Below are positions 1 to 64,000 of a stretch of 64,000 nucleotides of DNA, one piece after another. Below the pieces are notes generated by a model. The model saw nothing but the letters and a program-made list of their open reading frames with translations. It had not been told where the DNA came from and did no database searches. Each line of letters starts with the position of its first letter. The stretch's first letter is position 1. Origin of the DNA: a phage. Location of the stretch: assembly GCA_029944565.1 (NCBI GenBank), contig GCA_029944565.1_4115.1. One strand, 5' to 3'. Position numbers and translations under genes: made by a program.

Positions 1-25
1 AATCCTCATAAATTTAGACAAAAAA

Positions 26-157
26 TTAGTCTAGAATAAATCTCGACTTGTGTTTTACTTTACCATTTTTCATTTCTTTTTTACGATCCACATGTGTGTG
101 AGGCTTGTTAAACTCATTCATGTGTTTCTGTACGAAATTGTTTACTTTCTTAGCCAT
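26..157 (-). CDS. small basic hypothetical protein (43 aa)
   Basis: ATG with SD ggag ~8 nt upstream; Lys-rich; below ORF-track cutoff. Confidence 0.35.
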   Translation of the reverse strand: MAKKVNNFVQKHMNEFNKPHTHVDRKKEMKNGKVKHKSRFILD

Positions 158-159
158 AC

Positions 160-633
160 TTACTCCAAACTGGGATCTTTAACTGTTAGACTTTCTATGT
201 CACTCGCATAAAGAACTACATTGGATTGATTTTCAGACACTTTAAAGTCGTGATAACTGTCTTTGACGATAAAATTATCTAATATAAACCCTTTACTACA
301 GCACATCATAATTTTATCATCTTTGATTGTGTAGGTGTTTTTCTTTTTACGTACTTCAGATTGTGGCGTAATACTATCGTTATTACGAATAACACAATCA
401 ATATATTGTTCATTTGTACTCATAGGCATACCCATGATAAACGAGTTTTCAGTACTGATTGTTAGTATAAAAACGTTAGTATTTGGGTTGTGAAAAAAAT
501 CATGCATTGTCTTGCTACACAAAAATAGACATTGAATAATGTCCTTCACATTAAACATTATATCATGAACTTTGAATGCGTCCAACTCTAAAATGTCATC
601 AATTTTCCCATTTTCAACAGTTTTAATCTCCAT
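160..633 (-). CDS. hypothetical protein
   Basis: 157-aa ORF in minus-strand gene chain; no family A module seen. Confidence 0.55.
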   Translation of the reverse strand: MEIKTVENGKIDDILELDAFKVHDIMFNVKDIIQCLFLCSKTMHDFFHNPNTNVFILTISTENSFIMGMPMSTNEQYIDCVIRNNDSITPQSEVRKKKNTYTIKDDKIMMCCSKGFILDNFIVKDSYHDFKVSENQSNVVLYASDIESLTVKDPSLE

Positions 634-675
634 GATCTATCCTTGATCTTCTAATGCACTCCATGTGCGTTTTTA

Positions 676-1173
676 TTAAGTCACTGCATTATACTTCTCT
701 ATAGCATTAGTAATATTTAATATAGCTTCAGGAACCATTTCTTTATTGTATTCACGTTTTAAATTTTCCATTTTCTTAATAATTTCCAAGAAAAATGGCA
801 AAATACATGAAGTATCTGTAAAATTACATGAGTACAAAGTACTCATTTGAAATAATTCACCTGAATCAATATTAAGAGATTTGTATTCCTTAACAATGTT
901 TTCGTTTGTATTGAAAATATGAAATACTGTTCCCATGTGATGAAGATATACACCATTCTCATTTTGAATATTGCATGGTGTGATTACAATAGCAGTGTTG
1001 TCAATATTATTTACTATTGATAAACGTAGACTATGTAAACCTAAAATAACAGTACAATCACTTGAACTGCTTTGAATTTGGTCAGCAGTTTGTGTAACAC
1101 TTGTAATATTTTCCCCATCAAGACAACTCTTGATTTTATCAAATGAATTTTTCATTGATTTAGTTAGATACAT
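676..1173 (-). CDS. hypothetical protein, family A paralog (EE[LY]FQ-S module)
   Basis: motif SGELFQMSTLY; tandem minus-strand array. Confidence 0.6.
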   Translation of the reverse strand: MYLTKSMKNSFDKIKSCLDGENITSVTQTADQIQSSSSDCTVILGLHSLRLSIVNNIDNTAIVITPCNIQNENGVYLHHMGTVFHIFNTNENIVKEYKSLNIDSGELFQMSTLYSCNFTDTSCILPFFLEIIKKMENLKREYNKEMVPEAILNITNAIEKYNAVT

Positions 1174-1577
1174 TTATGAACACCTTCGAAATATTTGATT
1201 AATGATTTTATCATATCGCTACTAATGCCATGTAAGTCAACACCTAAACACTCGTATTGAAAAAAATCAATATCCTCTAGTGTGTTTAGATCAATTTCCA
1301 CCTTATCATGGCCCAACGAATTCATAATAACGTTTTTATCATTAATTGTCAAGAAAGTTTTTTTATCTGAACCTAAAAAGATTTTTACATGTTTTTTTGG
1401 CATTACATCATAAGATAAAGATTGTGAACCATAAATGTATATGCCTTCCATTGAACCAATATCTATAAAATATAGACGAATCCCTTTGTGGTATTTTGAC
1501 TCCTTAGTGATCGCCTCTATTAGTTCATCTGTGGTTGTTAACCTTGTTTCTTTCTTCTCTAAATTGCTCAAATGCAT
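1164..1577 (-). CDS. hypothetical protein, family A-like (divergent)
   Basis: motif DIDFFQYECLG; start uncertain (overlaps neighbour). Confidence 0.5.
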   Translation of the reverse strand: MHLSNLEKKETRLTTTDELIEAITKESKYHKGIRLYFIDIGSMEGIYIYGSQSLSYDVMPKKHVKIFLGSDKKTFLTINDKNVIMNSLGHDKVEIDLNTLEDIDFFQYECLGVDLHGISSDMIKSLIKYFEGVHKCI

Positions 1578-1998
1578 AAAATAATACCTTGATCATTTGT
1601 AATGTTTCTGACATTACATCAGCAGAAAATTGAACATCAGTGTATTTTACCATAGTACTTTGAGTAAAGAAAGTAGCTTCAATATCATCAAGGTCAAATG
1701 GTTCATCAAATAAATTAGTACTGAACATATCAGTTTTTTTCTTATAAGTCAACATAAACTTAGCACTGTATCTCAATACAATTTCATCTTTACTTACTAA
1801 AATTCGTGCAATGTTCTGTCTACCCAGTGTTGTAATGTTAACATTAAACGTATTCTTTCGTGCCTCAACAATATCAACGAAATAACCATCACCTTGGTAA
1901 ACGTTATGACGAACTTCTAATCCTTGTTGAACTGTATTGAACAGTGCGTCCTGGATAAAATAATTTGCAGTATCGATGTTTCCTAAAATATCTAACAT
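1525..1998 (-). CDS. hypothetical protein, family A-like (divergent)
   Basis: motif EATFFTQSTMV. Confidence 0.5.
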   Translation of the reverse strand: MLDILGNIDTANYFIQDALFNTVQQGLEVRHNVYQGDGYFVDIVEARKNTFNVNITTLGRQNIARILVSKDEIVLRYSAKFMLTYKKKTDMFSTNLFDEPFDLDDIEATFFTQSTMVKYTDVQFSADVMSETLQMIKVLFYAFEQFREERNKVNNHR

Positions 1999-2528
1999 AA
2001 CTTCTCCTTTATAGCTGTCATATTTAGAAGAAATTCAGTAAGCAATTCCTCCGTAACATGCTCTGTATACCAGAATATCACAATATCTTTTGAAAGTCGT
2101 GTATTCATAAAAATATCTACTAACTCTTTGTAGAACTCTAGTGTTTCGAGATTTGTTAGAATTAACGAGTACTGAAAGAGTAATTCTTCCGTTAGATTAA
2201 ATTCTGGATAAAGTAAATCATTGAACTCATGTGATGCAGTTTGAACTTTAATTTCTTTGAAGTTATTGGTTATACAACCGGAATAAATATTTCTGTGCAA
2301 CTCTCTGTACAACGCAGCATAATCTATGAATTTTGCTTTAGGGTTAAAATCAAGAACACTTTCACCTTTATATGACAATCGGTGGAACGCCGAGAACATA
2401 GTCACTTCCCACGGTTGCTTAATATCTAGCTCAGTAATATCAATATTATTGGACAGAAGAACCGTAAAAATCTCACCAATCTTTAATAGTAACTTAGTAC
2501 GTGCCAGTGCTACCATCGGGTCAGTCAT
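1992..2528 (-). CDS. hypothetical protein, family A paralog
   Basis: motif EELLFQYSLIL. Confidence 0.6.
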   Translation of the reverse strand: MTDPMVALARTKLLLKIGEIFTVLLSNNIDITELDIKQPWEVTMFSAFHRLSYKGESVLDFNPKAKFIDYAALYRELHRNIYSGCITNNFKEIKVQTASHEFNDLLYPEFNLTEELLFQYSLILTNLETLEFYKELVDIFMNTRLSKDIVIFWYTEHVTEELLTEFLLNMTAIKEKLC

Positions 2529-2941
2529 TATACACCTTCATATTCATCAAGAAAATCTTCGATAATCATTTCAGCTTCATCCATATGCATAGCATCAACT
2601 TCAATGATGCGAACTTTAGATGCATCCCAAATCATATAACTAGGAACATTATCAGGCTCGTAGTCATTTTTGTACTGAACAGCATCATAACCTTGAGTAG
2701 TGCAATTCTCAATAAGTGAACGCCACTCATCATCACTGCCTAAATCTTCACACAGAAGCACGTTATCAACATCAACTTCTAAGGTATGCAAGTATACTGT
2801 ACATGCGTCTACTACGTTCAGTGGGCTTCTCAGCTTGCGTAACGCAGCTTCCAAAGCACTGTGTTTACCTCCCATATGAAGACCACCATACGGGATATAA
2901 AAGTTATCAATTTTTACAGTACTCGCATGATACAGTTTCAT
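2528..2941 (-). CDS. hypothetical protein
   Basis: 137-aa ORF; no family A module. Confidence 0.55.
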   Translation of the reverse strand: MKLYHASTVKIDNFYIPYGGLHMGGKHSALEAALRKLRSPLNVVDACTVYLHTLEVDVDNVLLCEDLGSDDEWRSLIENCTTQGYDAVQYKNDYEPDNVPSYMIWDASKVRIIEVDAMHMDEAEMIIEDFLDEYEGV

Positions 2942-2950
2942 ATTTCATTC

Positions 2951-3535
2951 CTATTTCAGTACTTTAGTCAATGCTTTCACAGCGGTTTCGAGTTGAGCAT
3001 AGTCGTTAATTGTAAGGTAATGAATACCATGTGCCTTCATTTCAGCATCTATTTTACTATATAAATCAAACATGTCAAGGATATGATTGTATGCATATGA
3101 AGTATTTGAAACACACAATTCTTGGAACAAACGTTCTTCCAAGTCATTCACAACTTCTCCATGAATATCAAGTACTACACCATCTTTGTAAGTGTAGTAC
3201 TCTTCACTCCACTCTTCAGAAAGTCGGAACAGTAACGGATTCCCGCCGAACACTTCCATGTCATAGGAATTTATCTCACTAAGTAGTGTTTCACCTGGTT
3301 CTGGTGTGAAGTCAAAATATGCGAGTGTTGTACCATCATAGTCCTTGAGTGATATACCAGTATGATTTAAGGTTACTTCACCATAATTATTATTCTTGAA
3401 CTTGATTTTGATATTAATCTCAATGTATTTTATTGTCTCATCATCACTGAAATTGTAATCAACTTTATACTTTTTCCAAAGAAGTTTGATATCTTTGAAG
3501 TACTTTAATTTACTTTCAATTTCTTTAAAGTCCAT
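2951..3535 (-). CDS. hypothetical protein, family A paralog
   Basis: motif EERLFQELCVS. Confidence 0.6.
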   Translation of the reverse strand: MDFKEIESKLKYFKDIKLLWKKYKVDYNFSDDETIKYIEINIKIKFKNNNYGEVTLNHTGISLKDYDGTTLAYFDFTPEPGETLLSEINSYDMEVFGGNPLLFRLSEEWSEEYYTYKDGVVLDIHGEVVNDLEERLFQELCVSNTSYAYNHILDMFDLYSKIDAEMKAHGIHYLTINDYAQLETAVKALTKVLK

Positions 3536-4127
3536 CTGGAACCACCATTTCTTGAATGTGCTTACATTTTATATTTGCCATATTGGTATGTAATATAATG
3601 CTGTGTTTACGCAATGATTTTACTTTGTAGCACTCATTGAGTACCGAAATAATTCCCCATAACTCTTCTACACTAATAGTGATAGGTTCACTTGTACTCA
3701 GTTGCATCAGTGCTGCTTGAACATCATCTTTGTTATTAATAGTGAACTGGATTCCTCTTTTGAGAATTTTAGTTTTTGGATTGTACTCAGCTAATACATC
3801 ACCTTCTGGATAACCCTCATGAAGTAATAATGTTGTTTCAAAATCACCGCAGTTGAAGTTAATTTCATCATAATCAGGTACACAAATGTTCCCTTCCCCG
3901 TACTCATTAGGTTCAGATTCTAGTGTTAAAATACGCTGAGTCTCATTGCTCAGGATGATAGAATCATTCCAGTACTGGGTAGTGAATGCTCTACGTTTCT
4001 TTTGAAAGCACATACTCGACATTGAACCATACTTCTTGTATATGGACTTCTTGAACTCAATAGCAGCAGGAGCCACCTTGATAACTTCACGAATTAAGTC
4101 AATAGCTTCTTGATAACTTTTTCTCAT
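3525..4127 (-). CDS. hypothetical protein (possibly divergent family A)
   Basis: 200-aa ORF; weak VEELWGIISV. Confidence 0.55.
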   Translation of the reverse strand: MRKSYQEAIDLIREVIKVAPAAIEFKKSIYKKYGSMSSMCFQKKRRAFTTQYWNDSIILSNETQRILTLESEPNEYGEGNICVPDYDEINFNCGDFETTLLLHEGYPEGDVLAEYNPKTKILKRGIQFTINNKDDVQAALMQLSTSEPITISVEELWGIISVLNECYKVKSLRKHSIILHTNMANIKCKHIQEMVVPDGL

Positions 4128-4675
4128 TTATCGTATCCATATAAAATATGATCTAGTGTACTTTGTACTTCTTCATGAAAGAATGAAGGGTAAACTTGTA
4201 TCAATTTATCTTTAAGTTCAAGGGAATGGCATAGTTCTAATGTTTTGTAACAATCCTCGTACTGTGCCAGATCATGTAATGTACTTAACTGAAAATGTTG
4301 TTCTTCGGAGTACAATAAATCATAAACCATATTATCGGATAAAAGATTAGATTTGATTGAAGGATCAAGTACTGTCTGGTGGTGACCAACCCAAAAGATA
4401 GCTTTTGAGTTAATGTTATTACAACCCCATCCTTTCCCCATCTTTTGGTGAATAGCAAATACACAGGAATCATACAAATTAATGCTCAGACGTTCTTCGT
4501 CTGCATGGATAGTTACACCATCAATAGATAGTGTATATTTGAAATCCATAGCCCCCTCACTTCGTGCACGAGAACTAAAGACCAGATATCGATGAATTAT
4601 GGTATTGATTTTATCTGTCCATCCATCAACACATTTGGATGCACATAATGTAAAAAGATCATGATTGTAGTTCAT
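4124..4675 (-). CDS. hypothetical protein, family A paralog
   Basis: motif EEQHFQLSTLH. Confidence 0.6.
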   Translation of the reverse strand: MNYNHDLFTLCASKCVDGWTDKINTIIHRYLVFSSRARSEGAMDFKYTLSIDGVTIHADEERLSINLYDSCVFAIHQKMGKGWGCNNINSKAIFWVGHHQTVLDPSIKSNLLSDNMVYDLLYSEEQHFQLSTLHDLAQYEDCYKTLELCHSLELKDKLIQVYPSFFHEEVQSTLDHILYGYDK

Positions 4676-4736
4676 AAAATTCTCCTTTAGGACAATGTAT
4701 CATACAAAAATACCAGAGTCAACCCCTGGTACGAAT

Positions 4737-5318
4737 TTAATCCATCATAAGTGGGATAATTGCCCATATCTTTTTCATAATCATATCTTCAGTAAAAACA
4801 AATGTTTTAGGAGCAGTATATGATATTGACACACCAAATGGAAGTTTGATTGCATCATCAATTATATTATGAATATCAAACCATGTTTTAACATAATCAT
4901 ACGGTGGAAGTTCATGAATTGTACTTAACTGAAAGTAATTCTCTTCACCAAAATCACTATATTCAATTTCACAAATTTTAGTGAATTGATGATTCCATTT
5001 AGATATAATACTATTTTTATTATTGTACATAGTAGTTCTATGCATAAAACCATTTTTGCTAGTATGATTTGATATTACGTTTTCTTCAATGTCAGTATCT
5101 ATTTTAAAATTCATATCAAAGTTGTAGTACGGACTTGACGATTCTTTGAATTTTAAATGTAAATTGCGATTGTTATTAATTTCAATTTCAATACAAAACA
5201 CATCTGAATCAAAACGATTAAACTTGTAATCGTTATCTTCCGGTAGATTCTGTATTTTTTTCATAATACTAAGCATAGGGTGTACTACACTTTTAATAAA
5301 ATCATTTGTTATTTTCAT
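4737..5318 (-). CDS. hypothetical protein, family A paralog
   Basis: motif EENYFQLSTIH. Confidence 0.6.
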   Translation of the reverse strand: MKITNDFIKSVVHPMLSIMKKIQNLPEDNDYKFNRFDSDVFCIEIEINNNRNLHLKFKESSSPYYNFDMNFKIDTDIEENVISNHTSKNGFMHRTTMYNNKNSIISKWNHQFTKICEIEYSDFGEENYFQLSTIHELPPYDYVKTWFDIHNIIDDAIKLPFGVSISYTAPKTFVFTEDMIMKKIWAIIPLMMD

Positions 5319-5811
5319 AGTATTCCTTTAGAACTTTATATGATTCAACAATACTATCTTGTGTATAATTTGAACTATATACAACAGCACTTGTTTTAGT
5401 TGACCATAGATATGACATAAAGGTTATAACACTACTACATGGACTTAATGTATTGTTTTGAAATTCAATTTCTTCAATGTTATCAGTACTGGTATAGATG
5501 AATTGGAAAGTACCCATTGATTTATTGGACAGCGATACTATAGTAGAATCCGTACCAGGACTATACATGAATGTCTCATTACTAATTGAACTATCATTAG
5601 TATATGATGGTTTGGGAATATAAATCAAACGCATGATATCGCGTTCAAGACCTGACTTATTACTTTCCACCAAAGAAATCATATCTATATTTGATATATG
5701 TTCAACACTGACATGGAACTTTTTGTCGAGAATCACATCTCCATGAGAATTTTTATATGAAGACAAAATCTCATACATCTCAACTAATTCGCGTGCATTT
5801 AATAAACTCAT
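5302..5811 (-). CDS. hypothetical protein, family A paralog
   Basis: motif EEIEFQNNTLS. Confidence 0.55.
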   Translation of the reverse strand: MSLLNARELVEMYEILSSYKNSHGDVILDKKFHVSVEHISNIDMISLVESNKSGLERDIMRLIYIPKPSYTNDSSISNETFMYSPGTDSTIVSLSNKSMGTFQFIYTSTDNIEEIEFQNNTLSPCSSVITFMSYLWSTKTSAVVYSSNYTQDSIVESYKVLKEYYENNK

Positions 5812-6236
5812 GTTTTGTCTCTTAATGAAAGAATATCCTTAGTATAAACTGAAACAGAAATATGATTATATTTCATCATTAATTTATACACATAAGAAGC
5901 TAGTACTAAATCGTAAATTAATTTAGTATTATACAGTACTTGGTATTGTAACGCAAGTGAATCAATATCATCTTTACTTTCAATATCCAGAAATGTACCG
6001 AAAAATGTAGTACCGTAGAGATGAAAAGTGGAATTAATGCAATCAATGCATTCATTGTCCAATAGAGTAGATGCTGATGCCCTCGGTGAATCCCAAATAG
6101 TCACTGCGTGTATGCCCTCAACGAACAAATCTATCCATATTTTGTGTCGTTGTCTTTTTTTTGTTTTATAATTTTCTGGATTTGAAAGTGTAGTTTCAAT
6201 TATATCCCATATGTACAAACAATCATCTCTTGTCAT
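5808..6236 (-). CDS. hypothetical protein (divergent family A?)
   Basis: 142-aa ORF, coupled to neighbours. Confidence 0.5.
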   Translation of the reverse strand: MTRDDCLYIWDIIETTLSNPENYKTKKRQRHKIWIDLFVEGIHAVTIWDSPRASASTLLDNECIDCINSTFHLYGTTFFGTFLDIESKDDIDSLALQYQVLYNTKLIYDLVLASYVYKLMMKYNHISVSVYTKDILSLRDKT

Positions 6237-6814
6237 TGTAGCACCTTATCCATTGCTGCATTTAATGCTTTTAAACGATCAACATTCAAAGTATTGAAGA
6301 TGTACGTTCCTAAAATGTGGAAATCGAATTGGTTCTTTTTGTATGTATGATAAATTAAACTACAAAAAACAACAGTACTAAGAACCTCTTCAGGTATAAC
6401 AGTGCTCATCTGGAACAGTTCTTCTTCAACTGTACTTGAATCTGGATTGATAGCTTTTAACACATACTCTTCATCACCGAATAGTACTTTAATATTATAT
6501 AAAACACCAATAGTACTAATATGGAATGGGTGATGTGAAAAACTTCCATCATCCTTAATTTGTATATCGGTTCTAATCTCACACTCTTCATTACTTTTAC
6601 TTTTATTTTTTACAATACAAATATTTCTGGCCCCAGAAATAGTAAGAATACCGTGGTCGTAATATTCATTTGACCAACATTTAGATGAAATTGATACATC
6701 ACGGATGAGATATTGTTTTTCAATTTCTTTCGCACTACCAACAATTGATAGCATTTTTTTACTGATATCATATAATAACTGATGGCGTTCTGTCATATAA
6801 CTATAAGCGTTCAT
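6233..6814 (-). CDS. hypothetical protein, family A paralog
   Basis: motif EEELFQMSTVI. Confidence 0.6.
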   Translation of the reverse strand: MNAYSYMTERHQLLYDISKKMLSIVGSAKEIEKQYLIRDVSISSKCWSNEYYDHGILTISGARNICIVKNKSKSNEECEIRTDIQIKDDGSFSHHPFHISTIGVLYNIKVLFGDEEYVLKAINPDSSTVEEELFQMSTVIPEEVLSTVVFCSLIYHTYKKNQFDFHILGTYIFNTLNVDRLKALNAAMDKVLQ

Positions 6815-7385
6815 ATTTTTCCTTAACAGATTCTATATTTTGAAGTAGTGTATTCAGAACATCAGTCTTGCAATTGATAAAATCATTGTACATAACTAGT
6901 TCACCACAATCAAGAATTTTTGCAGTATCGTAACAAAGCATTAAGTACTCGAATTCTTTGTAATTGTCCAACAAGGATTTCTGGAAAATGAATGCATCTC
7001 GAATATCTTCACTTTGGTCTAATTCTGGTGGAACATCCAACCCAATAAATCCATCATCTTCACTGAAATTAGATTCTACAATTTTATTCATTTTTTCATG
7101 TAATGCATTCGCAAATACCATATTAGAAGAAATAGAACCAATACGTTCACGATTTCTGGATGTGCGAATGTACATAGTAATCGTATCCCATGAACTTTTA
7201 ATTTTTTTAGAAAATTCATAAGTTTTATATACATCCAACTGAACTGATCCAAAACGATGTTTGGATTTGTTTTCAATTTTCAGTCGATAATCATCAAATT
7301 CAACAATTTCTGTAATGTCATGAATCTCTGAAAGTTCTGCAATGTCATGCATGAGTCTCAAAATTTTAGTTCTGATATGGTTCAT
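6801..7385 (-). CDS. hypothetical protein, family A paralog
   Basis: motif DAFIFQKSLLD. Confidence 0.55.
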   Translation of the reverse strand: MNHIRTKILRLMHDIAELSEIHDITEIVEFDDYRLKIENKSKHRFGSVQLDVYKTYEFSKKIKSSWDTITMYIRTSRNRERIGSISSNMVFANALHEKMNKIVESNFSEDDGFIGLDVPPELDQSEDIRDAFIFQKSLLDNYKEFEYLMLCYDTAKILDCGELVMYNDFINCKTDVLNTLLQNIESVKEKYERL

Positions 7386-7960
7386 TGTGCATCCTCGAAT
7401 TTAACAGGTACATGTTCATTAATGAAATTCTTAAGAGCCTGTACTAAATCCTCTAATTCTTTTGTACTGTATTTTAAAATAGTTTTAAAGTGAATCAAAT
7501 CTTTTCTTTCCATGATCTTTGGAATTTTATATGCTAACTCTAAACAGCGTACAGTACTGGCATCATACAAAAGGTTTGCGTTGAACATTAGAACATTGTA
7601 TTCATCAGATGAAATTTTATAATTATATGTATCAATCACTTCATGTGTGTATAAATTCTTATACACAATTTTATTCTCACTGAAGTTTGAGCAAACACAC
7701 AGATGATCGTTGTAAAATGAAGAACGATAATCTTGTTTACGTTGTACATCTGCTATGATTTGTAATACTGTATATTTTTCTTCAGAATCCAACTCAATGT
7801 TAGCATAACTGCTCGCAGTTTCAGATACAAGGATATTGATGTTATATTTCTCATTAACTTTAATGTACTGGCGTGAGCCAGTATCAGGAATGAACTTAAA
7901 ACAATGCTTCAGAAGTAATGTGACTTCTTTAATTAATTCAGTACTCATAGATTCCTCCAA
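7382..7960 (-). CDS. hypothetical protein (divergent family A?)
   Basis: 192-aa ORF; SD ggagg before ATG. Confidence 0.55.
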   Translation of the reverse strand: MEESMSTELIKEVTLLLKHCFKFIPDTGSRQYIKVNEKYNINILVSETASSYANIELDSEEKYTVLQIIADVQRKQDYRSSFYNDHLCVCSNFSENKIVYKNLYTHEVIDTYNYKISSDEYNVLMFNANLLYDASTVRCLELAYKIPKIMERKDLIHFKTILKYSTKELEDLVQALKNFINEHVPVKFEDAQ

Positions 7961-7975
7961 CTCTAGTTAAAATCA

Positions 7976-8003
7976 AGTATAACACACCTGAATGCTCTTG
8001 TAA
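7976..8003 (-). promoter_or_regulatory. sigma70-like promoter (TTACAA-16-TATACT)
   Basis: -35/-10 hexamers read on minus strand upstream of 7382..7960. Confidence 0.4.
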
Positions 8004-8008
8004 AGCCA

Positions 8009-8036
8009 TAAACACAAAAAGACCCATACGGGTCTT
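8009..8036 (-). terminator. rho-independent terminator
   Basis: hairpin agacccatacgggtct followed by U-run on minus strand, right after stop of 8036..8602. Confidence 0.6.
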
Positions 8037-8602
8037 TATTTTGGTAAAACACTGTCAATGTACGCTAGAACCTCATCTCGAAGGTACGTTCCATCTATAG
8101 TTAGGTAATAGTTCATGGGAATATCACTCCCAACCTTCTCATAAATTTTCATACATGATATCACATCTTCATCACAAATGGTACTCAATTGAAAAAGAAC
8201 TTCATCGGTTAACGGTACGATATCATGTTTAGATAGGGGATTTGTATTTTCATTCAACACAATATTAATCAAGTTAGGAGTATTCTTTGACGAAATATAA
8301 CGATGCTTACTACGAATTACCATTCTCGATAGTGAAATACTGGAACTCCATCTTGGATCAACATCTTCATATGATAACGATATTAACATCTCGTGAAAAT
8401 CTTGAAATTTCATTGACGCATAATATGTTTTATCCTCACCGTACATACCAAATGATTTAAATTCAATATCCCCCACTTTGTATGTATCGACATCATTATT
8501 TGAGAACTTTATTAAACTATTAATTAGTCTAATTAGAATATCATCTTTATCCATTCTTAAATAACTCCAAGTGCATGTCGTATAAATCTCTGAAGTCTTC
8601 AT
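8036..8602 (-). CDS. hypothetical protein, family A paralog
   Basis: motif DEVLFQLSTIC; start may be internal Met (~8554). Confidence 0.6.
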   Translation of the reverse strand: MKTSEIYTTCTWSYLRMDKDDILIRLINSLIKFSNNDVDTYKVGDIEFKSFGMYGEDKTYYASMKFQDFHEMLISLSYEDVDPRWSSSISLSRMVIRSKHRYISSKNTPNLINIVLNENTNPLSKHDIVPLTDEVLFQLSTICDEDVISCMKIYEKVGSDIPMNYYLTIDGTYLRDEVLAYIDSVLPK

Positions 8603-9110
8603 AGAAATCTTTTTCTACCAGAATATCCTTTAAACTAGGAAACTCTTCCATAATTTCTTCTATATCCGATTCTATGAAAAACCCTGATGGTTTATCGTAG
8701 TTTTGTAACAGATAACTGAAAGTAATAATGTAAAGAAGTTCATTAGGATTGTGAATTAAACTTAGCTGGAACATAGCTGATTCTAAATCGGATTCAGTAC
8801 TAAGATCAACCCAACGTGAATTTCTATAATCAATTCGTACTTGACTTGTATTTGGATTCCATGTGAAGCAATGTGTACCAATATGACCTATACAACCAAC
8901 CCTTGTACTGTCTCCGGTATCAACACTGATATCAACAAATAGTTCAACACAGATATCGGATGATGTTACACGACCTTTTTTCAGAAATAAATCATTATCC
9001 TTACGAAATTGTTTGGATGAAAGAGTGTCAATGATGCACATCAATGTTTTTGCAAATGCAACACAATGACGAAATTCAAGCCTATGAAATTGGTAATCAT
9101 TGATATTCAT
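8547..9110 (-). CDS. hypothetical protein, family A paralog
   Basis: motif ESAMFQLSLIH. Confidence 0.6.
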   Translation of the reverse strand: MNINDYQFHRLEFRHCVAFAKTLMCIIDTLSSKQFRKDNDLFLKKGRVTSSDICVELFVDISVDTGDSTRVGCIGHIGTHCFTWNPNTSQVRIDYRNSRWVDLSTESDLESAMFQLSLIHNPNELLYIITFSYLLQNYDKPSGFFIESDIEEIMEEFPSLKDILVEKDFYEDFRDLYDMHLELFKNG

Positions 9111-9649
9111 AATTCAACCCCCAATATTTTATCAGCAATTGATATAACCTTATCATTGAATACATTACCAATCTCAATCCTTATATACATAGCAGGTGGA
9201 ATCTTTCCTTGTAGTGAATAATATGTTTGTATACCTAAGTACTCATTATCTGATAATGAAAATTTGATTCTCTCCATATCAATGTCTGTTACTGGTAAAT
9301 CAATCATTTCATAATGGTAGTCAACGTTTTCAGTGTATATTTTATCGAAGTAATTTGAATAATCACTACTAATATAGATGCTATCATCACGAATAATCAC
9401 TTTATAATCAGAAGGTTCAAATTTATCTTTAGAAGAAAAGAATGCATCATCTATCTTCTCTTCTCTTATACCGAATAACATTTTACCATCATATTTTACA
9501 TCAAGAATACTACCTAGTATATTAATGGTACAATGCTCATCAATATTATGACGTAAAGAACGAGTCTTGTATTTTGGGTTAATGAAAATTTTCATTAATT
9601 TTATACAAATGTCAGTAATGCATTTTACATTCTCATTTTCTATGTACAT
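9107..9649 (-). CDS. hypothetical protein (divergent family A?)
   Basis: 180-aa ORF, ATGA-coupled. Confidence 0.5.
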   Translation of the reverse strand: MYIENENVKCITDICIKLMKIFINPKYKTRSLRHNIDEHCTINILGSILDVKYDGKMLFGIREEKIDDAFFSSKDKFEPSDYKVIIRDDSIYISSDYSNYFDKIYTENVDYHYEMIDLPVTDIDMERIKFSLSDNEYLGIQTYYSLQGKIPPAMYIRIEIGNVFNDKVISIADKILGVEL

Positions 9650-10136
9650 TAAAAGCCCTCTTTAATTCTTTTACATTTTTAATGAATACTTTCATTGCAG
9701 AAATCTCAAAAGATAATGTATTAAATTTGCAGTACTTTTTAAAGTACGACATTATGAATAACATTTTGAGTTCTTTTTCTGTATAAATTAAACTGTTTTG
9801 AAAGTAACTTTCTTCGGAAATGTCCGTAAGAAAAGAATAAAATGTATTTTGCTTGTGCACAATTTTAATACTATCAGACCAAGATTTGTATGAAACGTAA
9901 TCAGTACGTGCAAAATCATATAGTGAATTAGATGTATCTGTGTATGTTTCCGAGAACACAATCTTATATATCTTATCTTGAATTCGAGAACATATGTACC
10001 TATGGTCATCTGTCTCACTGATTGCAATGTATCTATGGAGTAAATCTTTATGAGCATTGATGAACTCAAACACTTCTAAACACTCCTTAGCGAACTTCAT
10101 AGTTTCTCTGTACTTTCGGTTCATTAGTCTCTCCAA
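9633..10136 (-). CDS. hypothetical protein, family A paralog
   Basis: motif EESYFQNSLIY. Confidence 0.6.
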   Translation of the reverse strand: MERLMNRKYRETMKFAKECLEVFEFINAHKDLLHRYIAISETDDHRYICSRIQDKIYKIVFSETYTDTSNSLYDFARTDYVSYKSWSDSIKIVHKQNTFYSFLTDISEESYFQNSLIYTEKELKMLFIMSYFKKYCKFNTLSFEISAMKVFIKNVKELKRAFNVHRK

Positions 10137-10537
10137 ACTTTACCAGGGAAGTGTTTTTCGTAGTACTCATCATCACTTAACATATAATCAGGAGTTTCTA
10201 CTTCTATGGTTTTGAAGATTGTTTCTGGAATGTGTGTGACTTTATTGGGTTGTACTTTATGTTCGCGTAAAACCTTCTGTATCGCTCCTAGACGTTGTAA
10301 ATCGATACATGTAGGAAGAACTAAGCTGTACTGGAATAACTCATCAGGGGTCATTATAGACACATCCTTAGCTTGTTTGATTTTATTGTTGGCATCAATG
10401 AATATATCAAATCCATGTACAGCATTATAGCTTACATAGGTTGTTTTATTTTTGTCAATAGGAGCACTTAAACGATATCCATATACCCCGTGTTGATCAA
10501 CAAGACAGCGTTGCATAATTTTAATCATTTCTAACAT
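10124..10537 (-). CDS. hypothetical protein, family A paralog
   Basis: motif PDELFQYSLVL. Confidence 0.6.
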   Translation of the reverse strand: MLEMIKIMQRCLVDQHGVYGYRLSAPIDKNKTTYVSYNAVHGFDIFIDANNKIKQAKDVSIMTPDELFQYSLVLPTCIDLQRLGAIQKVLREHKVQPNKVTHIPETIFKTIEVETPDYMLSDDEYYEKHFPGKVWRD

Positions 10538-10883
10538 AATTTACCTCATATGTATTGTAACACCACGGTTTAACAATATCTATTTGTATATCATTTGCTT
10601 CATGAAAATGTTTAAGTACCTTCTGGTATTCCATTATTTCGTACACATCTTCAGTACTTATAGTGTTCTCCTGAAACAATTCCTCTTCTGATAAAGTACT
10701 ATAATCAGGGATTTTTATTTCTGAATATATATCATTTATCTTTCCATTATTTTGATAAATCTGAATATAAAATTGATTGTACTCTGGAATATAGGTTACA
10801 TAATGGTTGTAGTTGATTACATATCTTGAAACAAAGTATTCAGAACCATCAGTCATGTACTGAATTGTTTTCTTATTTTGCAT
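10521..10883 (-). CDS. hypothetical protein, family A paralog
   Basis: motif EEELFQENTIS. Confidence 0.6.
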   Translation of the reverse strand: MQNKKTIQYMTDGSEYFVSRYVINYNHYVTYIPEYNQFYIQIYQNNGKINDIYSEIKIPDYSTLSEEELFQENTISTEDVYEIMEYQKVLKHFHEANDIQIDIVKPWCYNTYEVNYVRND

Positions 10884-11358
10884 TCAAATAATCCACGCAT
10901 TTATAGTAGACTGCTAAATCTAAAAAGAATCGTTGATTGTATTTGTAATGATTAAGTAGTGCACCATAAAATAACATAGCATTAAGTACTTTTACATCAT
11001 GAATACAAGAACCCTGAAAGTACATTTCCTCTGACATGAAGACTAAATCATTATACGGAACAAATACTGCTTCTCTAAATGTATCAATATTAATCTTCAA
11101 ATCAGACCCAGGGCAATATGAAATGTATTCGGCTTTGTAATGAAAGTCATTATCATCAAAGTACTCCGCGTAGATTTGATTACCTCTACCATTAGTAAAT
11201 GCTAGTCTTCCTTTAGATGAACTGAACTCATCGTATTGAAACATACCACCAAAAGGCATTCCACCAAAAGGCTTAGGACTTCTGAACTCCTTTGCAATGC
11301 GATAGATATTTTCTGTAAATTCTAAAACACCATAGTAATCATATTCTGTAGTAATCAT
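10873..11358 (-). CDS. hypothetical protein, family A paralog
   Basis: motif EEMYFQGSCIH. Confidence 0.6.
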   Translation of the reverse strand: MITTEYDYYGVLEFTENIYRIAKEFRSPKPFGGMPFGGMFQYDEFSSSKGRLAFTNGRGNQIYAEYFDDNDFHYKAEYISYCPGSDLKINIDTFREAVFVPYNDLVFMSEEMYFQGSCIHDVKVLNAMLFYGALLNHYKYNQRFFLDLAVYYKCVDYLNAK

Positions 11359-11831
11359 AAACCATTTTTCTCCAGGTACTCAATAATACAATCGACATTG
11401 TTCAGGTCCAAGTAGAAATGATCACTATCGGAATTTAGTTCATTTTTAAGGGCTGTTAAAATCACTGAACTGAAAACAATCCTCTCTGGATACACAGTAC
11501 TGTACTGGAAGAACTCTTCTTCATTGTTAATTACAATCGTATCAAAGTATTCTCCTATGAGAATACTATTGTAGTATTTGAAATTATCTGAACTTGGAAA
11601 ATGGTATGAAATAAAATCTCCGTTTGGTACAGTATCAAGTACTCTAATACCACAAGATGATTCATCTGAACTATAGAGTAACCCATCCATAAAGGAAAGG
11701 TATCCATTTCGTTTAATAACTTTATTTTTATCAATTAAAAAATCTTCAGTAACATTCGCAAGGAATTTATAAACCCTGATAATGTCTTTTGCTATTTTTT
11801 GTGCATTGGTGAATGTGAGTTCGTTGGACAT
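11355..11831 (-). CDS. hypothetical protein, family A paralog
   Basis: motif EEEFFQYSTVY. Confidence 0.6.
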   Translation of the reverse strand: MSNELTFTNAQKIAKDIIRVYKFLANVTEDFLIDKNKVIKRNGYLSFMDGLLYSSDESSCGIRVLDTVPNGDFISYHFPSSDNFKYYNSILIGEYFDTIVINNEEEFFQYSTVYPERIVFSSVILTALKNELNSDSDHFYLDLNNVDCIIEYLEKNGL

Positions 11832-11890
11832 TGTGTTATAACCCTTTACAATTAATATAAAGGGATTATATCACAAAGAATCGGTGGGTG

Positions 11891-12445
11891 TCAAGAGGGA
11901 TTGCGAAGTTCTACCATTTCTTTCCAAACTAATTGGTAATCTTCTAAGTCCAGATAGAAGTCTTCATTCCAGTGCTCATGAAAGTACTTATACATGAATA
12001 GAACTCCTAAATCGTATGCAGGAAACAATAATGATAGTTGAAAGTAGTATTCCTGATTTAAAACTATATCAATGAACTCTAATGTACGTATGCCACCTTT
12101 CGATGAACGTATCTCAATGTGTGAGGTATCCTTTATACTGTAACACATGAAACCGCCTCTGAATTCTGGATCATATTCACATTCGAACTGCTCACTGTTG
12201 TTATAGAAATCTCTCCCACTTTCTTGATCTTTCGGTCTACGTACTGATACATGAATATTTTTATCACGGTACATTGAACGATTTAGTATTTTCAAACATT
12301 TGAACTTATTTTCTTTAATGAACTTGATAATATCAATTATATCTTGTGCAGTACTGATAGCTGATTCGAATGTATCCAACTTAAGATGATTATATTGTGT
12401 TCCATTGTTCATTTTTTCATCTAACATATAAACCTCATAATTCAT
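11891..12445 (-). CDS. hypothetical protein, family A paralog
   Basis: motif QEYYFQLSLLF. Confidence 0.6.
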   Translation of the reverse strand: MNYEVYMLDEKMNNGTQYNHLKLDTFESAISTAQDIIDIIKFIKENKFKCLKILNRSMYRDKNIHVSVRRPKDQESGRDFYNNSEQFECEYDPEFRGGFMCYSIKDTSHIEIRSSKGGIRTLEFIDIVLNQEYYFQLSLLFPAYDLGVLFMYKYFHEHWNEDFYLDLEDYQLVWKEMVELRNPS

Positions 12446-12770
12446 ACATTTTTGATTTGAACTGCATATGACCTCCTATTTCACATGGATAACAATTCAT
12501 AATTTTGTTCAATAAAATCTGGTATTTTTTAATAACTTCTATATCAATTTTTATATTACTATTAAAAACTAATGATTCTTGAAATAATTCACCCTCGTCA
12601 AGTGAAGTAAAATCATTTATCTTCAACGGTATATTGTTGCATCGCAAGGAGAATGTATTTTCATCACGAATTAAAGTATAGAAATCATTATGTTTTTTAT
12701 TATAATCAAATTTCACAAGTAGTAGTTTAATATGAGTAGCGTACATTACTTTCACTAATTCAGTCTTCAT
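12435..12770 (-). CDS. hypothetical protein, family A paralog
   Basis: motif EGELFQESLVF. Confidence 0.6.
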   Translation of the reverse strand: MKTELVKVMYATHIKLLLVKFDYNKKHNDFYTLIRDENTFSLRCNNIPLKINDFTSLDEGELFQESLVFNSNIKIDIEVIKKYQILLNKIMNCYPCEIGGHMQFKSKMYEL

Positions 12771-13122
12771 AACGGAATAAAATTCTCCTGTACTGCTCCG
12801 GTCCAGTACTCAATCTCTTCACTGGATAATTATCAAAGATTCTTTTCATTTCTTTCTGGATTAAACATAAGAAATCAAAGTTACAATCGTACTTATTATC
12901 CCATACTAAACTTTCTTGGAATAACTCATCCTCTTGCATTAGTGTAGTGTCAATTACATCTTCACGAACATAGCTATATACTTCATAGCTCTTGAAGCCA
13001 TCTTCTGATAATTCTAATTCATATGCAGCCATATCAAACATATCATCATGGTTTGTCTTCAATGATATTAAACAAGTAACTAATTTTTTAGTTGTATAGT
13101 ATGTAATACTTAATGTGTTCAT
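12760..13122 (-). CDS. hypothetical protein, family A paralog
   Basis: motif EDELFQESLVW. Confidence 0.6.
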   Translation of the reverse strand: MNTLSITYYTTKKLVTCLISLKTNHDDMFDMAAYELELSEDGFKSYEVYSYVREDVIDTTLMQEDELFQESLVWDNKYDCNFDFLCLIQKEMKRIFDNYPVKRLSTGPEQYRRILFRYED

Positions 13123-13127
13123 TTGTT

Positions 13128-13730
13128 TTATACCTCAGTATAAAGCTTACAATAGCTTTCATCAAAATCACAAACACTTCTCAAGTACTGACACAGGTCA
13201 TTGAAAATATTTACATTTGATATATATACATTATCAAATTCTGTTCGTTGAAAGAATGTATGCATAGAATTTGTAATATATCGCATTGCATCTTCACGTC
13301 CCATAGTTATATCATTTGTGAACATTGCATCTTCATCAGTACTGATGTGTTCTATTTTAAATGATTTCATAAATGGAATACTCTTTCCTAGGGCATAACC
13401 ATCACCATATGATGCTTCTACTGCACCTTTAGAATAAAGGAATTGATATAAGTCCGAATCACGATTATAAAAAGTACGACATACGGAGGAACATAATTTA
13501 TTATCTATATGAAATAAAAATCTTTTAGCATTTTTGTCTAATACTATTCGCAATGCATCACTCTCTAGAAATATATCACCATCAAGCATAAATGAGAACT
13601 GTACTAATGCTTTTTCTAAATCCGCTCGTTTGTGATAAATCATTTCCTGCATATATATAATATCATTTGCTAATTTCTTAAAAAACAAATGCACATCTGC
13701 ACTACAACATTTATTTGCATTTATTGACAT
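13128..13730 (-). CDS. hypothetical protein (divergent family A?)
   Basis: 200-aa ORF; variant EDAMFTNDITM. Confidence 0.5.
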   Translation of the reverse strand: MSINANKCCSADVHLFFKKLANDIIYMQEMIYHKRADLEKALVQFSFMLDGDIFLESDALRIVLDKNAKRFLFHIDNKLCSSVCRTFYNRDSDLYQFLYSKGAVEASYGDGYALGKSIPFMKSFKIEHISTDEDAMFTNDITMGREDAMRYITNSMHTFFQRTEFDNVYISNVNIFNDLCQYLRSVCDFDESYCKLYTEV

Positions 13731-14281
13731 AATAGTTCCTTATACATATGATGTACTTTACAAATCTCATTATAGTATTTCATATCAATGTCATTTGTAT
13801 TAAAAACGGAAACAGACAATACTGCTAACTTATCAATTAAGTAATTATTATCGGCGTACTCTTTTAACTTATTGAACATATAGATGCATTTTATACTTAA
13901 TTCATCATGCAACACACTGTTCTGAAAAATATTCTCTTCAGTATTAGGAGATAAGTAATCTTCAATTATATACGATAAACTACTATCGCAATCTTTATAG
14001 ATTGAAATTGATGGATGTAATGTGTCATACATTACACTAAACAGATCACCGTCATATGTGGATATTAAACTATTATTGGAAACAGTAGGATGATAATATT
14101 TCAGTACTGAAAACTTTGAACAATCAGTGCAGTAAAAATGATCCATCCCTCGACGACTTTCGTATGAGAATAGTTTACTTGTATATTCAATCCCTTTGGT
14201 GCGACGGATTGTTTCATGCATTTCTGCACATTGCATTAAAATTACCATACGTTCAAACGCAATATCTAAATCATCGTACAT
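13721..14281 (-). CDS. hypothetical protein, family A paralog
   Basis: motif EENIFQNSVLH. Confidence 0.6.
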   Translation of the reverse strand: MYDDLDIAFERMVILMQCAEMHETIRRTKGIEYTSKLFSYESRRGMDHFYCTDCSKFSVLKYYHPTVSNNSLISTYDGDLFSVMYDTLHPSISIYKDCDSSLSYIIEDYLSPNTEENIFQNSVLHDELSIKCIYMFNKLKEYADNNYLIDKLAVLSVSVFNTNDIDMKYYNEICKVHHMYKELLCQ

Positions 14282-14462
14282 AACGGATATCCTTCTTCAG
14301 CGAATTAATATATTCCAAAATAACTTGTTCCTGATATTGGGTTCCCAAGTACATCAGGACTTTCAACTCTTTGAATTCAGTACTATATGAGTCTGTTTGC
14401 ATCATTCTAGTAGAATATATATTGAATAGTTTAGCAATGTCATTTTGGTCTATTATTTTCAT
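14271..14462 (-). CDS. small hypothetical protein, family B paralog
   Basis: motif YLGTQYQEQ; isolated family B member inside family A array. Confidence 0.5.
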   Translation of the reverse strand: MKIIDQNDIAKLFNIYSTRMMQTDSYSTEFKELKVLMYLGTQYQEQVILEYINSLKKDIRYVR

Positions 14463-14661
14463 ATATTCTCTTCTGGATTAGTTCCTGTAAGTGCTGAATA
14501 TAACCCTTCATTGCAACATCCTGTTTGTTAGAGCCAACGAAGAACAAGAGCTTAAAGTCATGGTAATCCATTTTTGGTTTAGTAGTGAACCATATGTCCC
14601 ACACTGCACTCACAGTTCTCATGTATTCAATTCGATTAAATGTTTTTGAATACTTCATCAA
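14440..14661 (-). CDS. small hypothetical protein, family B-like
   Basis: variant FVGSNKQDV. Confidence 0.45.
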   Translation of the reverse strand: MMKYSKTFNRIEYMRTVSAVWDIWFTTKPKMDYHDFKLLFFVGSNKQDVAMKGYIQHLQELIQKRIYENNRPK

Positions 14662-15172
14662 TGTTAATCGCCAATAAGTTAATATACAAATTACTGTTAA
14701 ATGCTATCTGCAATTCCATATAGAACTGAATAATAGCATAGTCAGGGTCAGTACACGATAGTTGAAAACACTGTTCGTCAAATGCATTGTAATTGTACTT
14801 AGGGATGTGAATTTCACGCTTCAAATCAGGTTGACCCCACTTCATCGCATACACACCAATGTTATTGTTCTTTTTCCTTTTCTTAAATGTTAATTGTTGA
14901 ATATTTCCAGCGTTGTCTAGGAAAATAGTATTATTCGACACAGGTGCACCAATAGAAAACAATGATGTATCAATTACGTGTGTCTCACGCACCTCACACT
15001 TCTGGAATGCCCCAGTACCCTGTAATACATAATGAAAATTGTACTTCTCATTAACAACAGTACTAGGATCGATTAAACCAGTACTGCATTTTTTGAGTAC
15101 TGGTACAATGGTGCGAATCTTTTTTGATAAATCTTGTAATGCATCAAAGTCATTGATGTTAACTTTCATCAC
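14636..15172 (-). CDS. hypothetical protein, family A paralog
   Basis: motif DEQCFQLSCTD. Confidence 0.55.
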   Translation of the reverse strand: MMKVNINDFDALQDLSKKIRTIVPVLKKCSTGLIDPSTVVNEKYNFHYVLQGTGAFQKCEVRETHVIDTSLFSIGAPVSNNTIFLDNAGNIQQLTFKKRKKNNNIGVYAMKWGQPDLKREIHIPKYNYNAFDEQCFQLSCTDPDYAIIQFYMELQIAFNSNLYINLLAINIDEVFKNI

Positions 15173-15618
15173 TCGAATGTAGCCTCTTCAGTAGTAACAA
15201 AATTGGTTAGTGTATCCAGTTCAGCAGTGTCAAGATAAAATACATCTAGTACAGATTTCTGATATATTACACTGAATGTGCATAGATTGTCAAGTGTTCC
15301 TTGTTCATAAACAGTACTACCCTGGAAGTACCCTTCTTCAGTACTCAGGGATAAAATATCTGAAATTTTAAAAGATTCTTCAGTTGCATGTCTTTCTATA
15401 TTAACTATATTGCCGTTTCGGTTCAATGAAATATAATCGTATGCTAACTCAATTAGACTATAATTATCCGCATTAGTGTCAAATAAAGCGACAATTTTTC
15501 GTCTCAATCTCTCATCGTGATCATGGTTTTCATCAGCTAAGTATTCAGGATTTTCTTTGAAGAATTTAACGACGCGTAGAATATCATTTGCTTTCTTGAT
15601 TGCACTTTCGTAACTCAT
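15169..15618 (-). CDS. hypothetical protein, family A paralog
   Basis: motif EEGYFQGSTVY. Confidence 0.6.
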   Translation of the reverse strand: MSYESAIKKANDILRVVKFFKENPEYLADENHDHDERLRRKIVALFDTNADNYSLIELAYDYISLNRNGNIVNIERHATEESFKISDILSLSTEEGYFQGSTVYEQGTLDNLCTFSVIYQKSVLDVFYLDTAELDTLTNFVTTEEATFE

Positions 15619-15923
15619 AATAATTCAACCACTCCATCTCTAAAGTACATATAACTACCACCATTGGATACTGTGAATTCTATTGTCCCCAATAATATAT
15701 TATATTTTTTTATTTCACATGTAGTACTTGTAGTGTAAGGCTCACCATCTCCTAAGTACATTGACATATGACATAGAACTTTTCTACCAGCATATTTCTC
15801 TTCAAACGATTGTTCAAAACTATGCATAATTTGATTTAAAGCTGAAATGTAATTAATAAAGTCAGGTATTTCTGTCAATGAATTATAAACCGTACAAAGT
15901 GAATCAAATTCATTTTTAGTCAT
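15615..15923 (-). CDS. hypothetical protein
   Basis: 102-aa ORF; no module. Confidence 0.5.
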   Translation of the reverse strand: MTKNEFDSLCTVYNSLTEIPDFINYISALNQIMHSFEQSFEEKYAGRKVLCHMSMYLGDGEPYTTSTTCEIKKYNILLGTIEFTVSNGGSYMYFRDGVVELL

Positions 15924-16237
15924 TATATTTCTATCTCAATGTAATCCTGTGTGATTAAATAATCCCAATGATACTTCACCTGCTTTTGTAATTCAATTAA
16001 CGTAAAGAAGTTGATCGATTTATCCCATACGAGAGATTCCTGGAAAATAAATGATTCATGTTCATCGTAATAATCACACTCTAAAAAATCAGGTATATAT
16101 TCACTATCGTGAATGTATTCAACAAACGAACTAGCTTGGCATTTCTTTACTACTAGTAATAATGAATTATCATGATCAAACAGATACAATAAACTAATTT
16201 CACCAGGGACGTACTGAACACTGAATAAGTTTTTCAT
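15923..16237 (-). CDS. hypothetical protein, family A paralog
   Basis: motif ESFIFQESLVW. Confidence 0.6.
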   Translation of the reverse strand: MKNLFSVQYVPGEISLLYLFDHDNSLLLVVKKCQASSFVEYIHDSEYIPDFLECDYYDEHESFIFQESLVWDKSINFFTLIELQKQVKYHWDYLITQDYIEIEI

Positions 16238-16686
16238 TCTATACCTTCTGGATCTTTACGAAGTTCTTCGAAATCCAAATAAAATCGAGGACAGTTAACA
16301 CTCTTTAAGTACCACATAATAACTAATGCTTCAAGTACTTCATCATCGTAAACAGTACTGTTTTGGAAGTAATACTCTTCACTATCCCACGGACCTTCCA
16401 GTACTTCATAATTCAAAATTAATGGTTTTTTGCGATTAATAAAACGAATGCTACCATTTTCAACATAACTAATAAATTCTGCATCTCTATTGTATTCAGA
16501 AAACGATATAGGACTATTGGAATTCAACCCAAGAATAACCCTTACACCAACGGAGTTATTATACATTTCATCCTTGTAGTAGTTGCCGTTCTCGGCTTTG
16601 TACACTTCTTTGAACTTTCCTGCCTTTATATCGTCAAAGTATCCATGTAGTTCTTTTGCTTTTTCAAGAGCACTTTGTAATGACAT
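16234..16686 (-). CDS. hypothetical protein, family A paralog (MSLQSALE subgroup)
   Basis: motif EEYYFQNSTVY; N-term MSLQSALEKAK. Confidence 0.6.
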   Translation of the reverse strand: MSLQSALEKAKELHGYFDDIKAGKFKEVYKAENGNYYKDEMYNNSVGVRVILGLNSNSPISFSEYNRDAEFISYVENGSIRFINRKKPLILNYEVLEGPWDSEEYYFQNSTVYDDEVLEALVIMWYLKSVNCPRFYLDFEELRKDPEGIE

Positions 16687-17152
16687 TACCTTCTCCTACA
16701 GTATTCTCTACATATTCATAATCAAAATAGAAACTACTGGAGTCAATACTTTTGAAATACCACATAATTACAATAACATCTAATTCTTCTTCATTGTACA
16801 ACGTACTATTCTGGAAGTAATATTCTTCACTATCCCACGGTCCTTCCAGTACTGAATAAGGAATGATAGTGTCATCAGCATCACTATCTGTGTTGTAGAT
16901 GGTAATATCTTCATTACGGCAATAACTAATGTACTGATTGTACATATGATATTCACAGTTATCACTGTCACCAGTATCAGTGTGCAGTACTAATGTTTCT
17001 GCACATATCTCGGACTCGTCATAATCGTCACGGTCTTTTACAAAAAATTCAGTATCAGATGTTTTATATACACCTGGTACTGAACCTTCCTGTACCATAA
17101 TCATGTACTCATGAATCTTCTTTGCTTCTTTCAATGCACTTTGTAATGACAT
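16664..17152 (-). CDS. hypothetical protein, family A paralog (MSLQSALE subgroup)
   Basis: motif EEYYFQNSTLY. Confidence 0.6.
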   Translation of the reverse strand: MSLQSALKEAKKIHEYMIMVQEGSVPGVYKTSDTEFFVKDRDDYDESEICAETLVLHTDTGDSDNCEYHMYNQYISYCRNEDITIYNTDSDADDTIIPYSVLEGPWDSEEYYFQNSTLYNEEELDVIVIMWYFKSIDSSSFYFDYEYVENTVGEGNVITKCS

Positions 17153-17596
17153 TACAAATCCCCTGTACTTAAATATTCACATGCTCCCCAGTCAAGAAAG
17201 AATGGTTCAAAATTCAATTCCTTAAAGTACCACAACACAACCAAGGAATCAAGAATTTCTTGGTTAAAAATGAGACTCTGTTGGAAGTAATACTCTTCAG
17301 TACCCCACGGGCCATCAAGTACCCCGAAGTCAACAGGTGTATTTGTTGTGTCAAAAGTAATCTTAGTACCTGGAATATATACAAAAAAAATTAGTATATT
17401 GACTACATGAAGAGTACTGTATAGTATTGTCTTTATCCTGTCCCATAAGTAAAATATCATCAGAGTATGTCTTTATACCTGATAGATAATACTCATTACC
17501 AAATGCACTTACTTTATCACCATAGAAACCACTTTTTATGTTATCGTGGAAGTGATGTATTCTGTGTGCTAGTTCAAGTGCACTTGCTAAACTCAT
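17152..17596 (-). pseudogene. family A paralog split by frameshift
   Basis: N-terminal ORF 17363..17596 (MSLASALE...) and C-terminal ORF 17152..17460 (EEYYFQQSLIF) overlap out of frame at A8/T8 run 17383-17390. Confidence 0.5.
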
Positions 17597-18063
17597 ATAT
17601 CCTCTTTAATAACTCGTAGTAGATCCAAGTCCAAATAGAAGCTAGGACAATCTGTATTATTAAAGTACCACAGAATGACAAGCTTGTCAAGTACATCTTC
17701 CTCGTAGATAGTATTCTGCTGGAAGTAGTACTCTTCACTTCCCCAGTCATTATCCAGTACTGAATACGGAAGATGTTTCTCTGCTGCACCAGATATAATG
17801 TCAGAATCTTGTATTAAAATATCAGCATCACGACAGAAGTACATGTAATTATCTTCCAAATTAACATCACACCCATTGAGTGTTGTTTCAGAAGAATCTA
17901 AGTTTTCTTCATACATGTGAATGTACTCACTACTGTCATCGTATCTCATTCGACAATATGATTTACCTTCCTTGAATAGATATCCATTAAGACAATTTGC
18001 TACAATTTCTTTGCTGCATAAATCAATTAACTTCGCAATCTCTAATGCTCTTTCTAAACTCAT
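17593..18063 (-). CDS. hypothetical protein, family A paralog (MSLQSALE subgroup)
   Basis: motif EEYYFQQNTIY. Confidence 0.6.
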   Translation of the reverse strand: MSLERALEIAKLIDLCSKEIVANCLNGYLFKEGKSYCRMRYDDSSEYIHMYEENLDSSETTLNGCDVNLEDNYMYFCRDADILIQDSDIISGAAEKHLPYSVLDNDWGSEEYYFQQNTIYEEDVLDKLVILWYFNNTDCPSFYLDLDLLRVIKEDI

Positions 18064-18064
18064 T

Positions 18065-18556
18065 TCAACCCCTGTTAATACCGTTATCTACAGTTTTCTT
18101 TACGTATTTGTAATCGAAATAGAAGTTCCCAGAACCAATACTTTTAAAGTACCACATAATTATAATAACATCAAGTACTTCATTATCATATACAGTACTT
18201 TGTTGGAAGTAATACTCTTCACTATCCCACGGACCTTCCAGTACTTCACTCGGAATTATAATGTCATTGGAATCGCTGTCAGTACTGTTGATGGTATCTG
18301 TATCATTAATATAGACCATGTACTCATTATGCATATTAATGAAGCATTCATAATCATTAGGGTCGGTATCTAGTATGCACGTTTCTGTATCCAGTACGCA
18401 CGTTTCTGTATCTGAGCAGTCATTATAAAGGAGGTTATCCGGTACATAATATTGAGTACTTGTGTCTTTGAAAACACCGTAAACTGAACCTTCTTTTGCC
18501 ATATTCATGTACTCATGAATCTTCTTTGCTTTTTCCAATGAACTCTGTAATGTCAT
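18065..18556 (-). CDS. hypothetical protein, family A paralog (MSLQSALE subgroup)
   Basis: motif EEYYFQQSTVY. Confidence 0.6.
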   Translation of the reverse strand: MTLQSSLEKAKKIHEYMNMAKEGSVYGVFKDTSTQYYVPDNLLYNDCSDTETCVLDTETCILDTDPNDYECFINMHNEYMVYINDTDTINSTDSDSNDIIIPSEVLEGPWDSEEYYFQQSTVYDNEVLDVIIIMWYFKSIGSGNFYFDYKYVKKTVDNGINRG

Positions 18557-18565
18557 TTTATAATC

Positions 18566-18925
18566 TCATATATTGAAATAATAATTATTCGTTCTTGATG
18601 GGGATGGATTAAATACGTTTTCTTTTTCAAATCTCTTCATTTCATTTTGCAAAGAAACCATTTCTTCAAATGTACAGGAGTACTTATTCTTATCAAACAC
18701 TAATGCAGCCTGAAATAGTTCACCATCGTCCAGTACTGTATAATCTATAAGACTCTCAGATTCATAGTCATAGTCGTCATGTGATACATGAATAAATTTA
18801 AAACAAGAATCTTTGTAATGCATATATAAACTCAACTCATGTTCCGAGTCGCCCTTAATAAGATTACAGCACAAGTCCCATCCTTTAGGTAACTTATAAT
18901 AGTACATAGAATAATCATATGTCAT
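18566..18925 (-). CDS. hypothetical protein, family A paralog
   Basis: motif DGELFQAALVF. Confidence 0.6.
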   Translation of the reverse strand: MTYDYSMYYYKLPKGWDLCCNLIKGDSEHELSLYMHYKDSCFKFIHVSHDDYDYESESLIDYTVLDDGELFQAALVFDKNKYSCTFEEMVSLQNEMKRFEKENVFNPSPSRTNNYYFNI

Positions 18926-19278
18926 TCTTGAATTCCTAAATTGAATTTGTATTCTTGATTAATACTTGCATTGGGTTTATGCAAAGCAGCATACTCTTTC
19001 ATTTCATTTTGTATTGCAATAACTTCTTCAAATGTACACAAGTACTTCTTATCAAATACTAATGATTCTTGGAATAGTTCTGCGGTATCCATTAATGTAT
19101 AGTCCGGCATATCTTGGTGTGGATACTGTAATGAACTGTAATCAATGAATGTAAATTTACCCTGAGTGTAATGAATATACTCATTTGCACTGTGCATTAA
19201 ATCACCTTTGTTTAAATTACAAAAGTACTGATAACTGTGCTTGAAAGTATGTACTGATATTAAAAAATCAAATTCCAT
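18922..19278 (-). CDS. hypothetical protein, family A paralog
   Basis: motif TAELFQESLVF. Confidence 0.6.
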   Translation of the reverse strand: MEFDFLISVHTFKHSYQYFCNLNKGDLMHSANEYIHYTQGKFTFIDYSSLQYPHQDMPDYTLMDTAELFQESLVFDKKYLCTFEEVIAIQNEMKEYAALHKPNASINQEYKFNLGIQE

Positions 19279-19649
19279 CAGTACTCAACCTCTACATAAA
19301 TAGATTCAGGAAACTTAGTCATATAATCTTCTGGATAGTTCTGCATTACTTTGATCATTTCTGCCTGTGTAGCACGGACGTATTCAATTGGTGCTCCTGG
19401 TAAATTCCAGACAGTACTTTCCTGAAAGAATTCCTCTTCTGACAGTACTGTCAGATTTACAAAATCATTACGGTAATTTTTTGAATCATCATATGTGAAG
19501 ATTTTAAAAGACCCATTTTCATATAGTACAAGAACAAAATGGGAGAATTTTTGTAATGCACCACCAAGGCTTTCCACGACCGCATGATTCAGTGTACAGA
19601 TGACCTCTTTTTTCCTCATACCGAATTGAATTCTAATTTCTTTTTTCAT
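19278..19649 (-). CDS. hypothetical protein, family A paralog
   Basis: motif EEEFFQESTVW. Confidence 0.6.
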   Translation of the reverse strand: MKKEIRIQFGMRKKEVICTLNHAVVESLGGALQKFSHFVLVLYENGSFKIFTYDDSKNYRNDFVNLTVLSEEEFFQESTVWNLPGAPIEYVRATQAEMIKVMQNYPEDYMTKFPESIYVEVEY

Positions 19650-19807
19650 AAAATCTCCTTCAGATTAGTACTGAATTTGTACAGAATATTAGAACTGTAT
19701 ACAGCCTCTGTATCTGTATCCATAATCAAATCACCTTTGTTTAAATTACAAAAGTACTGATAACTGTGCTTAAAAGAATGTACTGATATTAAAAAATCAA
19801 ATTCCAT
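19646..19807 (-). pseudogene. truncated duplicate of the N-terminus of 18922..19278
   Basis: ~85-bp direct repeat of 19195-19280 at 19727-19810 gives a 53-aa ORF MEFDFLISVHSFKHSYQYFCNLNKGDL... lacking the module. Confidence 0.45.
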
Positions 19808-20184
19808 CACACTTCCCCTAGATTGAAATGATTACAAAAATCATCTTCACCAGTACTGCACCAGATATCTATACATTCCCTGTGAATACATTTAATTCTA
19901 CGCTGTAATTCAATCATCTCTTCTAATGTACAGATGTACTTCTTATCAAATACTAATGCCGCCTGAAACAGTGCAGCATCATCAAGTACTGTATAGTCCA
20001 ACATCTCGGTTGCTTTACCCCTAAACCCAGTACTAAAATCCATCAAATAAAAGTCAGCATTCCAGTACTTTAAAATCTTGTCCCTAGCGTAGTTTAAATC
20101 ACCCTTGTATAAGTTAGAGTGCGTAACTAACTCACCAGTGTACATCCATGTCCTTGCACAAAATTCATTATATTTTATTTCCAT
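19807..20184 (-). CDS. hypothetical protein, family A paralog
   Basis: motif DAALFQAALVF; start taken at MEIKYNEF by analogy with paralogs, track ORF extends further. Confidence 0.55.
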   Translation of the reverse strand: MEIKYNEFCARTWMYTGELVTHSNLYKGDLNYARDKILKYWNADFYLMDFSTGFRGKATEMLDYTVLDDAALFQAALVFDKKYICTLEEMIELQRRIKCIHRECIDIWCSTGEDDFCNHFNLGEV

Positions 20185-20383
20185 CTTAATCTCTACTATA
20201 ATTAATAAGGTAAACTCCAATATAAGGAGAACGTTCGCCAGCGGGGTATTTTTTGTTTCAAGAAACATGAACTGTACTCTGAAAAACACAATATAAAACT
20301 TTATATTAAACATATACCTTAGCATGTTTTTCAGCGGAAATTTTTTTGACCCCCCCCCTGCGGCCTGTCAAAATGAAACGTCT

Positions 20384-20608
20384 CTATTTATTCAGCCTAG
20401 AAACCTTGATTTCTTCAATCCTTTTCATTGCACAAAGCCTTCGACTCGTCCTCTCGTATATATTCAATACTCGCTGTAATGCATTATCTGTATTATCTGC
20501 AACTGCAATCTGAACCAAATATGTATCCTTCAAAATAGAATCCATCATGAATTCAAAACCTTTCACACTAAAGCAATATGCCACTTCCGGCTCTTCAAAC
20601 GTAATCAT
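20384..20608 (-). CDS. hypothetical protein
   Basis: 74-aa ORF. Confidence 0.45.
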   Translation of the reverse strand: MITFEEPEVAYCFSVKGFEFMMDSILKDTYLVQIAVADNTDNALQRVLNIYERTSRRLCAMKRIEEIKVSRLNK

Positions 20609-20798
20609 AATTCCAATCCCCTATTCCCTCTAACCTTCTAAGATATCTTGCGTAAATTATTTCGAAATATCTGTGCAACGAAATTACGGATTGCTCATAA
20701 TCATCATTCCTGTACATTGTGCATGTCAGAAAATCATTTAACCCAAAATCTAAACTGCACTTGAACTTCTCCTTAGCAACATCTCTAAAATTATTCAT
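20595..20798 (-). CDS. hypothetical protein
   Basis: 67-aa ORF. Confidence 0.45.
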   Translation of the reverse strand: MNNFRDVAKEKFKCSLDFGLNDFLTCTMYRNDDYEQSVISLHRYFEIIYARYLRRLEGIGDWNYDYV

Positions 20799-20980
20799 AA
20801 TATGTCCTCTGTACAGCGTAGGTGTACTGTGAACTCAGCACCACTAATAGGTAATCTATATTGTAAGCACGATTTCCTCGTTGACTAGCACGGCTGGAAT
20901 AAAGAATATTATCCACATATGTATTGAACTGATCTTCAAATAACTCTTTCATCAGCATTATACCATCACATAATCATACA

Positions 20981-21523
20981 TCATACATTAACAACTTTAT
21001 CGATGTAATCTTCTAACATATCAATATATCTGGTATTGGTTCTAACTAAAAGGTATGCAAATCCAGAAAACTCCTGTGTATAATGCTTTACAGCGTACAT
21101 ACAACGAAGCTTATCATTGTCATACATTGTACTGTACTGAAACAAACTCTCGTCTGATAGCTCTAATAACGCTTGGGCTTCACTTCTCGTGAACTTCATA
21201 GGGTCATGTACTGCATCACAAAAACAAACCTGTGTCTCGCTATTGAAACCCTGTGATAGATATATACCTTCACACTCTGAACGCACCGATACTGCATTAT
21301 AACTATGTGTTGCCCCCATCATATCTGAACTCAAAACTAAAATCAACCCATTTTTATTTTTAATCAACAAATCTGACTTAAGGGATTTGATCTCCGTATG
21401 GGAAATATCACCAAATCTTCCTGGGACTTCAAACTTATCAACGTTGTATACAATCTTTTGTACTTGCTCTTTTAAACGCTTAATTGCACTTCTGTCTTTT
21501 TCTAATGTATCTAATAAACTCAT
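20981..21523 (-). CDS. hypothetical protein, family A paralog
   Basis: motif DESLFQYSTMY; start at MSLLDTLEK (internal Met of track ORF). Confidence 0.55.
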   Translation of the reverse strand: MSLLDTLEKDRSAIKRLKEQVQKIVYNVDKFEVPGRFGDISHTEIKSLKSDLLIKNKNGLILVLSSDMMGATHSYNAVSVRSECEGIYLSQGFNSETQVCFCDAVHDPMKFTRSEAQALLELSDESLFQYSTMYDNDKLRCMYAVKHYTQEFSGFAYLLVRTNTRYIDMLEDYIDKVVNV

Positions 21524-21533
21524 TGTACTTTCC

Positions 21534-21878
21534 TTACATATTTGTACCGAACAAAACGGAACTTTGAATGCCATTAATCGACACTTCATGTACATATATA
21601 TTTTGTCTGAACAAAGGAACTAATTGAACTAAACTCGTTTGCATAATAATATGCATATGTACATTGTCATATGCCGTTTCGTATTGGAATCGTGCAGCTT
21701 CATCTTCTATGAAATTCGGAACTTGGACTGGATTCTCAAAATTTGTCCTTGTACTGAACTGTACATCATTGTCCTGTACCTTAATACCATATGAATTATC
21801 ATTGTTATCAACTACATCAAATTCAATTAAACTACCATCTTTACTGACGTTTACTATATAAACCGAAAATCGACTCAT
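21534..21878 (-). CDS. hypothetical protein, family A-like
   Basis: motif EAARFQYETAY. Confidence 0.5.
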   Translation of the reverse strand: MSRFSVYIVNVSKDGSLIEFDVVDNNDNSYGIKVQDNDVQFSTRTNFENPVQVPNFIEDEAARFQYETAYDNVHMHIIMQTSLVQLVPLFRQNIYVHEVSINGIQSSVLFGTNM

Positions 21879-22423
21879 AAACCTATTTCCTCTAAATCTT
21901 TGACAAATGTATCATAATCCGATAATGACAAAAATATGTCTGTACTGATGTTTTGACGTAATGTATTAAACAAATTATGTACCTGTAATAAATCAGGTGC
22001 ATAAATCAGGGATTGCTGGAAATACGATTCTTCTGTATCTAATATATCCCTGCACTCAATTTCACGAACTCGTTGGTATATTGAATTTAATAATACATTT
22101 TCATCTTTGAGCATTGGAAGGTATCGGATGTACATGTGCTCCATCAACTCATCCTGGATTGAACCCCTGAACTGCAACACGTATTCAAAACACATCACTA
22201 CATCTTGTAGGTAATTGGCACTGTAATTATTGCTGTAAACAATCTTATGACTTCTGAACTCATCATCATTTCTGAACCAATTGTCACCTACTTTGGTGTA
22301 CTTATGACTAAGCTTCCCATCCTCCAACGCTCGAATGAACTTCATAATGTTAATTGCAAAATCATATGAATGATGCTTGTGTTGATGCATTTTTACCTCA
22401 ATTCTGTCCGAAAAAATAACCAA
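21875..22423 (-). CDS. hypothetical protein, family A paralog
   Basis: motif EESYFQQSLIY. Confidence 0.6.
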   Translation of the reverse strand: MVIFSDRIEVKMHQHKHHSYDFAINIMKFIRALEDGKLSHKYTKVGDNWFRNDDEFRSHKIVYSNNYSANYLQDVVMCFEYVLQFRGSIQDELMEHMYIRYLPMLKDENVLLNSIYQRVREIECRDILDTEESYFQQSLIYAPDLLQVHNLFNTLRQNISTDIFLSLSDYDTFVKDLEEIGL

Positions 22424-22592
22424 AATGTTTAAAGCAAGAAATCATTACTATGTTCATCACTCTATCATCAAATTCATCTTGTGTTTCTGCACATAATGTT
22501 TCACAGATATTCAAATGTAATAATTCAAGCTGGAAACTGTCGGTGAACCAATCAAACTTACGGTATTTTTGTTTAACATCAACTGTAAGCAT
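22398..22592 (-). CDS. hypothetical protein
   Basis: 64-aa ORF. Confidence 0.4.
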   Translation of the reverse strand: MLTVDVKQKYRKFDWFTDSFQLELLHLNICETLCAETQDEFDDRVMNIVMISCFKHFGYFFGQN

Positions 22593-22593
22593 A

Positions 22594-23217
22594 CTATATA
22601 TCCAACCCTTTTACAACATCTACGAAATGTTCAAACACTTCTTTTGAAAAATAACCACCTTCACAAAAAAGCATACTAAACGGTGGCAGCATGTCCGATA
22701 ACTCTTTAGCTAAATTGATTTCTGCTCTTAACTCTTGAACATCAATGATATCATGTACTAAAGATAATTGAAACATGAATGCATCTACATCTTCATTCAT
22801 TTCTGAATTGTAATATAACTCTTCAGGGAATTTGTCGGTTTCGTAATAATAAAAAACTTTATTGTTGAACACACCACTAATAGGAACATCATTTTCATCT
22901 TTCTTTGAAATGTTTGTTTCCCATGACTCTATATTATTAGGAACAAAAAAATCATAGGCTGATTTTGAACCCTGTACTGAATCCAACTTTATTCCATAAT
23001 ATTCCGTATCCATGTATTTCTGCTGTAATGTAATACCACGTGTACTGACATTCACTTGGAATATATCATCTTTATCTGGAACACTAAATGGAATACATAA
23101 CACTGAATTCTCAGGGTATTTGGCAATGAATGCATCCAGCACTTTATTAAGCACTGGAATGGCAATTTTACTGTACTGCATCAAATCATACATTTTAATT
23201 CTGGTCATATCATTCAC
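22594..23217 (-). CDS. hypothetical protein, family A paralog
   Basis: motif DAFMFQLSLVH. Confidence 0.6.
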   Translation of the reverse strand: MNDMTRIKMYDLMQYSKIAIPVLNKVLDAFIAKYPENSVLCIPFSVPDKDDIFQVNVSTRGITLQQKYMDTEYYGIKLDSVQGSKSAYDFFVPNNIESWETNISKKDENDVPISGVFNNKVFYYYETDKFPEELYYNSEMNEDVDAFMFQLSLVHDIIDVQELRAEINLAKELSDMLPPFSMLFCEGGYFSKEVFEHFVDVVKGLDI

Positions 23218-23749
23218 CTGTGTATGTTTTCACCCTTAGCGATTCAAAATCCCATACATCACTGATTGTACCATTGTGCCTGTAATCATAATATTCTACT
23301 AATACATTATACAATAACTTCAACGATACAAATTCATGATTCCACGGAGCTTTATTCTCATGAACACATTTGGTGATATAAGGTATAATATATAAACTAA
23401 ACAACACTAATGGTGAATGTATACATTGCATTTGAAAATATTCTTCTTCTTTCATACAATGCTCAGGAATAATCAATTCCGTATGTGACCCTAAGCTATA
23501 CGAACCTGCTGTGTATTTTTTCGTATCACATGCGTACCATATTGTACTATCCGAAATAAATGGAATGATACCATTATTGTTTGCAATGTACATCATATGG
23601 TAAGAGCGATTTGTCTTGTTAAATATCTCGATACTTTCGATATTACTACAAATCATGTATTCAAGGCAATCAATGATCTTATCTTTAAATGTACCAATTT
23701 CATTGAATGACATTGCTTTCTGTACTTTTGATACTGTTGTACTGCTCAT
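23210..23749 (-). CDS. hypothetical protein, family A paralog
   Basis: motif EEEYFQMQCIH. Confidence 0.6.
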   Translation of the reverse strand: MSSTTVSKVQKAMSFNEIGTFKDKIIDCLEYMICSNIESIEIFNKTNRSYHMMYIANNNGIIPFISDSTIWYACDTKKYTAGSYSLGSHTELIIPEHCMKEEEYFQMQCIHSPLVLFSLYIIPYITKCVHENKAPWNHEFVSLKLLYNVLVEYYDYRHNGTISDVWDFESLRVKTYTGE

Positions 23750-24288
23750 ATGTTATCCTTAAAAAAATCCAAATACTCTTCATTGAAAGCATATGTATCA
23801 TCTTTTTTGTTATGCACCACATAATCATAAAGAGCTATGAATGCAGGGATTATGATCTTACATGATTTATTATTGTATTTGTGGTACTCCAAATCAACGG
23901 TGTTCAATTTAGCAATAAGCATAGCAACAAAGATATCTTCATGGCGATGTACTGTACTGTACTGAAAATACTCATCCTCTCCAATATCTGGATGATATAA
24001 CGGTATAACCAAATTATTACGAATTGACATCTTATATTTTTGTAATGCAGCTAAATGTATGAACCACAATCTATCTTCATTGAAATATGGAAAAATAATT
24101 TTGTCTGTGCTAATAAAAATTTCTTCATTTCGATTATTTGTCACAAGAGGTGCATACATTTTAATTTTTGCAGATCTAATAATTAAATTAAAAATATAAT
24201 GAATCTTATGAACTGCACTTGATGCATCTTCGTATGTACTTGGGATTATGAAACTCACTATATGTTCTCCTTTAAAATGATTACACAT
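23746..24288 (-). CDS. hypothetical protein, family A paralog
   Basis: motif EDEYFQYSTVH; start at internal Met MCNHFKGEH. Confidence 0.55.
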   Translation of the reverse strand: MCNHFKGEHIVSFIIPSTYEDASSAVHKIHYIFNLIIRSAKIKMYAPLVTNNRNEEIFISTDKIIFPYFNEDRLWFIHLAALQKYKMSIRNNLVIPLYHPDIGEDEYFQYSTVHRHEDIFVAMLIAKLNTVDLEYHKYNNKSCKIIIPAFIALYDYVVHNKKDDTYAFNEEYLDFFKDNI

Positions 24289-24311
24289 GATAACAGCTTT
24301 GCACTTCTTTG

Positions 24312-24352
24312 TCAATACCAAAACGAAAAAAGCCCATATCTTACGATACAGG
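24312..24352 (-). terminator. candidate rho-independent terminator
   Basis: hairpin gccca-N21-tgggc followed by UUUUUUCGUUUU on minus strand, overlapping end of 24341..24847. Confidence 0.35.
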
Positions 24353-24847
24353 CGTGCTGGGCATGTTGATTTGAATTTCATTGTACAAATCATCAATATA
24401 TAGACATGAAAAAAACACACTATCTTGTACTATATTGTTGTGATAAAGCATTTTAAATACTACATAAAAAAATAAATCAATATCATCGTGGACTAAATTC
24501 TGCTGGAACCACCACTCGTCTGTTAAATCTTGTGCATTAAAATCATCAGGAACTTCAATGAACGACATATCACAATCTTCTTTGTACTCAAACCACATGT
24601 CGTCATTCGGATAACGTTCATGCTTCTCTGGGTAACAATTGCTGGGATTAAATGTTAAAATATTAAACCCCGTAGAGCAACGTTCTTTATTTAAAAATGT
24701 ATTATTCCATACCTGATATTTTTCACCAACATCAAGCTCTTCTGTTACTGATTTTATTGCACATAATGTACTGTATATTGTTTCTATCTTGTGAACATAT
24801 TTAAATGCAGCATCTAAGCTGAACTCTAAATCATACATGTACTGCAT
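24341..24847 (-). CDS. hypothetical protein, family A paralog
   Basis: motif DEWWFQQNLVH. Confidence 0.6.
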   Translation of the reverse strand: MQYMYDLEFSLDAAFKYVHKIETIYSTLCAIKSVTEELDVGEKYQVWNNTFLNKERCSTGFNILTFNPSNCYPEKHERYPNDDMWFEYKEDCDMSFIEVPDDFNAQDLTDEWWFQQNLVHDDIDLFFYVVFKMLYHNNIVQDSVFFSCLYIDDLYNEIQINMPSTPVS

Positions 24848-25167
24848 AAAATTACCTCAACTAAAGCAAGGACTGTATTGAATTCCACTATACTTGTAAT
24901 TCCTTGAAGGTACATGTACTTTGCTACTACATATTTCTGTACTAAATTATAATTTTTAAATTCCTCAAAATTGTAATTTAGAACAAAATCTGTACTCAAA
25001 AATAACTTATGCATCTCTAATGCACTTTGATAATACGCGTACAACTCACTGATATCAATACTGGTTAAATTATATTGTTCATATCTATGATACGGGATGG
25101 CTTCAATTTCAATACTATAAAACCATTCTCTTAACTTATTAATATCAAATGTATTATTCAGCTTCAT
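24826..25167 (-). CDS. hypothetical protein
   Basis: 113-aa ORF; no module. Confidence 0.5.
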   Translation of the reverse strand: MKLNNTFDINKLREWFYSIEIEAIPYHRYEQYNLTSIDISELYAYYQSALEMHKLFLSTDFVLNYNFEEFKNYNLVQKYVVAKYMYLQGITSIVEFNTVLALVEVILCSTCMI

Positions 25168-25720
25168 AACTCAATACCTCCATTAAACACTCATACACAC
25201 CATCAATCGCATAAGCACAAAAATTGAAATTAATTTTGTGATTCTTGTGTAATGGACTATTGTGTACTGTACTCATTATGACATTATAAAATAACAAACG
25301 CACTGGTACAAGCATTGAACCTTGGAAAAATTCTTCCTCTGATTTATATGTATTGTACTCTATTGTTTTGTTCGTTTCTTTATCATATGTTACCATTACT
25401 AATGGGGCATTTTTATTATACCATGCGTACTCTAAATCATTCTTTCCAATAACAGCACCAGGTGCGAAATCCAAAAGACCAATAACACTACGGGAATTTG
25501 GGGTATCAGGTGTATTGAATCGTTTATCAAAATGACTCGTGCACGCAATATATGTATTGTACTTCGATGGAATAATACCAATACATTTGTGGAAATGACG
25601 CTTGTGATATTTCTGGGCATTATATAAGGCTGCAACAATACAAGCTAACTTTTGTCCCATAAGGATTGCATTAGCGTAGGTGTACTGAATTTCATTGCTG
25701 GTACGGTACTTCGAGGTCAT
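25154..25720 (-). CDS. hypothetical protein, family A paralog
   Basis: motif EEEFFQGSMLV. Confidence 0.6.
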   Translation of the reverse strand: MTSKYRTSNEIQYTYANAILMGQKLACIVAALYNAQKYHKRHFHKCIGIIPSKYNTYIACTSHFDKRFNTPDTPNSRSVIGLLDFAPGAVIGKNDLEYAWYNKNAPLVMVTYDKETNKTIEYNTYKSEEEFFQGSMLVPVRLLFYNVIMSTVHNSPLHKNHKINFNFCAYAIDGVYECLMEVLSYEAE

Positions 25721-26003
25721 AATATTTCCTTTGCCATATCATGGGCTTAAAATCAATAACAGCTTTCTGTATCTTTTTTAATAATAAGACATCATAACCA
25801 CCCGTGTCAATCACTAATTGCTGTTGGAACAATTCTTCATCGGATAATGTATTGAAATCTACAAAATAATCTGTAACTATCGAATCATTTAAATGTGCCA
25901 TGTACCAACCTGAACTTCTTGAATAAATCAAATTCCACCCATCGTCATCATCTTCTAATTCAACATAAATCATATCTGGGGTATACATCATTTTATACTT
26001 CAT
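25692..26003 (-). CDS. hypothetical protein, family A paralog
   Basis: motif DEELFQQQLVI. Confidence 0.6.
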   Translation of the reverse strand: MKYKMMYTPDMIYVELEDDDDGWNLIYSRSSGWYMAHLNDSIVTDYFVDFNTLSDEELFQQQLVIDTGGYDVLLLKKIQKAVIDFKPMIWQRKYYDLEVPYQQ

Positions 26004-26541
26004 AACTATATCCTTGCATTAATAAATCATAAACTACATGGACTAAATTTAATTGAATATAAAATTTTAAACCTTTAATTAATGGATTCAAATGCATTGT
26101 ACTGAATAACATTAGATACATCATCTCATGCGGTTTTGTGATTAATGATTGTTGGAATACGCCAGCTTCATCATAAGGGTCTATGAACTGAAATTTGTCT
26201 TCATCATAATTTGTATTGGAATGCTGATATATAAAATAATCATCATTGGTATTGTACCACAAATATCCTTCGAATCCTGTACTAACATCTTTGGTCAATG
26301 GGGATGCTGATACTGGATTTGAACTGATTAATGCACCTACATCAACAATCCCCGTTGTATCATATTCGATTTCAACATCAATATCAATGTATTTCCTTGC
26401 GATATCTGCGTTTATGGACAAATATAAACTACCACCTGTCCTCTGACTCAGGATTCCATCTATATGCGATATAGGATGGTTGTTATTGAGGATAAGCATT
26501 ATTGTACTTATCTTGTGTGCTAATAACTCTATCTCATTCAT
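25993..26541 (-). CDS. hypothetical protein, family A paralog
   Basis: motif EAGVFQQSLIT. Confidence 0.6.
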   Translation of the reverse strand: MNEIELLAHKISTIMLILNNNHPISHIDGILSQRTGGSLYLSINADIARKYIDIDVEIEYDTTGIVDVGALISSNPVSASPLTKDVSTGFEGYLWYNTNDDYFIYQHSNTNYDEDKFQFIDPYDEAGVFQQSLITKPHEMMYLMLFSTMHLNPLIKGLKFYIQLNLVHVVYDLLMQGYSYEV

Positions 26542-26741
26542 AATTTACCTATCGATGGATACCTAGGATTTGTAGGATGTAAAATCCTGTCCTGTACTGA
26601 AAGGTGCTCAAATGTAATTAAACTCAAATAATAATCGTAATTATCAATACCACCCTTCAAATGTATATTGTAATACATCTTAATACTATCTAATAATGAA
26701 TCCTGTAATGCATTTAATGTTATCGTATTAATCTTTTGCAT
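26538..26741 (-). CDS. hypothetical protein
   Basis: 67-aa ORF. Confidence 0.4.
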   Translation of the reverse strand: MQKINTITLNALQDSLLDSIKMYYNIHLKGGIDNYDYYLSLITFEHLSVQDRILHPTNPRYPSIGKL

Positions 26742-26889
26742 TAATGTTCTTCTCTTAAAAATCGTTTGATAGCATAATCTAAATAAAATTCATAACACAT
26801 GCTATCTCTGTTCTTTATCCATATTTTGTAATCGGATTTTATATTACGCAACAAATAATTTGTATTAATTGTGTAATAATCTAATCGCC

Positions 26890-27282
26890 CTAATCTTTCC
26901 ATTTAATAGGATACTCCTTTCCTTGTACTATATATGACAAAATCCATCCGTAATGAATAGGATGATTTTTGTCTGAATCAGGAATAAAATATAAAGCTGT
27001 ACTTGGATTATGACTGAATAAATCTTTATTGTCAAATGTAAAATGTGATAATATAATTTTCCTTGCACTTGGACGAATAACATTCTTAACACTGAACTCT
27101 GAACCTTTGTATTTCTCCGATAATTCAAATAATGCATCTGTAATTAAATCACTGATCTCTTGGATTACAAAATTCTGATAAAATGCATTAATCTCTTTTA
27201 ACTCTGTATACAATTCACTTCTGGTATTCAAAAGAAATATTACTTTTTTAAGATCCTGAACTATTTCTGGATTCATATTCAT
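26890..27282 (-). CDS. hypothetical protein
   Basis: 130-aa ORF. Confidence 0.5.
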   Translation of the reverse strand: MNMNPEIVQDLKKVIFLLNTRSELYTELKEINAFYQNFVIQEISDLITDALFELSEKYKGSEFSVKNVIRPSARKIILSHFTFDNKDLFSHNPSTALYFIPDSDKNHPIHYGWILSYIVQGKEYPIKWKD

Positions 27283-27514
27283 TTATCTCATTCTGTAACT
27301 TAAGCATCAAAATTTGCATATTAATTTTTTGTAAAAGGTGCTTGATAAATTTCTGTGCCATTTCTTCTTGTTCTTTTGTACCAAGATAAAATAACAGATT
27401 AAATTCTGATAATCGCAAAGAAAAATCTTCATCACCACCCTTTAAACAAAAATCCCTGTACTTTGTAGCGTACAAATATTGGTTTACCTTTTTATAATAC
27501 CCTGTGTTTTGCAT
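27248..27514 (-). CDS. small hypothetical protein, family B paralog
   Basis: motif YLGTKEQEE. Confidence 0.5.
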   Translation of the reverse strand: MQNTGYYKKVNQYLYATKYRDFCLKGGDEDFSLRLSEFNLLFYLGTKEQEEMAQKFIKHLLQKINMQILMLKLQNEINEYESRNSSGS

Positions 27515-27702
27515 ACTATCTCCGTTCGCAACGAATTTATATAATAATGAACAAATTGTTCTTGTGAACGTGTTCCAAGAAAAATAAACATATCAAACTC
27601 TGTTGTTTTTAAATTCAATGCATCTTTTGTAAAACTCCTGTTGAATTCCCTGTACTTTTGGGTCTTCCATTCTTGATTAATTGTCTTGTATATCGATTTC
27701 AA
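27484..27702 (-). CDS. small hypothetical protein, family B paralog
   Basis: motif FLGTRSQEQ. Confidence 0.5.
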   Translation of the reverse strand: MKSIYKTINQEWKTQKYREFNRSFTKDALNLKTTEFDMFIFLGTRSQEQFVHYYINSLRTEIVCKTQGIIKR

Positions 27703-28003
27703 TGATTCTCCCTGATGTACCTTGTATTAGCTTATCATACATATCGAGCATCACTTTTTGAATACTAATTAGTACTGGCATCGTGCAAATATCAATGTCG
27801 TATATTAAGCTGTACTGGAATAATTCATCTTCCTGCATTTGTACTAAATTAGGTAAAGGATAATTGTCTGCCTCTTCATCCTGGTACTTGAAATGCATAA
27901 CACCATCCTTTTTGTACAAAAGAATGTCAATATCACCTAACTCTTCTGCATAACCAAAAATACATATACTCGATGTTTTTGCTATATTAAATTTCATCTC
28001 CAC
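27677..28003 (-). CDS. hypothetical protein, family A paralog
   Basis: motif EDELFQYSLIY. Confidence 0.6.
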   Translation of the reverse strand: MEMKFNIAKTSSICIFGYAEELGDIDILLYKKDGVMHFKYQDEEADNYPLPNLVQMQEDELFQYSLIYDIDICTMPVLISIQKVMLDMYDKLIQGTSGRIIEIDIQDN

Positions 28004-28239
28004 CTCTCTCCGTCAGCACAAGAGTACTGGTACGTTGTCGTTAGGGTAGGGACCATGTTTGTAATGGGCATGTTGTTAACAATAACCGTAACAGGCATAA
28101 GAATCGTCTCTTCTCTACTCTGTCCTGTCCTTGTGCAATTCATCTTCTGCATTTCATCTGAATCCATGAAATACAATACAAATGGTGCAATCCCAAGAAC
28201 AATACACAAAACGATAAGGAAATTTAAAAAATTTAACAT
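27994..28239 (-). CDS. small membrane protein (predicted)
   Basis: N-terminal hydrophobic stretch LNFLNFLIVLCIVLGIAPFVLYF. Confidence 0.45.
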   Translation of the reverse strand: MLNFLNFLIVLCIVLGIAPFVLYFMDSDEMQKMNCTRTGQSREETILMPVTVIVNNMPITNMVPTLTTTYQYSCADGERWR

Positions 28240-28268
28240 AATTTTTACCCTATGATTAACGTTAGTGT

Positions 28269-28297
28269 ACTATATCAGTAATGAAAAGTACTGTCAA
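28269..28297 (-). promoter_or_regulatory. sigma70-like promoter (TTGACA-17-TATAGT)
   Basis: hexamers on minus strand in the gap upstream of 27994..28239. Confidence 0.45.
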
Positions 28298-28298
28298 G

Positions 28299-28703
28299 CT
28301 AGTATTGCACTGTTCTAATGAAAGTACCTGAACTCATGGATTTAAGCTTATGAACCTCTTCCTGCATACCCTTGATTAACCCTAAAGGTATAGGTACATC
28401 ATGTACTAAGCTGTACTGAAAGTATTCTTCTTCAGATAAAGTACTAACATCTGGAACGCCAATTTTAGTTATATAATCTTGATGTGTTGACCAATAAATT
28501 ATATCTTCAGTACTATTGTACTCCCCATATACTGAACAATATTGATGAATATCTTTCCTGTACCCTTGAGCAATAAAGAACTTATCTACTGCATTACCAG
28601 CATTAATAGAATTCACTTCGATTGTCACAGTACTTGAGCTTGTATAACTCTTAGTATTATCAGTACTTTTAATACTCAACTGTGTGTTCTTCATAATCAC
28701 CAT
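28299..28703 (-). CDS. hypothetical protein, family A paralog
   Basis: motif EEEYFQYSLVH. Confidence 0.6.
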   Translation of the reverse strand: MVIMKNTQLSIKSTDNTKSYTSSSTVTIEVNSINAGNAVDKFFIAQGYRKDIHQYCSVYGEYNSTEDIIYWSTHQDYITKIGVPDVSTLSEEEYFQYSLVHDVPIPLGLIKGMQEEVHKLKSMSSGTFIRTVQY

Positions 28704-29013
28704 TAGGCTCCTGTTTAGATTCTTTCATTAGTACTATCATCTTATGTACTAATGGCATAGGAAACTCTAAATCCCATACTAATGATTCCTGAAAGTATTC
28801 CTCTGGTGATAAAGTACTTAAATCTTTAATATCAACGTGCTTGTATATTTTATTTTCGTAATTAACAAATGATATATATAAATCACTAACATAAGAATCA
28901 TAGGTAATTGTGAATGGCTTACCCTTGTAATCCATTACATCTCTACATAGACTACTTTTGATATATGTATGTTCAAATGATTTATATACCTTGAGTTGTA
29001 TATTAGTTTTCAT
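28669..29013 (-). CDS. hypothetical protein, family A paralog
   Basis: motif PEEYFQESLVW. Confidence 0.6.
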   Translation of the reverse strand: MKTNIQLKVYKSFEHTYIKSSLCRDVMDYKGKPFTITYDSYVSDLYISFVNYENKIYKHVDIKDLSTLSPEEYFQESLVWDLEFPMPLVHKMIVLMKESKQEPNGDYEEHTVEY

Positions 29014-29278
29014 ATTTCTCTTTATTAGCTTGTTTGGTTTTATAGTGAATTAAATCTATTAATGTAATCAAGTACAACGTCAAATAGTACTCTTGTTGAT
29101 CTGTACCTAATGATACAAAGAACTTGTGCTCATAGATTAAAACCTGTTTCTCTTCAAATGGACATTTAATCCTCTGTATAGGCTTAAGTAAATGATAGTA
29201 CTTATTAAATCTATGATACATTTCTAGTTCTGTCAGTACTTTCATATTAAACACATACTCCATTAGCAGTAGCATCAC
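29003..29278 (-). CDS. small hypothetical protein, family B paralog
   Basis: motif SLGTDQQEY. Confidence 0.5.
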   Translation of the reverse strand: MMLLLMEYVFNMKVLTELEMYHRFNKYYHLLKPIQRIKCPFEEKQVLIYEHKFFVSLGTDQQEYYLTLYLITLIDLIHYKTKQANKEKYEN

Positions 29279-29468
29279 GTAAAGCTGTCAAATACTTCTG
29301 TACGGCTTGCTCTTGCTTATTTGTACCTAAAAGTATATACATCCATAATTCACTGTAATGTACATCTTGTGTATAAGGGTCATTGTAACTTTTTGATAAT
29401 ATAGCATCAAATTCAGATGCATAATCCCTTGTGAACTTAAACATATCTTGTTGTGTTATGATTCTCAT
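29247..29468 (-). CDS. small hypothetical protein, family B paralog
   Basis: motif LLGTNKQEQ. Confidence 0.5.
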   Translation of the reverse strand: MRIITQQDMFKFTRDYASEFDAILSKSYNDPYTQDVHYSELWMYILLGTNKQEQAVQKYLTALRDATANGVCV

Positions 29469-29680
29469 AACTTTTCCTGTATAAGCTTCTTAAGTATTTC
29501 TATGTGTGAATTAACAGTTCTTTCTTGATGCTGTGTTCCTAAGAGTGTCAGTACTATCATCTCTGAACGCAAAAGATTTTTTTCAAGTTCACTTATATCA
29601 GTTCTTGAATCAAGTGCCATATATTTGTGATTATTCTTCCTGAATAGTGCCAAGTACTCTTGGTTTGATATTATCTTCAT
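29465..29680 (-). CDS. small hypothetical protein, family B paralog
   Basis: motif LLGTQHQER. Confidence 0.5.
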   Translation of the reverse strand: MKIISNQEYLALFRKNNHKYMALDSRTDISELEKNLLRSEMIVLTLLGTQHQERTVNSHIEILKKLIQEKL

Positions 29681-29892
29681 AGTTTACTTTTAATTTCCAT
29701 TAAAAGTGCTCTAATGTGCTCATTGACAAAACGCTCTTGGGAATCTGTGTCTAGGGTGAGAAGCATTCTTAAATCTGAACCTCTGATGGTATATTCTAAA
29801 TCATTCTTTGATTCTCGCATAAGTTTCTGAAAGGATGAGAAGTGTAATCCCATGAGTTCAATGTATTCTGCTGTTCCTAGTGGTTTTGGCAT
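29677..29892 (-). CDS. small hypothetical protein, family B paralog
   Basis: motif TLDTDSQER. Confidence 0.5.
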   Translation of the reverse strand: MPKPLGTAEYIELMGLHFSSFQKLMRESKNDLEYTIRGSDLRMLLTLDTDSQERFVNEHIRALLMEIKSKL

Positions 29893-30104
29893 TTTAGTTC
29901 AATCGCTCGTTTAAGTGTATTAATATAATCATTAATATCGTATTCTTGATAGTTAGTTCCCAGGGTAGCTAGAACATAGATTTCATTTCTCTTAATAATT
30001 TTATCCATATCTGGTATATCTGATGTGTTAATAACAAACAACTTCAAAAACAATCCATTTATAATTGTTAGGTATTCTTCGTCGGTAATCATTCGCATTT
30101 GCAT
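29877..30104 (-). CDS. small hypothetical protein, family B paralog
   Basis: motif TLGTNYQEY. Confidence 0.5.
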   Translation of the reverse strand: MQMRMITDEEYLTIINGLFLKLFVINTSDIPDMDKIIKRNEIYVLATLGTNYQEYDINDYINTLKRAIELKCQNH

Positions 30105-30310
30105 CTTCTCAGTACTGATTCTTTAAGTTCATTGATGTAGCACTCTACATATTCTTCTTGTAGGTTTGTTCCGATATGTAACAGTACTCTTAAATCTGCT
30201 CTCAGTACTTCTTTATCATCTTCATCTATATCAGACAGTGTTATGTTTAAGAATTTACTTGAACTCTCTATAAGTAATATTACTGAATCACCTTTGCTTA
30301 AAATTTTCAT
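30089..30310 (-). CDS. small hypothetical protein, family B paralog
   Basis: motif HIGTNLQEE. Confidence 0.5.
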   Translation of the reverse strand: MKILSKGDSVILLIESSSKFLNITLSDIDEDDKEVLRADLRVLLHIGTNLQEEYVECYINELKESVLRRCKCE

Positions 30311-30518
30311 AATCTCTTTTTGCTTTCCTCGCCAAAAGGTACATATACGATTCTTCGTATTGTGCTTGGTAGTTTGTGTTTAAGAGTCGAAACAACTTCT
30401 GTTCTGCTAGAACGAGTTGCTTATCTTCATAACAACGATAGCGTATCAACTTTTTGTATTCGATGTTGATTACATCCATTACTATAAGCCCATGTTCATC
30501 ATCTGTCAAGTGTTTCAT
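30288..30518 (-). CDS. small hypothetical protein, family B paralog
   Basis: motif LLNTNYQAQ. Confidence 0.5.
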   Translation of the reverse strand: MKHLTDDEHGLIVMDVINIEYKKLIRYRCYEDKQLVLAEQKLFRLLNTNYQAQYEESYMYLLARKAKRDYENFKQR

Positions 30519-30757
30519 GCATTTTTTCTTTTTCTTATATGTTTAGTTAAAAGGTATATTAGTTTTCTATTGTATTCTTCCTGATAGTTTGTTCCTAATA
30601 GTGCAAGAAGTTTTGCTTCAACTAAAGCTAATTGACGTTCTTCAAATGTGTGTTCCAGTATGTACTTTGGGTTTGATTTTTTAGCGTAAGCACTATTAGT
30701 CTTCATTACAATCTTATGATATTCATTAGCAGTTAGGATTTTTAAATACTTGATCAT
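30515..30757 (-). CDS. small hypothetical protein, family B paralog
   Basis: motif LLGTNYQEE. Confidence 0.5.
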   Translation of the reverse strand: MIKYLKILTANEYHKIVMKTNSAYAKKSNPKYILEHTFEERQLALVEAKLLALLGTNYQEEYNRKLIYLLTKHIRKRKNA

Positions 30758-30977
30758 GTATCTTTTCCTTTATAGAGAATTTAAGATATCGAAGCATACT
30801 TTCAATGTAATACTCTTGTCTGTCAGTGCCAAGAAAGTACATGAGTTGAATGTATAAAACTTCTGCACTCCTTTCCGCTGGAGACTTGTTTGTGTCGTTT
30901 TGAAGTTGATTTGTATGTTTTCTTGATTTAATTAGTCGTTCTTTTAACTCATCGTCTGTTAAGTATTTCATTTGCAT
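30726..30977 (-). CDS. small hypothetical protein, family B paralog
   Basis: motif FLGTDRQEY. Confidence 0.5.
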   Translation of the reverse strand: MQMKYLTDDELKERLIKSRKHTNQLQNDTNKSPAERSAEVLYIQLMYFLGTDRQEYYIESMLRYLKFSIKEKIHDQVFKNPNC

Positions 30978-31203
30978 TTACTTTTTCCTTAATAGTGATT
31001 TTAAGATATCTAATCATACGTGCAACATATTCCTCTTGTCTATCAGTTCCCAGAAGATATGGTAGTGATTGGAATAATACTTCTGCACTCCTTTCTGCTG
31101 GGGTTTGGTTTAGGTCAATTGGACGTTTATTGGTATATCTCTTGGCACGAACTAATCTCTCGACGTATTCATTATAGGTTAAGTATATCATTTCATTTTG
31201 CAT
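30949..31203 (-). CDS. small hypothetical protein, family B paralog
   Basis: motif LLGTDRQEE. Confidence 0.5.
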   Translation of the reverse strand: MQNEMIYLTYNEYVERLVRAKRYTNKRPIDLNQTPAERSAEVLFQSLPYLLGTDRQEEYVARMIRYLKITIKEKVNANEILNRR

Positions 31204-31439
31204 TTAATGTTCCTTACATGAATTGTCTGGATTAAACAATCAATCCAAGTTTGAACATATCTTGTTTGATATTGTGTTCCTAAGAGACTCTGCATTTTAA
31301 ACTCTGTTTCCAGTTCATATCTCTTTTCTATAGAAAAGCTTAAATGACCATATTCCTTTTCGTATCTTTTCAGAGCTTCCCCCATTCTGGCAAAACTTTC
31401 TGCTAAGTCGATTTTATTAATTTTATTCATAGTATTCAT
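31188..31439 (-). CDS. small hypothetical protein, family B paralog
   Basis: motif LLGTQYQTR. Confidence 0.5.
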   Translation of the reverse strand: MNTMNKINKIDLAESFARMGEALKRYEKEYGHLSFSIEKRYELETEFKMQSLLGTQYQTRYVQTWIDCLIQTIHVRNIKCKMK

Positions 31440-31726
31440 CGATCAGTACACCTTAGTGGTTGGGTCATTTGATAAAAGTACAGCTTACCTTTGATTTCCA
31501 GTAGTAACTCCGCGATTAAGCGATTTACTTCTGTATCTTGATAGTTTGTTCCTAAGAATACACCCATCTTTAACTCACGCATCATAATCATTTTCTTACT
31601 GTGTTGAATTTCTGGGTTGTGATAGATTGTATTACGTTTGTGCGTAATTTTTGTCATACGCTCGGTATATTCATCTTTACTTAAATTGATCATTTGCATG
31701 TTCATCAACCTCACATTTATTTTCAA
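31436..31726 (-). CDS. small hypothetical protein, family B paralog
   Basis: motif FLGTNYQDT. Confidence 0.5.
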   Translation of the reverse strand: MKINVRLMNMQMINLSKDEYTERMTKITHKRNTIYHNPEIQHSKKMIMMRELKMGVFLGTNYQDTEVNRLIAELLLEIKGKLYFYQMTQPLRCTDR

Positions 31727-31728
31727 TA

Positions 31729-31995
31729 CTATTCTTTAGTTTGTAGATATAGTTTTCTTCCAATGTATCTCTTAAGTGCGATTATGTATTCATCTACATA
31801 ATACTCCTGATAGTTTGTTCCTATGAATGCACCCACCTTTAACTCAAGTTTCATAATCATCTTATTTCCGTGTTTAATGACTTCTCCGTGATGGATTTCA
31901 TTAAGTCCAGGTGCAATTTTCACCAGGCGTTCTTTATATTTTGCTTGAGATAATTTAATCATTTTCATGTTAATTACCCTTACATTTATTTTCAA
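31729..31995 (-). CDS. small hypothetical protein, family B paralog
   Basis: motif FIGTNYQEY. Confidence 0.5.
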   Translation of the reverse strand: MKINVRVINMKMIKLSQAKYKERLVKIAPGLNEIHHGEVIKHGNKMIMKLELKVGAFIGTNYQEYYVDEYIIALKRYIGRKLYLQTKE

Positions 31996-32200
31996 TACTA
32001 TTCATGAGTTCTATAAGATAGTTTTCTACCTTACCTTCCTGATAGTTAGTCCCTAGGAAGTTGCACAACACGGCTTCTATGATTTTGATTTTCCTGATAT
32101 CAGGCTTCAATCTTTTGTTATTGAATATTTGAATCCTTATATCTCTGGATGCATTTAAACGTTTTTGATATTCATGGTAAGTTAAATGAATCATTTTCAT
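31970..32200 (-). CDS. small hypothetical protein, family B paralog
   Basis: motif FLGTNYQEG. Confidence 0.5.
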   Translation of the reverse strand: MKMIHLTYHEYQKRLNASRDIRIQIFNNKRLKPDIRKIKIIEAVLCNFLGTNYQEGKVENYLIELMNSIENKCKGN

Positions 32201-32415
32201 TTACGTTTAACCTCTCGCTGGAGGGCATCAATTAACATCAGTACAGCATTCTCTTGATAGTTTGTTCCTAAGACTGAAAGCATCTTTATCTCATTTACTA
32301 AAATCAACTTCTTTGAGGGTTCAATAATGTGACTATCATAAACGGCCTTACGTGCTGGATAAGTTTTCGCCAGTATAACATAAAATTCGTCTTTACTTAA
32401 ATTAATCATTTGCAT
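32197..32415 (-). CDS. small hypothetical protein, family B paralog
   Basis: motif VLGTNYQEN. Confidence 0.5.
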   Translation of the reverse strand: MQMINLSKDEFYVILAKTYPARKAVYDSHIIEPSKKLILVNEIKMLSVLGTNYQENAVLMLIDALQREVKRK

Positions 32416-32624
32416 TTACTTTTAACCTCTTTCTGTAGAGCGTCAATCCATAGATCTACATACATTTGTTGATAGTTTGTGCCTAAGAGTGCACCTACAT
32501 AGAGTTCAGTTACTAGTGCGTGCTTAAGGTTAGCTTGGATGCTCTTATCGCTTGATATCATTCTCCTTCTGCTTCCACATGTTTTCAGGAGTCTGATGTA
32601 TTCAAAGCCTTGTAAATTTCTCAT
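32406..32624 (-). CDS. small hypothetical protein, family B paralog
   Basis: motif LLGTNYQQM. Confidence 0.5.
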   Translation of the reverse strand: MRNLQGFEYIRLLKTCGSRRRMISSDKSIQANLKHALVTELYVGALLGTNYQQMYVDLWIDALQKEVKSKCK

Positions 32625-32836
32625 ATTTTGGATACTACCTTGTTACGTAAGGAACTTAATAATACGTCAGTGTAGATGTTTTGATAGTTTGTCCCTACGA
32701 ATACACCCAACTTCATTTCAGCTATTATAACACATTTGTCCTCTTGTGCAATAGATTTGTTTAACACAATACTATACACTTTTGATTTGATAGTTTGTAA
32801 CCTCCAATGATACTGATACTCATTAAGGATTATCAT
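32621..32836 (-). CDS. small hypothetical protein, family B paralog
   Basis: motif FVGTNYQNI. Confidence 0.5.
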   Translation of the reverse strand: MIILNEYQYHWRLQTIKSKVYSIVLNKSIAQEDKCVIIAEMKLGVFVGTNYQNIYTDVLLSSLRNKVVSKI

Positions 32837-33071
32837 TCTCTTTCCTCCAGATTTCGGTTCTCATGTGTTGGCAGTGTGCATCAATATATTGCTCTATCGA
32901 TCTGGCGATTGCTGTTTTATCAGTGCCTGTCATCAGTACAAGCATCTCGGCCTCACAGTGAAGTAAACGCATGATATCATAGGGTAATATTTCAGATACC
33001 GTGTCATAGTGTTTCTGTGCCAGTGTCTGCAATAGTTTACAATACATTTTGTGATTTAGTCTTTGTCGCAT
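32823..33071 (-). CDS. small hypothetical protein, family B-like
   Basis: variant MTGTDKTAI. Confidence 0.45.
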   Translation of the reverse strand: MRQRLNHKMYCKLLQTLAQKHYDTVSEILPYDIMRLLHCEAEMLVLMTGTDKTAIARSIEQYIDAHCQHMRTEIWRKENDNP

Positions 33072-33328
33072 TGTTTATTCCATTCTTTTTTGGCTCTCTG
33101 GGTTTTATATTGGATTTGGTTTCTTAATGATGCCAAGTATCGTTGAATGAACAGATCTTGATAGTTTGTTCCAATGAATTTCATAAGATAAACATCACCG
33201 TTGATAACATCCACTTCAGGTGCACCATGTAATACATTGTTTTTTCTAAGGGTGTTAATAAGAGAGAAGAGGGCAGTTTGATACTCAACTCCTGATAAAG
33301 TCTTCATGTTTTGCGAGCCAATATTCAT
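33056..33328 (-). CDS. small hypothetical protein, family B paralog
   Basis: motif FIGTNYQDL. Confidence 0.5.
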   Translation of the reverse strand: MNIGSQNMKTLSGVEYQTALFSLINTLRKNNVLHGAPEVDVINGDVYLMKFIGTNYQDLFIQRYLASLRNQIQYKTQRAKKEWNKQCDKD

Positions 33329-33548
33329 CTAGTTTATCCTGTATAACATTCATTAATTGATCGACAAATTCTTTGCAAAACTTATCTTGATATTGAGTCC
33401 CCATAAAGTACAGCAACCATAGCTCATTAACTTTAGCTCGCATTTGGTTCCATGTAAGGGTGGGGTCATCGTAGATTACTCTTGCTTCTGGGGTGAGCTT
33501 TCGAATTCTAAGTGAATATTCATCTTGTGTTAAGTATTTCATTTGCAT
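33285..33548 (-). CDS. small hypothetical protein, family B paralog
   Basis: motif FMGTQYQDK. Confidence 0.5.
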   Translation of the reverse strand: MQMKYLTQDEYSLRIRKLTPEARVIYDDPTLTWNQMRAKVNELWLLYFMGTQYQDKFCKEFVDQLMNVIQDKLDEYWLAKHEDFIRS

Positions 33549-33697
33549 TTGTCCATAATGTAATTCTTGAGTGCAACTATGTGTTCATGGATATAAAAAT
33601 TCTGATGAGAAGTTCCAAGAAAGTACAGCATCCATCCCTCACTCTGCTCGACTTCTAGTTTAGTATCGAGTTGGTCAGATATGTTAATGAAAACCAT
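33539..33697 (-). CDS. short family B member (52 aa), possibly truncated
   Basis: motif FLGTSHQNF; below ORF-track cutoff; start shares duplicated 45-bp block with neighbour. Confidence 0.4.
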   Translation of the reverse strand: MVFINISDQLDTKLEVEQSEGWMLYFLGTSHQNFYIHEHIVALKNYIMDKCK

Positions 33698-33954
33698 TAG
33701 TTCTTTTCCTTTCTTTCTATTTGTTTCATAAGAACATTGATATACTCACCCGCAAACCTATTCTGATACTGCGTCCCCATGAATTCCAACATCCATACTT
33801 CAGCAACCTTTTCTTCAATTTCAGTCCATTGTAAGTACATCATAGTGAAGTAAATGGTGTTCTCTTTTTTTCTGGCACTCTTAGCACGGGCCTCGTATTC
33901 AAAGTTATTAATGATGTTCATTACATTTGTCCATAATGTAATTCTTGAGTGCAA
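33697..33954 (-). CDS. small hypothetical protein, family B paralog
   Basis: motif FMGTQYQNR. Confidence 0.5.
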   Translation of the reverse strand: MHSRITLWTNVMNIINNFEYEARAKSARKKENTIYFTMMYLQWTEIEEKVAEVWMLEFMGTQYQNRFAGEYINVLMKQIERKEKN

Positions 33955-34135
33955 CTATGTGTGCAATAACATACTCTTCCTGGAAGTTCGTCCCCAGTAC
34001 AGCCATCATGCGTTTATCGGTGGTGTTTATCCTGTGTTCCCTTACACATAAACCTTCTTTGTGAGGAAGTGTAAAATATTTGTTTATTGCAGCTATGATA
34101 ATTTTATTCTTCTCTATATTACTTAAATGTTTCAT
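33908..34135 (-). CDS. small hypothetical protein, family B paralog
   Basis: motif VLGTNFQEE. Confidence 0.5.
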   Translation of the reverse strand: MKHLSNIEKNKIIIAAINKYFTLPHKEGLCVREHRINTTDKRMMAVLGTNFQEEYVIAHIVALKNYIMDKCNEHH

Positions 34136-34344
34136 AGTTTACTCTTAATGTAGTTCTGAAGTTCAATTAAGTATTTCCCTACATAATACTCCTGAAAGTC
34201 TGTATCCAAAAATGCACCCATAAGTAAATCCTTCTCCATTGCCCTTGATAAGTTAAGGTCTGCATTTGAAAGGTATATAAGTAATATTTCAGTCTGGACA
34301 GAATTAAAACGTTTCTTATATTCTTCAGGTGTTAATATAATCAT
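34132..34344 (-). CDS. small hypothetical protein, family B paralog
   Basis: motif FLDTDFQEY. Confidence 0.5.
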   Translation of the reverse strand: MIILTPEEYKKRFNSVQTEILLIYLSNADLNLSRAMEKDLLMGAFLDTDFQEYYVGKYLIELQNYIKSKL

Positions 34345-34556
34345 AATTTGCTCCTGATGTATTTCTCAAGAGATGACAAATACTTTTCCTCATAATACTC
34401 CTGATAGTCTGTTCCCAAGAATGCACCCAAAAGTATTTCATTTTCCAATACCTCGGCTAAGTTTAAATCAGACGTCTCTTCGTATATTATGAGGATTTCA
34501 AGTTGTCTGGCAGCGATGCGTTCAGTATATTGATATGAGTTTTCTATAATAATCAT
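34341..34556 (-). CDS. small hypothetical protein, family B paralog
   Basis: motif FLGTDYQEY. Confidence 0.5.
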   Translation of the reverse strand: MIIIENSYQYTERIAARQLEILIIYEETSDLNLAEVLENEILLGAFLGTDYQEYYEEKYLSSLEKYIRSKL

Positions 34557-34762
34557 ATTTTACTCTTAATATCTTCTATTAAAAATCGAATCCATTCTTC
34601 AACATAATCTTCCTGATGGTTTGTGTTCAGTACAGCCAACATGCGGATCTCTGCTCTTGCAACTTCAATTTCAGTTTTAGGCAGGTCTTTGCTGATATCC
34701 ACCATTAAGTCCATGTATTTCAAGATAAGACCGTATGATTGGGTTCGTGTTATAGTTTTCAT
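34553..34762 (-). CDS. small hypothetical protein, family B paralog
   Basis: motif VLNTNHQED. Confidence 0.5.
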   Translation of the reverse strand: MKTITRTQSYGLILKYMDLMVDISKDLPKTEIEVARAEIRMLAVLNTNHQEDYVEEWIRFLIEDIKSKI

Positions 34763-34959
34763 TGTTTCCTCGTGGACAATATTTTATTTTTCAATGTATC
34801 CATATATTGCCACACCCATCTACCCTGATAGTTTGTTCCCAATGTAATCAAAAGGTATAACTCCATTCGTTCTACGTGTGTGTCTGTGTTGTAAATCTTT
34901 ACGTAGTTTTTACGTAACAGTGATTGATATTCTTCTTTATTTAAAATACGCATTTTCAT
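34759..34959 (-). CDS. small hypothetical protein, family B paralog
   Basis: motif TLGTNYQGR. Confidence 0.5.
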   Translation of the reverse strand: MKMRILNKEEYQSLLRKNYVKIYNTDTHVERMELYLLITLGTNYQGRWVWQYMDTLKNKILSTRKQ

Positions 34960-35153
34960 AGTTTACTCGTTATATCTTCAATTAAATACCAAATCCAATC
35001 GTTGACATACCTTTCCTGAAAGTTAGTTCCAATGAATAGTGCCATAATTAATTCACGCTTATAGGCAATACCACGGTCATGGGACTTATACATTATCATA
35101 GCCATGTTATTGATAAGTCTTTCGTGGTGCTGTTCTTTAGTTAAAATACGCAT
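34956..35153 (-). CDS. small hypothetical protein, family B paralog (first gene of array)
   Basis: motif FIGTNFQER; start at MRILTKEQ with SD aagggag, track ORF extends 10 codons further. Confidence 0.5.
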   Translation of the reverse strand: MRILTKEQHHERLINNMAMIMYKSHDRGIAYKRELIMALFIGTNFQERYVNDWIWYLIEDITSKL

Positions 35154-35183
35154 AGGGACTCCCTTAAAATTAATATCAATCAT

Positions 35184-35211
35184 ATTTTATACGATTCATA
35201 TAAAAAGTCAA
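35184..35211 (-). promoter_or_regulatory. sigma70-like promoter of the family B array (TTGACT-16-TAAAAT)
   Basis: hexamers on minus strand upstream of 34956..35153. Confidence 0.5.
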
Positions 35212-35402
35212 TAACATTTTATTCGTAATACCCCTTTATCGAAGTCGCTAAGGTTACCCGCCCTTTAGCCCCCTACGCATTTTGCCATAGTCCAATCCCT
35301 TTTATTTCAAAAAAGTCAAGGGATTACCTATGCATTTTTTTAACGCATAATTTTAAAAACGCCTTGACTTTTTTCTGAATCAGTACTAGATCCCTTTACG
35401 CA
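35212..35402. promoter_or_regulatory. repeat-rich upstream region of the family B array
   Basis: four ACGCAT-type repeats (ctacgcatttt, ctatgcatttt, aacgcataatttt, ttacgcattaat), inverted repeat TATGC-N11-GCATA, 8-bp stem aatccctt/aagggatt. Confidence 0.4.
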
Positions 35403-35612
35403 TTAATCCTTCGTTACGCTAACGATTATCTGTGTATCCCCGTAGTCCTGCCATACTTCCACGCCATCGGTCGCCCTGGTTAGTCGTGCTGTCATCTGCT
35501 TAATGGTCTTAGGCTTTAGTGGAACCTGTTGCAGTACTGTACGCATAGCATCATTGACGTTATCATGTACGCCTGCAATAGTGCCTAGGACGCTGTATAC
35601 TGTATAGAACAT
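35403..35612 (-). CDS. hypothetical protein
   Basis: 69-aa ORF; SD aggag 8 nt upstream. Confidence 0.55.
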   Translation of the reverse strand: MFYTVYSVLGTIAGVHDNVNDAMRTVLQQVPLKPKTIKQMTARLTRATDGVEVWQDYGDTQIIVSVTKD

Positions 35613-35624
35613 ATGTATGTACTC

Positions 35625-35657
35625 CTGATATAGTTAAGGCCGCTACAAGGCGGCCTA
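35625..35657 (-). terminator. candidate terminator hairpin
   Basis: ggccgc-tacaag-gcggcc stem-loop followed by U-rich tract on minus strand. Confidence 0.35.
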
Positions 35658-35680
35658 TGATGTTTGGTGATGTGTAACGC

Positions 35681-36082
35681 TTACAGTCCTAAGATAGTGC
35701 GTGCTTCGTTACGTTCCGTACACAGCTGCATGATGTGAGCAAGTAAGTCCTTGCTAATGTATCCGGTGTTCATAGCTTCACGAATAGATACATCATAAGC
35801 ACCGAACCCCGTGCGAACGATACGCACATCATTCAGGTTAGTATTATAGATACCGCCGAGATCAACGGCTTCGAATACTACATCAACAGAATATTCATTG
35901 TTGCCATCGTGGAAGTTTTCCAGTGCAATAGTATTGGATACCGCCCAACGTTTGCAGTTTCCAATGATGCGGCACTGTTCCGGTTGGATAGTACCATTAC
36001 TTACAGCGTACTCCAGTGCATCTTTACCAAAAGTCCGAGCCAGTACTAAAACGTCAGCGAAGGAATTGATTGAGAAGGTCAT
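35681..36082 (-). CDS. hypothetical protein
   Basis: start MTFSINSF with SD aaggag; track ORF extended through leader hairpin. Confidence 0.6.
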   Translation of the reverse strand: MTFSINSFADVLVLARTFGKDALEYAVSNGTIQPEQCRIIGNCKRWAVSNTIALENFHDGNNEYSVDVVFEAVDLGGIYNTNLNDVRIVRTGFGAYDVSIREAMNTGYISKDLLAHIMQLCTERNEARTILGL

Positions 36083-36103
36083 GATAAAACTCCTTAATTT
36101 AGG

Positions 36104-36165
36104 AGGGAGAACCATTTCCCCCTCTCTATGTAAAACATTATACTTGATTCTAAGTACTATGCAAG
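36104..36165 (-). promoter_or_regulatory. early promoter (TTGCAT-16-TATAAT) plus 5' leader hairpin
   Basis: plus-strand cattatac at 36136-36143 and atgcaa at 36159-36164; GC hairpin gggagaaccatttccccctc between TSS and SD. Confidence 0.65.
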
Positions 36166-36171
36166 TACTTT

Positions 36172-36504
36172 TTACATTTTAATACCTGGATTCAGGTAGC
36201 GGTGAGATCCATATTCTGGATCGGTTTCGGTCCAGTACTGTAAATCGATAGTACCTTTCGCGTTAATCTTGTCTACCAGCTTATTCATCTTAGCGTATAC
36301 TACGTCAGCATCGATGCGTTTAAAGCCAGTAGCTTTAGTGAAGTAGTAGTGATTTGCTTCACTATCATTAAGGATATACCGAGCACCGTTTGCAGTCTGT
36401 GCGATAATGATTGAGTATTCTACTTCCCGATCCAGACCGTCGATGAATACAGATGAAACATTGGTACGGATGAAAGCTTTAACGATAGCGATTGAAGTAC
36501 TCAT
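36172..36504 (-). CDS. hypothetical protein
   Basis: 110-aa ORF; SD aggag. Confidence 0.6.
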   Translation of the reverse strand: MSTSIAIVKAFIRTNVSSVFIDGLDREVEYSIIIAQTANGARYILNDSEANHYYFTKATGFKRIDADVVYAKMNKLVDKINAKGTIDLQYWTETDPEYGSHRYLNPGIKM

Positions 36505-36557
36505 TTTGAATCTCCTAACTTTGTGGGCCGTCGCACCATTGCCGCCCTACGAGATAC

Positions 36558-36586
36558 ATTATCGCAGTACTGATATACTTTGTCAA
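36558..36586 (-). promoter_or_regulatory. early promoter (TTGACA-17-GATAAT)
   Basis: hexamers on minus strand upstream of 36172..36504. Confidence 0.6.
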
Positions 36587-36612
36587 TACTTTTTTTATTA
36601 ATAGTTTTAGTT

Positions 36613-36620
36613 CCACCAGC
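36613..36620. other. Chi octamer (CCACCAGC, complement of GCTGGTGG)
   Basis: exact 8-mer in intergenic DNA. Confidence 0.5.
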
Positions 36621-36652
36621 AGATAGTTACTCACCGTTATTAACTATATATT

Positions 36653-36732
36653 TTAGATACACCTATGCACCCTGTGGGCTAGTTTTTGTCTATGCGTATA
36701 TAGTACTAAAGGAGCGGACCGAAGTCAACTCC
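36653..36732 (-). promoter_or_regulatory. conserved intergenic element, copy 1 (promoter TTGACT-17-TACTAT inside UUCG hairpin, then conserved core)
   Basis: core ...tgcaccctgtgggct... at 36653-36681; hairpin ggagcggac-cgaa-gtcaactcc at 36711-36732. Confidence 0.5.
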
Positions 36733-36751
36733 TTTTTTTATTCTTTTTTTG

Positions 36752-36952
36752 TTAGATGATTCTCCAATCATCAACGATCATGGTAAGATACCGAACCAGT
36801 GATTCGAGTGATTCGTGTTCTCGATAGTCTGCCGCTCCACCAGCGGTACAAGTACAGCCGATTAAGCCGTTTTGTAGTTCCTGGATCTTTACGTCGATCT
36901 GGTTGGCTTTAGCTTCTTTCAGTACTTCAACCAGGGCGATAGCGATAGACAT
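36752..36952 (-). CDS. hypothetical protein
   Basis: 66-aa ORF; SD ggag. Confidence 0.55.
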   Translation of the reverse strand: MSIAIALVEVLKEAKANQIDVKIQELQNGLIGCTCTAGGAADYREHESLESLVRYLTMIVDDWRII

Positions 36953-36974
36953 AATGTTTTACTCCAAACTATTG

Positions 36975-37035
36975 GCGGGAGAACTATTCCCCCGCTCTAT
37001 GTAAAACATTATACATTACTGGTTAGTACTGTCAA
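36975..37035 (-). promoter_or_regulatory. early promoter (TTGACA-16-TATAAT) plus leader hairpin
   Basis: perfect hexamers; hairpin gcgggagaactattcccccgc. Confidence 0.7.
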
Positions 37036-37041
37036 ATAGTT

Positions 37042-37299
37042 TTATGAAATATCTTCGATGTAGTCGGCCCATTTCATTTTTTCAGTACTGTCAATGGCTA
37101 CCGGATTATTTGGATCAAACCATTCACCATTCCCGCAATACATACCCACGCCAGCGGTAGTATATCCATCCTGGGCCGTATTCCATGACATTGCACGATA
37201 GATATGGCCTTTAATTGGTGTTAGTACTGGTAACGTTTTATGGTCTTCTACGTAGGCCATAGCTTGAGGATTTACCCGATATTGTGTGAACTGTTCCAT
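37042..37299 (-). CDS. hypothetical protein
   Basis: 85-aa ORF. Confidence 0.55.
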   Translation of the reverse strand: MEQFTQYRVNPQAMAYVEDHKTLPVLTPIKGHIYRAMSWNTAQDGYTTAGVGMYCGNGEWFDPNNPVAIDSTEKMKWADYIEDIS

Positions 37300-37327
37300 T
37301 ATGTTTCCCCTTGTAGTTAGTAAAGTT

Positions 37328-37356
37328 ATTACATCAGTACTATCAAGCTATGTCAA
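37328..37356 (-). promoter_or_regulatory. early promoter (TTGACA-17-TGTAAT)
   Basis: hexamers on minus strand. Confidence 0.45.
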
Positions 37357-37375
37357 TAGTACTGAAATAAAACTT

Positions 37376-37600
37376 TTAGATTAGATTATTGATGCCGTTG
37401 ATGGTAGACTCGCTTTCTTCTTTCTCCCATTGGCGGTAGTACTTCCATGCTTCATGATATGTGGCGATTAGTTCATCTTTTTGATCCTGAGTACATGCCA
37501 GTACTGAATCACGGTGAGCGGTGTTATAGATAGAATCGAATGATTTCTTCTCTTCTGCCAGGTTAGCTACTTCCCGCATCAGTTCATCAAAGTTAGCCAT
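37376..37600 (-). CDS. hypothetical protein
   Basis: 74-aa ORF; SD aaggag. Confidence 0.6.
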   Translation of the reverse strand: MANFDELMREVANLAEEKKSFDSIYNTAHRDSVLACTQDQKDELIATYHEAWKYYRQWEKEESESTINGINNLI

Positions 37601-37618
37601 TTTATTACTCCTTTTAGT

Positions 37619-37675
37619 GGGGGAGGATATCTCCCCCTATGCAAAACATTATACTTTGTTTTAGTTATTATGCAA
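37619..37675 (-). promoter_or_regulatory. early promoter (TTGCAT-16-TATAAT) plus leader hairpin
   Basis: hairpin gggggag-gatat-ctccccc. Confidence 0.65.
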
Positions 37676-37931
37676 GTACTTTTTTCATATAAAGATTATA
37701 TTCTACACCGCCGTAACCTTCTACGATGATATGTTTTGCGTTATCACGTTTGCACATAGTGAAACCGTTGTTGATGTGTTCTGCATTTTCCAGGGCGACA
37801 TCACCGATAGCGGCACATACGGCACTAATAACAGTATTCCGCAAAGTACTGGTATCATTAGCGGTCATAGTAGTTTGCAGTACTACGTTGTCGTATACGT
37901 GTGCATTGATAGTGATTTCGATAGTGTTCAT
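37668..37931 (-). CDS. hypothetical protein
   Basis: 87-aa ORF; SD aggag. Confidence 0.6.
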   Translation of the reverse strand: MNTIEITINAHVYDNVVLQTTMTANDTSTLRNTVISAVCAAIGDVALENAEHINNGFTMCKRDNAKHIIVEGYGGVEYNLYMKKVLA

Positions 37932-37949
37932 GGTGTATCTCCTGGACTG

Positions 37950-38010
37950 GCGGGAGAACTATTCCCCCGCTCTATGTAAAACATTATACGTTAATCTAAC
38001 TACAATGCAA
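37950..38010 (-). promoter_or_regulatory. early promoter (TTGCAT-16-TATAAT) plus leader hairpin
   Basis: same architecture as 36975..37035. Confidence 0.65.
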
Positions 38011-38017
38011 GTACTTT

Positions 38018-38209
38018 TTAAATTTTATTTCCGATATAGTCCGGTCTATTCTTTTCGGTCATACGCTTTGCTAATGTTTGCATATGGCTTATTGCGTTTA
38101 ATGTGTCTTCCTCCAGGGATGAATCAACATAATCAGGATCATTCTTCACCTTGCAATGATTATGATAGCGTAGTACTGCCAGTACTTTTTTAACTTCTTC
38201 TACTGTCAT
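38018..38209 (-). CDS. hypothetical protein
   Basis: 63-aa ORF, ATGA-coupled to upstream gene. Confidence 0.5.
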   Translation of the reverse strand: MTVEEVKKVLAVLRYHNHCKVKNDPDYVDSSLEEDTLNAISHMQTLAKRMTEKNRPDYIGNKI

Positions 38210-38478
38210 AATAAGTACCCCACTTCGTTAGCTTTCAGGTTAGTATCAATCATCAGTGGATTTTTGTAGTTCACAAAACGATTAGTTTTCTCGATAGCGA
38301 ATCCCATATAATCCAGCTTACTAACAGTACATTCATTCTTAAAAACTTCTTTCGCTGCATCGATGGCTGATTGCATGGATAACCGACCATCTAAATTAAT
38401 GTTTCCAAATGATCCACCAGCAGAAGTAGGATTACCGTTCATATCTTTAATGATCATAGTAGCGGAGTAGCTGGACAT
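38206..38478 (-). CDS. hypothetical protein
   Basis: 90-aa ORF. Confidence 0.6.
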   Translation of the reverse strand: MSSYSATMIIKDMNGNPTSAGGSFGNINLDGRLSMQSAIDAAKEVFKNECTVSKLDYMGFAIEKTNRFVNYKNPLMIDTNLKANEVGYLL

Positions 38479-38500
38479 AATTTTGTTTCCTTTTAGTATC

Positions 38501-38559
38501 GGGGAGAACTATTCTCCCCTTGATGTAAACTATTATACAGTACTGATATACTTTGTCAA
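38501..38559 (-). promoter_or_regulatory. early promoter (TTGACA-16-TATAAT) plus leader hairpin
   Basis: hairpin ggggagaa-ctat-tctcccc. Confidence 0.7.
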
Positions 38560-38565
38560 ATACTT

Positions 38566-38973
38566 TTATTCGCCCATATAGATTAAGTTATCATCGCCTA
38601 CATAGGGATCGCAAACGTTGATTTCTTCGCAGTACTTCGTGAATACATCGCCATAGTGACCTAAACCACGATCCCAAAAACCAGTTCCGTGACCTTCGCG
38701 GGTAAGGAACAGATCATGACCAGCTTGCTCATAACCGTAATCAATAAACATACCGCGAACTACTTCCAGATCATTACCGTGTTTCTCAATGAAGCGAGAA
38801 CATGCAATCACCGCCGCTTGACGTGCTTCATCAGATAACTCATAATCTTCCAGGTAATCGCCGTTATCATTATGTACAGTACTGAATTGCATAGCTTCAA
38901 TGTAAGCTACAACCATTGCAGCATGATTTTTATCGTTAGTGATGTTCCGAGCGAGATTAGTAGTAGTAGACAT
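38566..38973 (-). CDS. hypothetical protein
   Basis: 135-aa ORF. Confidence 0.6.
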   Translation of the reverse strand: MSTTTNLARNITNDKNHAAMVVAYIEAMQFSTVHNDNGDYLEDYELSDEARQAAVIACSRFIEKHGNDLEVVRGMFIDYGYEQAGHDLFLTREGHGTGFWDRGLGHYGDVFTKYCEEINVCDPYVGDDNLIYMGE

Positions 38974-38994
38974 GATTTTATTCCTTATTGTATT

Positions 38995-39053
38995 GGGGAG
39001 AACTATTCTCCCCTTGATGTAAACTATTATACAGTACTGATATACTTTGTCAA
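38995..39053 (-). promoter_or_regulatory. early promoter (TTGACA-16-TATAAT) plus leader hairpin
   Basis: near-identical copy of 38501..38559. Confidence 0.7.
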
Positions 39054-39056
39054 TAC

Positions 39057-39278
39057 TTAATTACGTTTAAAATGATATGTGCCTTTATCATCCTGTACGC
39101 CCCACACTGATTTACCATCAACACCAGTGAAACCGGATTGTAATTCAATATGGAAACCATTATTATCAACTACAAAAACTTTTTTATTTTCATCCCGATA
39201 ACATTGATATTCTGAATCAACATTAAAGGCCGCATCATTCAGAAGATTGGAAGCGTAAATGCAAGTCATTGTAGTCAT
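39057..39278 (-). CDS. hypothetical protein
   Basis: start MTTMTCIYAS; track ORF extended through leader hairpin. Confidence 0.55.
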   Translation of the reverse strand: MTTMTCIYASNLLNDAAFNVDSEYQCYRDENKKVFVVDNNGFHIELQSGFTGVDGKSVWGVQDDKGTYHFKRN

Positions 39279-39301
39279 GATTTTATTCCTTATTCTTTGA
39301 G

Positions 39302-39360
39302 GGAGAACCATTTCCCCCTCTCGATATAAAACATTATACTTGATTCTAAGTACAATGCAA
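39302..39360 (-). promoter_or_regulatory. early promoter (TTGCAT-16-TATAAT) plus leader hairpin
   Basis: hexamers and hairpin gggagaaccatttccccctc. Confidence 0.65.
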
Positions 39361-39402
39361 GTACTTTTTTAAAAATAGTTTTCAGTACTGAATACTTATA
39401 TA

Positions 39403-39487
39403 ATAGATACATTTATGCACCCTGTGGGTCAGTGAGCTATCTCTCAATGAATATATAATAGCAAAGGGACTGACCGAAGTCAATCCC
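39403..39487 (-). promoter_or_regulatory. conserved intergenic element, copy 2 (promoter TTGACT-17-TATTAT inside UUCG hairpin, then conserved core)
   Basis: core at 39403-39432; hairpin gggactgac-cgaa-gtcaatccc at 39465-39487. Confidence 0.5.
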
Positions 39488-39501
39488 TTTTTTAATCTTT
39501 T

Positions 39502-40086
39502 TTATCGTGTTATAGTTACGGCTTTTACATCCCGCTTTTTATAGTACTGATTCCAGATATTGCGGGTTAAACCGTAATCAAGTACTTTAATAAGGCCGTT
39601 GCGATCCTGGCCGATATTCTGTTTTCTGATATCTCTTATCGTTAGTGTTGACAGTGTATCATCAACGTGTTGTAGTGCATCAGCAAAGCGGTGCTGGCGT
39701 TCAATTGCATTACGTTTAATATTGTACTTTAATTCGTTGCACGCGTTAACGTGCTTTACACTGCCTTTGCTTGCAGTACTCAACCGATCCATAACGATAA
39801 ACATATTATCAGGATCGCTTAAATGCATATGCACTTTAGCAAAGTACTGTTTCAATTGAGGGCGGTCATAGTCTAAAAAATTCCATACCTTACATTCAGT
39901 TTCATTTTGTTCTACACCCGCATCACAATTGGCGACCTTAATCACTAACCGATCATTTAAAGCGAAAACTATACGGGAAGATCCCGCCCCGATGATCTCC
40001 AGGCCAGCTAACCGACAAGCTGAAAGGATCTCTTTGTTGGTTTCCATTTCTGACAGTGTACGGATGAATTTAGTATAATTACGCAT
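39502..40086 (-). CDS. protein kinase-like protein (putative)
   Basis: glycine-rich loop IGAGSSRIVF then VIKV; catalytic-loop-like NIGQDRNGLIKVLDYG; start MRNYTKF with SD aaggag. Confidence 0.4.
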   Translation of the reverse strand: MRNYTKFIRTLSEMETNKEILSACRLAGLEIIGAGSSRIVFALNDRLVIKVANCDAGVEQNETECKVWNFLDYDRPQLKQYFAKVHMHLSDPDNMFIVMDRLSTASKGSVKHVNACNELKYNIKRNAIERQHRFADALQHVDDTLSTLTIRDIRKQNIGQDRNGLIKVLDYGLTRNIWNQYYKKRDVKAVTITR

Positions 40087-40114
40087 TGCATGTTCTCCTT
40101 GAGTTAATGAAACT

Positions 40115-40143
40115 ATATTACAGTACTTTACTATCAATTGCAA
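40115..40143 (-). promoter_or_regulatory. early promoter (TTGCAA-17-TAATAT)
   Basis: hexamers on minus strand. Confidence 0.5.
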
Positions 40144-40360
40144 CTACTTTTTTAACATTAACGGCGTGGATCACTTCCTTAGTGTTTTTAGTACTGAATA
40201 CTTTCGCCGCTCCTTGTTCGACCGTGATACGATAGCGACCATTAACATCAACCATATTAATAAAGTCCGGCGTGCTGAATGGTGTTGTTTTACATTTCAG
40301 TACTGTTAACAATTCCACCAGCGATGTAGTTTCTTTGATACGTTTTTCTAAAGTAATCAT
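40118..40360 (-). CDS. hypothetical protein
   Basis: 80-aa ORF. Confidence 0.55.
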   Translation of the reverse strand: MITLEKRIKETTSLVELLTVLKCKTTPFSTPDFINMVDVNGRYRITVEQGAAKVFSTKNTKEVIHAVNVKKVVAIDSKVL

Positions 40361-40389
40361 TTTGTTTTTCCCCGTGTTGGTATGTACAT

Positions 40390-40418
40390 ATAGTACTAAA
40401 ACATTTGAGTACTGTCAA
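40390..40418 (-). promoter_or_regulatory. early promoter (TTGACA-17-TACTAT)
   Basis: ~60-bp block duplicated at 40640-40694. Confidence 0.55.
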
Positions 40419-40637
40419 TTAGATAATTGCATATTTCTTTAAAGATAATGCGTCTTGGGTTGGCTGATACTCAATGCCGTTACCGTTATCTACTTTAACT
40501 AATAAACCTTTGTCAATTAGTTTTTTAATAGTCCTTTGGCCTTGTTGAAAATTGGTAAAATGTGAATCATTACGAAAGGTATAACCGTGCTTAACTGCTT
40601 CATCAATAGTTTTCTTTTCGATTTTAGATAATTTCAT
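40419..40637 (-). CDS. hypothetical protein
   Basis: start MKLSKIEKK; track ORF extended upstream. Confidence 0.55.
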   Translation of the reverse strand: MKLSKIEKKTIDEAVKHGYTFRNDSHFTNFQQGQRTIKKLIDKGLLVKVDNGNGIEYQPTQDALSLKKYAII

Positions 40638-40665
40638 TTTGTTTCTCCCGTGTTGGTATGTGTAC

Positions 40666-40694
40666 ATAATACTAAAACAATTGAGTACTGTCAA
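40666..40694 (-). promoter_or_regulatory. early promoter (TTGACA-17-TATTAT)
   Basis: duplicate of 40390..40418 block. Confidence 0.55.
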
Positions 40695-40945
40695 CGTGAT
40701 ATTAGTTTTATTTTCTTATTATATTGTTGGTGTTCATATAGGTTTATCTTTCCTGTGTTCTCAATTACTATTCTGTTGTTAGTGTCTACATCGATTACAC
40801 GCAGTTTTCCGTTGCTTAACTTCCTTGGTAATAGGTTACCATTAATAAACTCATTAGCAAGCTGTACGGCCTTTGTGATGATTCTCTGTGGTGCTTTATA
40901 GTGTACCCGCAAGATATTATCTTTAGATAGTTGTACCTTAATCAT
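40691..40945 (-). CDS. hypothetical protein
   Basis: 84-aa ORF. Confidence 0.55.
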   Translation of the reverse strand: MIKVQLSKDNILRVHYKAPQRIITKAVQLANEFINGNLLPRKLSNGKLRVIDVDTNNRIVIENTGKINLYEHQQYNKKIKLISR

Positions 40946-40959
40946 TTTAGTTTATCCTA

Positions 40960-40986
40960 TAAAAAAGGCGGGAACTGATCCCGCCG
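40960..40986 (-). terminator. rho-independent terminator
   Basis: hairpin ggcggga-actga-tcccgcc followed by UUUUUU on minus strand. Confidence 0.55.
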
Positions 40987-41007
40987 TGTTGTTAGTACTG
41001 CAAGTTA

Positions 41008-41403
41008 TTAGATAACCTGGCGGCGTTTACTGTATACTGTTACACGATTACCCTTACGGTCGTGTCGGATCTCTTTCTGGTTGCGTACCAGTTCACTTGG
41101 ACGCTTAAGGTTTGCCAGGTGATCCGCGTGAGTCCAAGCGGTATGGTTTGTCTGTACTTTGATATCAGAATCAGCGATAAATTCATCTTGTGCGTTAAGT
41201 ACTGCCGCCAGTAAATCCGCTCGTTTTAGTTCTGCTGCTGTTAGTACTGGCTCCGGTGAATTCACGATATCAGAGATTTCTTTGAACTGTACGGCCCAGC
41301 GTTGACCTTTCGGTGCATCTTTGCCCATGTCTTTAAATGCTGCTCCTTCCTCGCGTGCAACAATACGGGCAGCTTCACGGGTAGCGTAGAATTTAGTAAT
41401 CAT
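41008..41403 (-). CDS. hypothetical protein (paralog of 52725..52991)
   Basis: shared YATREAARIAAR, FKDMG, DRKGNRVTVY; start MITKFYATRE. Confidence 0.6.
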   Translation of the reverse strand: MITKFYATREAARIVAREEGAAFKDMGKDAPKGQRWAVQFKEISDIVNSPEPVLTAAELKRADLLAAVLNAQDEFIADSDIKVQTNHTAWTHADHLANLKRPSELVRNQKEIRHDRKGNRVTVYSKRRQVI

Positions 41404-41447
41404 GGTATACATCCTATTAGTTGAGTTAGTACTACAAGTTAGAGTCT

Positions 41448-41476
41448 ATTATAAAGTACTATCTGGGCAATGTCAA
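41448..41476 (-). promoter_or_regulatory. early promoter (TTGACA-17-TATAAT)
   Basis: perfect hexamers. Confidence 0.65.
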
Positions 41477-41498
41477 ATAGTACTTTAAATGGATTCTA

Positions 41499-41822
41499 TT
41501 ACATGTCTTTCTTACGTTTTACATCGTTGTATCGAACTGTTATTTCTTTGTTAATCTCTTTTTCGATGCGGTGAATAACTTTTTCTTTCGGGTTGAAACC
41601 TATAACGGTTTCTTTAATGATCTCCAAGCCCGTGTATTCGCCTTGTGTGCCGTAACCGTATGTAAAGGTTTCATGTCCCAGGTCTTCCCAACGATCACCA
41701 ATTAACGCAGACACGTAGCAAGAGTGGTAAGTATTGCCGTGTGAATCAGTCCACCGATTAACTTTAATGTCAAAGGAGGTTACAATTTTCAGTTCTACTT
41801 TCTGGGCAAGGATCATAGCCAT
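41499..41822 (-). CDS. hypothetical protein (paralog of 48459..48782)
   Basis: shared RWTDSxGNTYHSC, FTYGY, DVKRKKD; start MAMILAQ. Confidence 0.6.
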   Translation of the reverse strand: MAMILAQKVELKIVTSFDIKVNRWTDSHGNTYHSCYVSALIGDRWEDLGHETFTYGYGTQGEYTGLEIIKETVIGFNPKEKVIHRIEKEINKEITVRYNDVKRKKDM

Positions 41823-41844
41823 TTTTATTTCTCTCTCTTTGTTA

Positions 41845-41907
41845 GGAGGGGAACCGTTTCCCCTCACTTGATGTAAACTATTATACAGTACTAAGATACT
41901 TTGTCAA
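41845..41907 (-). promoter_or_regulatory. early promoter (TTGACA-16-TATAAT) plus leader hairpin
   Basis: hairpin gaggggaaccgtttcccctc. Confidence 0.7.
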
Positions 41908-41910
41908 TAC

Positions 41911-42093
41911 TTATTTTTTGGAAAGTTTACGCATTAATTCTACGCTTTCTTGTGAACGTTTTGCTACCTGGCAAGCTGCATGGACAGTAAACATTTTTGT
42001 ATAGTCTGACGGTTTGCCACCGAACCGAGCGGCACGTTCACGGGCACTTGGAACTAATACGATTTCTTTCTTACAGATAGTGCATTTAGCCAT
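41911..42093 (-). CDS. small Cys-containing hypothetical protein
   Basis: 60-aa ORF MAKCTICKK... Confidence 0.5.
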   Translation of the reverse strand: MAKCTICKKEIVLVPSARERAARFGGKPSDYTKMFTVHAACQVAKRSQESVELMRKLSKK

Positions 42094-42113
42094 TTTTATT
42101 TCTCTCTCTTTGT

Positions 42114-42176
42114 TAGGAGGGGAACCATTCCCCCTCTCGATGTAAACTATTATACAGTACTAAGATACTTTGTCAA
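42114..42176 (-). promoter_or_regulatory. early promoter (TTGACA-16-TATAAT) plus leader hairpin
   Basis: near-identical copy of 41845..41907. Confidence 0.7.
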
Positions 42177-42179
42177 TAC

Positions 42180-42455
42180 TTAATTATTGTAAATGTCGTG
42201 AATAGTGATAAAGTTTTTACGACCGTAAACCTGCAAATCAATATCAATGTAGTGCTTATCTAGTACATCCTCGACGCTTAACGCGGTGTCGTGGATATCT
42301 TCGTAGAATTGAGGATCTACAATCTTGCTTAAGTCATCCGGCGTTAACTCATCGTTAAGCCGTTGAACCGCCTGGATATCTGCTTCACGTTTCCAGTCTT
42401 CCAGGTTAGTAGTCAGTACTTGTTCGATTTCGTTAGCTGTCAGTAGAATCCGCAT
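42180..42455 (-). CDS. hypothetical protein
   Basis: 91-aa acidic ORF. Confidence 0.6.
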   Translation of the reverse strand: MRILLTANEIEQVLTTNLEDWKREADIQAVQRLNDELTPDDLSKIVDPQFYEDIHDTALSVEDVLDKHYIDIDLQVYGRKNFITIHDIYNN

Positions 42456-42488
42456 TTTAATGTTTCCTTATCAGTGGTTGATGTAAGT

Positions 42489-42516
42489 ATTATACTCGTT
42501 TACTTTCTATTGTCAA
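42489..42516 (-). promoter_or_regulatory. early promoter (TTGACA-16-TATAAT)
   Basis: proximal of three tandem promoters. Confidence 0.6.
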
Positions 42517-42604
42517 ACTATTTTATCAGGGGAGGTTTTCTTATGTCTTACTCCTGGACTACTTAACGGGGTTACTTGTTTCGTTCCCCGTCCTGATGTA
42601 AAAT

Positions 42605-42632
42605 ATTATACTTGATTCTAAGTACAATGCAA
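42605..42632 (-). promoter_or_regulatory. early promoter (TTGCAT-16-TATAAT)
   Basis: second tandem promoter; 70-nt leader with hairpin acgggg-N14-ccccgt. Confidence 0.55.
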
Positions 42633-42662
42633 GTACTTTTTAAAAATAGTTTTCAGTACTAG

Positions 42663-42670
42663 CCACCAGC
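42663..42670. other. Chi octamer (CCACCAGC)
   Basis: exact 8-mer next to conserved element. Confidence 0.5.
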
Positions 42671-42675
42671 AAACA

Positions 42676-42755
42676 ATAGATACATTTATGCACCCTGTGG
42701 GCTGATTTGTTTCTATGCGTATATAATAGCAAAGGGACTGACCGGAGTCAATCCC
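42676..42755 (-). promoter_or_regulatory. conserved intergenic element, copy 3 (promoter TTGACT-17-TATTAT inside hairpin, then core)
   Basis: core at 42676-42704; hairpin gggactgac-cgga-gtcaatccc. Confidence 0.5.
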
Positions 42756-42769
42756 TTTTTCAATTATTT

Positions 42770-42919
42770 TTAAACTTGTTTCGGGTTGCGATAGGTGATA
42801 GCGTTCGGGTACATTTGTTTAATGTTATTCCATGCCTGGTTAACATTGTAACCACTTGAGCGAATCAGTTGGTTGCTACCGACACCTTGAAACACTACTT
42901 CGAATAAGAATTCTTTCAT
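42770..42919 (-). CDS. small hypothetical protein (~49 aa)
   Basis: ATGA-coupled to upstream small ORF; below ORF-track cutoff. Confidence 0.35.
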   Translation of the reverse strand: MKEFLFEVVFQGVGSNQLIRSSGYNVNQAWNNIKQMYPNAITYRNPKQV

Positions 42920-43092
42920 GCTTTCACCTCGCTATCTTCTTTACCTTTACGCCAGGACATTACTAATTGTTCGCGTTGCCATAAGTCGAGTGATACAAAA
43001 AGTTTTGCGGTATCACTTTTAGGATACTCGCCATTAGTACCTAACCGATAAAACAGATCTTTCAGTACTGATAATTCTACTTGGATCATTTT
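42916..43092 (-). CDS. small hypothetical protein (~58 aa)
   Basis: ATGA-coupled on both sides. Confidence 0.35.
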   Translation of the reverse strand, partial: KMIQVELSVLKDLFYRLGTNGEYPKSDTAKLFVSLDLWQREQLVMSWRKGKEDSEVKA

Positions 43093-43178
43093 ATTACTCC
43101 TGATTGCGTTAATACTTCTACTATTGCATGAATGATCATAAGTACAGCTAAAACAATAATCATCGGATTCATTTGCAT
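43089..43178 (-). CDS. hydrophobic micro-protein (29 aa, MQMNPMIIVLAVLMIIHAIVEVL...)
   Basis: SD aaggag 8 nt upstream; single predicted TM helix. Confidence 0.35.
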
Positions 43179-43195
43179 AAGCTGTACTCCTTATA

Positions 43196-43408
43196 TTAAT
43201 CTTTCAGCCAATGATCTTGAATGAATTTTTCACAGAATCCCTGTTTCATGGATTCTAACAGGCGTTCGCGGTGAGCGTTGGCAAATTGCTCAGTACTATG
43301 CGTTACGCCAGGCTGATAACGTGATACCCCATCCGGTCCGATGTATTGAACATCCCACGGTTTTTCATTAGTATCAGACCATTTACGAACGATTAGTTGA
43401 CCTTGCAT
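43196..43408 (-). CDS. hypothetical protein
   Basis: 70-aa ORF. Confidence 0.6.
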   Translation of the reverse strand: MQGQLIVRKWSDTNEKPWDVQYIGPDGVSRYQPGVTHSTEQFANAHRERLLESMKQGFCEKFIQDHWLKD

Positions 43409-43425
43409 TTTTCTTTCCTCTCAGT

Positions 43426-43485
43426 GGGGAGAATCATTTCTCCCCTTCATGTAACTTATTATACAGTACTAGATTACATTGTCAA
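43426..43485 (-). promoter_or_regulatory. early promoter (TTGACA-16-TATAAT) plus leader hairpin
   Basis: hairpin ggggagaa-tcat-ttctcccc. Confidence 0.7.
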
Positions 43486-43491
43486 TAGTTT

Positions 43492-43815
43492 TTATTCACC
43501 TTGTTTGAATTTAGTTTTCTCCATTGATTCCATGATTGCAACCAATACGCCGTGGATCTCGCTTAACGTGGAATCACTAAAAGCATTAATGAATAGTCGA
43601 TCATTCTCACGAATATTTTTAATGTACTTTTCAGCAGTAGTTGCGAATTCATTCAACGGTAGATCAAATGCTTTATCCCATGATGGATGGCGTAATTGTA
43701 ACAGTACTGGATTATCACGATCACCAGGGGAAAACGTACCAGTGATGAAACATACGCCCGGAATACTTTCGAACTGGCAACGGACTTCCTTTGTGATAGT
43801 AGTATGAATGTACAT
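43492..43815 (-). CDS. hypothetical protein
   Basis: 107-aa ORF. Confidence 0.6.
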   Translation of the reverse strand: MYIHTTITKEVRCQFESIPGVCFITGTFSPGDRDNPVLLQLRHPSWDKAFDLPLNEFATTAEKYIKNIRENDRLFINAFSDSTLSEIHGVLVAIMESMEKTKFKQGE

Positions 43816-43842
43816 TTATTGTTATCCTCTATTAAATTAATA

Positions 43843-44031
43843 TTACAGTTTATGAATCAATTCTTTATCTAAGCGATAGCGTACATTATTAATAGTAACG
43901 GCATTGTTTTTAATGCTACGCTGTACAGGTCCACCAGCAATAACAAACGTTGCTTTATTACCCCGAACAATGATAGCACTTCCAGGATTACCGAAATCAT
44001 CTTGTACTAAAATACTTGATAAGTTTTCCAT
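43843..44031 (-). CDS. hypothetical protein
   Basis: 62-aa ORF. Confidence 0.55.
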   Translation of the reverse strand: MENLSSILVQDDFGNPGSAIIVRGNKATFVIAGGPVQRSIKNNAVTINNVRYRLDKELIHKL

Positions 44032-44050
44032 TTTTTATTTCCTCTTAGTA

Positions 44051-44107
44051 GGGGAAGATGTTTCCCCTTGATGTAAGTATTATAACAGTACTGAAAACTA
44101 AATGCAA
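44051..44107 (-). promoter_or_regulatory. early promoter (TTGCAT-17-TATAAT) plus leader hairpin
   Basis: hairpin ggggaa-gatgt-ttcccc. Confidence 0.6.
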
Positions 44108-44110
44108 GTA

Positions 44111-44467
44111 CTATGATAAAATCATGATAGGATATTCACTATCGATCAGTACCTCGAATCCGAAACCTTCGTACCATTCTTTAAGATTGAAGGCGTTATC
44201 TTCTCCTGTATCGCATTCTAAAATGATACAATCTGAATCATCGGCGGCATCAATAAAGGCATTCATTAATTCGTTACCTTCACCATTGCCCCGACTATCA
44301 GGATCAACATAAAGAGAATCAATAAACGCTACACGGTCATAATCAAGATCCGGTGCAATGATTCCACGTTTAACAAACCAGTACTGCAATTGTGCTACTT
44401 TGCCCTGTACTTGATAGCCAGTGATCTCGCCATTGTCAGTAGTACGCGTGATATGTTGTATTCCCAT
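44111..44467 (-). CDS. GNAT-like N-acetyltransferase (tentative)
   Basis: LYVDPDSRGNGEGNELMNAFIDAA resembles GNAT motif A; by eye only. Confidence 0.3.
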   Translation of the reverse strand: MGIQHITRTTDNGEITGYQVQGKVAQLQYWFVKRGIIAPDLDYDRVAFIDSLYVDPDSRGNGEGNELMNAFIDAADDSDCIILECDTGEDNAFNLKEWYEGFGFEVLIDSEYPIMILS

Positions 44468-44496
44468 GATTTCAATCCTCAGTTAAGATATAAAAT

Positions 44497-44524
44497 ATTA
44501 TACACTATCTTTCAGTACTGTCAA
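44497..44524 (-). promoter_or_regulatory. early promoter (TTGACA-16-TATAAT)
   Basis: perfect hexamers, no leader hairpin. Confidence 0.65.
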
Positions 44525-44530
44525 TACTTT

Positions 44531-44788
44531 TTATCTCATAGATCTATGCCAACAATTACGCGGGGGACGTTTAAAAGTACTATCATGATCCTCCTGGCAA
44601 GTTATGCAGTACTTACATCCCTTAACGGCCTGGCGTCGATTCTCAGGGATTATATCGCCGCAGTCGAGGCAATGTATCAGTGATTCTATTTGTGCGTTAA
44701 TTTGCTTTCTAGCGTGGTTAACGGCGGCCTGAATCACTGCGTTAATCTCGTCTTGTTCGGCCCCATCTTTCGCGAATCCTACAGCCAT
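44531..44788 (-). CDS. TraR/DksA-family C4 zinc-finger protein (putative)
   Basis: CLDCG-N17-CKYCITC spacing (CxxC-N17-CxxC). Confidence 0.5.
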   Translation of the reverse strand: MAVGFAKDGAEQDEINAVIQAAVNHARKQINAQIESLIHCLDCGDIIPENRRQAVKGCKYCITCQEDHDSTFKRPPRNCWHRSMR

Positions 44789-45039
44789 TATTTTAACCTC
44801 ATTATAAAAATACTATAGTACTGTAATGCGACAATAATATTACTTGTTCTTACTTTTTCCAATCCACATGATACCACATATTCATCCCCATATGTGCGAA
44901 ACGATACACCATGAAAATTTTTATACACTTGCACTACTAATCATAACCTTTCGTCTAACCAACTGCATAGAATTATACTACTTTACGCAAATTGATCAAG
45001 TATTGATCAGATCATTTTTTGATCAATATTATACAGTTA

Positions 45040-45115
45040 CATTTGTGCACCCTATGGGTTAGTGACGTTCTCGTCTTGATGTAAGTATTATGCCAGTACT
45101 TGATGATATTGTCAA
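45040..45115 (-). promoter_or_regulatory. orphan promoter (TTGACA-17-CATAAT) with conserved transcribed core, no ORF downstream
   Basis: hexamers at 45087-45115; transcript begins acttacatcaagacgagaacgtcactaacccatagggtgc. Confidence 0.5.
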
Positions 45116-45119
45116 TAGT

Positions 45120-45317
45120 TTATTTTAATTTTTTTCTGTCATTGATTAATGCTTTCAGTACTATACTAATGATTTGCAATGATTCATCAATGACTATAAA
45201 ATTATTCTCTTTCATTAGATGATAGTTACCATTGATTGTATATTCTAAGGAGTACTGTTTACGTTTAATTTTTGATAATGTTTCTATTTGTTTTTGTACT
45301 GATTTCATGCTAATCAT
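45120..45317 (-). CDS. hypothetical protein
   Basis: 65-aa ORF. Confidence 0.5.
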   Translation of the reverse strand: MISMKSVQKQIETLSKIKRKQYSLEYTINGNYHLMKENNFIVIDESLQIISIVLKALINDRKKLK

Positions 45318-45393
45318 TGTTAAACGTCCTGTAACGCATTCTAACGAGATAAACGGTTTAGTACTGGCATTGTATAGGGTAATGAATTAAAGC

Positions 45394-45401
45394 CCACCAG
45401 C
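45394..45401. other. Chi octamer (CCACCAGC)
   Basis: exact 8-mer within hairpin agcccaccagcg... Confidence 0.45.
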
Positions 45402-45422
45402 GTTAACCAGTGGGCTATAATC

Positions 45423-45557
45423 TTACATCTTGCGGATAATCTTAACAGTATCTTTCACCGATTTACCGTCTTGCTGGCATTGCTCGATCATTGCGTATTG
45501 TTCTGCTGTAAGATCCTCGCCAGTTTTTGCCAGTACTGCGTCGATGAATGAATCCAG
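45423..45557 (-). CDS. small hypothetical protein (~44 aa)
   Basis: downstream of promoter 45602..45629; below ORF-track cutoff. Confidence 0.4.
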   Translation of the reverse strand: MDSFIDAVLAKTGEDLTAEQYAMIEQCQQDGKSVKDTVKIIRKM

Positions 45558-45601
45558 TGCGATCATTTTGTTTCTCTCTTAGGTTAAGTTAACTACTGTT
45601 T

Positions 45602-45629
45602 ATAAAACTTATTATACAGTACTATCAAA
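45602..45629 (-). promoter_or_regulatory. early promoter (TTGACA-16-TATAAT)
   Basis: perfect hexamers. Confidence 0.65.
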
Positions 45630-45665
45630 CGTTGTCAATATCTTTAATAGTACTGGTAATATATT

Positions 45666-45845
45666 TTAGCGGTAATCGTCGTATGCTTTATTCACCTGGC
45701 GAATGTAACTTTCAAAGGCTTCGTCTACCGTTTCATACTCCCGAACATAATCACCATAGGAAACTACATACATACCTTTTTGATCTTCAAACGACATGAT
45801 GATAGAATCCAGGCCGATGATTTCAGTTTTTGCGATGATAGCCAT
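45666..45845 (-). CDS. hypothetical protein
   Basis: start MAIIAKTEI with SD aaggaa; track ORF extends upstream. Confidence 0.55.
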   Translation of the reverse strand: MAIIAKTEIIGLDSIIMSFEDQKGMYVVSYGDYVREYETVDEAFESYIRQVNKAYDDYR

Positions 45846-45879
45846 TTTTAATTCCTTAGTAGTGTAGTTGATAAAAGTT

Positions 45880-45908
45880 ATTATGCCAGTACTATCAATC
45901 AGTGTCAA
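45880..45908 (-). promoter_or_regulatory. early promoter (TTGACA-17-CATAAT)
   Basis: same subtype as 45087..45115 and 48826..48854. Confidence 0.55.
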
Positions 45909-45928
45909 TAGTACTGTGATAATATTTT

Positions 45929-46141
45929 TTAGTTAATAATAGTCAGTGTAAAATTGTAATCCCCTGCCTGGTATAGTACTTTATCGCCGAACGTTCCAAC
46001 ACGTTTCATATTGCAATAGATACCCATAACACTTTTTACATCTTTGATATTCCGAACGCCAGTAATATCCTTGTTTAAATGATCGTGATCAGAAAATAAA
46101 ACTTGTTTTGCATTTTTCAGTACAGTGCAGATATTAGCCAT
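45929..46141 (-). CDS. hypothetical protein
   Basis: 70-aa ORF. Confidence 0.6.
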   Translation of the reverse strand: MANICTVLKNAKQVLFSDHDHLNKDITGVRNIKDVKSVMGIYCNMKRVGTFGDKVLYQAGDYNFTLTIIN

Positions 46142-46161
46142 TTTGTTTTCTCTCTGTTAGT

Positions 46162-46221
46162 GGGGAGAATCATTTCTCCCCTTCATGTAACTTATTATAC
46201 AGTACTATAATCTATTGTCAA
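46162..46221 (-). promoter_or_regulatory. early promoter (TTGACA-16-TATAAT) plus leader hairpin
   Basis: hairpin ggggagaa-tcat-ttctcccc. Confidence 0.7.
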
Positions 46222-46235
46222 ACTATTTTTTTATA

Positions 46236-46577
46236 TTATTCGAAATCTTCTGGACCGGACTGATAATCATCTTCACCGTATGCACTTTCTAACTTCTCGC
46301 CAGTGTGATCATCAGTTAGTGAATCATCCTCATAATTCACGTCTACGCCTACAATGTAAAACTGGCTATCGTCTGGATCATTGAAATTAATTTTCTGAAT
46401 GTTTACAATAACTGTATTGATGCCCAGGACACAGCCATCAGCCGTTACAAAGTACTGATAGTTTTCACAACCGCCTGAATTGAAACCGTAATTGATTTCG
46501 GCCCGACCATCATTTAAACGCAGTGCCTGGGCGATGATTTCGTTTTCAAAGTTAGATTGAGCAATTGAGATAGTCAT
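46236..46577 (-). CDS. hypothetical acidic protein
   Basis: 113-aa ORF, Asp/Glu-rich C-terminus. Confidence 0.6.
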   Translation of the reverse strand: MTISIAQSNFENEIIAQALRLNDGRAEINYGFNSGGCENYQYFVTADGCVLGINTVIVNIQKINFNDPDDSQFYIVGVDVNYEDDSLTDDHTGEKLESAYGEDDYQSGPEDFE

Positions 46578-46597
46578 GATTCGTTTCCTTATTACTA

Positions 46598-46656
46598 GGG
46601 GAAACCGTTTCCCCTTTCGATGTAAAACATTATACGCTTATTGAGATAGTTTGCAA
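46598..46656 (-). promoter_or_regulatory. early promoter (TTGCAA-16-TATAAT) plus leader hairpin
   Basis: hairpin ggggaaa-ccg-tttcccc. Confidence 0.65.
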
Positions 46657-46709
46657 GTACTTTTTATCAAATACTTTAAAATAGTTTTCAGTACTCAAAC
46701 ATTATACAA

Positions 46710-46792
46710 TAGATACACTCCTGCACCCTGTGGGCTAGTGAGCTATCTCTCAATGATTATATAATAACAAAATGGCTGACCGAAGTCAACCA
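46710..46792 (-). promoter_or_regulatory. conserved intergenic element, copy 4 (promoter TTGACT-17-TATTAT inside UUCG hairpin, then core)
   Basis: core at 46710-46755; hairpin tggctgac-cgaa-gtcaacca. Confidence 0.5.
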
Positions 46793-46802
46793 CTTTTTTC
46801 AT

Positions 46803-46937
46803 TTATTTTTTAGCTTTAAGTACTGCGGCCTTTCGTGTCATGCCTTGCTTGATGTATTCCTGTACTTTCGCTTTACGTGCTTTAGCTTTATCTGCTTTAG
46901 TTTTAGGAGTACTGTAAACTATACCGTTAGGATTCAT
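46803..46937 (-). CDS. small basic hypothetical protein (44 aa)
   Basis: Lys/Ala-rich; follows stop of upstream micro-ORF directly. Confidence 0.35.
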   Translation of the reverse strand: MNPNGIVYSTPKTKADKAKARKAKVQEYIKQGMTRKAAVLKAKK

Positions 46938-47027
46938 TTAAATCACCATAAAGAATAGATAGGTTACTAACAACGCCGCGATCAATGCACCGACCAGGGC
47001 CGAACTGTAATAAGCTAAGGATCTCAT
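46938..47027 (-). CDS. hydrophobic micro-protein (29 aa, MRSLAYYSSALVGALIAALLV...)
   Basis: ATGA overlap with 47024..47176; single predicted TM helix. Confidence 0.35.
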   Translation of the reverse strand: MRSLAYYSSALVGALIAALLVTYLFFMVI

Positions 47028-47176
47028 TTTTTAGCCTGAAAATAATGTTTAATTTGTGCGGCGGTCAGTGCACAATTACGCAGGAAGTTTTCTGTATAAC
47101 TGCGGCGAGTATTAAAAGAGAATTGACCTTTACCGTTACCGATAGTTACATCCATCCGAGCGTTGTATTGTTTCAT
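47024..47176 (-). CDS. small hypothetical protein (50 aa)
   Basis: start MKQYNARMDV with SD aggag; track ORF extended through leader hairpin. Confidence 0.5.
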   Translation of the reverse strand: MKQYNARMDVTIGNGKGQFSFNTRRSYTENFLRNCALTAAQIKHYFQAKK

Positions 47177-47194
47177 TTTGTATCTCCTGTTATC

Positions 47195-47254
47195 GGGGAG
47201 AATCATTTCTCCCCTTCATGTAAAACATTATACAGTACTAAAAACTAATTGCAA
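47195..47254 (-). promoter_or_regulatory. early promoter (TTGCAA-16-TATAAT) plus leader hairpin
   Basis: hairpin ggggagaa-tcat-ttctcccc. Confidence 0.65.
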
Positions 47255-47257
47255 GTA

Positions 47258-47500
47258 TTATTTTAAACTTTGTGCGACTAATTTCGCACGGTCAATCATA
47301 TACTGCCATTTTTGGATCTCTTCTGGCAGAAAACGATATTCACCAATAACAATAGTGATACACTTTTCAGCTTGGTCAATGTATGTAGTATCAATCTCGA
47401 CTTGAACGGGTACACGTTCGCCGTATTCAGTCCCTGGGATAATGCAATCATTATCATAAGTTACAGTAGTAGTAGTGTCTTTGATTAAAATTGTTTCCAT
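47258..47500 (-). CDS. hypothetical protein
   Basis: 80-aa ORF. Confidence 0.6.
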   Translation of the reverse strand: METILIKDTTTTVTYDNDCIIPGTEYGERVPVQVEIDTTYIDQAEKCITIVIGEYRFLPEEIQKWQYMIDRAKLVAQSLK

Positions 47501-47523
47501 TATACTTTCCTCGTTAGGTGTAA

Positions 47524-47579
47524 GGGGAACGTTTTCCCCTTCATGTAAAACATTATACAGTACTGAAAACTAATTGCAA
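47524..47579 (-). promoter_or_regulatory. early promoter (TTGCAA-16-TATAAT) plus leader hairpin
   Basis: hairpin ggggaa-cgtt-ttcccc. Confidence 0.65.
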
Positions 47580-47779
47580 GTACTTTCCGAAAGTAAATGC
47601 TCATACGCTGCATTAACTACATTTTCAATAACCGACTGTACAGAAAGATCCCCCACGTCCTGGCTATAGTAGAAATTGCTTACAGTGGTGTCATCGTATG
47701 CAAATACTTTACCAGGTACTGCATCAATCACATACATATTAACCTTTAAGATGTCGATCTTATCCTGTACAGTAAGCAT
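47570..47779 (-). CDS. hypothetical protein
   Basis: 69-aa ORF. Confidence 0.5.
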   Translation of the reverse strand: MLTVQDKIDILKVNMYVIDAVPGKVFAYDDTTVSNFYYSQDVGDLSVQSVIENVVNAAYEHLLSESTCN

Positions 47780-47784
47780 ATTAA

Positions 47785-48057
47785 TTAACCTTTTAAGTAC
47801 TGGCTTAAGTAGTCTTTTTGATCTTCGGTGATTGCAGTCATCTTCCCTAGTACTGGATTGATGATATAATCCCCTGTAACGTCCTGTAACGCATTCTCAG
47901 GCGGTTTAACGGCTGGGGTAGCCATAGCCATTGCCTGGACTTGTTCGACGCTGTAACGCTCATAAAGGCGGCATTCTTCCGGTGTTAACATAGCATCAGT
48001 ACGCTTCATCGGTTTAATGATGCTTTCGATCTCATTCAGTACTTGATTAACGTTCAT
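47785..48057 (-). CDS. hypothetical protein
   Basis: 90-aa ORF. Confidence 0.55.
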   Translation of the reverse strand: MNVNQVLNEIESIIKPMKRTDAMLTPEECRLYERYSVEQVQAMAMATPAVKPPENALQDVTGDYIINPVLGKMTAITEDQKDYLSQYLKG

Positions 48058-48108
48058 GGTATAATCCCCAATATAAGCGGCCTAAATCGACCGCTAACGA
48101 TGTTTTGA

Positions 48109-48378
48109 TTAATAGGTGTAAGGTTGACGCTCAAACAATGATTGTACGCTGTACGCCCCGCTAATGGGCTTCGCTGGCAAATCAATTTTATATTGTTCAC
48201 GCTTAAAGATAATAAAACGGCAATTGTTTTTAACATCAAAATTGATTGAACGTTCCAGGAGTTTTCCATCGTGCACAAATACAAGATAACCGCTTGGTAC
48301 TTGTTTTGTAGAACTGGTTGCAACCATAGACCGACGAACATGTGTACCTGCATCGATTAAAGTACTGATATTTTTCAT
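48109..48378 (-). CDS. hypothetical protein
   Basis: 89-aa ORF with SD gagga; preferred over overlapping ORF 48054..48353. Confidence 0.5.
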   Translation of the reverse strand: MKNISTLIDAGTHVRRSMVATSSTKQVPSGYLVFVHDGKLLERSINFDVKNNCRFIIFKREQYKIDLPAKPISGAYSVQSLFERQPYTY

Positions 48379-48458
48379 TTTACTATCCTCTTAAGTTGAT
48401 TTAATTTCTTTCCCCTATGCAGACACTGTATCAAAGTATCTGCATAAAGTAAAGCTAA

Positions 48459-48782
48459 TTAAAGATCTTTTTTACGTTTTACATCCTGTACAGTACAATG
48501 CAACGGGATAGACAAATCATTACACAAACGAGTAAGGGAGGTTTCAACAGTATCAAGCCCGTCTACTGATTCCTTTAAGAGATCAAACGCCGTTTGTTGA
48601 TATGCATCTTCATAGCCATAAGTAAATGATTCAACCGCCAGATCATTCAAACCGTTATCCAGTTCAACGCTTACATGACAAGAATGATAAGTATTGCCAT
48701 ATGAATCAGTCCAACGTTTACCGTCAACATTGATTGCATGGATTGCAGCCAGGGAAACGGTATTGATGATAGTTTTAGCCAT
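48459..48782 (-). CDS. hypothetical protein (paralog of 41499..41822)
   Basis: shared RWTDSYGNTYHSC, FTYGY, DVKRKKD. Confidence 0.6.
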   Translation of the reverse strand: MAKTIINTVSLAAIHAINVDGKRWTDSYGNTYHSCHVSVELDNGLNDLAVESFTYGYEDAYQQTAFDLLKESVDGLDTVETSLTRLCNDLSIPLHCTVQDVKRKKDL

Positions 48783-48825
48783 TTTAGTATTCCTTAAATT
48801 AATATGTGTCGTCTTGATAAAATCT

Positions 48826-48854
48826 ATTATGCCAGTACTATCAAACTATGTCAA
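48826..48854 (-). promoter_or_regulatory. early promoter (TTGACA-17-CATAAT)
   Basis: hexamers on minus strand. Confidence 0.55.
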
Positions 48855-48873
48855 TAGTACTGTGATAATATTT

Positions 48874-49086
48874 TTACTTACTTTCTTTCGCTGCTTTATA
48901 TGTTGCCACTGCCATAACCACATCAGCACGAACAAAGTTTTTAACCGTGTCACTGTAATAATTGATCGCATCATCTATATCTGCGAACGTCCGATACATA
49001 CCGCACCAAGATACTTTATAACCTTCTTTCACTTCTGCCAGTTTAACGATAGTCTTGTTAACTTTGATTTTAGTAATGATAGCCAT
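48874..49086 (-). CDS. hypothetical protein
   Basis: start MAIITKIKV; track ORF extended through leader. Confidence 0.55.
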   Translation of the reverse strand: MAIITKIKVNKTIVKLAEVKEGYKVSWCGMYRTFADIDDAINYYSDTVKNFVRADVVMAVATYKAAKESK

Positions 49087-49105
49087 TTTAGTTTCCTCAT
49101 TATCA

Positions 49106-49164
49106 GGGAGAACCATTTCTCCCCTTGATGTAATGTATTATACTTTATTCGATTTACTTTGCAA
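49106..49164 (-). promoter_or_regulatory. early promoter (TTGCAA-16-TATAAT) plus leader hairpin
   Basis: hairpin gggagaaccatttctcccc. Confidence 0.65.
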
Positions 49165-49173
49165 GTACTTTTT

Positions 49174-49401
49174 TTAATTTAATTCATCCAGGCAAAGGAT
49201 ACGCTCAACGCCCAAATCAGTTAAACTAATCGACGGCACTTGATAGGTTTCAATGTATGCTACACTTGCCCACTGACCGAACTCATTAACGGCCCAGGTA
49301 TTCATTGCATTTTGCAATTCCGCACCTGCCTTGTTAGTAATGACTGCAACTACTTGTTCGTTGCCAGTAGTACCAGATACGCGAGTAATGATAATAGCCA
49401 T
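49174..49401 (-). CDS. hypothetical protein
   Basis: start MAIIITRVSG. Confidence 0.55.
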   Translation of the reverse strand: MAIIITRVSGTTGNEQVVAVITNKAGAELQNAMNTWAVNEFGQWASVAYIETYQVPSISLTDLGVERILCLDELN

Positions 49402-49421
49402 TGTTTTGATTCCTTTGATTT

Positions 49422-49484
49422 GGAAGGAGAACCGTTTCCCCCTCTCGATGTAAAACATTATACGCTAATCTCTTAATCGTGCAA
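49422..49484 (-). promoter_or_regulatory. early promoter (TTGCAC-16-TATAAT) plus leader hairpin
   Basis: hexamers and hairpin ggagaaccgtttcccc. Confidence 0.6.
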
Positions 49485-49549
49485 GTACTTTTTATTACTT
49501 TTTGCAAAATACTTTAAACGCTCTCAATCGCATTCTAACGACCTTAACG

Positions 49550-49557
49550 CCACCAGC
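49550..49557. other. Chi octamer (CCACCAGC)
   Basis: exact 8-mer; partner in opposite orientation at 49612. Confidence 0.5.
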
Positions 49558-49611
49558 TAGGGCGATGTATCAGATAATCAGTTTAATGCGTTAGAATCGA
49601 TTCTAGGCGGT

Positions 49612-49619
49612 GCTGGTGG
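49612..49619. other. Chi octamer (GCTGGTGG)
   Basis: exact 8-mer. Confidence 0.5.
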
Positions 49620-49635
49620 ACTGGAATACTACAGA

Positions 49636-49666
49636 CACAAAAAAGCCCACTGTTTAAGGTGGGCTA
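49636..49666 (-). terminator. rho-independent terminator
   Basis: hairpin agcccac-tgtttaag-gtgggct followed by UUUUUUGUGU on minus strand. Confidence 0.65.
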
Positions 49667-49686
49667 GTGATTCAGTACTTTAATTG

Positions 49687-50169
49687 TTATGCTTCAACTT
49701 TGCGATGAGCTTCGATCCATTCCTCGCGAGTCATACCGCTTTCTTTGATAGCGTCCAGTACTACCGCAATGCAGTTACCGCGTACAGGAATCATATGTTC
49801 TTCCCCGTTATCAAGTACTACAGTAACACGTTCTTGAATCCATTTTTTAGGTTTAGATTCTGGCTTATCTTCACCATACTTAACCGCCAGGGCTTTATGT
49901 GCCATTTCTACAACTACTTCCAGATCCAATCCAGCCACCGCCGCCTGGATACTTTCGATTGTTGCTTGCAGTTCGGCTTCACGGGCTTTTTTCTGTTCTT
50001 CCAGTTCTGCTACCTTTTTGGCTTGCAGTTCTTTAGCTTCACTGTACGCAATGTTAAAATTGTTGCGTACTGCTTTCATGGTATCGTTATCCAGGTCAGC
50101 CAACAATTCAGCAGCAATAACAGTATCGTTTGAAATCAGTGCTTTCAGGAATGATTTTACATTAGCCAT
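49687..50169 (-). CDS. hypothetical protein with central coiled-coil-like segment
   Basis: start MANVKSFLKAL with SD gagga; Ala/Glu/Lys-rich heptad-like middle. Confidence 0.6.
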   Translation of the reverse strand: MANVKSFLKALISNDTVIAAELLADLDNDTMKAVRNNFNIAYSEAKELQAKKVAELEEQKKAREAELQATIESIQAAVAGLDLEVVVEMAHKALAVKYGEDKPESKPKKWIQERVTVVLDNGEEHMIPVRGNCIAVVLDAIKESGMTREEWIEAHRKVEA

Positions 50170-50292
50170 TTTATAAATCCTCAATTAAAGTTTAGTTTAC
50201 GTTTATTAGTGTATCAAAGTTTTATCGACGTGTCCAGTTTTTCGTTCGACTTACTGGCGGTCTACTTAGTGCTCCCCGTCTTGATGTAATAC

Positions 50293-50320
50293 ATTCTACG
50301 CCTTTTTGTGGTAATGTCAA
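50293..50320 (-). promoter_or_regulatory. promoter (TTGACA-16-TAGAAT) with ~110-nt leader
   Basis: leader starts ...catcaagacgg... like other conserved-core transcripts. Confidence 0.5.
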
Positions 50321-50369
50321 CTACTATTTTAAAACTATTTTTAAAGTATGCAGTACTACGATAATACAA

Positions 50370-50401
50370 AAACAAAAAAGCCCACTGTTTAAGGTGGGCT
50401 A
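50370..50401 (-). terminator. rho-independent terminator (identical copy of 49636..49666)
   Basis: same hairpin agcccactgtttaaggtgggct plus U-run. Confidence 0.65.
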
Positions 50402-50417
50402 GTGATTCAGTACTATA

Positions 50418-50717
50418 TTATAAACAGTTAATTACTCCGGTGTGCGTTACTTTCTCAGTATCCATAACCGTGACCGATCCACGCTTAGTACTTACATCGT
50501 AATAAATTGTCGTGCTACCTTTTTCGTCTTCTTCATGGAACGGGCCGCTTTTAAATGCTTCTGGCTGGATCTCTAAATCCTTTAAAACAATCTCGCCAGT
50601 ACTTTCATCTGTCATCGCAACAGTGCACTGAATGAATTTTTCACTACTTACATCTAACGACGCATTAACAGCGAAAGAGGAAACAGATAAAGCCAGGGCG
50701 ATGATTGCAATTTTCAT
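50418..50717 (-). CDS. secreted/periplasmic protein (predicted signal peptide)
   Basis: N-terminus MKIAIIALALSVSSFAVNA with AxA-type cleavage site. Confidence 0.55.
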   Translation of the reverse strand: MKIAIIALALSVSSFAVNASLDVSSEKFIQCTVAMTDESTGEIVLKDLEIQPEAFKSGPFHEEDEKGSTTIYYDVSTKRGSVTVMDTEKVTHTGVINCL

Positions 50718-50728
50718 TTGATTATCCT

Positions 50729-50796
50729 TAGTTACCAGGGGGAACCGCTCCCCCGTGCGATGTAAAATATTGTACAGTACTAAAAACTAATTGCAA
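50729..50796 (-). promoter_or_regulatory. early promoter (TTGCAA-16-TACAAT) plus leader hairpin
   Basis: hairpin ggggga-accgc-tccccc. Confidence 0.6.
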
Positions 50797-50801
50797 GTAC
50801 T

Positions 50802-51038
50802 TTATGATTTTTTATAAAACATTTCGGCAGTAATATTTTTACCCGTTGGTTGTACTTTATCCAGAATTTTTTGATGCCCTGGCCGTCCAAATGAATATGA
50901 TCCGTAAACCGTAAACCAGTAGTTACCCTCAGTGTTTACATGTACAGCACAATAGGGAACGCCCCGCGATTCATCACCAATAAAGTGTGATACCGTTCCC
51001 GTTACATTAGCAGACGTTGATTTGATTTGTTCAAGCAT
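50802..51038 (-). CDS. hypothetical protein
   Basis: 78-aa ORF. Confidence 0.55.
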   Translation of the reverse strand: MLEQIKSTSANVTGTVSHFIGDESRGVPYCAVHVNTEGNYWFTVYGSYSFGRPGHQKILDKVQPTGKNITAEMFYKKS

Positions 51039-51058
51039 TTTCTTATTCCTTAGTTACC

Positions 51059-51114
51059 AGGGGGAACCGCTCCCCCTATGCAAAACATTATACGCGTTTA
51101 AAAACTAATAGCAA
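51059..51114 (-). promoter_or_regulatory. early promoter (TTGCTA-16-TATAAT) plus leader hairpin
   Basis: duplicate of the 50729..50796 block. Confidence 0.6.
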
Positions 51115-51147
51115 GTATTTTAATAAAAAGTATTTGAAAAATAATTG

Positions 51148-51176
51148 TTGACAACTGCATCCAGTACTGGCATAAT
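51148..51176 (+). promoter_or_regulatory. plus-strand promoter (TTGACA-17-CATAAT)
   Basis: hexamers read on plus strand; drives conserved-core transcript. Confidence 0.55.
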
Positions 51177-51182
51177 TACTAC

Positions 51183-51275
51183 ATCAAGACGAAACAGTCA
51201 CTAACCCACCGGGTGCCGAGATCCGTCTATTAAATGATTCAGTACTTAACAATAAAGGGGATCAATCGATCCCCT
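51183..51275 (+). ncRNA. candidate small RNA carrying the conserved promoter-proximal core
   Basis: no ORF; GAC-gaaaca-GTC hairpin then ACTAACCCACCGGGTGC; ends at hairpin ggggatc-aatc-gatcccc. Confidence 0.35.
51248..51275 (-). terminator. candidate rho-independent terminator
   Basis: same hairpin read on minus strand is followed by UUUAUUGUU after stop of 51281..51502. Confidence 0.45.
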
Positions 51276-51280
51276 ATGTA

Positions 51281-51502
51281 TTACTTAGTAAGGTATAAAC
51301 AGAAGTCACCTTTATTTGCTACGCCGCCAGTGTAACGCGATGAATAGTTAGAAACGTCCTGGACTTCTGCTATTACCAGTGTATCATCATTCAATTCGTC
51401 GCAGAAGCAAACGGCTGGATCTTTTACGCCGATCTTGTCGGCATGTTCCCGCATAGATTTAACCAGTGCTTCCAGTTGAGAAAGAGTAGTGATATTAGCC
51501 AT
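51281..51502 (-). CDS. hypothetical protein
   Basis: start MANITTLSQ; track ORF extended through leader. Confidence 0.55.
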   Translation of the reverse strand: MANITTLSQLEALVKSMREHADKIGVKDPAVCFCDELNDDTLVIAEVQDVSNYSSRYTGGVANKGDFCLYLTK

Positions 51503-51521
51503 TGTATTTTCCTCATTACCA

Positions 51522-51580
51522 GGGAGAACCATTTCTCCCCTCTATGTAAACTATTATACAGTACTGAAAACTAATTGCAA
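51522..51580 (-). promoter_or_regulatory. early promoter (TTGCAA-16-TATAAT) plus leader hairpin
   Basis: hairpin gggagaaccatttctcccc. Confidence 0.65.
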
Positions 51581-51586
51581 GTACTT

Positions 51587-51775
51587 TTAATTAAATTCCA
51601 TAAAATCATTCTCAACGTGCACAACAATTTGATTGTTTTTAAAGTCCGCAGCGAACTCGATGCAATCATAAACCGCTTTTTGTGTTACAATGCTATGAGT
51701 ACCAATCGGATTAATAGGGGATTGAATTGTTTCAATCTCGTTCCCTTGCTCATTAACAATTAAAATATTAAACAT
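51587..51775 (-). CDS. hypothetical protein
   Basis: 62-aa ORF; SD aggag. Confidence 0.5.
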   Translation of the reverse strand: MFNILIVNEQGNEIETIQSPINPIGTHSIVTQKAVYDCIEFAADFKNNQIVVHVENDFMEFN

Positions 51776-51813
51776 CGCTGTTACTCCTGGGTAGTGTTAA
51801 CTCGATATAAAGT

Positions 51814-51841
51814 ATTATACGCCTTTATTGCTTAGTGTCCA
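51814..51841 (-). promoter_or_regulatory. early promoter (TGGACA-16-TATAAT)
   Basis: hexamers on minus strand. Confidence 0.5.
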
Positions 51842-52038
51842 GTACTTTTTAAAACATATTCATAAACACTACGCACATCATTGATCATCGCCTGGCGGTT
51901 AGCAGGTAACGCACCAGGATCGCCACTATCCCAGGCATTGATAAAACTCCCCAAATCATGAAAGATTTTATTCTGTAAGCCGATTAACTGCAATTCTTTT
52001 TCTTCAAGCTCTTTGATACGGTCAATTAAAAGACTCAT
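51832..52038 (-). CDS. hypothetical protein
   Basis: start MSLLIDRIKE with RBS ctgaggattatcta identical to next gene. Confidence 0.5.
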   Translation of the reverse strand: MSLLIDRIKELEEKELQLIGLQNKIFHDLGSFINAWDSGDPGALPANRQAMINDVRSVYEYVLKSTGH

Positions 52039-52055
52039 TAGATAATCCTCAGTAC

Positions 52056-52337
52056 TTAATTGTAAGATCCGCAACGGTTACAATAGTGCCCGTCTTCCTC
52101 GTCAACGAATTGACCGACGAAATTATCTACTTTCTCTTTGAGATTCTGATAATTGTTTTCAACTTCCTTTAGACGTTCCTGGTAGTATTCCAGGGCTTGC
52201 ACATACGCCGCCTCAGCCGTTTTCGCTCTTAAGGCTAAATTCATGCCACGCGTTTCATCGTACATCCAAAAGCCATCGGTGCACTCACTGATTGACAATG
52301 ATTTGGTTAACACTTTATAGTCAATTACTTTGCTCAT
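52056..52337 (-). CDS. hypothetical protein
   Basis: start MSKVIDYKV; C-terminal CNRCGSYN. Confidence 0.5.
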   Translation of the reverse strand: MSKVIDYKVLTKSLSISECTDGFWMYDETRGMNLALRAKTAEAAYVQALEYYQERLKEVENNYQNLKEKVDNFVGQFVDEEDGHYCNRCGSYN

Positions 52338-52393
52338 TAGATAATCCTCAGTAAAGGCGGGAACCACACCCGCCATTGATTCAGTACTGAATG

Positions 52394-52633
52394 TTACATT
52401 CCAACCATTGCAGCACGGATCGCCGTAGTGCTATACTTGAATCCGTCCGGTGTTGTAGTAGTACCGTTGGCTTTTAATCTGCGGTACATACATTGGGCCG
52501 CAATATCTTTAGTTTTACATTGTGCGATGCAACTTTGAGCAAGCCGATATAATGACTCACCGTTATTAATCCACAATGAAACATTCCAATGAGTTTTGTT
52601 TTTGTGCCCGTTGTAAGTTTTAGTAGTAGCCAT
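52394..52633 (-). CDS. hypothetical protein (paralog of 53077..53316)
   Basis: shared GHKNKTxWNVSLWINN and TPDGFKYSTTAIRAAMVGM. Confidence 0.6.
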   Translation of the reverse strand: MATTKTYNGHKNKTHWNVSLWINNGESLYRLAQSCIAQCKTKDIAAQCMYRRLKANGTTTTPDGFKYSTTAIRAAMVGM

Positions 52634-52655
52634 TTTTAAATCCTCGTTTAATTGA

Positions 52656-52717
52656 GCGGGAGAACCATTCCCCCGCCTCGATATAAAGTATTATACGCTT
52701 TTAAACTTAGTTTGCAA
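52656..52717 (-). promoter_or_regulatory. early promoter (TTGCAA-16-TATAAT) plus leader hairpin
   Basis: hairpin gcgggagaaccattcccccgc. Confidence 0.65.
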
Positions 52718-52724
52718 GTACTTT

Positions 52725-52991
52725 TTATTCAAGTACTGCGATCTTTTTAATACGGTACACGGTCACGCGGTTGCCCTTTCGGTCGAGCTTTATTTCTACC
52801 ACTCGACGCGATACACTATCAGGACTTTTCAACGCCGCTAACCAGTACTGTAATGATCTGGCGGTACTACGCTTTACAATGGCCCAACGTTTACCACGTT
52901 CCGATTGTACGCCCATATCTTTAAACGTTGCCCCGTCCTGGCGTGCGGCGATCCGAGCTTGTTCACGCGTCGCAAAATACTTAATATTCAT
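52725..52991 (-). CDS. hypothetical protein (paralog of 41008..41403)
   Basis: shared FATREQARIAAR and DRKGNRVTVY; start MNIKYFATRE. Confidence 0.6.
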   Translation of the reverse strand: MNIKYFATREQARIAARQDGATFKDMGVQSERGKRWAIVKRSTARSLQYWLAALKSPDSVSRRVVEIKLDRKGNRVTVYRIKKIAVLE

Positions 52992-53022
52992 GCTGTTGCC
53001 CTTATCGTTGGTGTATGAATAA

Positions 53023-53060
53023 AACACTATTATAAAGTACTATCGCAAAAAATGATAGTA
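53023..53060. promoter_or_regulatory. perfect palindrome AGTACTATC-N9-GATAGTACT next to a -10-like TATAAT
   Basis: 9-bp inverted arms upstream of 52725..52991; candidate operator. Confidence 0.35.
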
Positions 53061-53076
53061 CTTTAAATCTATTCTA

Positions 53077-53316
53077 TTACATTCCAACCATTGCAGCACG
53101 GATCGCCGTAGTACTGTACTTGAATCCGTCCGGCGTTTTATCTTGTCCAGTCTGTTCTAAAAATAGCATCATATGACGGGCCGCATCATTGCGATTAGTG
53201 TTAGCGGCAATAAAGTCCTGGGCCAACCGGTATAATGATTCATCGTTATTAATCCAAAGGCTTACATTCCATTGAGTTTTGTTTTTGTGACCTAAGAACA
53301 TTTTTGATTTAGCCAT
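53077..53316 (-). CDS. hypothetical protein (paralog of 52394..52633)
   Basis: identical C-terminal 19 aa. Confidence 0.6.
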   Translation of the reverse strand: MAKSKMFLGHKNKTQWNVSLWINNDESLYRLAQDFIAANTNRNDAARHMMLFLEQTGQDKTPDGFKYSTTAIRAAMVGM

Positions 53317-53337
53317 TTTTAAATCCTCTTAATTATA

Positions 53338-53396
53338 GTGGGGAACTATTCCCCACCTGATGTAAAACATTATACGCTTTTAAACTTAGTTTGCAA
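53338..53396 (-). promoter_or_regulatory. early promoter (TTGCAA-16-TATAAT) plus leader hairpin
   Basis: hairpin gtgggga-actat-tccccac. Confidence 0.65.
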
Positions 53397-53410
53397 GTAC
53401 TTTTTAAAAC

Positions 53411-53773
53411 TTATTCGTAAATCTTGCCACTGTCAGCCCATACCAGGAAACGAGGCATATTATCCCATGCATCTTGCTTTAAATTTAAACCGTGTAATAC
53501 TTCTGTACTTTCCATTCCTGGTACTGGTTTACTATACACCGCAAATAGTTCACCCATATACTGATAAGCCATCGTTAAATCACTGGCGATCATCTTATGG
53601 ATCATCGCATCAAGCATCACGGTAGCGGCGTATTGTTCACGCTTAAGCGGTAACATTGCAATAAGTTCCCGATAAGCTGAAATGTGAATTTTTACCGTTT
53701 CAGCCGGAAGACCTTTCATCTCTTCACGGAAGTTAACCAGGTTAGCAATAATTTTATTGATTTGAGTCGCCAT
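53411..53773 (-). CDS. hypothetical protein
   Basis: start MATQINKII; track ORF extended through leader. Confidence 0.6.
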   Translation of the reverse strand: MATQINKIIANLVNFREEMKGLPAETVKIHISAYRELIAMLPLKREQYAATVMLDAMIHKMIASDLTMAYQYMGELFAVYSKPVPGMESTEVLHGLNLKQDAWDNMPRFLVWADSGKIYE

Positions 53774-53797
53774 CGTTTTCATCTCTCTTACAGTGTA

Positions 53798-53856
53798 GCG
53801 GGAAGTGTTCCCGCTCTCGATGTAAAACATTATACGCTTTTAAACATAGTTTGCAA
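53798..53856 (-). promoter_or_regulatory. early promoter (TTGCAA-16-TATAAT) plus leader hairpin
   Basis: hairpin agcggga-agtgt-tcccgct. Confidence 0.65.
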
Positions 53857-53886
53857 GTACTTTCTACATGTACTTTTAAAATAGTT

Positions 53887-53975
53887 TTCTTTCTATATAG
53901 GAGTACTATTATTCAGTACTGCAACCATCCAGGGGAACTATCTTTCTATATAGGAGTACTATGATTCAGTACTGA
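53887..53975. repeat. two ~33-bp direct repeats (tctttctatataggagtactatNattcagtactg)
   Basis: copies at ~53889-53920 and ~53942-53975. Confidence 0.6.
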
Positions 53976-54136
53976 ATCAATCCACCAAATCATCCCGATA
54001 CCCCGTAAAACGGCCTCAGACGCATTCTAACGCATTAATACACCTAAGCTATACATTTGCACCATTCCAATCATTCCAGGGCTTTACGGGCCGTTTAAAC
54101 GCGTTAAATTATTTTCAATTATTTTGTTTTTAGCTA

Positions 54137-54164
54137 TTGACTCAGTACTGAAAAAGCGTATAAT
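54137..54164 (+). promoter_or_regulatory. plus-strand promoter (TTGACT-16-TATAAT)
   Basis: hexamers on plus strand; followed by conserved-core transcript. Confidence 0.55.
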
Positions 54165-54351
54165 TACTATATAGACGCGAGAAAGCGGATACCCCAGGGG
54201 GTGGGAAGATCCGTCCAAAATTCAAGATATAAAAAAAGGATAGACTCCCGCACCCTAGCAGGTTAACGCACTTTCTCAGTACTGAATTATAGTACCATAG
54301 TCCGGCCCAGGATGGCAAGCAAATTAATTAAAACTTTTTTCATCCAGGGTA

Positions 54352-54380
54352 TTGCTTTATTTTTCCAGTACTGCTATAAT
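54352..54380 (+). promoter_or_regulatory. plus-strand promoter (TTGCTT-17-TATAAT)
   Basis: followed by GTC-gagaaa-GAC hairpin and CCCACCGGGTGCATAGTTGTATCTA core. Confidence 0.5.
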
Positions 54381-54477
54381 ATTTTTATCAAGTCGAGAAA
54401 GACTCTAGCCCACCGGGTGCATAGTTGTATCTAAAATTCAGTACTAGATTATTTTTTAAAATTATTCATCCAAGCGG

Positions 54478-54506
54478 TTGACATACCAGGCGAAAACGGG
54501 GATAAT
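54478..54506 (+). promoter_or_regulatory. plus-strand promoter (TTGACA-17-GATAAT)
   Basis: hexamers on plus strand, no ORF downstream. Confidence 0.5.
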
Positions 54507-54599
54507 GATTCCAGATTCAGAAAAATCTAACTCCAGATACTGCGGGGAAACCATCCCCACGCGGTAGGGGAACTATTGGAAAAAATAAAATAAAAATTT

Positions 54600-54770
54600 T
54601 GATTTAGCCGTCTATACATCCAGACGTGTAACCATCTAGCCGTTTAGCCGTCCAAACGTCTAGCAGTACAGCCATCTAGAAATCTAGCCATCCAGCCGCC
54701 TAGAGGGATAGCCATCTTTACTTCCAGCCATCTGGAGGTCTAGACATCTCTACGTCTAAATTTAACCTAG
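54600..54770. repeat. iteron-like cluster of short GC-rich repeats (CCATCTAG / CGTCTA / TCTAGC)
   Basis: at least 10 degenerate units with CTAG cores in 170 bp, GC-rich against AT-rich background. Confidence 0.6.
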
Positions 54771-54914
54771 GGTTACTACACCCAAAATCCGTCAGTACTA
54801 TACCATAGATCTATCTTTTGAAAGGGAGTATTCAGTACTGCCATCATAGCCCTCACTATGTTACCCTAGGAGGATGAAGACTATCATGTAGTACTGAATA
54901 CTGTTAGGGGGAAT

Positions 54915-54934
54915 CCACCAGCACAAGCTGGTGG
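54915..54934. other. back-to-back Chi octamers CCACCAGC-acaa-GCTGGTGG
   Basis: perfect 8-bp inverted pair, Chi in both orientations. Confidence 0.55.
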
Positions 54935-55570
54935 CATAATGCTTTAGATTAAAATCAGTACTGACACCATTCTGTTAATATCAGTACTGTTATTACGATT
55001 TTCATATGAGGTTCAAAAAGATGTACCACCACAGGAGGAACTATCTTTTCTGTACTGTCTCACGACAGGAGGTAGAGTAAATGAATTGTTCGCAGCAACT
55101 CATCACCCTATGTAGAACATTATACAGTACTGAATCATAATGTCAATAACTTTCTTTCACCATTCAGTACTGATATTCTTGAGAACTACCCGACTACAAA
55201 CATCATTATATCCCACAAATCATAAACGTCCCAACGTAAATTTCAACTTTCGAAGATCCAACTTTTATTTCATAGGTACTCCAAAATTTTTAGGATCGAG
55301 ATTTAGAATGGAGTACTAACCAACTTTTTGCTGGAGCCTCAAGGGGTAATGGAATTTTACCCCGAAGGGTAAAAGGGTAATTGTAATTAAGGTGAAAGTA
55401 ATAATTCAGTACTAATCATTGCGTGATTACTTTTGATTACATTTGATGTAATTTGCAAAATGGAAAAGGAGCTTGGAAACTACAAAGTACGGCAGACTTC
55501 CTCTGCCTACTTAGTGGCATATCAGTACTGCTACGTTCTTGATTAAACGTGAACATTCCTGTACTCTAGT

Positions 55571-55610
55571 ACTCACTACTGTTCACTACTGTTCACTACT
55601 GATCACTACA
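55571..55610. repeat. four tandem 10-bp repeats (CTCACTACT/GTTCACTACT/GTTCACTACT/GATCACTACA)
   Basis: helical-pitch spacing, followed by ATGATTAC-type repeats at 55619-55670. Confidence 0.65.
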
Positions 55611-55721
55611 GTGATTATAAATGATTACTTAAATGTTTATATATGATTACTTATGACTACCTATGATTACGGGGTTTAGCCTGGGGAGAATCCTAGTGAT
55701 CGCATTTGTCCAGGCTGAATT

Positions 55722-55756
55722 TTAACATATGCAACATATGTTAAAGCCTGTATAAT
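55722..55756 (+). promoter_or_regulatory. perfect palindrome TTAACATATG-caa-CATATGTTAA next to -10 TATAAT
   Basis: 10-bp inverted arms at 55722-55744; TATAAT at 55751-55756 preceded by TG. Confidence 0.45.
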
Positions 55757-55786
55757 GCTTCCACTACGGAGCTTCCCCTAGCTATA

Positions 55787-55978
55787 TTACTTCCTATATA
55801 TAAGCATTAAGATATAGTAGTACTGATTATACTGTACATTCTCTTTAATATTATAAGGGTCTATAGCAATCTCGGTACATCTGTTAAATGCATATCTATT
55901 AAATGCCAGTGGAATTATAGATCTAATCCATACTTGTTCATTTTCTTTTAGTTTACTTATATAGAAGTTTTTATACAT
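55787..55978 (-). CDS. small hypothetical protein, family C paralog
   Basis: ends LMLIYRK; tandem array. Confidence 0.45.
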   Translation of the reverse strand: MYKNFYISKLKENEQVWIRSIIPLAFNRYAFNRCTEIAIDPYNIKENVQYNQYYYILMLIYRK

Positions 55979-55993
55979 AGTATTCTCTATTAA

Positions 55994-56176
55994 TTAATAT
56001 GGTAGTACTAGTGTTAGTACTGAGCACAATTGTTCTTTGTAGTTCTTAGGGTATATAGAATCTTTTATGCACTCATTGAAGTGCCATAGGTATAATCTTG
56101 GGTCGCATTCTTTATATATTCTTACGGGGACGAATGTTAGTTTTCGTATATAGAATTCTTTATGTTCTTTATTCAT
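55994..56176 (-). CDS. small hypothetical protein, family C paralog
   Basis: MNKEHKEFY start. Confidence 0.45.
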   Translation of the reverse strand: MNKEHKEFYIRKLTFVPVRIYKECDPRLYLWHFNECIKDSIYPKNYKEQLCSVLTLVLPY

Positions 56177-56177
56177 A

Positions 56178-56366
56178 TTAGTACCTGAATATAAGTAGGA
56201 TTATGTTATAGTACTGGTTAGTACTGCAATGATTCTCTATACATCGATTAACAGTTATGGAATAGCTATATCTGGCGTAAGCATTATCCAGCGGGATTTT
56301 ACATTGAGCACTTAGAGAAAGTACAGTAGGTAGTGTATTCAAATAGAAGTCTTTGTAATTATTCAT
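56178..56366 (-). CDS. small hypothetical protein, family C paralog
   Basis: ends ILLIFRY. Confidence 0.45.
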   Translation of the reverse strand: MNNYKDFYLNTLPTVLSLSAQCKIPLDNAYARYSYSITVNRCIENHCSTNQYYNIILLIFRY

Positions 56367-56568
56367 ACAGGAATAGTATACCTATGATACCTGAGTACAG
56401 GTTAGTACTGTTACCATCTTCGTTTGCGTTTAAAGTCATTTGAATACAATTATTGTAGCATACTCTGCCGAAAAATGTATTAGTACTTAAAGGTGGAGTA
56501 GTCCTTAGAAACATTTGTTCTGAGGGGCTTATGTATTTGGAGTAGAATTCTTTATGTTCTTTATTCAT
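56359..56568 (-). CDS. small hypothetical protein, family C paralog
   Basis: MNKEHKEFY start. Confidence 0.45.
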   Translation of the reverse strand: MNKEHKEFYSKYISPSEQMFLRTTPPLSTNTFFGRVCYNNCIQMTLNANEDGNSTNLYSGIIGILFLYE

Positions 56569-56573
56569 ATTAG

Positions 56574-56759
56574 TTAGTGTCTGTATATAAGTAATAGTAA
56601 GAATACGTACTGCACATCTTCATCTTTAGTATTGAGTACTGTACGTATTGCGTCATTAAACAAGAATATAGTACTTGGGTCATGAGAATTTAAAGGGGTT
56701 CTGGGTACGGCATGTTTGTAGTTCCCTTTAACAAATTGTGTGTAGTATTCTCTATGCAT
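56574..56759 (-). CDS. small hypothetical protein, family C paralog
   Basis: MHREYY start, ends LLLIYRH. Confidence 0.45.
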   Translation of the reverse strand: MHREYYTQFVKGNYKHAVPRTPLNSHDPSTIFLFNDAIRTVLNTKDEDVQYVFLLLLIYRH

Positions 56760-56760
56760 A

Positions 56761-56946
56761 TTAGTACCTATATATTAGGGCGAGAATGTAGTACAATTCA
56801 TATGGAATGTAATTTGGGGTGATCGCACACTGTGTATGGTAAATGAATTGTTCGGTATTTTTCTTATCCTTGATATCTATTGGGATTTGTGGTATAAGCA
56901 TTTGGGAGTTTAGATCGAGATGGCTTAAGTAGAATTCTTTATGCAT
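56761..56946 (-). CDS. small hypothetical protein, family C paralog
   Basis: MHKEFY start, ends LALIYRY. Confidence 0.45.
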   Translation of the reverse strand: MHKEFYLSHLDLNSQMLIPQIPIDIKDKKNTEQFIYHTQCAITPNYIPYELYYILALIYRY

Positions 56947-56955
56947 ATTGTTCTC

Positions 56956-57144
56956 TTAGAATACGAAAGCTAGGTACAGGGTATGATACAGTACTTGATT
57001 ATAGTTGTAATAATTTATCACGCATTTAGTGCACGTAATGAAGTAGTCTTTTTTGTAGTTTATTTCTATACCGCTAGGTTCATCTTCTAACAGATTACCT
57101 TGAAGGTGCGGAGGTAAATCTTTTATGTAGTATTCTTTATGCAT
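56956..57144 (-). CDS. small hypothetical protein, family C paralog
   Basis: start at internal MHKEYYIKDL of track ORF. Confidence 0.45.
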   Translation of the reverse strand: MHKEYYIKDLPPHLQGNLLEDEPSGIEINYKKDYFITCTKCVINYYNYNQVLYHTLYLAFVF

Positions 57145-57145
57145 G

Positions 57146-57328
57146 TTAGTACCTGAATATAAGTAGGATAGTGTTATATAGCTGGTCATAACTACTACTA
57201 TTTTCTATACTTCGTTCTATGCAGTTATTGAATCCCAGTACTGCCAAATCGTTATCCATAGGGACTTTATATCTGGCGTAGTGTTCAAAAATGCTGGGGA
57301 GAAATTGTGTGTAGTATTCTTTGTGCAT
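57146..57328 (-). CDS. small hypothetical protein, family C paralog
   Basis: MHKEYY start, ends ILLIFRY. Confidence 0.45.
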   Translation of the reverse strand: MHKEYYTQFLPSIFEHYARYKVPMDNDLAVLGFNNCIERSIENSSSYDQLYNTILLIFRY

Positions 57329-57329
57329 A

Positions 57330-57521
57330 TTAGTACCTATATATTAGTAAAAGGATGTGATACAGTACTCGATTATAGTCGTCAATATATATCGAGGATT
57401 TAGTGCACTGAATGAAGTAGTCTTTTTCGTAGTTTTTTTCTATACCCAATGCAACGTTTGGTACAAGGTGTTGGAGATACATTGGGAGTTTCTCTATGTA
57501 GTATTCTTTGTGGTTATTCAT
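57330..57521 (-). CDS. small hypothetical protein, family C paralog
   Basis: MNNHKEYY start, ends LLLIYRY. Confidence 0.45.
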   Translation of the reverse strand: MNNHKEYYIEKLPMYLQHLVPNVALGIEKNYEKDYFIQCTKSSIYIDDYNRVLYHILLLIYRY

Positions 57522-57529
57522 ATTATGTG

Positions 57530-57709
57530 TTATTTCGTGAAAACAAGGGTTAGTACTGCATAGTACAAGTCATACGTATCTTTAGGGTTAATAGCACCTT
57601 TAATACATTCTTTTATTAATTCATTATAGATAATTTTAGTACTGAAGGTATTGGATGTTACTATATCGGAATTAAGGTACGAGAGGTAGAATTCTTTATG
57701 TTTGTGCAT
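57530..57709 (-). CDS. small hypothetical protein, family C paralog (59 aa)
   Basis: MHKHKEFY start; below ORF-track cutoff. Confidence 0.4.
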   Translation of the reverse strand: MHKHKEFYLSYLNSDIVTSNTFSTKIIYNELIKECIKGAINPKDTYDLYYAVLTLVFTK

Positions 57710-57710
57710 A

Positions 57711-57893
57711 TTAGTACCTGAATGTTAGCATTACTACGTAGTACAGCATATATGGATTATCATCGTATATGAGCGTGTACTTAGTACATTGTTGGAACAT
57801 TATTTTTGCGTGATCTTTTATTCCTATTGGTTCTTTTGGTATATGGTGCTGGAGATGCATTGGGAGATGTTCCCTGTAGTATTCTTTATACAT
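57711..57893 (-). CDS. small hypothetical protein, family C paralog
   Basis: start at internal MYKEYYREHL, ends VMLTFRY. Confidence 0.45.
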   Translation of the reverse strand: MYKEYYREHLPMHLQHHIPKEPIGIKDHAKIMFQQCTKYTLIYDDNPYMLYYVVMLTFRY

Positions 57894-58557
57894 AGTTTGT
57901 AATATACGTAATGAGGTGATGCATTTTCTTATTAGTACTGATAAGTTCCTGTACATGTTTTGTCAGATTGTACGCGTTTTTATAGAGTACTGGATTATCG
58001 ATTACAGTACTGTACATGAATAGTTCTTCTTCCTGTAGTTCTTTGTGTTCTAGTTCTTTGAGGAATTGTAGTACTGTATCAGTTTCTTCTGTACGTTGTG
58101 CTTGCCAGAAGTGCATATTCTCGTGTACTTTTTCTGCATCAGTAGAGTATATGCCACCCATTTGGAATTGTGCTGTATTGACATCGTGGGAGGTGTTACA
58201 ATTCCCGAAGAAGTATGTATTCCCGAAGTATAGCATTAAAGTGCACGGGGTATTATCCAACTGCATATTGATGATGAAGGATGCGTTCTTTAGTACCTTT
58301 GTGCTCGTATTAGTACTCAATACTTTTAAATCAGTATTATAGATATTCATATAATGAACAGCTATATTATTTTTCTTCATGTACAATTCAAGGTTCTTTG
58401 ATACGTTAACTCCATTTGTACTGGATTTTTCCTTTTTATTTCGTTTCTTTAGTACATTCGGGTGATACGTATATGCAGATGTAACTGATTCTGCCTGAAT
58501 ACTATTGAGGTACTTAAAGTGCTTAAGGTATTGTTTGCTGTGTGCATTAAGTTTCAT
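57886..58557 (-). CDS. hypothetical protein with family A module, embedded in family C array
   Basis: 223 aa; C-terminal LQEEELFMYSTVIDNPVLY. Confidence 0.6.
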   Translation of the reverse strand: MKLNAHSKQYLKHFKYLNSIQAESVTSAYTYHPNVLKKRNKKEKSSTNGVNVSKNLELYMKKNNIAVHYMNIYNTDLKVLSTNTSTKVLKNASFIINMQLDNTPCTLMLYFGNTYFFGNCNTSHDVNTAQFQMGGIYSTDAEKVHENMHFWQAQRTEETDTVLQFLKELEHKELQEEELFMYSTVIDNPVLYKNAYNLTKHVQELISTNKKMHHLITYITNYV

Positions 58558-58567
58558 TTGGTTTCCT

Positions 58568-58747
58568 TTATATAGATGCCAGGGCGAGGATTTCCCTGTA
58601 GGGATTATCTTGTGTTAGTACAGCATAAATGCAGTTATTGAGATTAATATTTTTAGTACTTTTTGTTCCTAGTTTGTAGTACTTCACGAAGGTGTCGTAC
58701 ATGAAACGGTCTTTTATGGTTATACGTTCTCTATAGAATTGTTGCAT
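58568..58747 (-). CDS. small hypothetical protein, family C-like (59 aa)
   Basis: MQQFYRERI start; below ORF-track cutoff. Confidence 0.35.
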   Translation of the reverse strand: MQQFYRERITIKDRFMYDTFVKYYKLGTKSTKNINLNNCIYAVLTQDNPYREILALASI

Positions 58748-58755
58748 AGTATTCC

Positions 58756-58938
58756 TTATATAGAGATTAGTTTCATTACTTCTCTGTATGTGTACTTTTC
58801 GTTTTGTGCATCTCTTGTGACGACATATAGGAAGGTGTGTTTATCTTTTTTGTTCCCGCAATTGTAGAAAATATTGAACTTATTGAAGTTGAATCTTTCG
58901 GCGTGTTGTAGTTTAGTTAAATAGAATTCTATGTTCAT
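58756..58938 (-). CDS. small hypothetical protein, family C-like
   Basis: 60-aa ORF ending MKLISI. Confidence 0.4.
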   Translation of the reverse strand: MNIEFYLTKLQHAERFNFNKFNIFYNCGNKKDKHTFLYVVTRDAQNEKYTYREVMKLISI

Positions 58939-58946
58939 TTTCTTCC

Positions 58947-59132
58947 TTACATTTCAATAAGTTTCAGTACTGCTCGGTACGTGTACTTAGTTGTCAGTGC
59001 TTCTTTAATAGAAATACAGAAGTAATGTTGTTTGTCTCTTATACTGCCGCGTTTGTAGTACCACACATGGGAGTTGTGACTGTACTTGTCTCTGTCGGAT
59101 AGTTGTTGGTAGTAGTAGCTTATATGATTCAT
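58947..59132 (-). CDS. small hypothetical protein, family C-like
   Basis: 61-aa ORF ending LKLIEM. Confidence 0.4.
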   Translation of the reverse strand: MNHISYYYQQLSDRDKYSHNSHVWYYKRGSIRDKQHYFCISIKEALTTKYTYRAVLKLIEM

Positions 59133-59341
59133 TATAATGTAATTAGCCTTACTATATTAAAGTACTCGGTCCCTGGTGTACCTTGTAGTATATTACGCAC
59201 GACATTTTTTTGGTGCTGGATGATTGCTGAAGGTGCGGTTCTTTTTAGTTTTTTTAAAGTACTGAATTCTTGTTTAAGTATGAACTGTACATCTTTAGGG
59301 AGAATATCTATGTAGTACTGATGAATGTTTGTAGTTTTCAT
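59132..59341 (-). CDS. small hypothetical protein, family C paralog
   Basis: QYYIDILP start region, ends VRLITL. Confidence 0.45.
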   Translation of the reverse strand: MKTTNIHQYYIDILPKDVQFILKQEFSTLKKLKRTAPSAIIQHQKNVVRNILQGTPGTEYFNIVRLITL

Positions 59342-59351
59342 ATAGCACCTT

Positions 59352-59546
59352 TTAGAACTTAAAGATGAGGTTCAGGATAGAGCGGTACTTAGTTTCAGGG
59401 AACTGATGTTCTATTGCATAACGTGTCGCCATCCTGAAATCGTAATTGTAATATAGATTATCCTTTCTCATAGGTGGTGCTAAAGAGAATGATAGCTGGT
59501 CTTGCTTGTGTAGTTTACTACCATAGAAATCTTTATGATTATTCAT
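59352..59546 (-). CDS. small hypothetical protein, family C paralog
   Basis: MNNHKDFY start, ends LNLIFKF. Confidence 0.45.
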   Translation of the reverse strand: MNNHKDFYGSKLHKQDQLSFSLAPPMRKDNLYYNYDFRMATRYAIEHQFPETKYRSILNLIFKF

Positions 59547-59748
59547 AGAAGTAGATTAGTCCTATTAAACCTGAGTACATAATATTTTTGTTATTGCATT
59601 CGATTGCTTCTAGAGTACTACGTATACAATTATTAAAGCAATCTCTACCGAAGTGAGTATTGGTACTTACAGGTGATACACTCCTTAGAAACAATTGTTC
59701 TTCGTTGCTAAGGTATTTGGTGTAGAATTCTTTATGTTCAGTATTCAT
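59539..59748 (-). CDS. small hypothetical protein, family C paralog
   Basis: MNTEHKEFY start. Confidence 0.45.
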   Translation of the reverse strand: MNTEHKEFYTKYLSNEEQLFLRSVSPVSTNTHFGRDCFNNCIRSTLEAIECNNKNIMYSGLIGLIYFYE

Positions 59749-59749
59749 A

Positions 59750-59953
59750 TTAGTACTCGATTAAAAGGGCAAGGATATAATAGTATTGCATACTTTCTGC
59801 CCCTTGTAAAGCATTTCTTATGATATTACTCCTGTACGAGTTCAGGAGTTTAGGACAACGTTTGTAGTGTATAAAAGTATTTTGTGTATACAGTAGGCTT
59901 TCTCGTAGACCTTTTGTTGGTAGTGCATCGATGTAGTACTGTTCAATGTTCAT
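59750..59953 (-). CDS. small hypothetical protein, family C paralog
   Basis: MNIEQYYIDALP start, ends LALLIEY. Confidence 0.45.
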   Translation of the reverse strand: MNIEQYYIDALPTKGLRESLLYTQNTFIHYKRCPKLLNSYRSNIIRNALQGAESMQYYYILALLIEY

Positions 59954-60177
59954 ATAGATAGCAGTACTAAGATTTTTGATAATTGTTTATTGCTATCCCC
60001 GCAGATGTTGCTGTGTAAAATACTCACAATGAGGGTATCAATTGCATTGTTCATCATAAGGGTGCATCCTGGACTATTATAATTTTTTAGCTCAATTAGC
60101 CACGAACTATCCGAGAGAAATTCCCCGTACTCTAGTTCATTTAGAGTATTGAGGTAGTACTTAAGAGTATTTGTCAT
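59950..60177 (-). CDS. small hypothetical protein (first gene of family C operon)
   Basis: 75-aa ORF with SD aaggag. Confidence 0.45.
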   Translation of the reverse strand: MTNTLKYYLNTLNELEYGEFLSDSSWLIELKNYNSPGCTLMMNNAIDTLIVSILHSNICGDSNKQLSKILVLLSI

Positions 60178-60202
60178 GTGTAGTTCTCCTTATATTCCTT
60201 CT

Positions 60203-60231
60203 ATAGTACACCAGTACTGAAAGGATGTCAA
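60203..60231 (-). promoter_or_regulatory. promoter of family C array (TTGACA-17-TACTAT)
   Basis: hexamers on minus strand upstream of 59950..60177. Confidence 0.55.
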
Positions 60232-60249
60232 GGGTTTTCTTTATGGGGT

Positions 60250-60279
60250 AAATATGATATAATGAATAAGGAGGGAAAT
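60250..60279 (+). promoter_or_regulatory. -10-only promoter-like element and RBS for first RCC1-like gene
   Basis: TGATATAAT then aaggaggg; box aaatatagtataatgaataaggagg repeats before each family D gene. Confidence 0.4.
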
Positions 60280-61428
60280 ATGTTACCTTTTGTTAGAATG
60301 ATTAAGTACGGGAATATTGCCCCTGGTGATGATGGACGTTTTAAAATATATTCCAGTGATTCCATGTATCTTCATGATACTTATACTGATAAGTTGTATG
60401 CATCTTCTGCGACGAATTGGGGTACTGGAACAGGTGTTTCGTCGAGTAAATTTATTCTTAGTGCGGAGAATGTTAAACGAGTTCTATTGGAAAATAACAG
60501 TAGTGATTGTCAATTGTATGAAGAGAAAGGTACTGGAAAAGTTTTTATCACTGGTAACACGAAGGCATTCACTGGTGTAACTGATAGAAAAACTTTGTGG
60601 ACGGAATGTACTACGTGGATAACATCAGGTGGTATTAATGTTTCTGATATAAAATACATGAGTAGTTTTAATGATATGAAGGTAAATTTGATAACAAACG
60701 ATGGTACATTGTATTGTTGTGGAGCTAACAATAACTCTAACCTATCATCATTTGGTGATGGTACAAACATTAATTCTTTTAACACATTCAAAAGGGTAGA
60801 TACTATAACTTCGGTTAAAAAGGCAGTTGGTAACATATACCTAAAAGAAGATAATACTTTATGGGGTTGTGGTTTTAACTATTACTATCAGTTAGGTACA
60901 GGTAATCAAACTTCTATTACTGGGGTGACGATGATTGCTTCGGATGTTATAGATTTTGATGTAAGTTATCAGAGTACATTTTTTATTAAATCAGATAATA
61001 ATTTGTACGCATGTGGTAAACAGTTCGGTGCACAATACGGGAACGAATTTGGCACAGGTGGTACTTCTTCATCTACAGATATACAATACAAAACTCCAAC
61101 ATTATTGAGTCCAGGAGTTTATAGTTTATATACTTGTGTTGGTAACATGGCGTCACATATAGTTAAAGGTGATGAAGTACTTTATGCATCTGGAAGCAAC
61201 TCGTCTGGTCAATTAGGTGTTGGTAATAATATTAATCAGTACTCTTATACCCCTTCATATACTTCGTTTAATACTTCGTGTAATTTGGTACGCACCCCAT
61301 CTGGTTCACTTATACTTACTGACACTTCGAAGTTATATTATTGTGGGGCTTCAATTGTAGTAATGGGAGGTATTGCTGGACAGAACGTTCTTAATTATAC
61401 CGAAGTCGATATGTCATTTTTGCAGTGA
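60280..61428 (+). CDS. RCC1-like repeat (beta-propeller) protein, family D copy 1
   Basis: repeated Gx(N)xxGQLGxG units (LWGCGFNYYYQLGTGN, LYASGSNSSGQLGVGN); start MLPFVRM after SD. Confidence 0.55.
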   Translation: MLPFVRMIKYGNIAPGDDGRFKIYSSDSMYLHDTYTDKLYASSATNWGTGTGVSSSKFILSAENVKRVLLENNSSDCQLYEEKGTGKVFITGNTKAFTGVTDRKTLWTECTTWITSGGINVSDIKYMSSFNDMKVNLITNDGTLYCCGANNNSNLSSFGDGTNINSFNTFKRVDTITSVKKAVGNIYLKEDNTLWGCGFNYYYQLGTGNQTSITGVTMIASDVIDFDVSYQSTFFIKSDNNLYACGKQFGAQYGNEFGTGGTSSSTDIQYKTPTLLSPGVYSLYTCVGNMASHIVKGDEVLYASGSNSSGQLGVGNNINQYSYTPSYTSFNTSCNLVRTPSGSLILTDTSKLYYCGASIVVMGGIAGQNVLNYTEVDMSFLQ

Positions 61429-61435
61429 TTTGATA

Positions 61436-61466
61436 TGCCAGTACTTGATGCTGGCTTTTCTTTTTT
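61436..61466 (+). terminator. rho-independent terminator
   Basis: hairpin gccag-N9-ctggc followed by T-run. Confidence 0.6.
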
Positions 61467-61501
61467 GTATTAAATATAGTATAATGAATAAGGAGGGATT
61501 T

Positions 61502-62611
61502 ATGTTACCTTTTGGAAGAATGGTTAAGTACGGAAATATTGTACCTGGTCCTAAAAATATAATTAAAGTTGGTGCTTCTACACAAGGTCAATTCTTATTG
61601 ACTGATTCACATGATTTATATTACATAGGTAGAAATCAAGGTGGTGAATCTGGAAATGGTAATACCAACACGGTATCTTCATGGATATTAGTAAGTGCAG
61701 ATGTTTCTAATTTTTTCGTGGGTGATCGTACACTTGTTATTATTAAAAATGATAATACGATATGGACATCAGGTCAAACGTACTGGTTCTCATCTTCTAC
61801 AACTACTTCTTACAGTACTGTATTAGTTGAAAGGACTAGTTGGTTTACCACGGCTATACCAGTAAGTGAGATTGCTAATATTGTATGTACAAATGGTTTA
61901 ATATTTGTACTTAGCACTAATTCAGTACTCTATGGTGCAGGAGATAATGGATATCGTGGTTCTTTGGGTATTGGTTCATCATCAATTTATACATTAACTC
62001 AATGTGCTACGAACGTTCGTAAAGTAATGACCAATGCGAATGATAGTATGTATCTTACATTAGATAATAAGCTATATAGTTCTGGATGGAATAGTAGTGG
62101 GCAGCATGGTACGGGGAACCAAACACAAATTAACACTTGGGGATTGCGTAGTTCTGGTGTAATCGATGCAGCCATTGGTGGTAATGCATTAAATTACTAT
62201 AATGGTACATCATATTTCGTATGTGGTCAAACTCCAAACTTTCTTAGTTCAGGTACGACTACATTCCGTGCAGTTCCTGTAAGTACTTTGCCTAATAGTT
62301 CTCCGTTGTTTATGACGAATTCACCTGCATTAAATACTGCTACACAAATGGTAATTACTAGTACATATCAAAAGGGTGTTGGGGCGAACCGTGGTTTGGG
62401 ATTAAACAATTCTCAAACTGGTGCTATATATAGTGCTACCAATTTACAATTACCCGTTGAAGTTAGTGAGATTAGGGATGTTCTTTTTAGTGATGGTTTG
62501 ACATCGATATTAACCAAAAATGGAGATGTGTATAGTACTGGATCGTATTACGCCATTCCAGGTGCAATCGAGGATGTTGCAGTCTTTACTAAAATTGATT
62601 TACCAAAATAA
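61502..62611 (+). CDS. RCC1-like repeat protein, family D copy 2
   Basis: motifs LYGAGDNGYRGSLGIG and LYSSGWNSSGQHGTGN; start MLPFGRM. Confidence 0.55.
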   Translation: MLPFGRMVKYGNIVPGPKNIIKVGASTQGQFLLTDSHDLYYIGRNQGGESGNGNTNTVSSWILVSADVSNFFVGDRTLVIIKNDNTIWTSGQTYWFSSSTTTSYSTVLVERTSWFTTAIPVSEIANIVCTNGLIFVLSTNSVLYGAGDNGYRGSLGIGSSSIYTLTQCATNVRKVMTNANDSMYLTLDNKLYSSGWNSSGQHGTGNQTQINTWGLRSSGVIDAAIGGNALNYYNGTSYFVCGQTPNFLSSGTTTFRAVPVSTLPNSSPLFMTNSPALNTATQMVITSTYQKGVGANRGLGLNNSQTGAIYSATNLQLPVEVSEIRDVLFSDGLTSILTKNGDVYSTGSYYAIPGAIEDVAVFTKIDLPK

Positions 62612-62615
62612 CATA

Positions 62616-62647
62616 ATGCCAGTGCTTGATACTGGCATTCTTATTTG
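62616..62647 (+). terminator. rho-independent terminator
   Basis: hairpin atgccagt-gcttgat-actggcat followed by T-rich tract. Confidence 0.6.
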
Positions 62648-62681
62648 TATTAAATATAGTATAATGAATAAGGAGGGAAAT

Positions 62682-63830
62682 ATGTTACCTTTTGGAAGAA
62701 TGATTAAGTACGGAAATATTGCACCTAACCCGCCTGATCCTAGTACACGTTTTAAAATATATTCCGGCGGTAGTGCTATGTATTTTCATGATACATACAC
62801 GAAAAATTTGTATGCATCAGCGGCAGTCAGTCAGGGTACTGGAACTGGTGTAGCGTCGAGTAAATTTATTCTTAGTGCGACTAATGTTAAAAGAGTCCTT
62901 TTGGAAAATAACAGTAGTGGTTGTCAATTATATGAAGAAGACGGTACTGGAAAAGTGTTTATAACTGGAAGTCCGAGTGCGTTTTCTGGTTCAGGTGCAT
63001 ATTATAACACGTGGACAGATTGTACTTCATGGATAACATCCAGTGGTATTAATGTTTCTGATATAAAATACATGAGTAGTTACAGTGATCTTAAAGTGAA
63101 TTTGATAACAACTGATGGTACTTTATATTGCTGCGGAACAAACAGCACATCAACCAGATCATCTTTTGGTAATGGCACAAATACAAATTCATTTAACGCC
63201 TTTGTTAAGATTGAAGCCATATCATCGGTAAAAAAAGCTGTTGGTAACATATACCTAAAAGAAGATAATACATTATGGGGTTGTGGTATTAACACTTACT
63301 ATCAGTTAGGGACAGGCAATCAAACTGCTAGTACTGGTGTTGTTAGAATACAGACTAATGTTATAGATGTCGATGTAAGTTATCAGAGTACATTTTTTAT
63401 TAAAGATGATAATAAATTGTACGCTTGTGGTACACAATATGGAGTATCATATGGTAATGAATTCGGCACAGGCACAACACTTAAGCAATACACAACACCA
63501 ACTTTATTGAATTCGGATGTACAGAATATATACTGTTGTGTTGGTAATATGGCTTCACATATTCTCAGATTTGGGACTACAATATTTGCATCTGGGGTTA
63601 ACACTGGTGGGCAATTGGGTGTTGGTAATCTTACAAATCAGTTCTATTATACCAAGTCTTATGAAAATTTTAATAGTTCTTACAGTTTAGTACTGAATAA
63701 CATCGGTAGTTTGATTCTCACAGATGAAGGGAAGTTATTTTATACTGGTTTTTCCAATCTAGTAATGGGTGGAAGTTCTGGGCAGTACACTACAAGATAT
63801 ACCGAAGTTGATATGTCATTTATACAATGA
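62682..63830 (+). CDS. RCC1-like repeat protein, family D copy 3
   Basis: close paralog of copy 1 (LWGCGINTYYQLGTGN, IFASGVNTGGQLGVGN). Confidence 0.55.
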   Translation: MLPFGRMIKYGNIAPNPPDPSTRFKIYSGGSAMYFHDTYTKNLYASAAVSQGTGTGVASSKFILSATNVKRVLLENNSSGCQLYEEDGTGKVFITGSPSAFSGSGAYYNTWTDCTSWITSSGINVSDIKYMSSYSDLKVNLITTDGTLYCCGTNSTSTRSSFGNGTNTNSFNAFVKIEAISSVKKAVGNIYLKEDNTLWGCGINTYYQLGTGNQTASTGVVRIQTNVIDVDVSYQSTFFIKDDNKLYACGTQYGVSYGNEFGTGTTLKQYTTPTLLNSDVQNIYCCVGNMASHILRFGTTIFASGVNTGGQLGVGNLTNQFYYTKSYENFNSSYSLVLNNIGSLILTDEGKLFYTGFSNLVMGGSSGQYTTRYTEVDMSFIQ

Positions 63831-63833
63831 ATT

Positions 63834-63866
63834 AAAGCCAGTACTTGATACTGGCTTTTATTTTTT
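63834..63866 (+). terminator. rho-independent terminator
   Basis: hairpin aaagccagta-cttga-tactggcttt followed by T-run. Confidence 0.65.
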
Positions 63867-63900
63867 GATTAAATATAGTATAATGAATAAAGGAGGAATT

Positions 63901-64000
63901 ATGTTACCTTTTACAAGAATGGTTAAGTACGGGAATAAAGTCATTCCATATGTTCCCAATTTTACTAAATTAGTCACCCCAGCAGTTGGTTATTCATTTA
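63901..64000 (+). CDS. RCC1-like repeat protein, family D copy 4 (3' truncated by window)
   Basis: same promoter/RBS box and N-terminus MLPFTRMVKYGN. Confidence 0.5.
   Translation, partial: MLPFTRMVKYGNKVIPYVPNFTKLVTPAVGYSF

What the first reader, a model, noticed from the sequence alone, without database searches (positions are those of the whole stretch)
49520..49620. Interleaved inverted repeats (pseudoknot-like) built from ACGCATTCTAACG and Chi arms
cgcattctaacg (49528) pairs with cgttagaatcg (49590) and ccaccagc (49550) pairs with gctggtgg (49612), in A-B-A'-B' order. The ACGCATTCTAACG motif recurs at 45336, 54030-54050 and in variants at 35270-35400. This is a repeated protein-binding module or a structured RNA.
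Basis: seen in the sequence. Interest (0 to 1): 0.5.

Follow-up and report, generated by a model that had tools for sequence, protein, structure and literature searches.

The report
Chi-site pair in phage terminal repeat
The supposed pseudoknot is two opposed copies of the E. coli recombination signal Chi in a non-coding spacer; they belong to a conserved, apparently unreported cluster of Chi sites confined to the 20-kb terminal repeat of a jumbo phage, which probably engages the host RecBCD enzyme at the genome ends.

Summary
The repeats are at the stated coordinates: ATTCTAACG (49532) / CGTTAGAAT (49589) and CCACCAGC (49550) / GCTGGTGG (49612), in A-B-A'-B' order. The pseudoknot reading fails.
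- Interleaved repeats of this size are as common in shuffled sequence (3 vs mean 1.4).
- Folding energy is ordinary (z -0.7 and -0.1).
- In 12 related phages, 8 of 17 proposed pairs vary, none compensated.
- There is no Rfam match.

The window comes from an Asteriusvirus jumbo phage close to PBECO4. The segment lies between an intrinsic terminator and one of 15 early promoters, inside the ~20.3-kb direct terminal repeat (35251-55511).

The B arms are true Chi octamers. All 11 Chi sites of the window lie in the repeat (0.2-0.3 expected). In PBECO4, 10 of 22 lie in 6% of the genome.

A second, sequence-diverged lineage (Klebsiella fENko-Kae01, Salmonella 7t3) has 14-15 Chi in its repeat, where Chi is the most enriched octamer. 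A properly oriented Chi lies 0.4-1.4 kb from each physical end.

My best explanation is DNA-level RecBCD signals, analogous to the Chi-rich terminal redundancy of phage P1. Function is inferred, not shown.

The ACGCATTCTAACG motif is a real low-copy repeat restricted to the terminal repeat. It is weakly conserved and its role is unknown.

The parts
35251..55511 (.). Direct terminal repeat (DTR) equivalent of the phage genome, 20,261 bp. The right physical terminus maps to 35251 and the left terminus to 55511; the window is in reverse orientation relative to fEgEco12 and vB_Ec-M-J.
   Evidence: The termini of fEgEco12 map to window 55511 and about 35251 at 94% and 91% identity. Its 20,993-bp DTR was confirmed by PhageTerm and restriction digests (PMC13070987). 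vB_Ec-M-J carries an annotated DTR at 1-21525. Sharanji has a 20,668-bp DTR (PMC11895373).
49550..49557 (-).
   Evidence: It is invariant in 12 of 12 relatives.
49612..49619 (+). It is oriented for RecBCD entering from the left physical end (55511 side) and is the second such site after 54927.
   Evidence: It is lost in 4 of 12 relatives (GCTGACGG in 121Q; GCTAGTGG in ph0011, G17 and UE-S1) with no change in arm B.
49528..49540 (+).
   Evidence: It is the most variable stretch of the spacer in relatives.
49583..49605 (-). Arm A'. The reverse complement reads ATTCTAACGCATTAA, a 15-mer shared with 54024-54038. It overlaps the 14-bp palindrome TAGAATCGATTCTA (49592-49605).
   Evidence: The palindrome is perfect in only 5 of 12 relatives, and G17 has a 12-bp deletion here.
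49644..49665 (-). Intrinsic terminator of the upstream gene (7-bp stem followed by a T run).
   Evidence: The homologous site is annotated as a terminator in G17. It is conserved in relatives.
49457..49510 (-). Early sigma70-type promoter module: -10 TATAAT (49462..49457), -35 TTGCAC (49484..49479), and an A/T-rich upstream tract.
   Evidence: It is one of 15 copies of TACTTGC[AC]-N14-19-TATAAT, all on the - strand and all inside the DTR. It is perfectly conserved in relatives. The generic scan did not call it, because the -35 matches only 3 of 6 positions.
49174..49401 (-). Downstream small early gene (75 aa, unknown function).
   Evidence: phrog_13850, unknown function.
49687..50169 (-). Upstream early gene (160 aa, unknown function).
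   Evidence: phrog_27871; only a sub-threshold DUF3846 match.
36613..36620 (-). Chi, non-coding; the first properly oriented Chi, 1.36 kb from the right terminus.
36837..36844 (-). Chi, in coding sequence.
38414..38421 (-). Chi, in coding sequence.
40315..40322 (-). Chi, in coding sequence.
42663..42670 (-). Chi, non-coding, upstream of an early promoter.
43931..43938 (-). Chi, in coding sequence.
45394..45401 (-). Chi built into a terminator hairpin (45388-45413).
   Evidence: The same terminator design occurs in fENko-Kae01.
54915..54934 (.). Inverted Chi pair with a 4-nt loop (CCACCAGCacaaGCTGGTGG), 577 bp from the left terminus.
   Evidence: It is conserved in Asteriusvirus relatives and in fENko-Kae01 and 7t3.
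45334..45346 (+). Exact copy of ACGCATTCTAACG, in the leader of gene 45120-45317 (-).
54020..54038 (+). ACGCATTCTAACGCATTAA: two ACGCATT units 10 bp apart, in the non-coding left-terminal region.
35275..35404 (+). ACGCAT(T) variants within 25-150 bp of the right physical terminus.
   Evidence: They are not conserved at the equivalent terminus of fENko-Kae01.

Best explanation
The segment 49520-49620 is a non-coding DNA spacer. It lies between the intrinsic terminator of one small early gene and the sigma70-type promoter of the next, inside the ~20.3-kb direct terminal repeat (DTR) of an Asteriusvirus jumbo coliphage close to PBECO4.

Its two 'B arms' do not pair with each other. They are two separate, oppositely oriented Chi sites (5'-GCTGGTGG-3'), members of an island of 11 Chi sites that exists only in the DTR.

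The inferred mechanism has four steps:
1. After injection, host RecBCD loads on a free end of the linear genome.
2. It unwinds and degrades inward until it meets a Chi approached from its 3' side.
3. It then nicks the DNA and loads RecA on the 3' tail.
4. Because the tail lies in the DTR, it has a homologous partner at the other end of the same molecule, or in a sister genome. This yields circles or concatemers, limits degradation, and possibly limits CRISPR spacer capture.

Nine - strand sites serve RecBCD entering at the right end; the first lies 1.36 kb in. The + strand sites at 54927 (0.58 kb in) and 49612 serve the left end.

The A arms are copies of a low-copy, DTR-restricted repeat, (A/T)CGCATTCTAACG(CATTAA), with no detectable constraint. 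The interleaved topology is coincidental.

Shown here: the anatomy, enrichment, confinement to the DTR, conservation and orientation of the Chi sites. Inferred: that RecBCD acts on them and what the phage gains.
For: Identity and context:
- The window matches Asteriusvirus PBECO4 and relatives at 96-100%.
- The DTR was mapped from the experimentally confirmed termini of fEgEco12.
- A terminator lies at 49665-49644, and the promoter belongs to a family of 15 copies, all in the DTR.

Chi enrichment in the window:
- 11 sites against 0.32 expected, all within 36613-54934, and none in the other 43.7 kb.
- In an unbiased 8-mer scan of the DTR, Chi is the second independent motif (11 vs 0.22 expected).
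- Among the 168 octamers of identical composition it is the outlier: 11 against a mean of 0.3, with the next highest at 4.

Chi enrichment in other genomes:
- In the whole PBECO4 genome, 10 of 22 Chi lie in the DTR, which is 6.0% of the genome (binomial P = 2e-7).
- Seven Asteriusvirus relatives show the same cluster and almost no Chi in the flanks.
- In fENko-Kae01 (PhageTerm DTR 1-19736), 14 Chi lie in the DTR against 2 in the next 25 kb, and Chi is the most enriched octamer.
- In Salmonella 7t3, all 15 Chi lie inside the DTR equivalent and none in the 19 kb outside.
- That lineage shares only short promoter and RBS patches with the window DTR, so most of its Chi sites are at non-homologous positions.

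Conservation and placement:
- Chi octamers are conserved above background: 9-11 of 11 identical, against 47-83% for all octamers.
- 7 of 11 sites are non-coding, although about 68% of the DTR is coding.
- Negative control: phage A7_1, which shares early-gene patches with the DTR, has 0 Chi in 45 kb.

Orientation rule and precedent:
- P1-family phages concentrate Chi near their terminal redundancy and need RecBCD and RecA (bioRxiv 10.1101/2021.07.08.451572 and PMC12315714).

Against pairing.
Against: - No experiment links these phages to RecBCD. The genome papers read here do not mention Chi.
- The phage encodes its own recombination proteins: UvsX/RecA-like, gp46/47-like and endonuclease VII. 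It may therefore not need the host pathway.
- The 9:2 strand polarity is no stronger than the baseline for G-rich octamers in this DTR. The other 167 same-composition octamers split 36:10, so polarity is not independent evidence.
- Outside the DTR, PBECO4 still has 12 Chi, which is several-fold over a simple expectation. Part of the signal may come from codon usage (GCT GGT GG).
- The + strand Chi of this very spacer is dispensable in 4 of 12 relatives.
- It is unknown whether the phage DNA is modified, or its ends protein-protected, in a way that blocks RecBCD.
- The DTR position in the window's own phage is inferred by homology, not from reads.
Confidence: 0.7

Rival explanations
1. A structured RNA. 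Read-through or antisense transcripts of 49520-49620 fold into an H-type pseudoknot (A:A' and B:B') that regulates the neighbouring early genes.
For: Both helices can be drawn, with 9 and 8 perfect pairs. The minimum-energy fold of either strand uses the A:A' helix. Terminator read-through could put the segment into RNA.
Against: - None of the 17 pairs shows a compensatory change in 12 relatives. Eight pairs vary, and all but one change break the pair.
- B' is lost in 4 relatives with B unchanged, and G17 deletes 12 nt of A'.
- Fold z-scores are -0.73 and -0.09.
- There is no Rfam family; the only hit is a sub-threshold Trp_leader match on the terminator.
- The topology is no commoner than in shuffles.
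- The 32-nt loop between B and A' is atypical for an H-type pseudoknot.
- The Kae01/7t3 lineage keeps Chi sites but not this arrangement.
Confidence: 0.04
2. An operator for a phage or host DNA-binding protein. The ACGCATT(CTA)ACG units, phased 10 bp apart, and the palindrome TAGAATCGATTCTA bind a regulator of the adjacent early promoter, or a protein acting at the genome ends.
For: - The 13-mer with up to 1 mismatch occurs 3 times in the whole PBECO4 genome, all in the DTR. ACGCATTAA occurs 7 times, 5 of them in the DTR.
- ACGCATT density is 0.54/kb in the DTR against 0.09/kb outside.
- Units are spaced 10 bp apart at 54020/54030.
- A' is nearly invariant in 11 of 12 relatives.
- ACGCAT variants lie 25-150 bp from the right terminus.
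Against: - Arm A is the most variable part of the spacer. The palindrome is perfect in only 5 of 12 relatives, and G17 deletes it.
- The copies sit in different contexts: upstream of a promoter, in a 5' leader, in a coding-region look-alike at 47889, and in the terminal non-coding DNA.
- There is no ACGCATT enrichment in the Kae01 DTR, and the motif is absent from its terminus.
- With only 3-5 copies, duplication of intergenic DNA is an adequate explanation.
Confidence: 0.12
3. The GCTGGTGG octamers are enriched in the DTR for a reason unrelated to RecBCD. For example, they could be a recognition element for a phage protein or part of promoter and terminator architecture, or a by-product of composition and codon usage plus duplication.
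For: - In Kae01, four Chi sit in promoter spacers just upstream of the -10, and one Chi-containing terminator design is shared between lineages.
- The DTR is more GC-rich than the rest of the window (38.4% vs 32.6%) and its sense strand is G-rich.
- 36613 and 42663 lie in paralogous intergenic modules.
- 12 Chi also occur outside the DTR in PBECO4.
Against: - The sequence is exactly the host's Chi, in phages of three hosts in Enterobacterales (Escherichia, Salmonella, Klebsiella).
- The other 167 same-composition octamers average 0.3 copies.
- The contexts are heterogeneous: coding, promoter spacer, terminator, terminal hairpin, and plain spacer at 25-65 nt from promoters.
- Related early-gene cassettes in phage A7_1 carry no Chi.
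- The confinement follows the DTR boundaries exactly in two lineages.
Confidence: 0.1

Closest known systems
Chi (crossover hotspot instigator) sites of E. coli, recognised by RecBCD
   Same: The octamer 5'-GCTGGTGG-3' is identical. The hosts are Enterobacterales. A site oriented for RecBCD entry lies near each DNA end.
   Different: Here the sites sit in a 34-38% GC virulent phage genome and are concentrated about 13-fold in its terminal repeat, mostly in non-coding DNA. In E. coli, Chi frequency is largely explained by codon usage in ORFs (bioRxiv 10.1101/2021.07.08.451572). Activity was not tested here.
Chi-rich terminal redundancy of phage P1 and relatives (P7, D6, NGUA22); Subramaniam & Smith, as cited in PMC12315714 and bioRxiv 10.1101/2021.07.08.451572
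   Same: Chi is the most, or nearly the most, over-represented octamer. It is concentrated where the linear virion DNA is terminally repeated. The proposed use is RecBCD/RecA recombination between the repeats after injection.
   Different: - P1 is temperate, packaged by headful from pac, and has variable 5-10 kb redundancy. It has about 50 Chi that are nearly randomly oriented and spread over 20-40 kb.
- The phages here are virulent jumbo phages with fixed 20-21 kb direct terminal repeats and 11-15 Chi strictly inside the repeat, mostly co-oriented with transcription.
- They also have a conserved inverted Chi pair about 0.5 kb from one terminus, and their own UvsX-type and gp46/47-type recombination genes.
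- P1's dependence on RecBCD is experimentally known; here it is not.
Lambdoid phages with abundant Chi (Genome Res 2025, PMC12315714)
   Same: These are phage genomes that carry many host Chi sites and depend on RecBCD-promoted recombination for growth.
   Different: In those phages Chi is spread over the genome relative to cos packaging, not confined to a long terminal repeat. The phage type is unrelated.
T5 terminal repeat (first-step-transfer DNA)
   Same: It is a long direct terminal repeat full of early genes with strong sigma70 promoters. The first 30 kb of T5 has 2 Chi, both inside the 10.2-kb repeat and co-oriented.
   Different: T5 has only two sites, too few to call an island. T5 has its own documented pre-early functions (A1, A2). 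No relation to RecBCD was examined here.
H-type RNA pseudoknots
   Same: The order of complementary segments is interleaved (A-B-A'-B').
   Different: There is no covariation, no excess stability and no family match. The probable location is untranscribed, and the central loop is long (32 nt).

Membership tests
Chi site (RecBCD recombination hotspot) | Exact octamer 5'-GCTGGTGG-3' | tested here: met
   Perfect octamers lie at 49550-49557 (-) and 49612-49619 (+), with 9 more in the DTR.
Chi site (RecBCD recombination hotspot) | The host enzyme recognises this sequence (RecBCD of E. coli and related enterics) | not testable with these tools
   The hosts written in the records are E. coli, Salmonella and Klebsiella. 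That their RecBCD recognises GCTGGTGG rests on established knowledge, not on a test here.
Chi site (RecBCD recombination hotspot) | Orientation relative to a double-strand end: the entry end lies to the 3' side of GCTGGTGG | tested here: met
   With termini at 35251 and 55511, the 9 - strand sites face the right end and the 2 + strand sites face the left end. The nearest active site is 1.36 kb and 0.58 kb from the respective end. Caveat: the polarity matches the baseline strand composition.
Chi site (RecBCD recombination hotspot) | Stimulates RecBCD nicking, RecA loading and recombination | not testable with these tools
   This needs enzyme assays or genetics.
P1-type Chi-enriched terminal redundancy | Chi among the most over-represented octamers | tested here: met
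   It is the second independent motif in the window DTR and the top motif in the Kae01 DTR. It is the outlier among same-composition octamers.
P1-type Chi-enriched terminal redundancy | Chi concentrated in or near the terminal repeats | tested here: met
   Window: 11 of 11 in the DTR. PBECO4: 10 of 22 in 6% of the genome (P = 2e-7). Kae01: 14 against 2. 7t3: 15 against 0.
P1-type Chi-enriched terminal redundancy | Phage growth or circularisation depends on RecBCD, Chi recognition and RecA | not testable with these tools
   No host-mutant data for Asteriusvirus were found in the library.
P1-type Chi-enriched terminal redundancy | Near-random orientation of Chi (as described for P1) | tested here: not met
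   The split is 9:2 (window), 12:2 (Kae01) and 14:1 (7t3). This is a difference from P1, though composition explains it.
Structured RNA / H-type pseudoknot | Two interleaved helices possible in the sequence | tested here: met
   However, the frequency equals that in shuffles.
Structured RNA / H-type pseudoknot | Base pairs maintained by compensatory substitutions in relatives | tested here: not met
   None of the 17 pairs is compensated. Eight vary, and all but one change are disruptive.
Structured RNA / H-type pseudoknot | Folding energy beyond composition-matched shuffles | tested here: not met
   z = -0.73 (- strand) and -0.09 (+ strand). The fold program does not model pseudoknots.
Structured RNA / H-type pseudoknot | Match to a described RNA family | tested here: not met
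   The only Rfam hit is a sub-threshold Trp_leader match on the terminator.
Structured RNA / H-type pseudoknot | The segment is transcribed | tested here: inconclusive
   It lies after a terminator and before the next promoter on the gene strand. Read-through cannot be excluded, and there are no expression data.

The most novel reading that the evidence does not exclude
The terminal-repeat-confined Chi island, of which this spacer's opposed Chi pair is a part, is a selected adaptation of virulent jumbo phages of Enterobacterales (Asteriusvirus and the fENko-Kae01/7t3 lineage). It recruits host RecBCD-RecA to the ends of the injected genome. This converts an anti-phage nuclease into the engine that joins the two 20-kb repeats into circles or concatemers, and limits end degradation and CRISPR spacer capture. 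It would be direct selection for Chi in a virulent phage, with a built-in geometry: an inverted Chi pair about 0.5 kb from one end and a co-oriented array reaching to 0.4-1.4 kb from the other.
Probability: 0.5. Interest if true: 0.65.

Novelty: new member of a known kind. Interest (0 to 1): 0.45.

Why it matters
Whether Chi is ever directly selected as a recombination signal is an old argument. The alternative is that it is merely a by-product of codon usage, and so far P1 is the main case for selection.

A sharp Chi island that follows the boundaries of a fixed terminal repeat gives a clean second case. It occurs in AT-rich virulent jumbo phages of three host genera, mostly in non-coding DNA.

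It also yields simple tests: host rec mutants, Chi-less phage, and early junction formation.

It bears on three practical questions:
- how very large linear phage genomes survive RecBCD;
- how their long terminal repeats are used after injection;
- how host recombination status may affect jumbo phages considered for therapy.

For the original claim the outcome is negative. There is no new RNA structure here.

Tried and rejected
- My first whole-genome assembly assumed the window was identical to PBECO4. It is not: identity is 96-99.9%, the match is mosaic, and offsets drift by about 860 bp. I rebuilt the PBECO4 genome from the record itself.
- The IMG/VR search with the upstream protein returned a single locus, 121Q. 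I took relatives from the annotated phage collection instead.
- The pseudoknot was rejected on covariation, energy, Rfam and chance frequency.
- The generic sigma70 scan did not call the promoter at 49457-49484, because its -35 matches only 3 of 6 positions. I accept it only because it belongs to a 15-member conserved family and is perfectly conserved.
- Pfam and PHROGs give no function for the two flanking genes.
- I considered ACGCAT motifs as a terminus or packaging signal. They sit 25-150 bp from the right terminus, but the equivalent terminus of fENko-Kae01 lacks them while sharing the CCT|TAGC cut site. I did not pursue this.
- I first read Chi polarity (9:2) as evidence for selected orientation, then withdrew that. 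Same-composition octamers show the same 78% strand bias.
- A literature search for the Chi-like variant GCTAGTGG returned only primer sequences. I make no claim about residual activity of that variant.
- I considered horizontal acquisition of host DNA as the source of Chi and rejected it. DTR GC is 38%, against about 51% for the host (PMC11895373), and the sites lie in unrelated phage contexts.
Full report
WHAT THE WINDOW IS

Megablast identifies the window as an Asteriusvirus jumbo coliphage. The region 48500-51000 is 100% identical to Escherichia phage PBECO4. Over its whole length, however, the window is a 96-99.9% mosaic relative of that record, not the record itself.

Genes around the finding all lie on the - strand. 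The segment 49520-49620 has no ORF. It lies between two small early genes of unknown function:
- upstream, 49687-50169 (-), 160 aa, phrog_27871;
- downstream, 49174-49401 (-), 75 aa, phrog_13850.

Reading the - strand, the order of features is as follows:
1. An intrinsic terminator at 49665-49644. The homologous site is annotated as a terminator in phage G17.
2. The flagged repeats.
3. An A/T-rich tract.
4. A -35 TTGCAC (49484-49479).
5. A perfect -10 TATAAT (49462-49457).

That promoter is one of 15 copies of TACTTGC[AC]-N14-19-TATAAT in the window. All 15 are on the - strand and all lie between 36137 and 53829.

THE OBSERVATION

The repeats are real:
- ATTCTAACG (49532-49540) against CGTTAGAAT (49589-49597): 9 perfect pairs, about 12 with a bulge.
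- CCACCAGC (49550-49557) against GCTGGTGG (49612-49619): 8 perfect pairs.
- The order is A-B-A'-B'.

ACGCATTCTAACG recurs exactly at 45334 and 54020. The 'variants' at 35270-35400 are only ACGCAT(T) 6-7-mers.

The topology is not special. Interleaved inverted repeats of this size occur 3 times in the window, against a mean of 1.4 (range 0-4) in dinucleotide shuffles.

THE PSEUDOKNOT / STRUCTURED-RNA READING FAILS

I aligned the spacer from 12 Asteriusvirus genomes (alignment A1, 93% mean column identity).
- 8 of 17 pairs vary, and none shows a change on both sides. Every change but one (A-U to G-U) destroys a pair.
- All changes in helix 1 are in arm A.
- All changes in helix 2 are in arm B'. 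B' is lost in 121Q (GCTGACGG) and in ph0011, G17 and UE-S1 (GCTAGTGG), while arm B is invariant in 12 of 12.
- G17 deletes 12 nt of A'.
- Folding energies are ordinary: z = -0.73 for the - strand and -0.09 for the + strand.
- Rfam gives only a sub-threshold hit on the terminator.

THE DECISIVE CONTEXT: A CHI ISLAND CONFINED TO THE TERMINAL REPEAT

GCTGGTGG is the E. coli Chi sequence. It occurs 11 times in this 34.5% GC window against 0.32 expected, and 0 of 100 shuffles reached 11. All 11 lie between 36613 and 54934.

Relatives with determined termini have direct terminal repeats (DTRs) of about 20-21 kb:
- vB_Ec-M-J: annotated DTR at 1-21525.
- fEgEco12: 20,993 bp by PhageTerm, confirmed by restriction digests (PMC13070987).
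- Sharanji: 20,668 bp (PMC11895373).

Mapping the fEgEco12 termini onto the window places the DTR at 35251-55511. The terminal sequences agree at 91-94% over 1.2-1.5 kb, and the first 200 nt at the left end look identical. So all 11 Chi lie in the DTR and none in the other 43.7 kb.

Controls within the window and in PBECO4:
- In an unbiased scan of all 8-mers in the DTR, Chi is the second independent motif, after the palindrome CAGTACTG.
- Among the 168 octamers of identical base composition, Chi has 11 copies. The mean is 0.3 and the next highest is 4.
- In the complete PBECO4 genome, which I rebuilt from the record, 10 of 22 Chi fall in the DTR equivalent (132467-153442). That is 6.0% of the genome (binomial P = 2e-7).

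COMPARATIVE EVIDENCE

- Six to seven Asteriusvirus relatives, each with about 40 kb around the locus, show the same cluster and essentially no Chi in the flanks.
- Chi octamers are conserved above background. They are identical in 9-11 of 11 cases, against 47-83% for all octamers of the DTR.
- Klebsiella phage fENko-Kae01 (annotated PhageTerm DTR 1-19736) has 14 Chi in the DTR against 2 in the next 25 kb. Chi is the single most enriched octamer of its DTR (14 vs 0.2 expected).
- Its relative Salmonella phage 7t3 has 15 Chi, all inside the DTR equivalent, and none in the 19 kb outside.
- The fENko-Kae01/7t3 lineage shares only short promoter and RBS patches with the window's DTR. Most of its Chi sites are therefore at non-homologous positions.
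- There they sit in coding sequence, in a terminator, and four times in promoter spacers just before the -10.
- Both lineages carry an inverted Chi pair with a 4-nt loop about 0.5 kb from the left terminus: 54915-54934 in the window and 484-503 in Kae01.
- Negative control: phage A7_1 (Vequintavirinae), which shares early-gene patches with this DTR, has no Chi in 45 kb.
- In the window, 7 of 11 sites are non-coding, although about 68% of the DTR is coding. That argues against a pure codon-usage origin.

GEOMETRY

With physical ends at 35251 and 55511, the geometry is:
- The nine - strand sites face RecBCD entering at the 35251 end. The first is 1.36 kb in.
- The two + strand sites face RecBCD entering at the 55511 end: 54927 (0.58 kb in) and 49612 (5.9 kb in).

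The finding's arm B is therefore one member of the majority array. Arm B' is the back-up site for the other end, which fits its loss in 4 of 12 relatives.

One caution applies. The 9:2 polarity is no stronger than the 36:10 strand bias of other G-rich octamers in this DTR. I therefore treat the orientation as compatible with function, not as evidence for it.

MECHANISM

Step 1 is shown; steps 2-4 are inferred.
1. Shown: exact Chi sites are enriched, conserved and confined to the terminal repeat, with an active one near each end.
2. Inferred: RecBCD loads on the injected linear DNA and degrades a short, redundant stretch.
3. Inferred: it recognises Chi and loads RecA on a 3' tail.
4. Inferred: the tail's only intramolecular homologue is the other DTR copy. 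This gives circles or concatemers, or at least halts degradation. Less degradation would also mean fewer fragments for CRISPR adaptation.

Confinement to the DTR is what this model predicts, because only there does a Chi-primed end have a partner.

The closest precedent is phage P1 and its relatives. [quoted passage not shown] The differences from P1 are:
- virulent jumbo phages rather than a temperate phage;
- fixed repeats rather than headful redundancy;
- strict confinement of Chi to the repeat;
- co-orientation of most sites;
- a terminal inverted pair;
- phage-encoded recombination genes of the UvsX and gp46/47 types.

I found no paper in the library that mentions Chi in these phages.

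THE A ARMS

(A/T)CGCATTCTAACG(CATTAA) is a real repeat, but low-copy.
- The 13-mer with up to 1 mismatch occurs 3 times in PBECO4, all in the DTR. ACGCATTAA occurs 7 times, 5 in the DTR.
- A 15-mer, ATTCTAACGCATTAA, is shared by 54024 (+) and 49583 (-).
- Units are 10 bp apart at 54020/54030.

Against a function:
- Arm A is the least conserved part of the spacer.
- The palindrome around A' is perfect in only 5 of 12 relatives, and G17 deletes it.
- The copies lie in unlike contexts.
- The Kae01 lineage shows no enrichment and lacks the motif at its terminus.

A protein-binding role is not excluded, but duplication of intergenic DNA is sufficient. I give the binding role 0.12.

VERDICT

- The pseudoknot is rejected.
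- The 'Chi arms' are genuine Chi sites, and their meaning lies in a terminal-repeat Chi island. That island is new for jumbo phages as far as I could find. It is a further member of a kind already proposed for P1.
- Function remains to be tested. The decisive experiments are listed under next steps.

Noticed in passing
window 35251-55511 and genome-wide in PBECO4: The palindrome CAGTACTG (core AGTACT) is hugely over-represented. It has 32 sites in the window DTR (about 130x a first-order expectation) and 191 sites in the PBECO4 genome. It is also enriched in the fENko-Kae01 DTR. Part of the signal comes from the promoter -35 context AAGTACTTGCA, but many copies are free-standing TCAGTACTG. Its role is unknown.
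   Followed up: partly
window 36137-53829, - strand: Fifteen copies of an early promoter module, TACTTGC[AC]-N14-19-TATAAT (often followed by GTTTTACATCGAG), lie on the - strand and all inside the terminal repeat.
   Followed up: partly
window 54915-54934; L017 484-503; L011 578-597: A perfect inverted Chi pair with a 4-nt loop lies 0.48-0.58 kb from the left physical terminus. It is conserved in Asteriusvirus and in the Klebsiella/Salmonella lineage, with different loop and flanks.
   Followed up: partly
window 35251 (right terminus); L017 19736; L011 20993: The right DTR boundary falls at CCT|TAGC in both lineages. It is preceded by an inverted repeat, AAGTCAAGG...CCTTGACTT, and a GATTGGACTATG block. 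This may be the terminase recognition and cut region.
   Followed up: no
window 45388-45413; L017 19340-19363: A terminator hairpin has Chi built into its 3' arm (AGCCCAC TGGTTAACGCTG GTGGGCT on the - strand). A near-identical design occurs in fENko-Kae01.
   Followed up: no
L017 3711, 9192, 16840, 18721: In fENko-Kae01, four Chi octamers sit in promoter spacers immediately upstream of the -10 hexamer.
   Followed up: no
L023 (phage T5) 8127 and 8689: The first 30 kb of T5 contains two Chi sites. Both are co-oriented and both lie inside the 10.2-kb left terminal repeat; there are none in the next 20 kb. This is too few to interpret.
   Followed up: no
whole window versus KC295538: The window is not the deposited PBECO4 sequence but a 92-99.9% mosaic relative with indels; offsets drift by about 860 bp. 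The DTR region is highly mosaic among Asteriusvirus genomes. Two alternative genes occur downstream of the conserved promoter at 49457-49510.
   Followed up: partly
window 53885-53975: A direct repeat of about 35 bp, ctttctatataggagtactat[t/g]attcagtactg, occurs in two copies in the non-coding region upstream of an early promoter. It also scores as an interleaved inverted repeat.
   Followed up: no
window 45325-45345 and 47879-47900: A 20-nt identity, aacgtcctgtaACGCATTct, links a 5' leader (45334 copy of the A motif) and the coding sequence of gene 47785-48057 (PENALQDVTG). This suggests past duplication or recombination between these sites.
   Followed up: no
window 55511-56000 and 53900-55511: About 1.7 kb at the left end of the DTR is free of genes; in fEgEco12 the first annotated gene starts at 1689. 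It is dense in short repeats (gattac / cactact series just outside the terminus).
   Followed up: no

Follow-up and report, generated by a model that had tools for sequence, protein, structure and literature searches.

The lambda nut sites and the HK022 put RNAs are promoter-proximal RNA elements that serve as leaders for processive antitermination. In T4, the origins oriF and oriG operate through promoter-initiated R-loops, and in T7 transcription from phiOR toward the concatemer junction is required. T4-type phages also carry PeSLs, in which a stem-loop is fused to an early sigma70 promoter, insulating small early genes (PMC2839356, PMC4122927). RNA anti-CRISPRs (Racrs), short non-coding hairpin RNAs directly 3' of a strong phage promoter, titrate a protein partner in a dose-dependent manner (PMC10651486). 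Moreover, the terminal repeat of the Pseudomonas phage PA5oct, a distant relative of the RaK2 group, contains two highly transcribed ORF-free RNAs, which offer a precedent for RNA genes in such a repeat (PMC7318152).

The locus analysed here holds members of what is, by sequence comparison, an undescribed family, in which a promoter is followed by a predicted structured RNA unit of ~50–57 nt and which reaches ~10 copies per genome. The units share with Racrs the position of a short hairpin RNA behind a strong promoter, and titration is the kind of mechanism proposed for them below, but they bear no resemblance in sequence or structure to host CRISPR repeats, number ~10 per genome in the terminal repeat only, and have, in addition, a covarying hairpin at the 5' end and a second possible pairing. 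Like PeSLs, they lie amid numerous small early genes and show evidence of exchange as cassettes between close relatives (unit B vs TH47); unlike PeSLs, which are defined by promoter plus stem-loop, their conserved and covarying part is 3' of the transcription start. Their purine-rich hairpin loops (GAGAAA, GCGAAA, AGAACAA) recall boxB, and the units stand just past terminators; nevertheless, they differ from nut and put elements in lacking boxA, in element order, in an orientation independent of the genes and in forming convergent pairs, some copies have no downstream gene, and no N-like protein was identified. The PA5oct RNAs differ in being 236 and 451 nt long and single-copy (PMC7318152), and a reading of their sequences found no resemblance to the family motif. 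Finally, T4 oriF/oriG and T7 phiOR resemble one promoter of the locus (promoter D) and the outward-facing units as non-mRNA promoters beside replication or terminal cis-elements, a positional likeness, since they show neither a conserved RNA fold nor a multi-copy family.

Genomic context of the promoters

The window, i.e., the whole stretch of 64,000 nucleotides analysed, is by its sequence an Asteriusvirus-like (RaK2-like) jumbo coliphage of the 121Q/PBECO4 group, with 90–93% identity to Asteriusvirus genomes. By the same comparison, its segment from ~34.5 to 55.5 kb is the ~21-kb direct terminal repeat (DTR), which is dense in early-type genes. In the relative fEgEco12, the termini were established via PhageTerm and restriction digests, and the terminal repeat measures 20,993 bp (PMC13070987). 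Base 1 of fEgEco12 corresponds to window position 55511 and, thus, the physical genome end is placed there. GC skew reverses at ~55.5 kb, and the last 730 bp of the genome are almost invariant. Two features precede the end:

54603–54760, no strand: tandem array of ~19 8-bp units (TCTAGCCR-like, period 8), 3' of promoters B, C and D; one 8-mer more or fewer in fEgEco12
54780–55511, no strand: ultra-conserved terminal segment, from comparison with fEgEco12 and TH47

A sequence-only reading had proposed four plus-strand promoters in this region, directed against all surrounding genes and followed by ORF-free DNA. All four are predicted to be real (11/12 matches at 51148, 54137 and 54478; 9/12 at 54352), and they do run counter to a dense chain of minus-strand ORFs from ~35 to 60 kb. 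Promoter matches of at least 11/12 are strongly enriched in the terminal repeat (25 vs 1.3 ± 1.2 in shuffles); loose matches between 48 and 58 kb show no enrichment (36 observed vs 35.4 expected). In fEgEco12 and TH47, promoters B and D retain their -35 and -10 hexamers but not their spacers, which are altered in B and replaced entirely in D. The statement that no ORF exceeds ~25 aa is incorrect, since plus-strand ORFs of 33 aa (51234–51335), 40 aa (54312–54434) and 29 aa (54478–54567) are present; indels of 1 nt disrupt the 40-aa frame in close relatives, and the start of the 29-aa frame falls inside the -35 hexamer of promoter D.

Units A, B and C

Three of the four promoters are followed by the conserved core (CCCAnnGGGTG) that had been claimed for all of them:

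51148–51176, plus: promoter A, TTGACA-17-CATAAT with extended -10 TG, 11/12; also present in TH47 and fEgEco12
51181–51237, plus: RNA unit A, covariance model 54.1 bits, E 6e-14, and alignment
51256–51275, no strand: GC-rich hairpin GGGGATC-AATC-GATCCCC, a minus-strand terminator-like site, dG -11.7
54137–54164, plus: promoter B, TTGACT-16-TATAAT, 11/12
54169–54225, plus: RNA unit B, covariance model 42.1 bits, E 2e-10
54229–54257, minus: degenerate partner B', tail-to-tail with unit B, partial covariance match of 19.4 bits, E ~1e-3
54352–54380, plus: promoter C, TTGCTT-17-TATAAT, 9/12; kept in fEgEco12 and TH47
54385–54441, plus: RNA unit C, covariance model 54.4 bits, and folds

Transcription from promoter A is predicted to start at ~51181–51183. 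In unit A, the 5' hairpin SL1 pairs GAC (51188–51190) with GUC (51197–51199), the core hairpin H2 reads A-CCC-ACC-GGG-U (51204–51214), and UCCGUCU (51222–51228) provides the 3' strand. The hairpin at which this unit had been said to end (as 51183–51275) exists, but its T-run lies on the minus strand, and by its sequence it is the terminator of the convergent minus-strand gene 51281–51532. The plus-strand sequence 3' of it is UAUGUAUU, and it is possible that the hairpin also acts as a weak stop for unit A.

Unit B contains the variant core ACCC-CAGG-GGGU and an SL1 of CGC-GAGAAA-GCG, and at its locus TH47 carries a different family member between conserved flanks. Partner B' reads AGGGUGCGGGAGUCUAUCC followed by U7; its gap to unit B is 3 nt, matching the other convergent pairs, and a weak promoter-like site for it is located at 54318–54289 on the minus strand (9/12). 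The -35 of promoter C is under the scan threshold, and its perfect -10 is preceded by TGc, an extended -10. Unit C has SL1 AGUC-GAGAAA-GACU, core GCCC-ACC-GGGU and the alternative helix H3 GGGUGCA/UGUAUCU, followed on its 3' side by AUCUA..UAGAU and then UAUUUUUU.

The sequence-only reading overlooked five further copies between 36646 and 46758, all on the minus strand, i.e., the gene strand:

46702–46758, minus: RNA unit, covariance model 57.2 bits; promoter with -35 TTGACT within the upstream terminator-type GC-rich stem-loop and -10 TATTAT
45026–45082, minus: RNA unit, 53.6 bits; promoter -35 at 45115–45110, 11/12
42669–42724, minus: RNA unit, short form without SL1, 57.6 bits
39396–39452, minus: RNA unit, 60.6 bits; promoter at 39483–39455, -35 within the terminator hairpin of the upstream gene
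36646–36701, minus: RNA unit, short form, 63.1 bits

Since these five full copies run in the direction of the genes, plus-strandedness does not define the RNA unit, and the antisense orientation stressed earlier is not its key feature.

Sequence, structure and distribution of the family

The order of elements is an optional SL1 with a purine-rich loop, a linker, H2, a G, six nt and YRYCY. The core R-CCC-(AYM/UNNA)-GGG-U-G is nearly invariant; for the 60 exact-core sequences, the search pattern itself required this invariance, a constraint relaxed later in the covariance-model search. SL1 is found in 43 of 60 units, built from many different complementary stems, which is covariation. The GGGUG of the core has alternative partners, the upstream RCCC in H2 or the downstream YRYCY in H3; the two helices are mutually exclusive, as YRYCY can displace the RCCC strand. 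Among 69 distinct sequences, the inner pair of H2 is C-G in 67 and U-A in two, both double compensatory changes, in CBB and Yen9-04, and the outer pair is A-U in 35 and G.U in 34. In H3, 91% of cells are paired vs 26–60% with the partner slid, and in its 3' strand the only variation is Y where it faces G and R where it faces U. In the aligned sequences, wobble-only variation shows the pairings of the family to be conserved and strand-specific. RNAalifold chooses H2, and covariation does not discriminate between H2 and H3 as the functional state. Folding energies are unremarkable (z ~0 for unit C and the 39428 unit) and, thus, the case for an RNA rests on comparison.

A sigma70-type promoter of at least 9/12 precedes all 60 exact-core units, reaching at least 10/12 in 51, against a baseline of ~5% of random positions scoring 10/12. 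Its spacer is 17 bp in 50 of them, the core is oriented identically relative to it in all 60, and the -10 ends 21–29 nt 5' of the core in 56, so that the core would begin ~14–22 nt into the transcript. A canonical intrinsic terminator on the unit's own strand was not found for most units. Convergent pairs number nine in seven loci, with a fixed 3-nt gap in six.

The family motif occurs 11 times vs 2.5 expected, and the covariance model finds eight full matches of 42–63 bits in the 64-kb window and nothing else above 20 bits, giving eight full copies (three plus, five gene strand) and one degenerate convergent copy. The complete genome of the relative TH47 has 10 units, all in the DTR-equivalent block (88.9–104.9 kb of 352 kb). 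The 69 distinct copies come from Escherichia, Klebsiella, Cronobacter, Pectobacterium and Yersinia phages and metagenomic contigs, with one unit in Serratia phage BF; RaK2, GAP32, CBB and fHe-Yen9-04 are among the carriers, and BLAST additionally matches records of Salmonella 7t3/SE_PL and Erwinia phages. Across the sequences searched, the family occurs nowhere but in the terminal repeat of RaK2-like jumbo phages: no match was found among 5,426 E. coli genomes, and 185,579 bacterial genomes gave only two, at or below a hand-estimated chance expectation. Rfam gave no match to the family, a tRNA search found none, and in 60 phage records the units are never annotated as RNA.

Promoter D

The fourth promoter does not belong with the others:

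54478–54506, plus: promoter D, TTGACA-17-GATAAT, 11/12
54513–54575, plus: predicted 5' part of the D transcript, MFE -20.9 kcal/mol, z -2.7

There is no family covariance-model match 3' of it, and it is a conserved, separate promoter outside the RNA family. Hence, the proposal of non-coding RNAs finds comparative support for three of the four units, and their treatment as one class does not stand. The D transcript would fold into AGAUU-CAGAAA-AAUCU and then a bulged GC-rich hairpin GCGGGG..CCCCaCGC, the segment ggggaaaccatcccc already singled out in the sequence-only reading, and 54513–54575 is near-identical in fEgEco12 and TH47. Promoter D would read across the 8-bp repeat array toward the ultra-conserved genome terminus.

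Alternative explanations

The units could form the 5' leaders of transcription units, acting in cis as attenuators. H3 would be a weak terminator or pause hairpin and H2 its competitor, with a phage or host factor setting the switch and so controlling whether transcription from the strong promoter 5' of it reads on into the early gene that follows or, in units B and C, into the terminal cis-elements. The mutually exclusive and conserved H2 and H3 fit this scheme, as do the U-run directly after H3 in some copies (e.g., L126:8948, L127:6898, L122:1225 and L122:8693), the placement of gene-strand copies just past a terminator and ~100 nt 5' of the next gene's promoter every ~2–3 kb, and the absence of a separate downstream terminator from most units. 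However, the cassette also occurs in reverse orientation in an intergenic slot of the same type (unit A), in tail-to-tail pairs with a fixed gap, and in copies facing the genome end with no downstream gene; moreover, downstream genes have strong promoters of their own, most H3 stems are weak (~-4 kcal/mol) and followed by A rather than a U-tract, and a boxA-like element is absent, which leaves this explanation somewhat doubtful. It is improbable that the locus instead acts in some DNA transaction at the end of the genome, promoters A–D driving polymerase through the array and the terminal segment so as to activate or prime replication via an R-loop, or to aid terminal-repeat duplication and concatemer processing, with the conserved RNA helping to form or stabilise the hybrid. 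Promoters A–D all point outward within 4.4 kb of 55511, and in the window, fEgEco12 and TH47 units up to ~5 kb from the end face outward and farther ones inward, with one inward-facing exception near the end per genome, each in a convergent pair (window B', fEgEco12 3197, TH47 102815). The repeat array lies between promoter D and a 12/12 minus-strand promoter at 55146, both directed toward it, and the invariant terminus, the skew flip and the T4 and T7 precedents count in the same direction. Against this, five units lie 9–19 kb from the end and face away, it would be unusual for one repeat to contain ten scattered origins or primers, T4-type origins have no conserved RNA structure of such a kind, and no link connects the CCC/GGG hairpin with hybrid formation.

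Less probable still is a mobile regulatory cassette acting as DNA, the RNA itself being functionless, either through PeSL-like shuffling of promoters and terminators or through protein sites at the quasi-palindrome ACCC-N3-GGGT. The core is indeed near-palindromic, -35 hexamers within terminator hairpins match the composite promoter–terminator definition of PeSLs (PMC4122927), and the exchange of unit B in TH47 left the flanks conserved. Nevertheless, half of the copies have G instead of A opposite the palindrome T, which pairs in RNA and is asymmetric in DNA, H3 consists largely of G.U pairs that are C-A mismatches on the other strand, SL1 stems covary, orientation to the promoter is constant, and PeSLs have no conserved transcribed motif. 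Minigenes, with GGGUG as a Shine-Dalgarno-like sequence and AUG, GUG or UUG six nt later as the start, are very improbable: NUG stands at the right spacing in ~40 of 60 copies, but AUC, CAC or UUA occupies that position in 18 of 60, the frames run from 1 to ~18 codons (one is AUG-UAA) with no conserved peptide, GGGUG is paired in both folds, and it is the nucleotides that are conserved, even at third positions. A solitary mimic of a CRISPR repeat, titrating Cas proteins, would share the logic of a multi-copy short hairpin RNA right behind a strong phage promoter (PMC10651486), yet this Racr reading is close to refuted by the lack of similarity in 5,426 E. coli genomes, whose CRISPR arrays should be among the sequences searched, by alignment to type I-E/I-F repeats at chance level (best score 10, reached by 18% of shuffles), and by a unit stem of 4 bp with a loop of 3–4 nt, unlike those repeats.

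Proposed function of the units

The best explanation, to which we give a probability of about 0.45, is that the units are self-contained early small-RNA genes acting via a bound partner, with promoter D being separate. We infer their transcripts, 3' ends and abundance from the DNA. Each unit would be read by the host RNA polymerase from its own sigma70-type promoter, probably at a high level from the onset of infection. The cassette in either orientation, the tail-to-tail pairs and the copies facing the gene-free genome end suggest that the units act as free small RNAs and not as leaders of the next gene; gene-strand copies may nonetheless be read into the next gene and, thus, be 5' leaders. 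Since the conserved bases pair with each other in a hairpin and the variable parts form stems, the unit is unlike an antisense seed, which argues for partner binding rather than antisense pairing; predicting targets among early mRNAs is thus unlikely to be a suitable test. The invariant hairpin would then bind a conserved phage or enterobacterial protein or ligand, as a decoy or cofactor, a mechanism that is a guess by elimination.

Promoters and copies of the RNA unit

The sequence-only reading had taken four plus-strand promoters as sources of candidate non-coding RNAs, an observation that is largely right, although the actual feature is larger and differently shaped, namely a multi-copy RNA family. 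Of the four promoters, three agree with the consensus at 11/12 positions, and the one at 54352 does so at 9/12, but with a perfect -10 element and a TGn extension. As had been stated, the surrounding genes all lie on the other strand. Loosely scored, promoter-like sites are no more frequent than expected in this AT-rich DNA (36 vs 35.4), and the terminal repeat has 25 sites matching at least 11/12 positions vs 1.3 +/- 1.2 in shuffles. Moreover, promoters B and D have kept their hexamers and had their spacers rewritten in the relatives fEgEco12 and TH47, a signature of selection on promoter function. The claim that no ORF exceeds 25 aa was slightly off, as plus-strand ORFs of 33, 40 and 29 aa are present, the 40-aa one being frameshifted in close relatives. 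The hairpin at 51256-51275, thought to end the first transcript, exists but is primarily the terminator of a convergent gene. Comparison supports a non-coding RNA behind three of the promoters, but not the inclusion of the 54478 unit in the family. Two further 11/12 matches on the plus strand, at 40050 and 52292, lie inside minus-strand genes and may be antisense promoters or chance.

Features of the window referred to in the text
51148, 54137, 54352 and 54478, plus: promoters A, B, C and D; units A to C are the ~57-nt RNA modules behind the first three
39396-39452 and 45026-45082, gene strand: the 39428 and 45058 units
54229-54257, minus: B', a truncated copy matched by the covariance model, degenerate partner of unit B
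39491-39455 (e.g.) and near 36.7, 42.7 and 46.8 kb, minus: terminator-promoter modules of the PeSL (promoter-stem-loop) type
39321-39300, 50738-50755, 51058-51073, 52656-52676, 53341-53358 and 53799-53816: examples of the GGGGRA..TYCCCC hairpin
55146-55119, minus: perfect 12/12 consensus promoter reading inward from the genome end

The window contains the core CCCAnnGGGTG 11 times with up to 2 mismatches, vs 2.5 expected, and true family copies number three on the plus strand and five on the minus strand. A covariance model built from 60 copies and run on the window with filters off returned exactly those 8 copies at 42-63 bits and, besides B', nothing above 20 bits. The unit behind promoter 54478 gave no match to this model and is therefore treated as a non-member. 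In TH47 (complete, 352 kb), 10/10 units fall within 88.9-104.9 kb, the block corresponding to the terminal repeat. The family is undescribed and multi-copy, lies only within the terminal repeat and is conserved among RaK2-like jumbo phages.

The terminal repeat and its units

Over 51.0-55.5 kb, identity to Asteriusvirus jumbo coliphages (UB, phAPEC6, 121Q and PBECO4 among them) is 90-93%, and several GenBank records have their first base within a few bases of window 55511. The ends of fEgEco12 were determined by PhageTerm and restriction mapping, with a direct terminal repeat of 20,993 bp (PMC13070987). Since base 1 of fEgEco12 aligns by BLAST with window 55511 and runs towards lower coordinates, the window from ~34.5 to ~55.5 kb is the terminal repeat. 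It consists of a series of small minus-strand genes, mostly with their own sigma70-type promoter upstream, and its final 1.7 kb before the genome end holds zero annotated genes and emerges as a dense cis-regulatory region, with promoters that converge, an array of 8-bp repeats and an end segment that is invariant.

Each of the five gene-strand units precedes the next gene's own promoter by ~100 nt, with one unit per 2-3 kb, and four of them directly follow the previous gene's terminator, with the -35 element within the terminator stem; unit A occupies the same type of slot, inverted. In these four (36.7, 39.4, 42.7 and 46.7 kb), TTGACT forms part of a GC-rich stem with a T-run behind it, so that an early sigma70 promoter overlaps a terminator stem-loop as in T4-type PeSL cassettes; no such stem-loop is present at the -35 of units A-D or of the 45058 unit. 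Convergent tail-to-tail pairs number 9 in 7 loci, 6 of them with exactly 3 nt between the 57-nt models, and one pair of the window consists of units B and B', the latter ending in U7. Units less than ~5 kb from the genome end face outward in the window, fEgEco12 and TH47, except for the inward-facing member of one convergent pair per genome, and those further than ~5 kb from it face inward. At the unit B locus, the transcribed part is replaced by another family member between conserved flanks in the TH47 ortholog.

Several other elements accompany these genes and units. The terminator hairpin GGGATTGAC-TTCG-GTCAGTCCC with its T-run encloses the -35 of the next promoter. At 39384-39326 (minus), and likewise at 42.6 kb, an inverted repeat (CAUUGUACU-UAGAAUCA-AGUAUAAUG, -7.9 kcal/mol, then UUUUAU) makes up the spacer of the gene promoter TTGCAT..TATAAT and could stop transcripts arriving from the upstream RNA unit. 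Also frequent is the hexamer AGTACT, in many cases as CAGTACTG or TTCAGTACTGAA: it is found 259 times in the whole window, and 129 times in the terminal repeat (34518-55511, its densest part) vs 5.7 +/- 2.4 expected. It is located within promoter spacers, contributing the TG of the extended -10, immediately 5' of the gene-promoter -35, and a few nucleotides after most RNA units, and could be an operator for a regulator. In CBB, Yen9-04, BF and uncultured relatives (L122-L125, L128 and L129), the sequence that follows the units, AGTACTGTACA-N-ACAG(TA), conforms to the LexA-box pattern CTGT-N8-ACAG. Many small early genes carry a short GC-rich 5' UTR hairpin, GGGGRA..TYCCCC, just before the Shine-Dalgarno sequence, present in all those read in 50.7-53.9 kb, and this looks like a shared leader element. 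Two 79-aa genes at 52394-52633 and 53077-53316 (minus) share long near-identical DNA stretches and so are paralogues inside the terminal repeat.

Anatomy of the RNA unit

A promoter lies upstream in 60/60 exact-core copies; it matches at least 10/12 positions in 51/60, a level reached by only ~5% of random positions of the same loci, with TTGACA or TTGACT in 52/60 and a 17-bp spacer in 50/60. From the end of the -10 element to the core there are 21-29 nt in 56/60 copies, so the RNA would start 14-22 nt before the core. The first RNA segment forms SL1, a 5' hairpin of 3-5 bp, in 43/60 copies, and its stems vary widely yet remain complementary (GAC/GUC, CGC/GCG, AGUC/GACU, UGAG/CUCA, GGC/GCC, ACCAC/GUGGU, GCCA/UGGC, ACCG/CGGU, UCCA/UGGA and others) around purine-rich loops (GAGAAA, GCGAAA, AGAUAA, AGAACAA); copies without SL1 retain just an A-rich stretch.

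The core hairpin H2, the helix chosen by RNAalifold, has the form R-CCC-(3 or 4 nt)-GGG-U. Among 69 distinct sequences, its innermost pair is C-G in 67 and U-A in 2; the two U-A cases come from different phages, each with both bases changed (CCU...AGG). The outer pair is A-U and G.U equally often, and no one-sided break occurs. The near-invariance of the core in the 60 exact-core sequences was imposed by the search pattern; the later model search relaxed the core and yielded the informative variants. In the alternative hairpin H3, GGGUG and two more bases can pair with a segment 6 nt downstream: 91% of cells are paired (91-100% for the five inner pairs) vs 26-60% with the partner slid, and the 3' strand varies solely as Y opposite G or R opposite U. 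H2 and H3 are mutually exclusive, and single-sequence ensembles are divided between both. The many G.U pairs, together with a promoter that is always on one side, mean that the structure exists in the transcribed strand only, which argues for an RNA and against a duplex-DNA site.

A long-range closing helix between the 5' and 3' ends (AUAGA/AGACG with UCUAU/CGUCU) appears in many single-sequence folds and was not counted as established, the swap of partners giving a marginal effect (matched -3.99 vs swapped -3.63 kcal/mol, p about 0.035). Folding-energy z-scores did not single out the units, and the hairpin-stabilised pause consensus (G at -10, Y/R at the pause, 10 nt after H2) fits only loosely.

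Distribution across phages and bacteria

A 14-mer scan of viral contigs gave mostly chance matches and was replaced by a 25-position pattern, which produced a clean set. With this pattern and the model, the unit was recovered from 121Q, fEgEco12, Klebsiella RaK2, Cronobacter GAP32, Pectobacterium CBB, Yersinia fHe-Yen9-04, Serratia BF and three uncultured viral contigs, to which BLAST adds Salmonella 7t3/SE_PL, Erwinia and K64-1-type records. Every one of the 60 records with the unit is of a RaK2-like jumbo phage, and the region is either unannotated there or under a 'hypothetical protein' call. In 185,579 bacterial and archaeal genomes the pattern matched twice, both times in Bacteroidota, at or below a chance expectation estimated by hand, and none of 5,426 complete E. 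coli genomes gave a BLAST match. In fEgEco12 (L121), g05 (3278-3388) and g045 (16836-16955), annotated as 'hypothetical proteins', coincide in part with RNA units or with the promoters of these, and both are probably spurious, as in several other records. No description of the motif was found in the papers on CBB, RaK2, fEgEco12, Sharanji and jumbo-phage comparative genomics, and literature searches yielded no transcriptome of the group and nothing relevant on its RNA motifs.

Comparison with known RNA classes

Rfam 15 at gathering thresholds, the one Rfam scan that covered the minus-strand copies, gave zero matches in the whole window, and at E<=10 in 50700-55700 there were two chance-level matches, both on the other strand (rpsL_ricks, 26 bits vs a threshold of 60; RT-6, 17 bits vs 47). 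ARAGORN found no tRNA or tmRNA genes in the 64 kb. In layout, the unit is most like a decoy RNA of the Racr (RNA anti-CRISPR) type, with a promoter within 250 bp upstream of 60/60 units, one part of a Racr criterion that also asks for expression as a small RNA, but it lacks the similarity to host CRISPR repeats, in sequence and secondary structure, that defines Racrs: there was no BLAST match in the 5,426 E. coli genomes, and alignment to I-E and I-F repeats was at chance level, including an apparent 19/28 identity of one copy to the I-F repeat. The promoter-in-terminator architecture is that of PeSL cassettes (PMC4122927), in which the cassette makes up the entire conserved element and is a site of recombination between relatives. 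One swap of the transcribed part was seen here at an orthologous locus. However, PeSLs have no conserved transcript, and conservation of the units is strongest downstream of the start, outside the PeSL definition. A lambda nut site, a boxA with a boxB hairpin ahead of genes that need read-through, was rejected, with no boxA (CGCUCUUUA-like; YGCTCTTW) within 120 nt after any unit; nut-type antitermination also fails on orientation, and some units have no downstream genes. A protein-coding micro-gene was discarded because frames vary in length and are indel-broken in relatives; the minigene or Shine-Dalgarno-mimic reading was rejected since the frames are not conserved. Abundant RNAs have been reported from the terminal repeat of PA5oct, a distant relative (PMC7318152), but, judged by reading, they do not resemble the unit in sequence. 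A tRNA anticodon-arm mimic, a CsrA site, a ToxI-like antitoxin, and preQ1-type and other small riboswitches were considered and set aside for want of a match.

Interpretation of the RNA units

The fixed internal organisation of the units, their free orientation relative to genes, their arrangement in pairs and their occurrence also where nothing lies downstream lead us to read them as self-contained RNA genes rather than leaders. Moreover, their conserved nucleotides are self-paired and the variable ones form stems, which makes binding of a protein or ligand more plausible than antisense targeting. We tentatively regard the units as trans-acting, partner-binding early small RNAs, with a probability of roughly 0.45, the binding of a partner being the step that we infer. 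They may act as a decoy or cofactor through a protein or ligand, with a possible conformational switch between H2 and H3. The main rival, a cis-acting attenuator or pause module, which we rate as less likely, is favoured by the competition between H2 and H3, by U-runs after H3 in a few copies and by missing canonical terminators. The last of these also speaks against a classical trans-acting sRNA gene, as no canonical own-strand Rho-independent terminator follows the units; the candidate 3' ends are weak or AU-rich ones, the shared hairpin after unit A and the U7 after B'.

Transcription serving replication or end processing is a further possibility, mainly for promoter D and the outward-facing copies. 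On it bear the firing of promoter D into ~19 tandem 8-bp repeats (54603-54760), the 12/12 promoter at 55146 firing from the opposite side, the near-invariance of the last 730 bp among relatives and the change of sign in GC skew at the boundary. The array, TCTAGCCR-like and ~750 bp from the physical genome end, with one extra 8-mer in fEgEco12, resembles iterons or a packaging/end-processing site. No credible ORF lies within ~1.3 kb downstream of the promoter at 55146-55119, whose transcript would begin with ..CAUAGGGUGAUGAG, half of the family core, and would converge with those from promoters B, C and D. The near-invariant segment, at 54780-55511, is shared by the window, fEgEco12 and TH47, with flanks only ~90% identical, and the loop of hairpin 54908-54935 is inverted in TH47. 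The skew passes from ~-0.1 to +0.2 exactly at ~55500 with ORFs on the minus strand either side, and the coding strand of the ORF array at 55.8-60.2 kb is therefore C-rich.

A bolder form of the small-RNA reading, which we consider doubtful, is a new class of phage riboregulator: a bistable ~50-nt RNA, forming H2 or H3 around the invariant GGGUG, that would be made in bulk by host polymerase at DNA entry to capture or re-programme a conserved enterobacterial factor. Such a factor might be a defence sensor, an RNA chaperone, an RNase or RNA polymerase itself, and with ~10 copies per terminal repeat there would be ~20 per packaged genome. If true, RaK2-like jumbo phages would have in it a general device for host takeover or anti-defence. 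Such phages are now isolated for therapy in great numbers, with ~70% of their genes unknown. For annotation, the gain is that several GenBank 'hypothetical proteins' overlapping units are probably spurious. Experiments on the first minutes of infection would gain a clear handle in a structured RNA that is conserved, present in many copies, driven by promoters and confined to the terminal repeat, and a single antisense oligomer against the invariant core could target all copies together.
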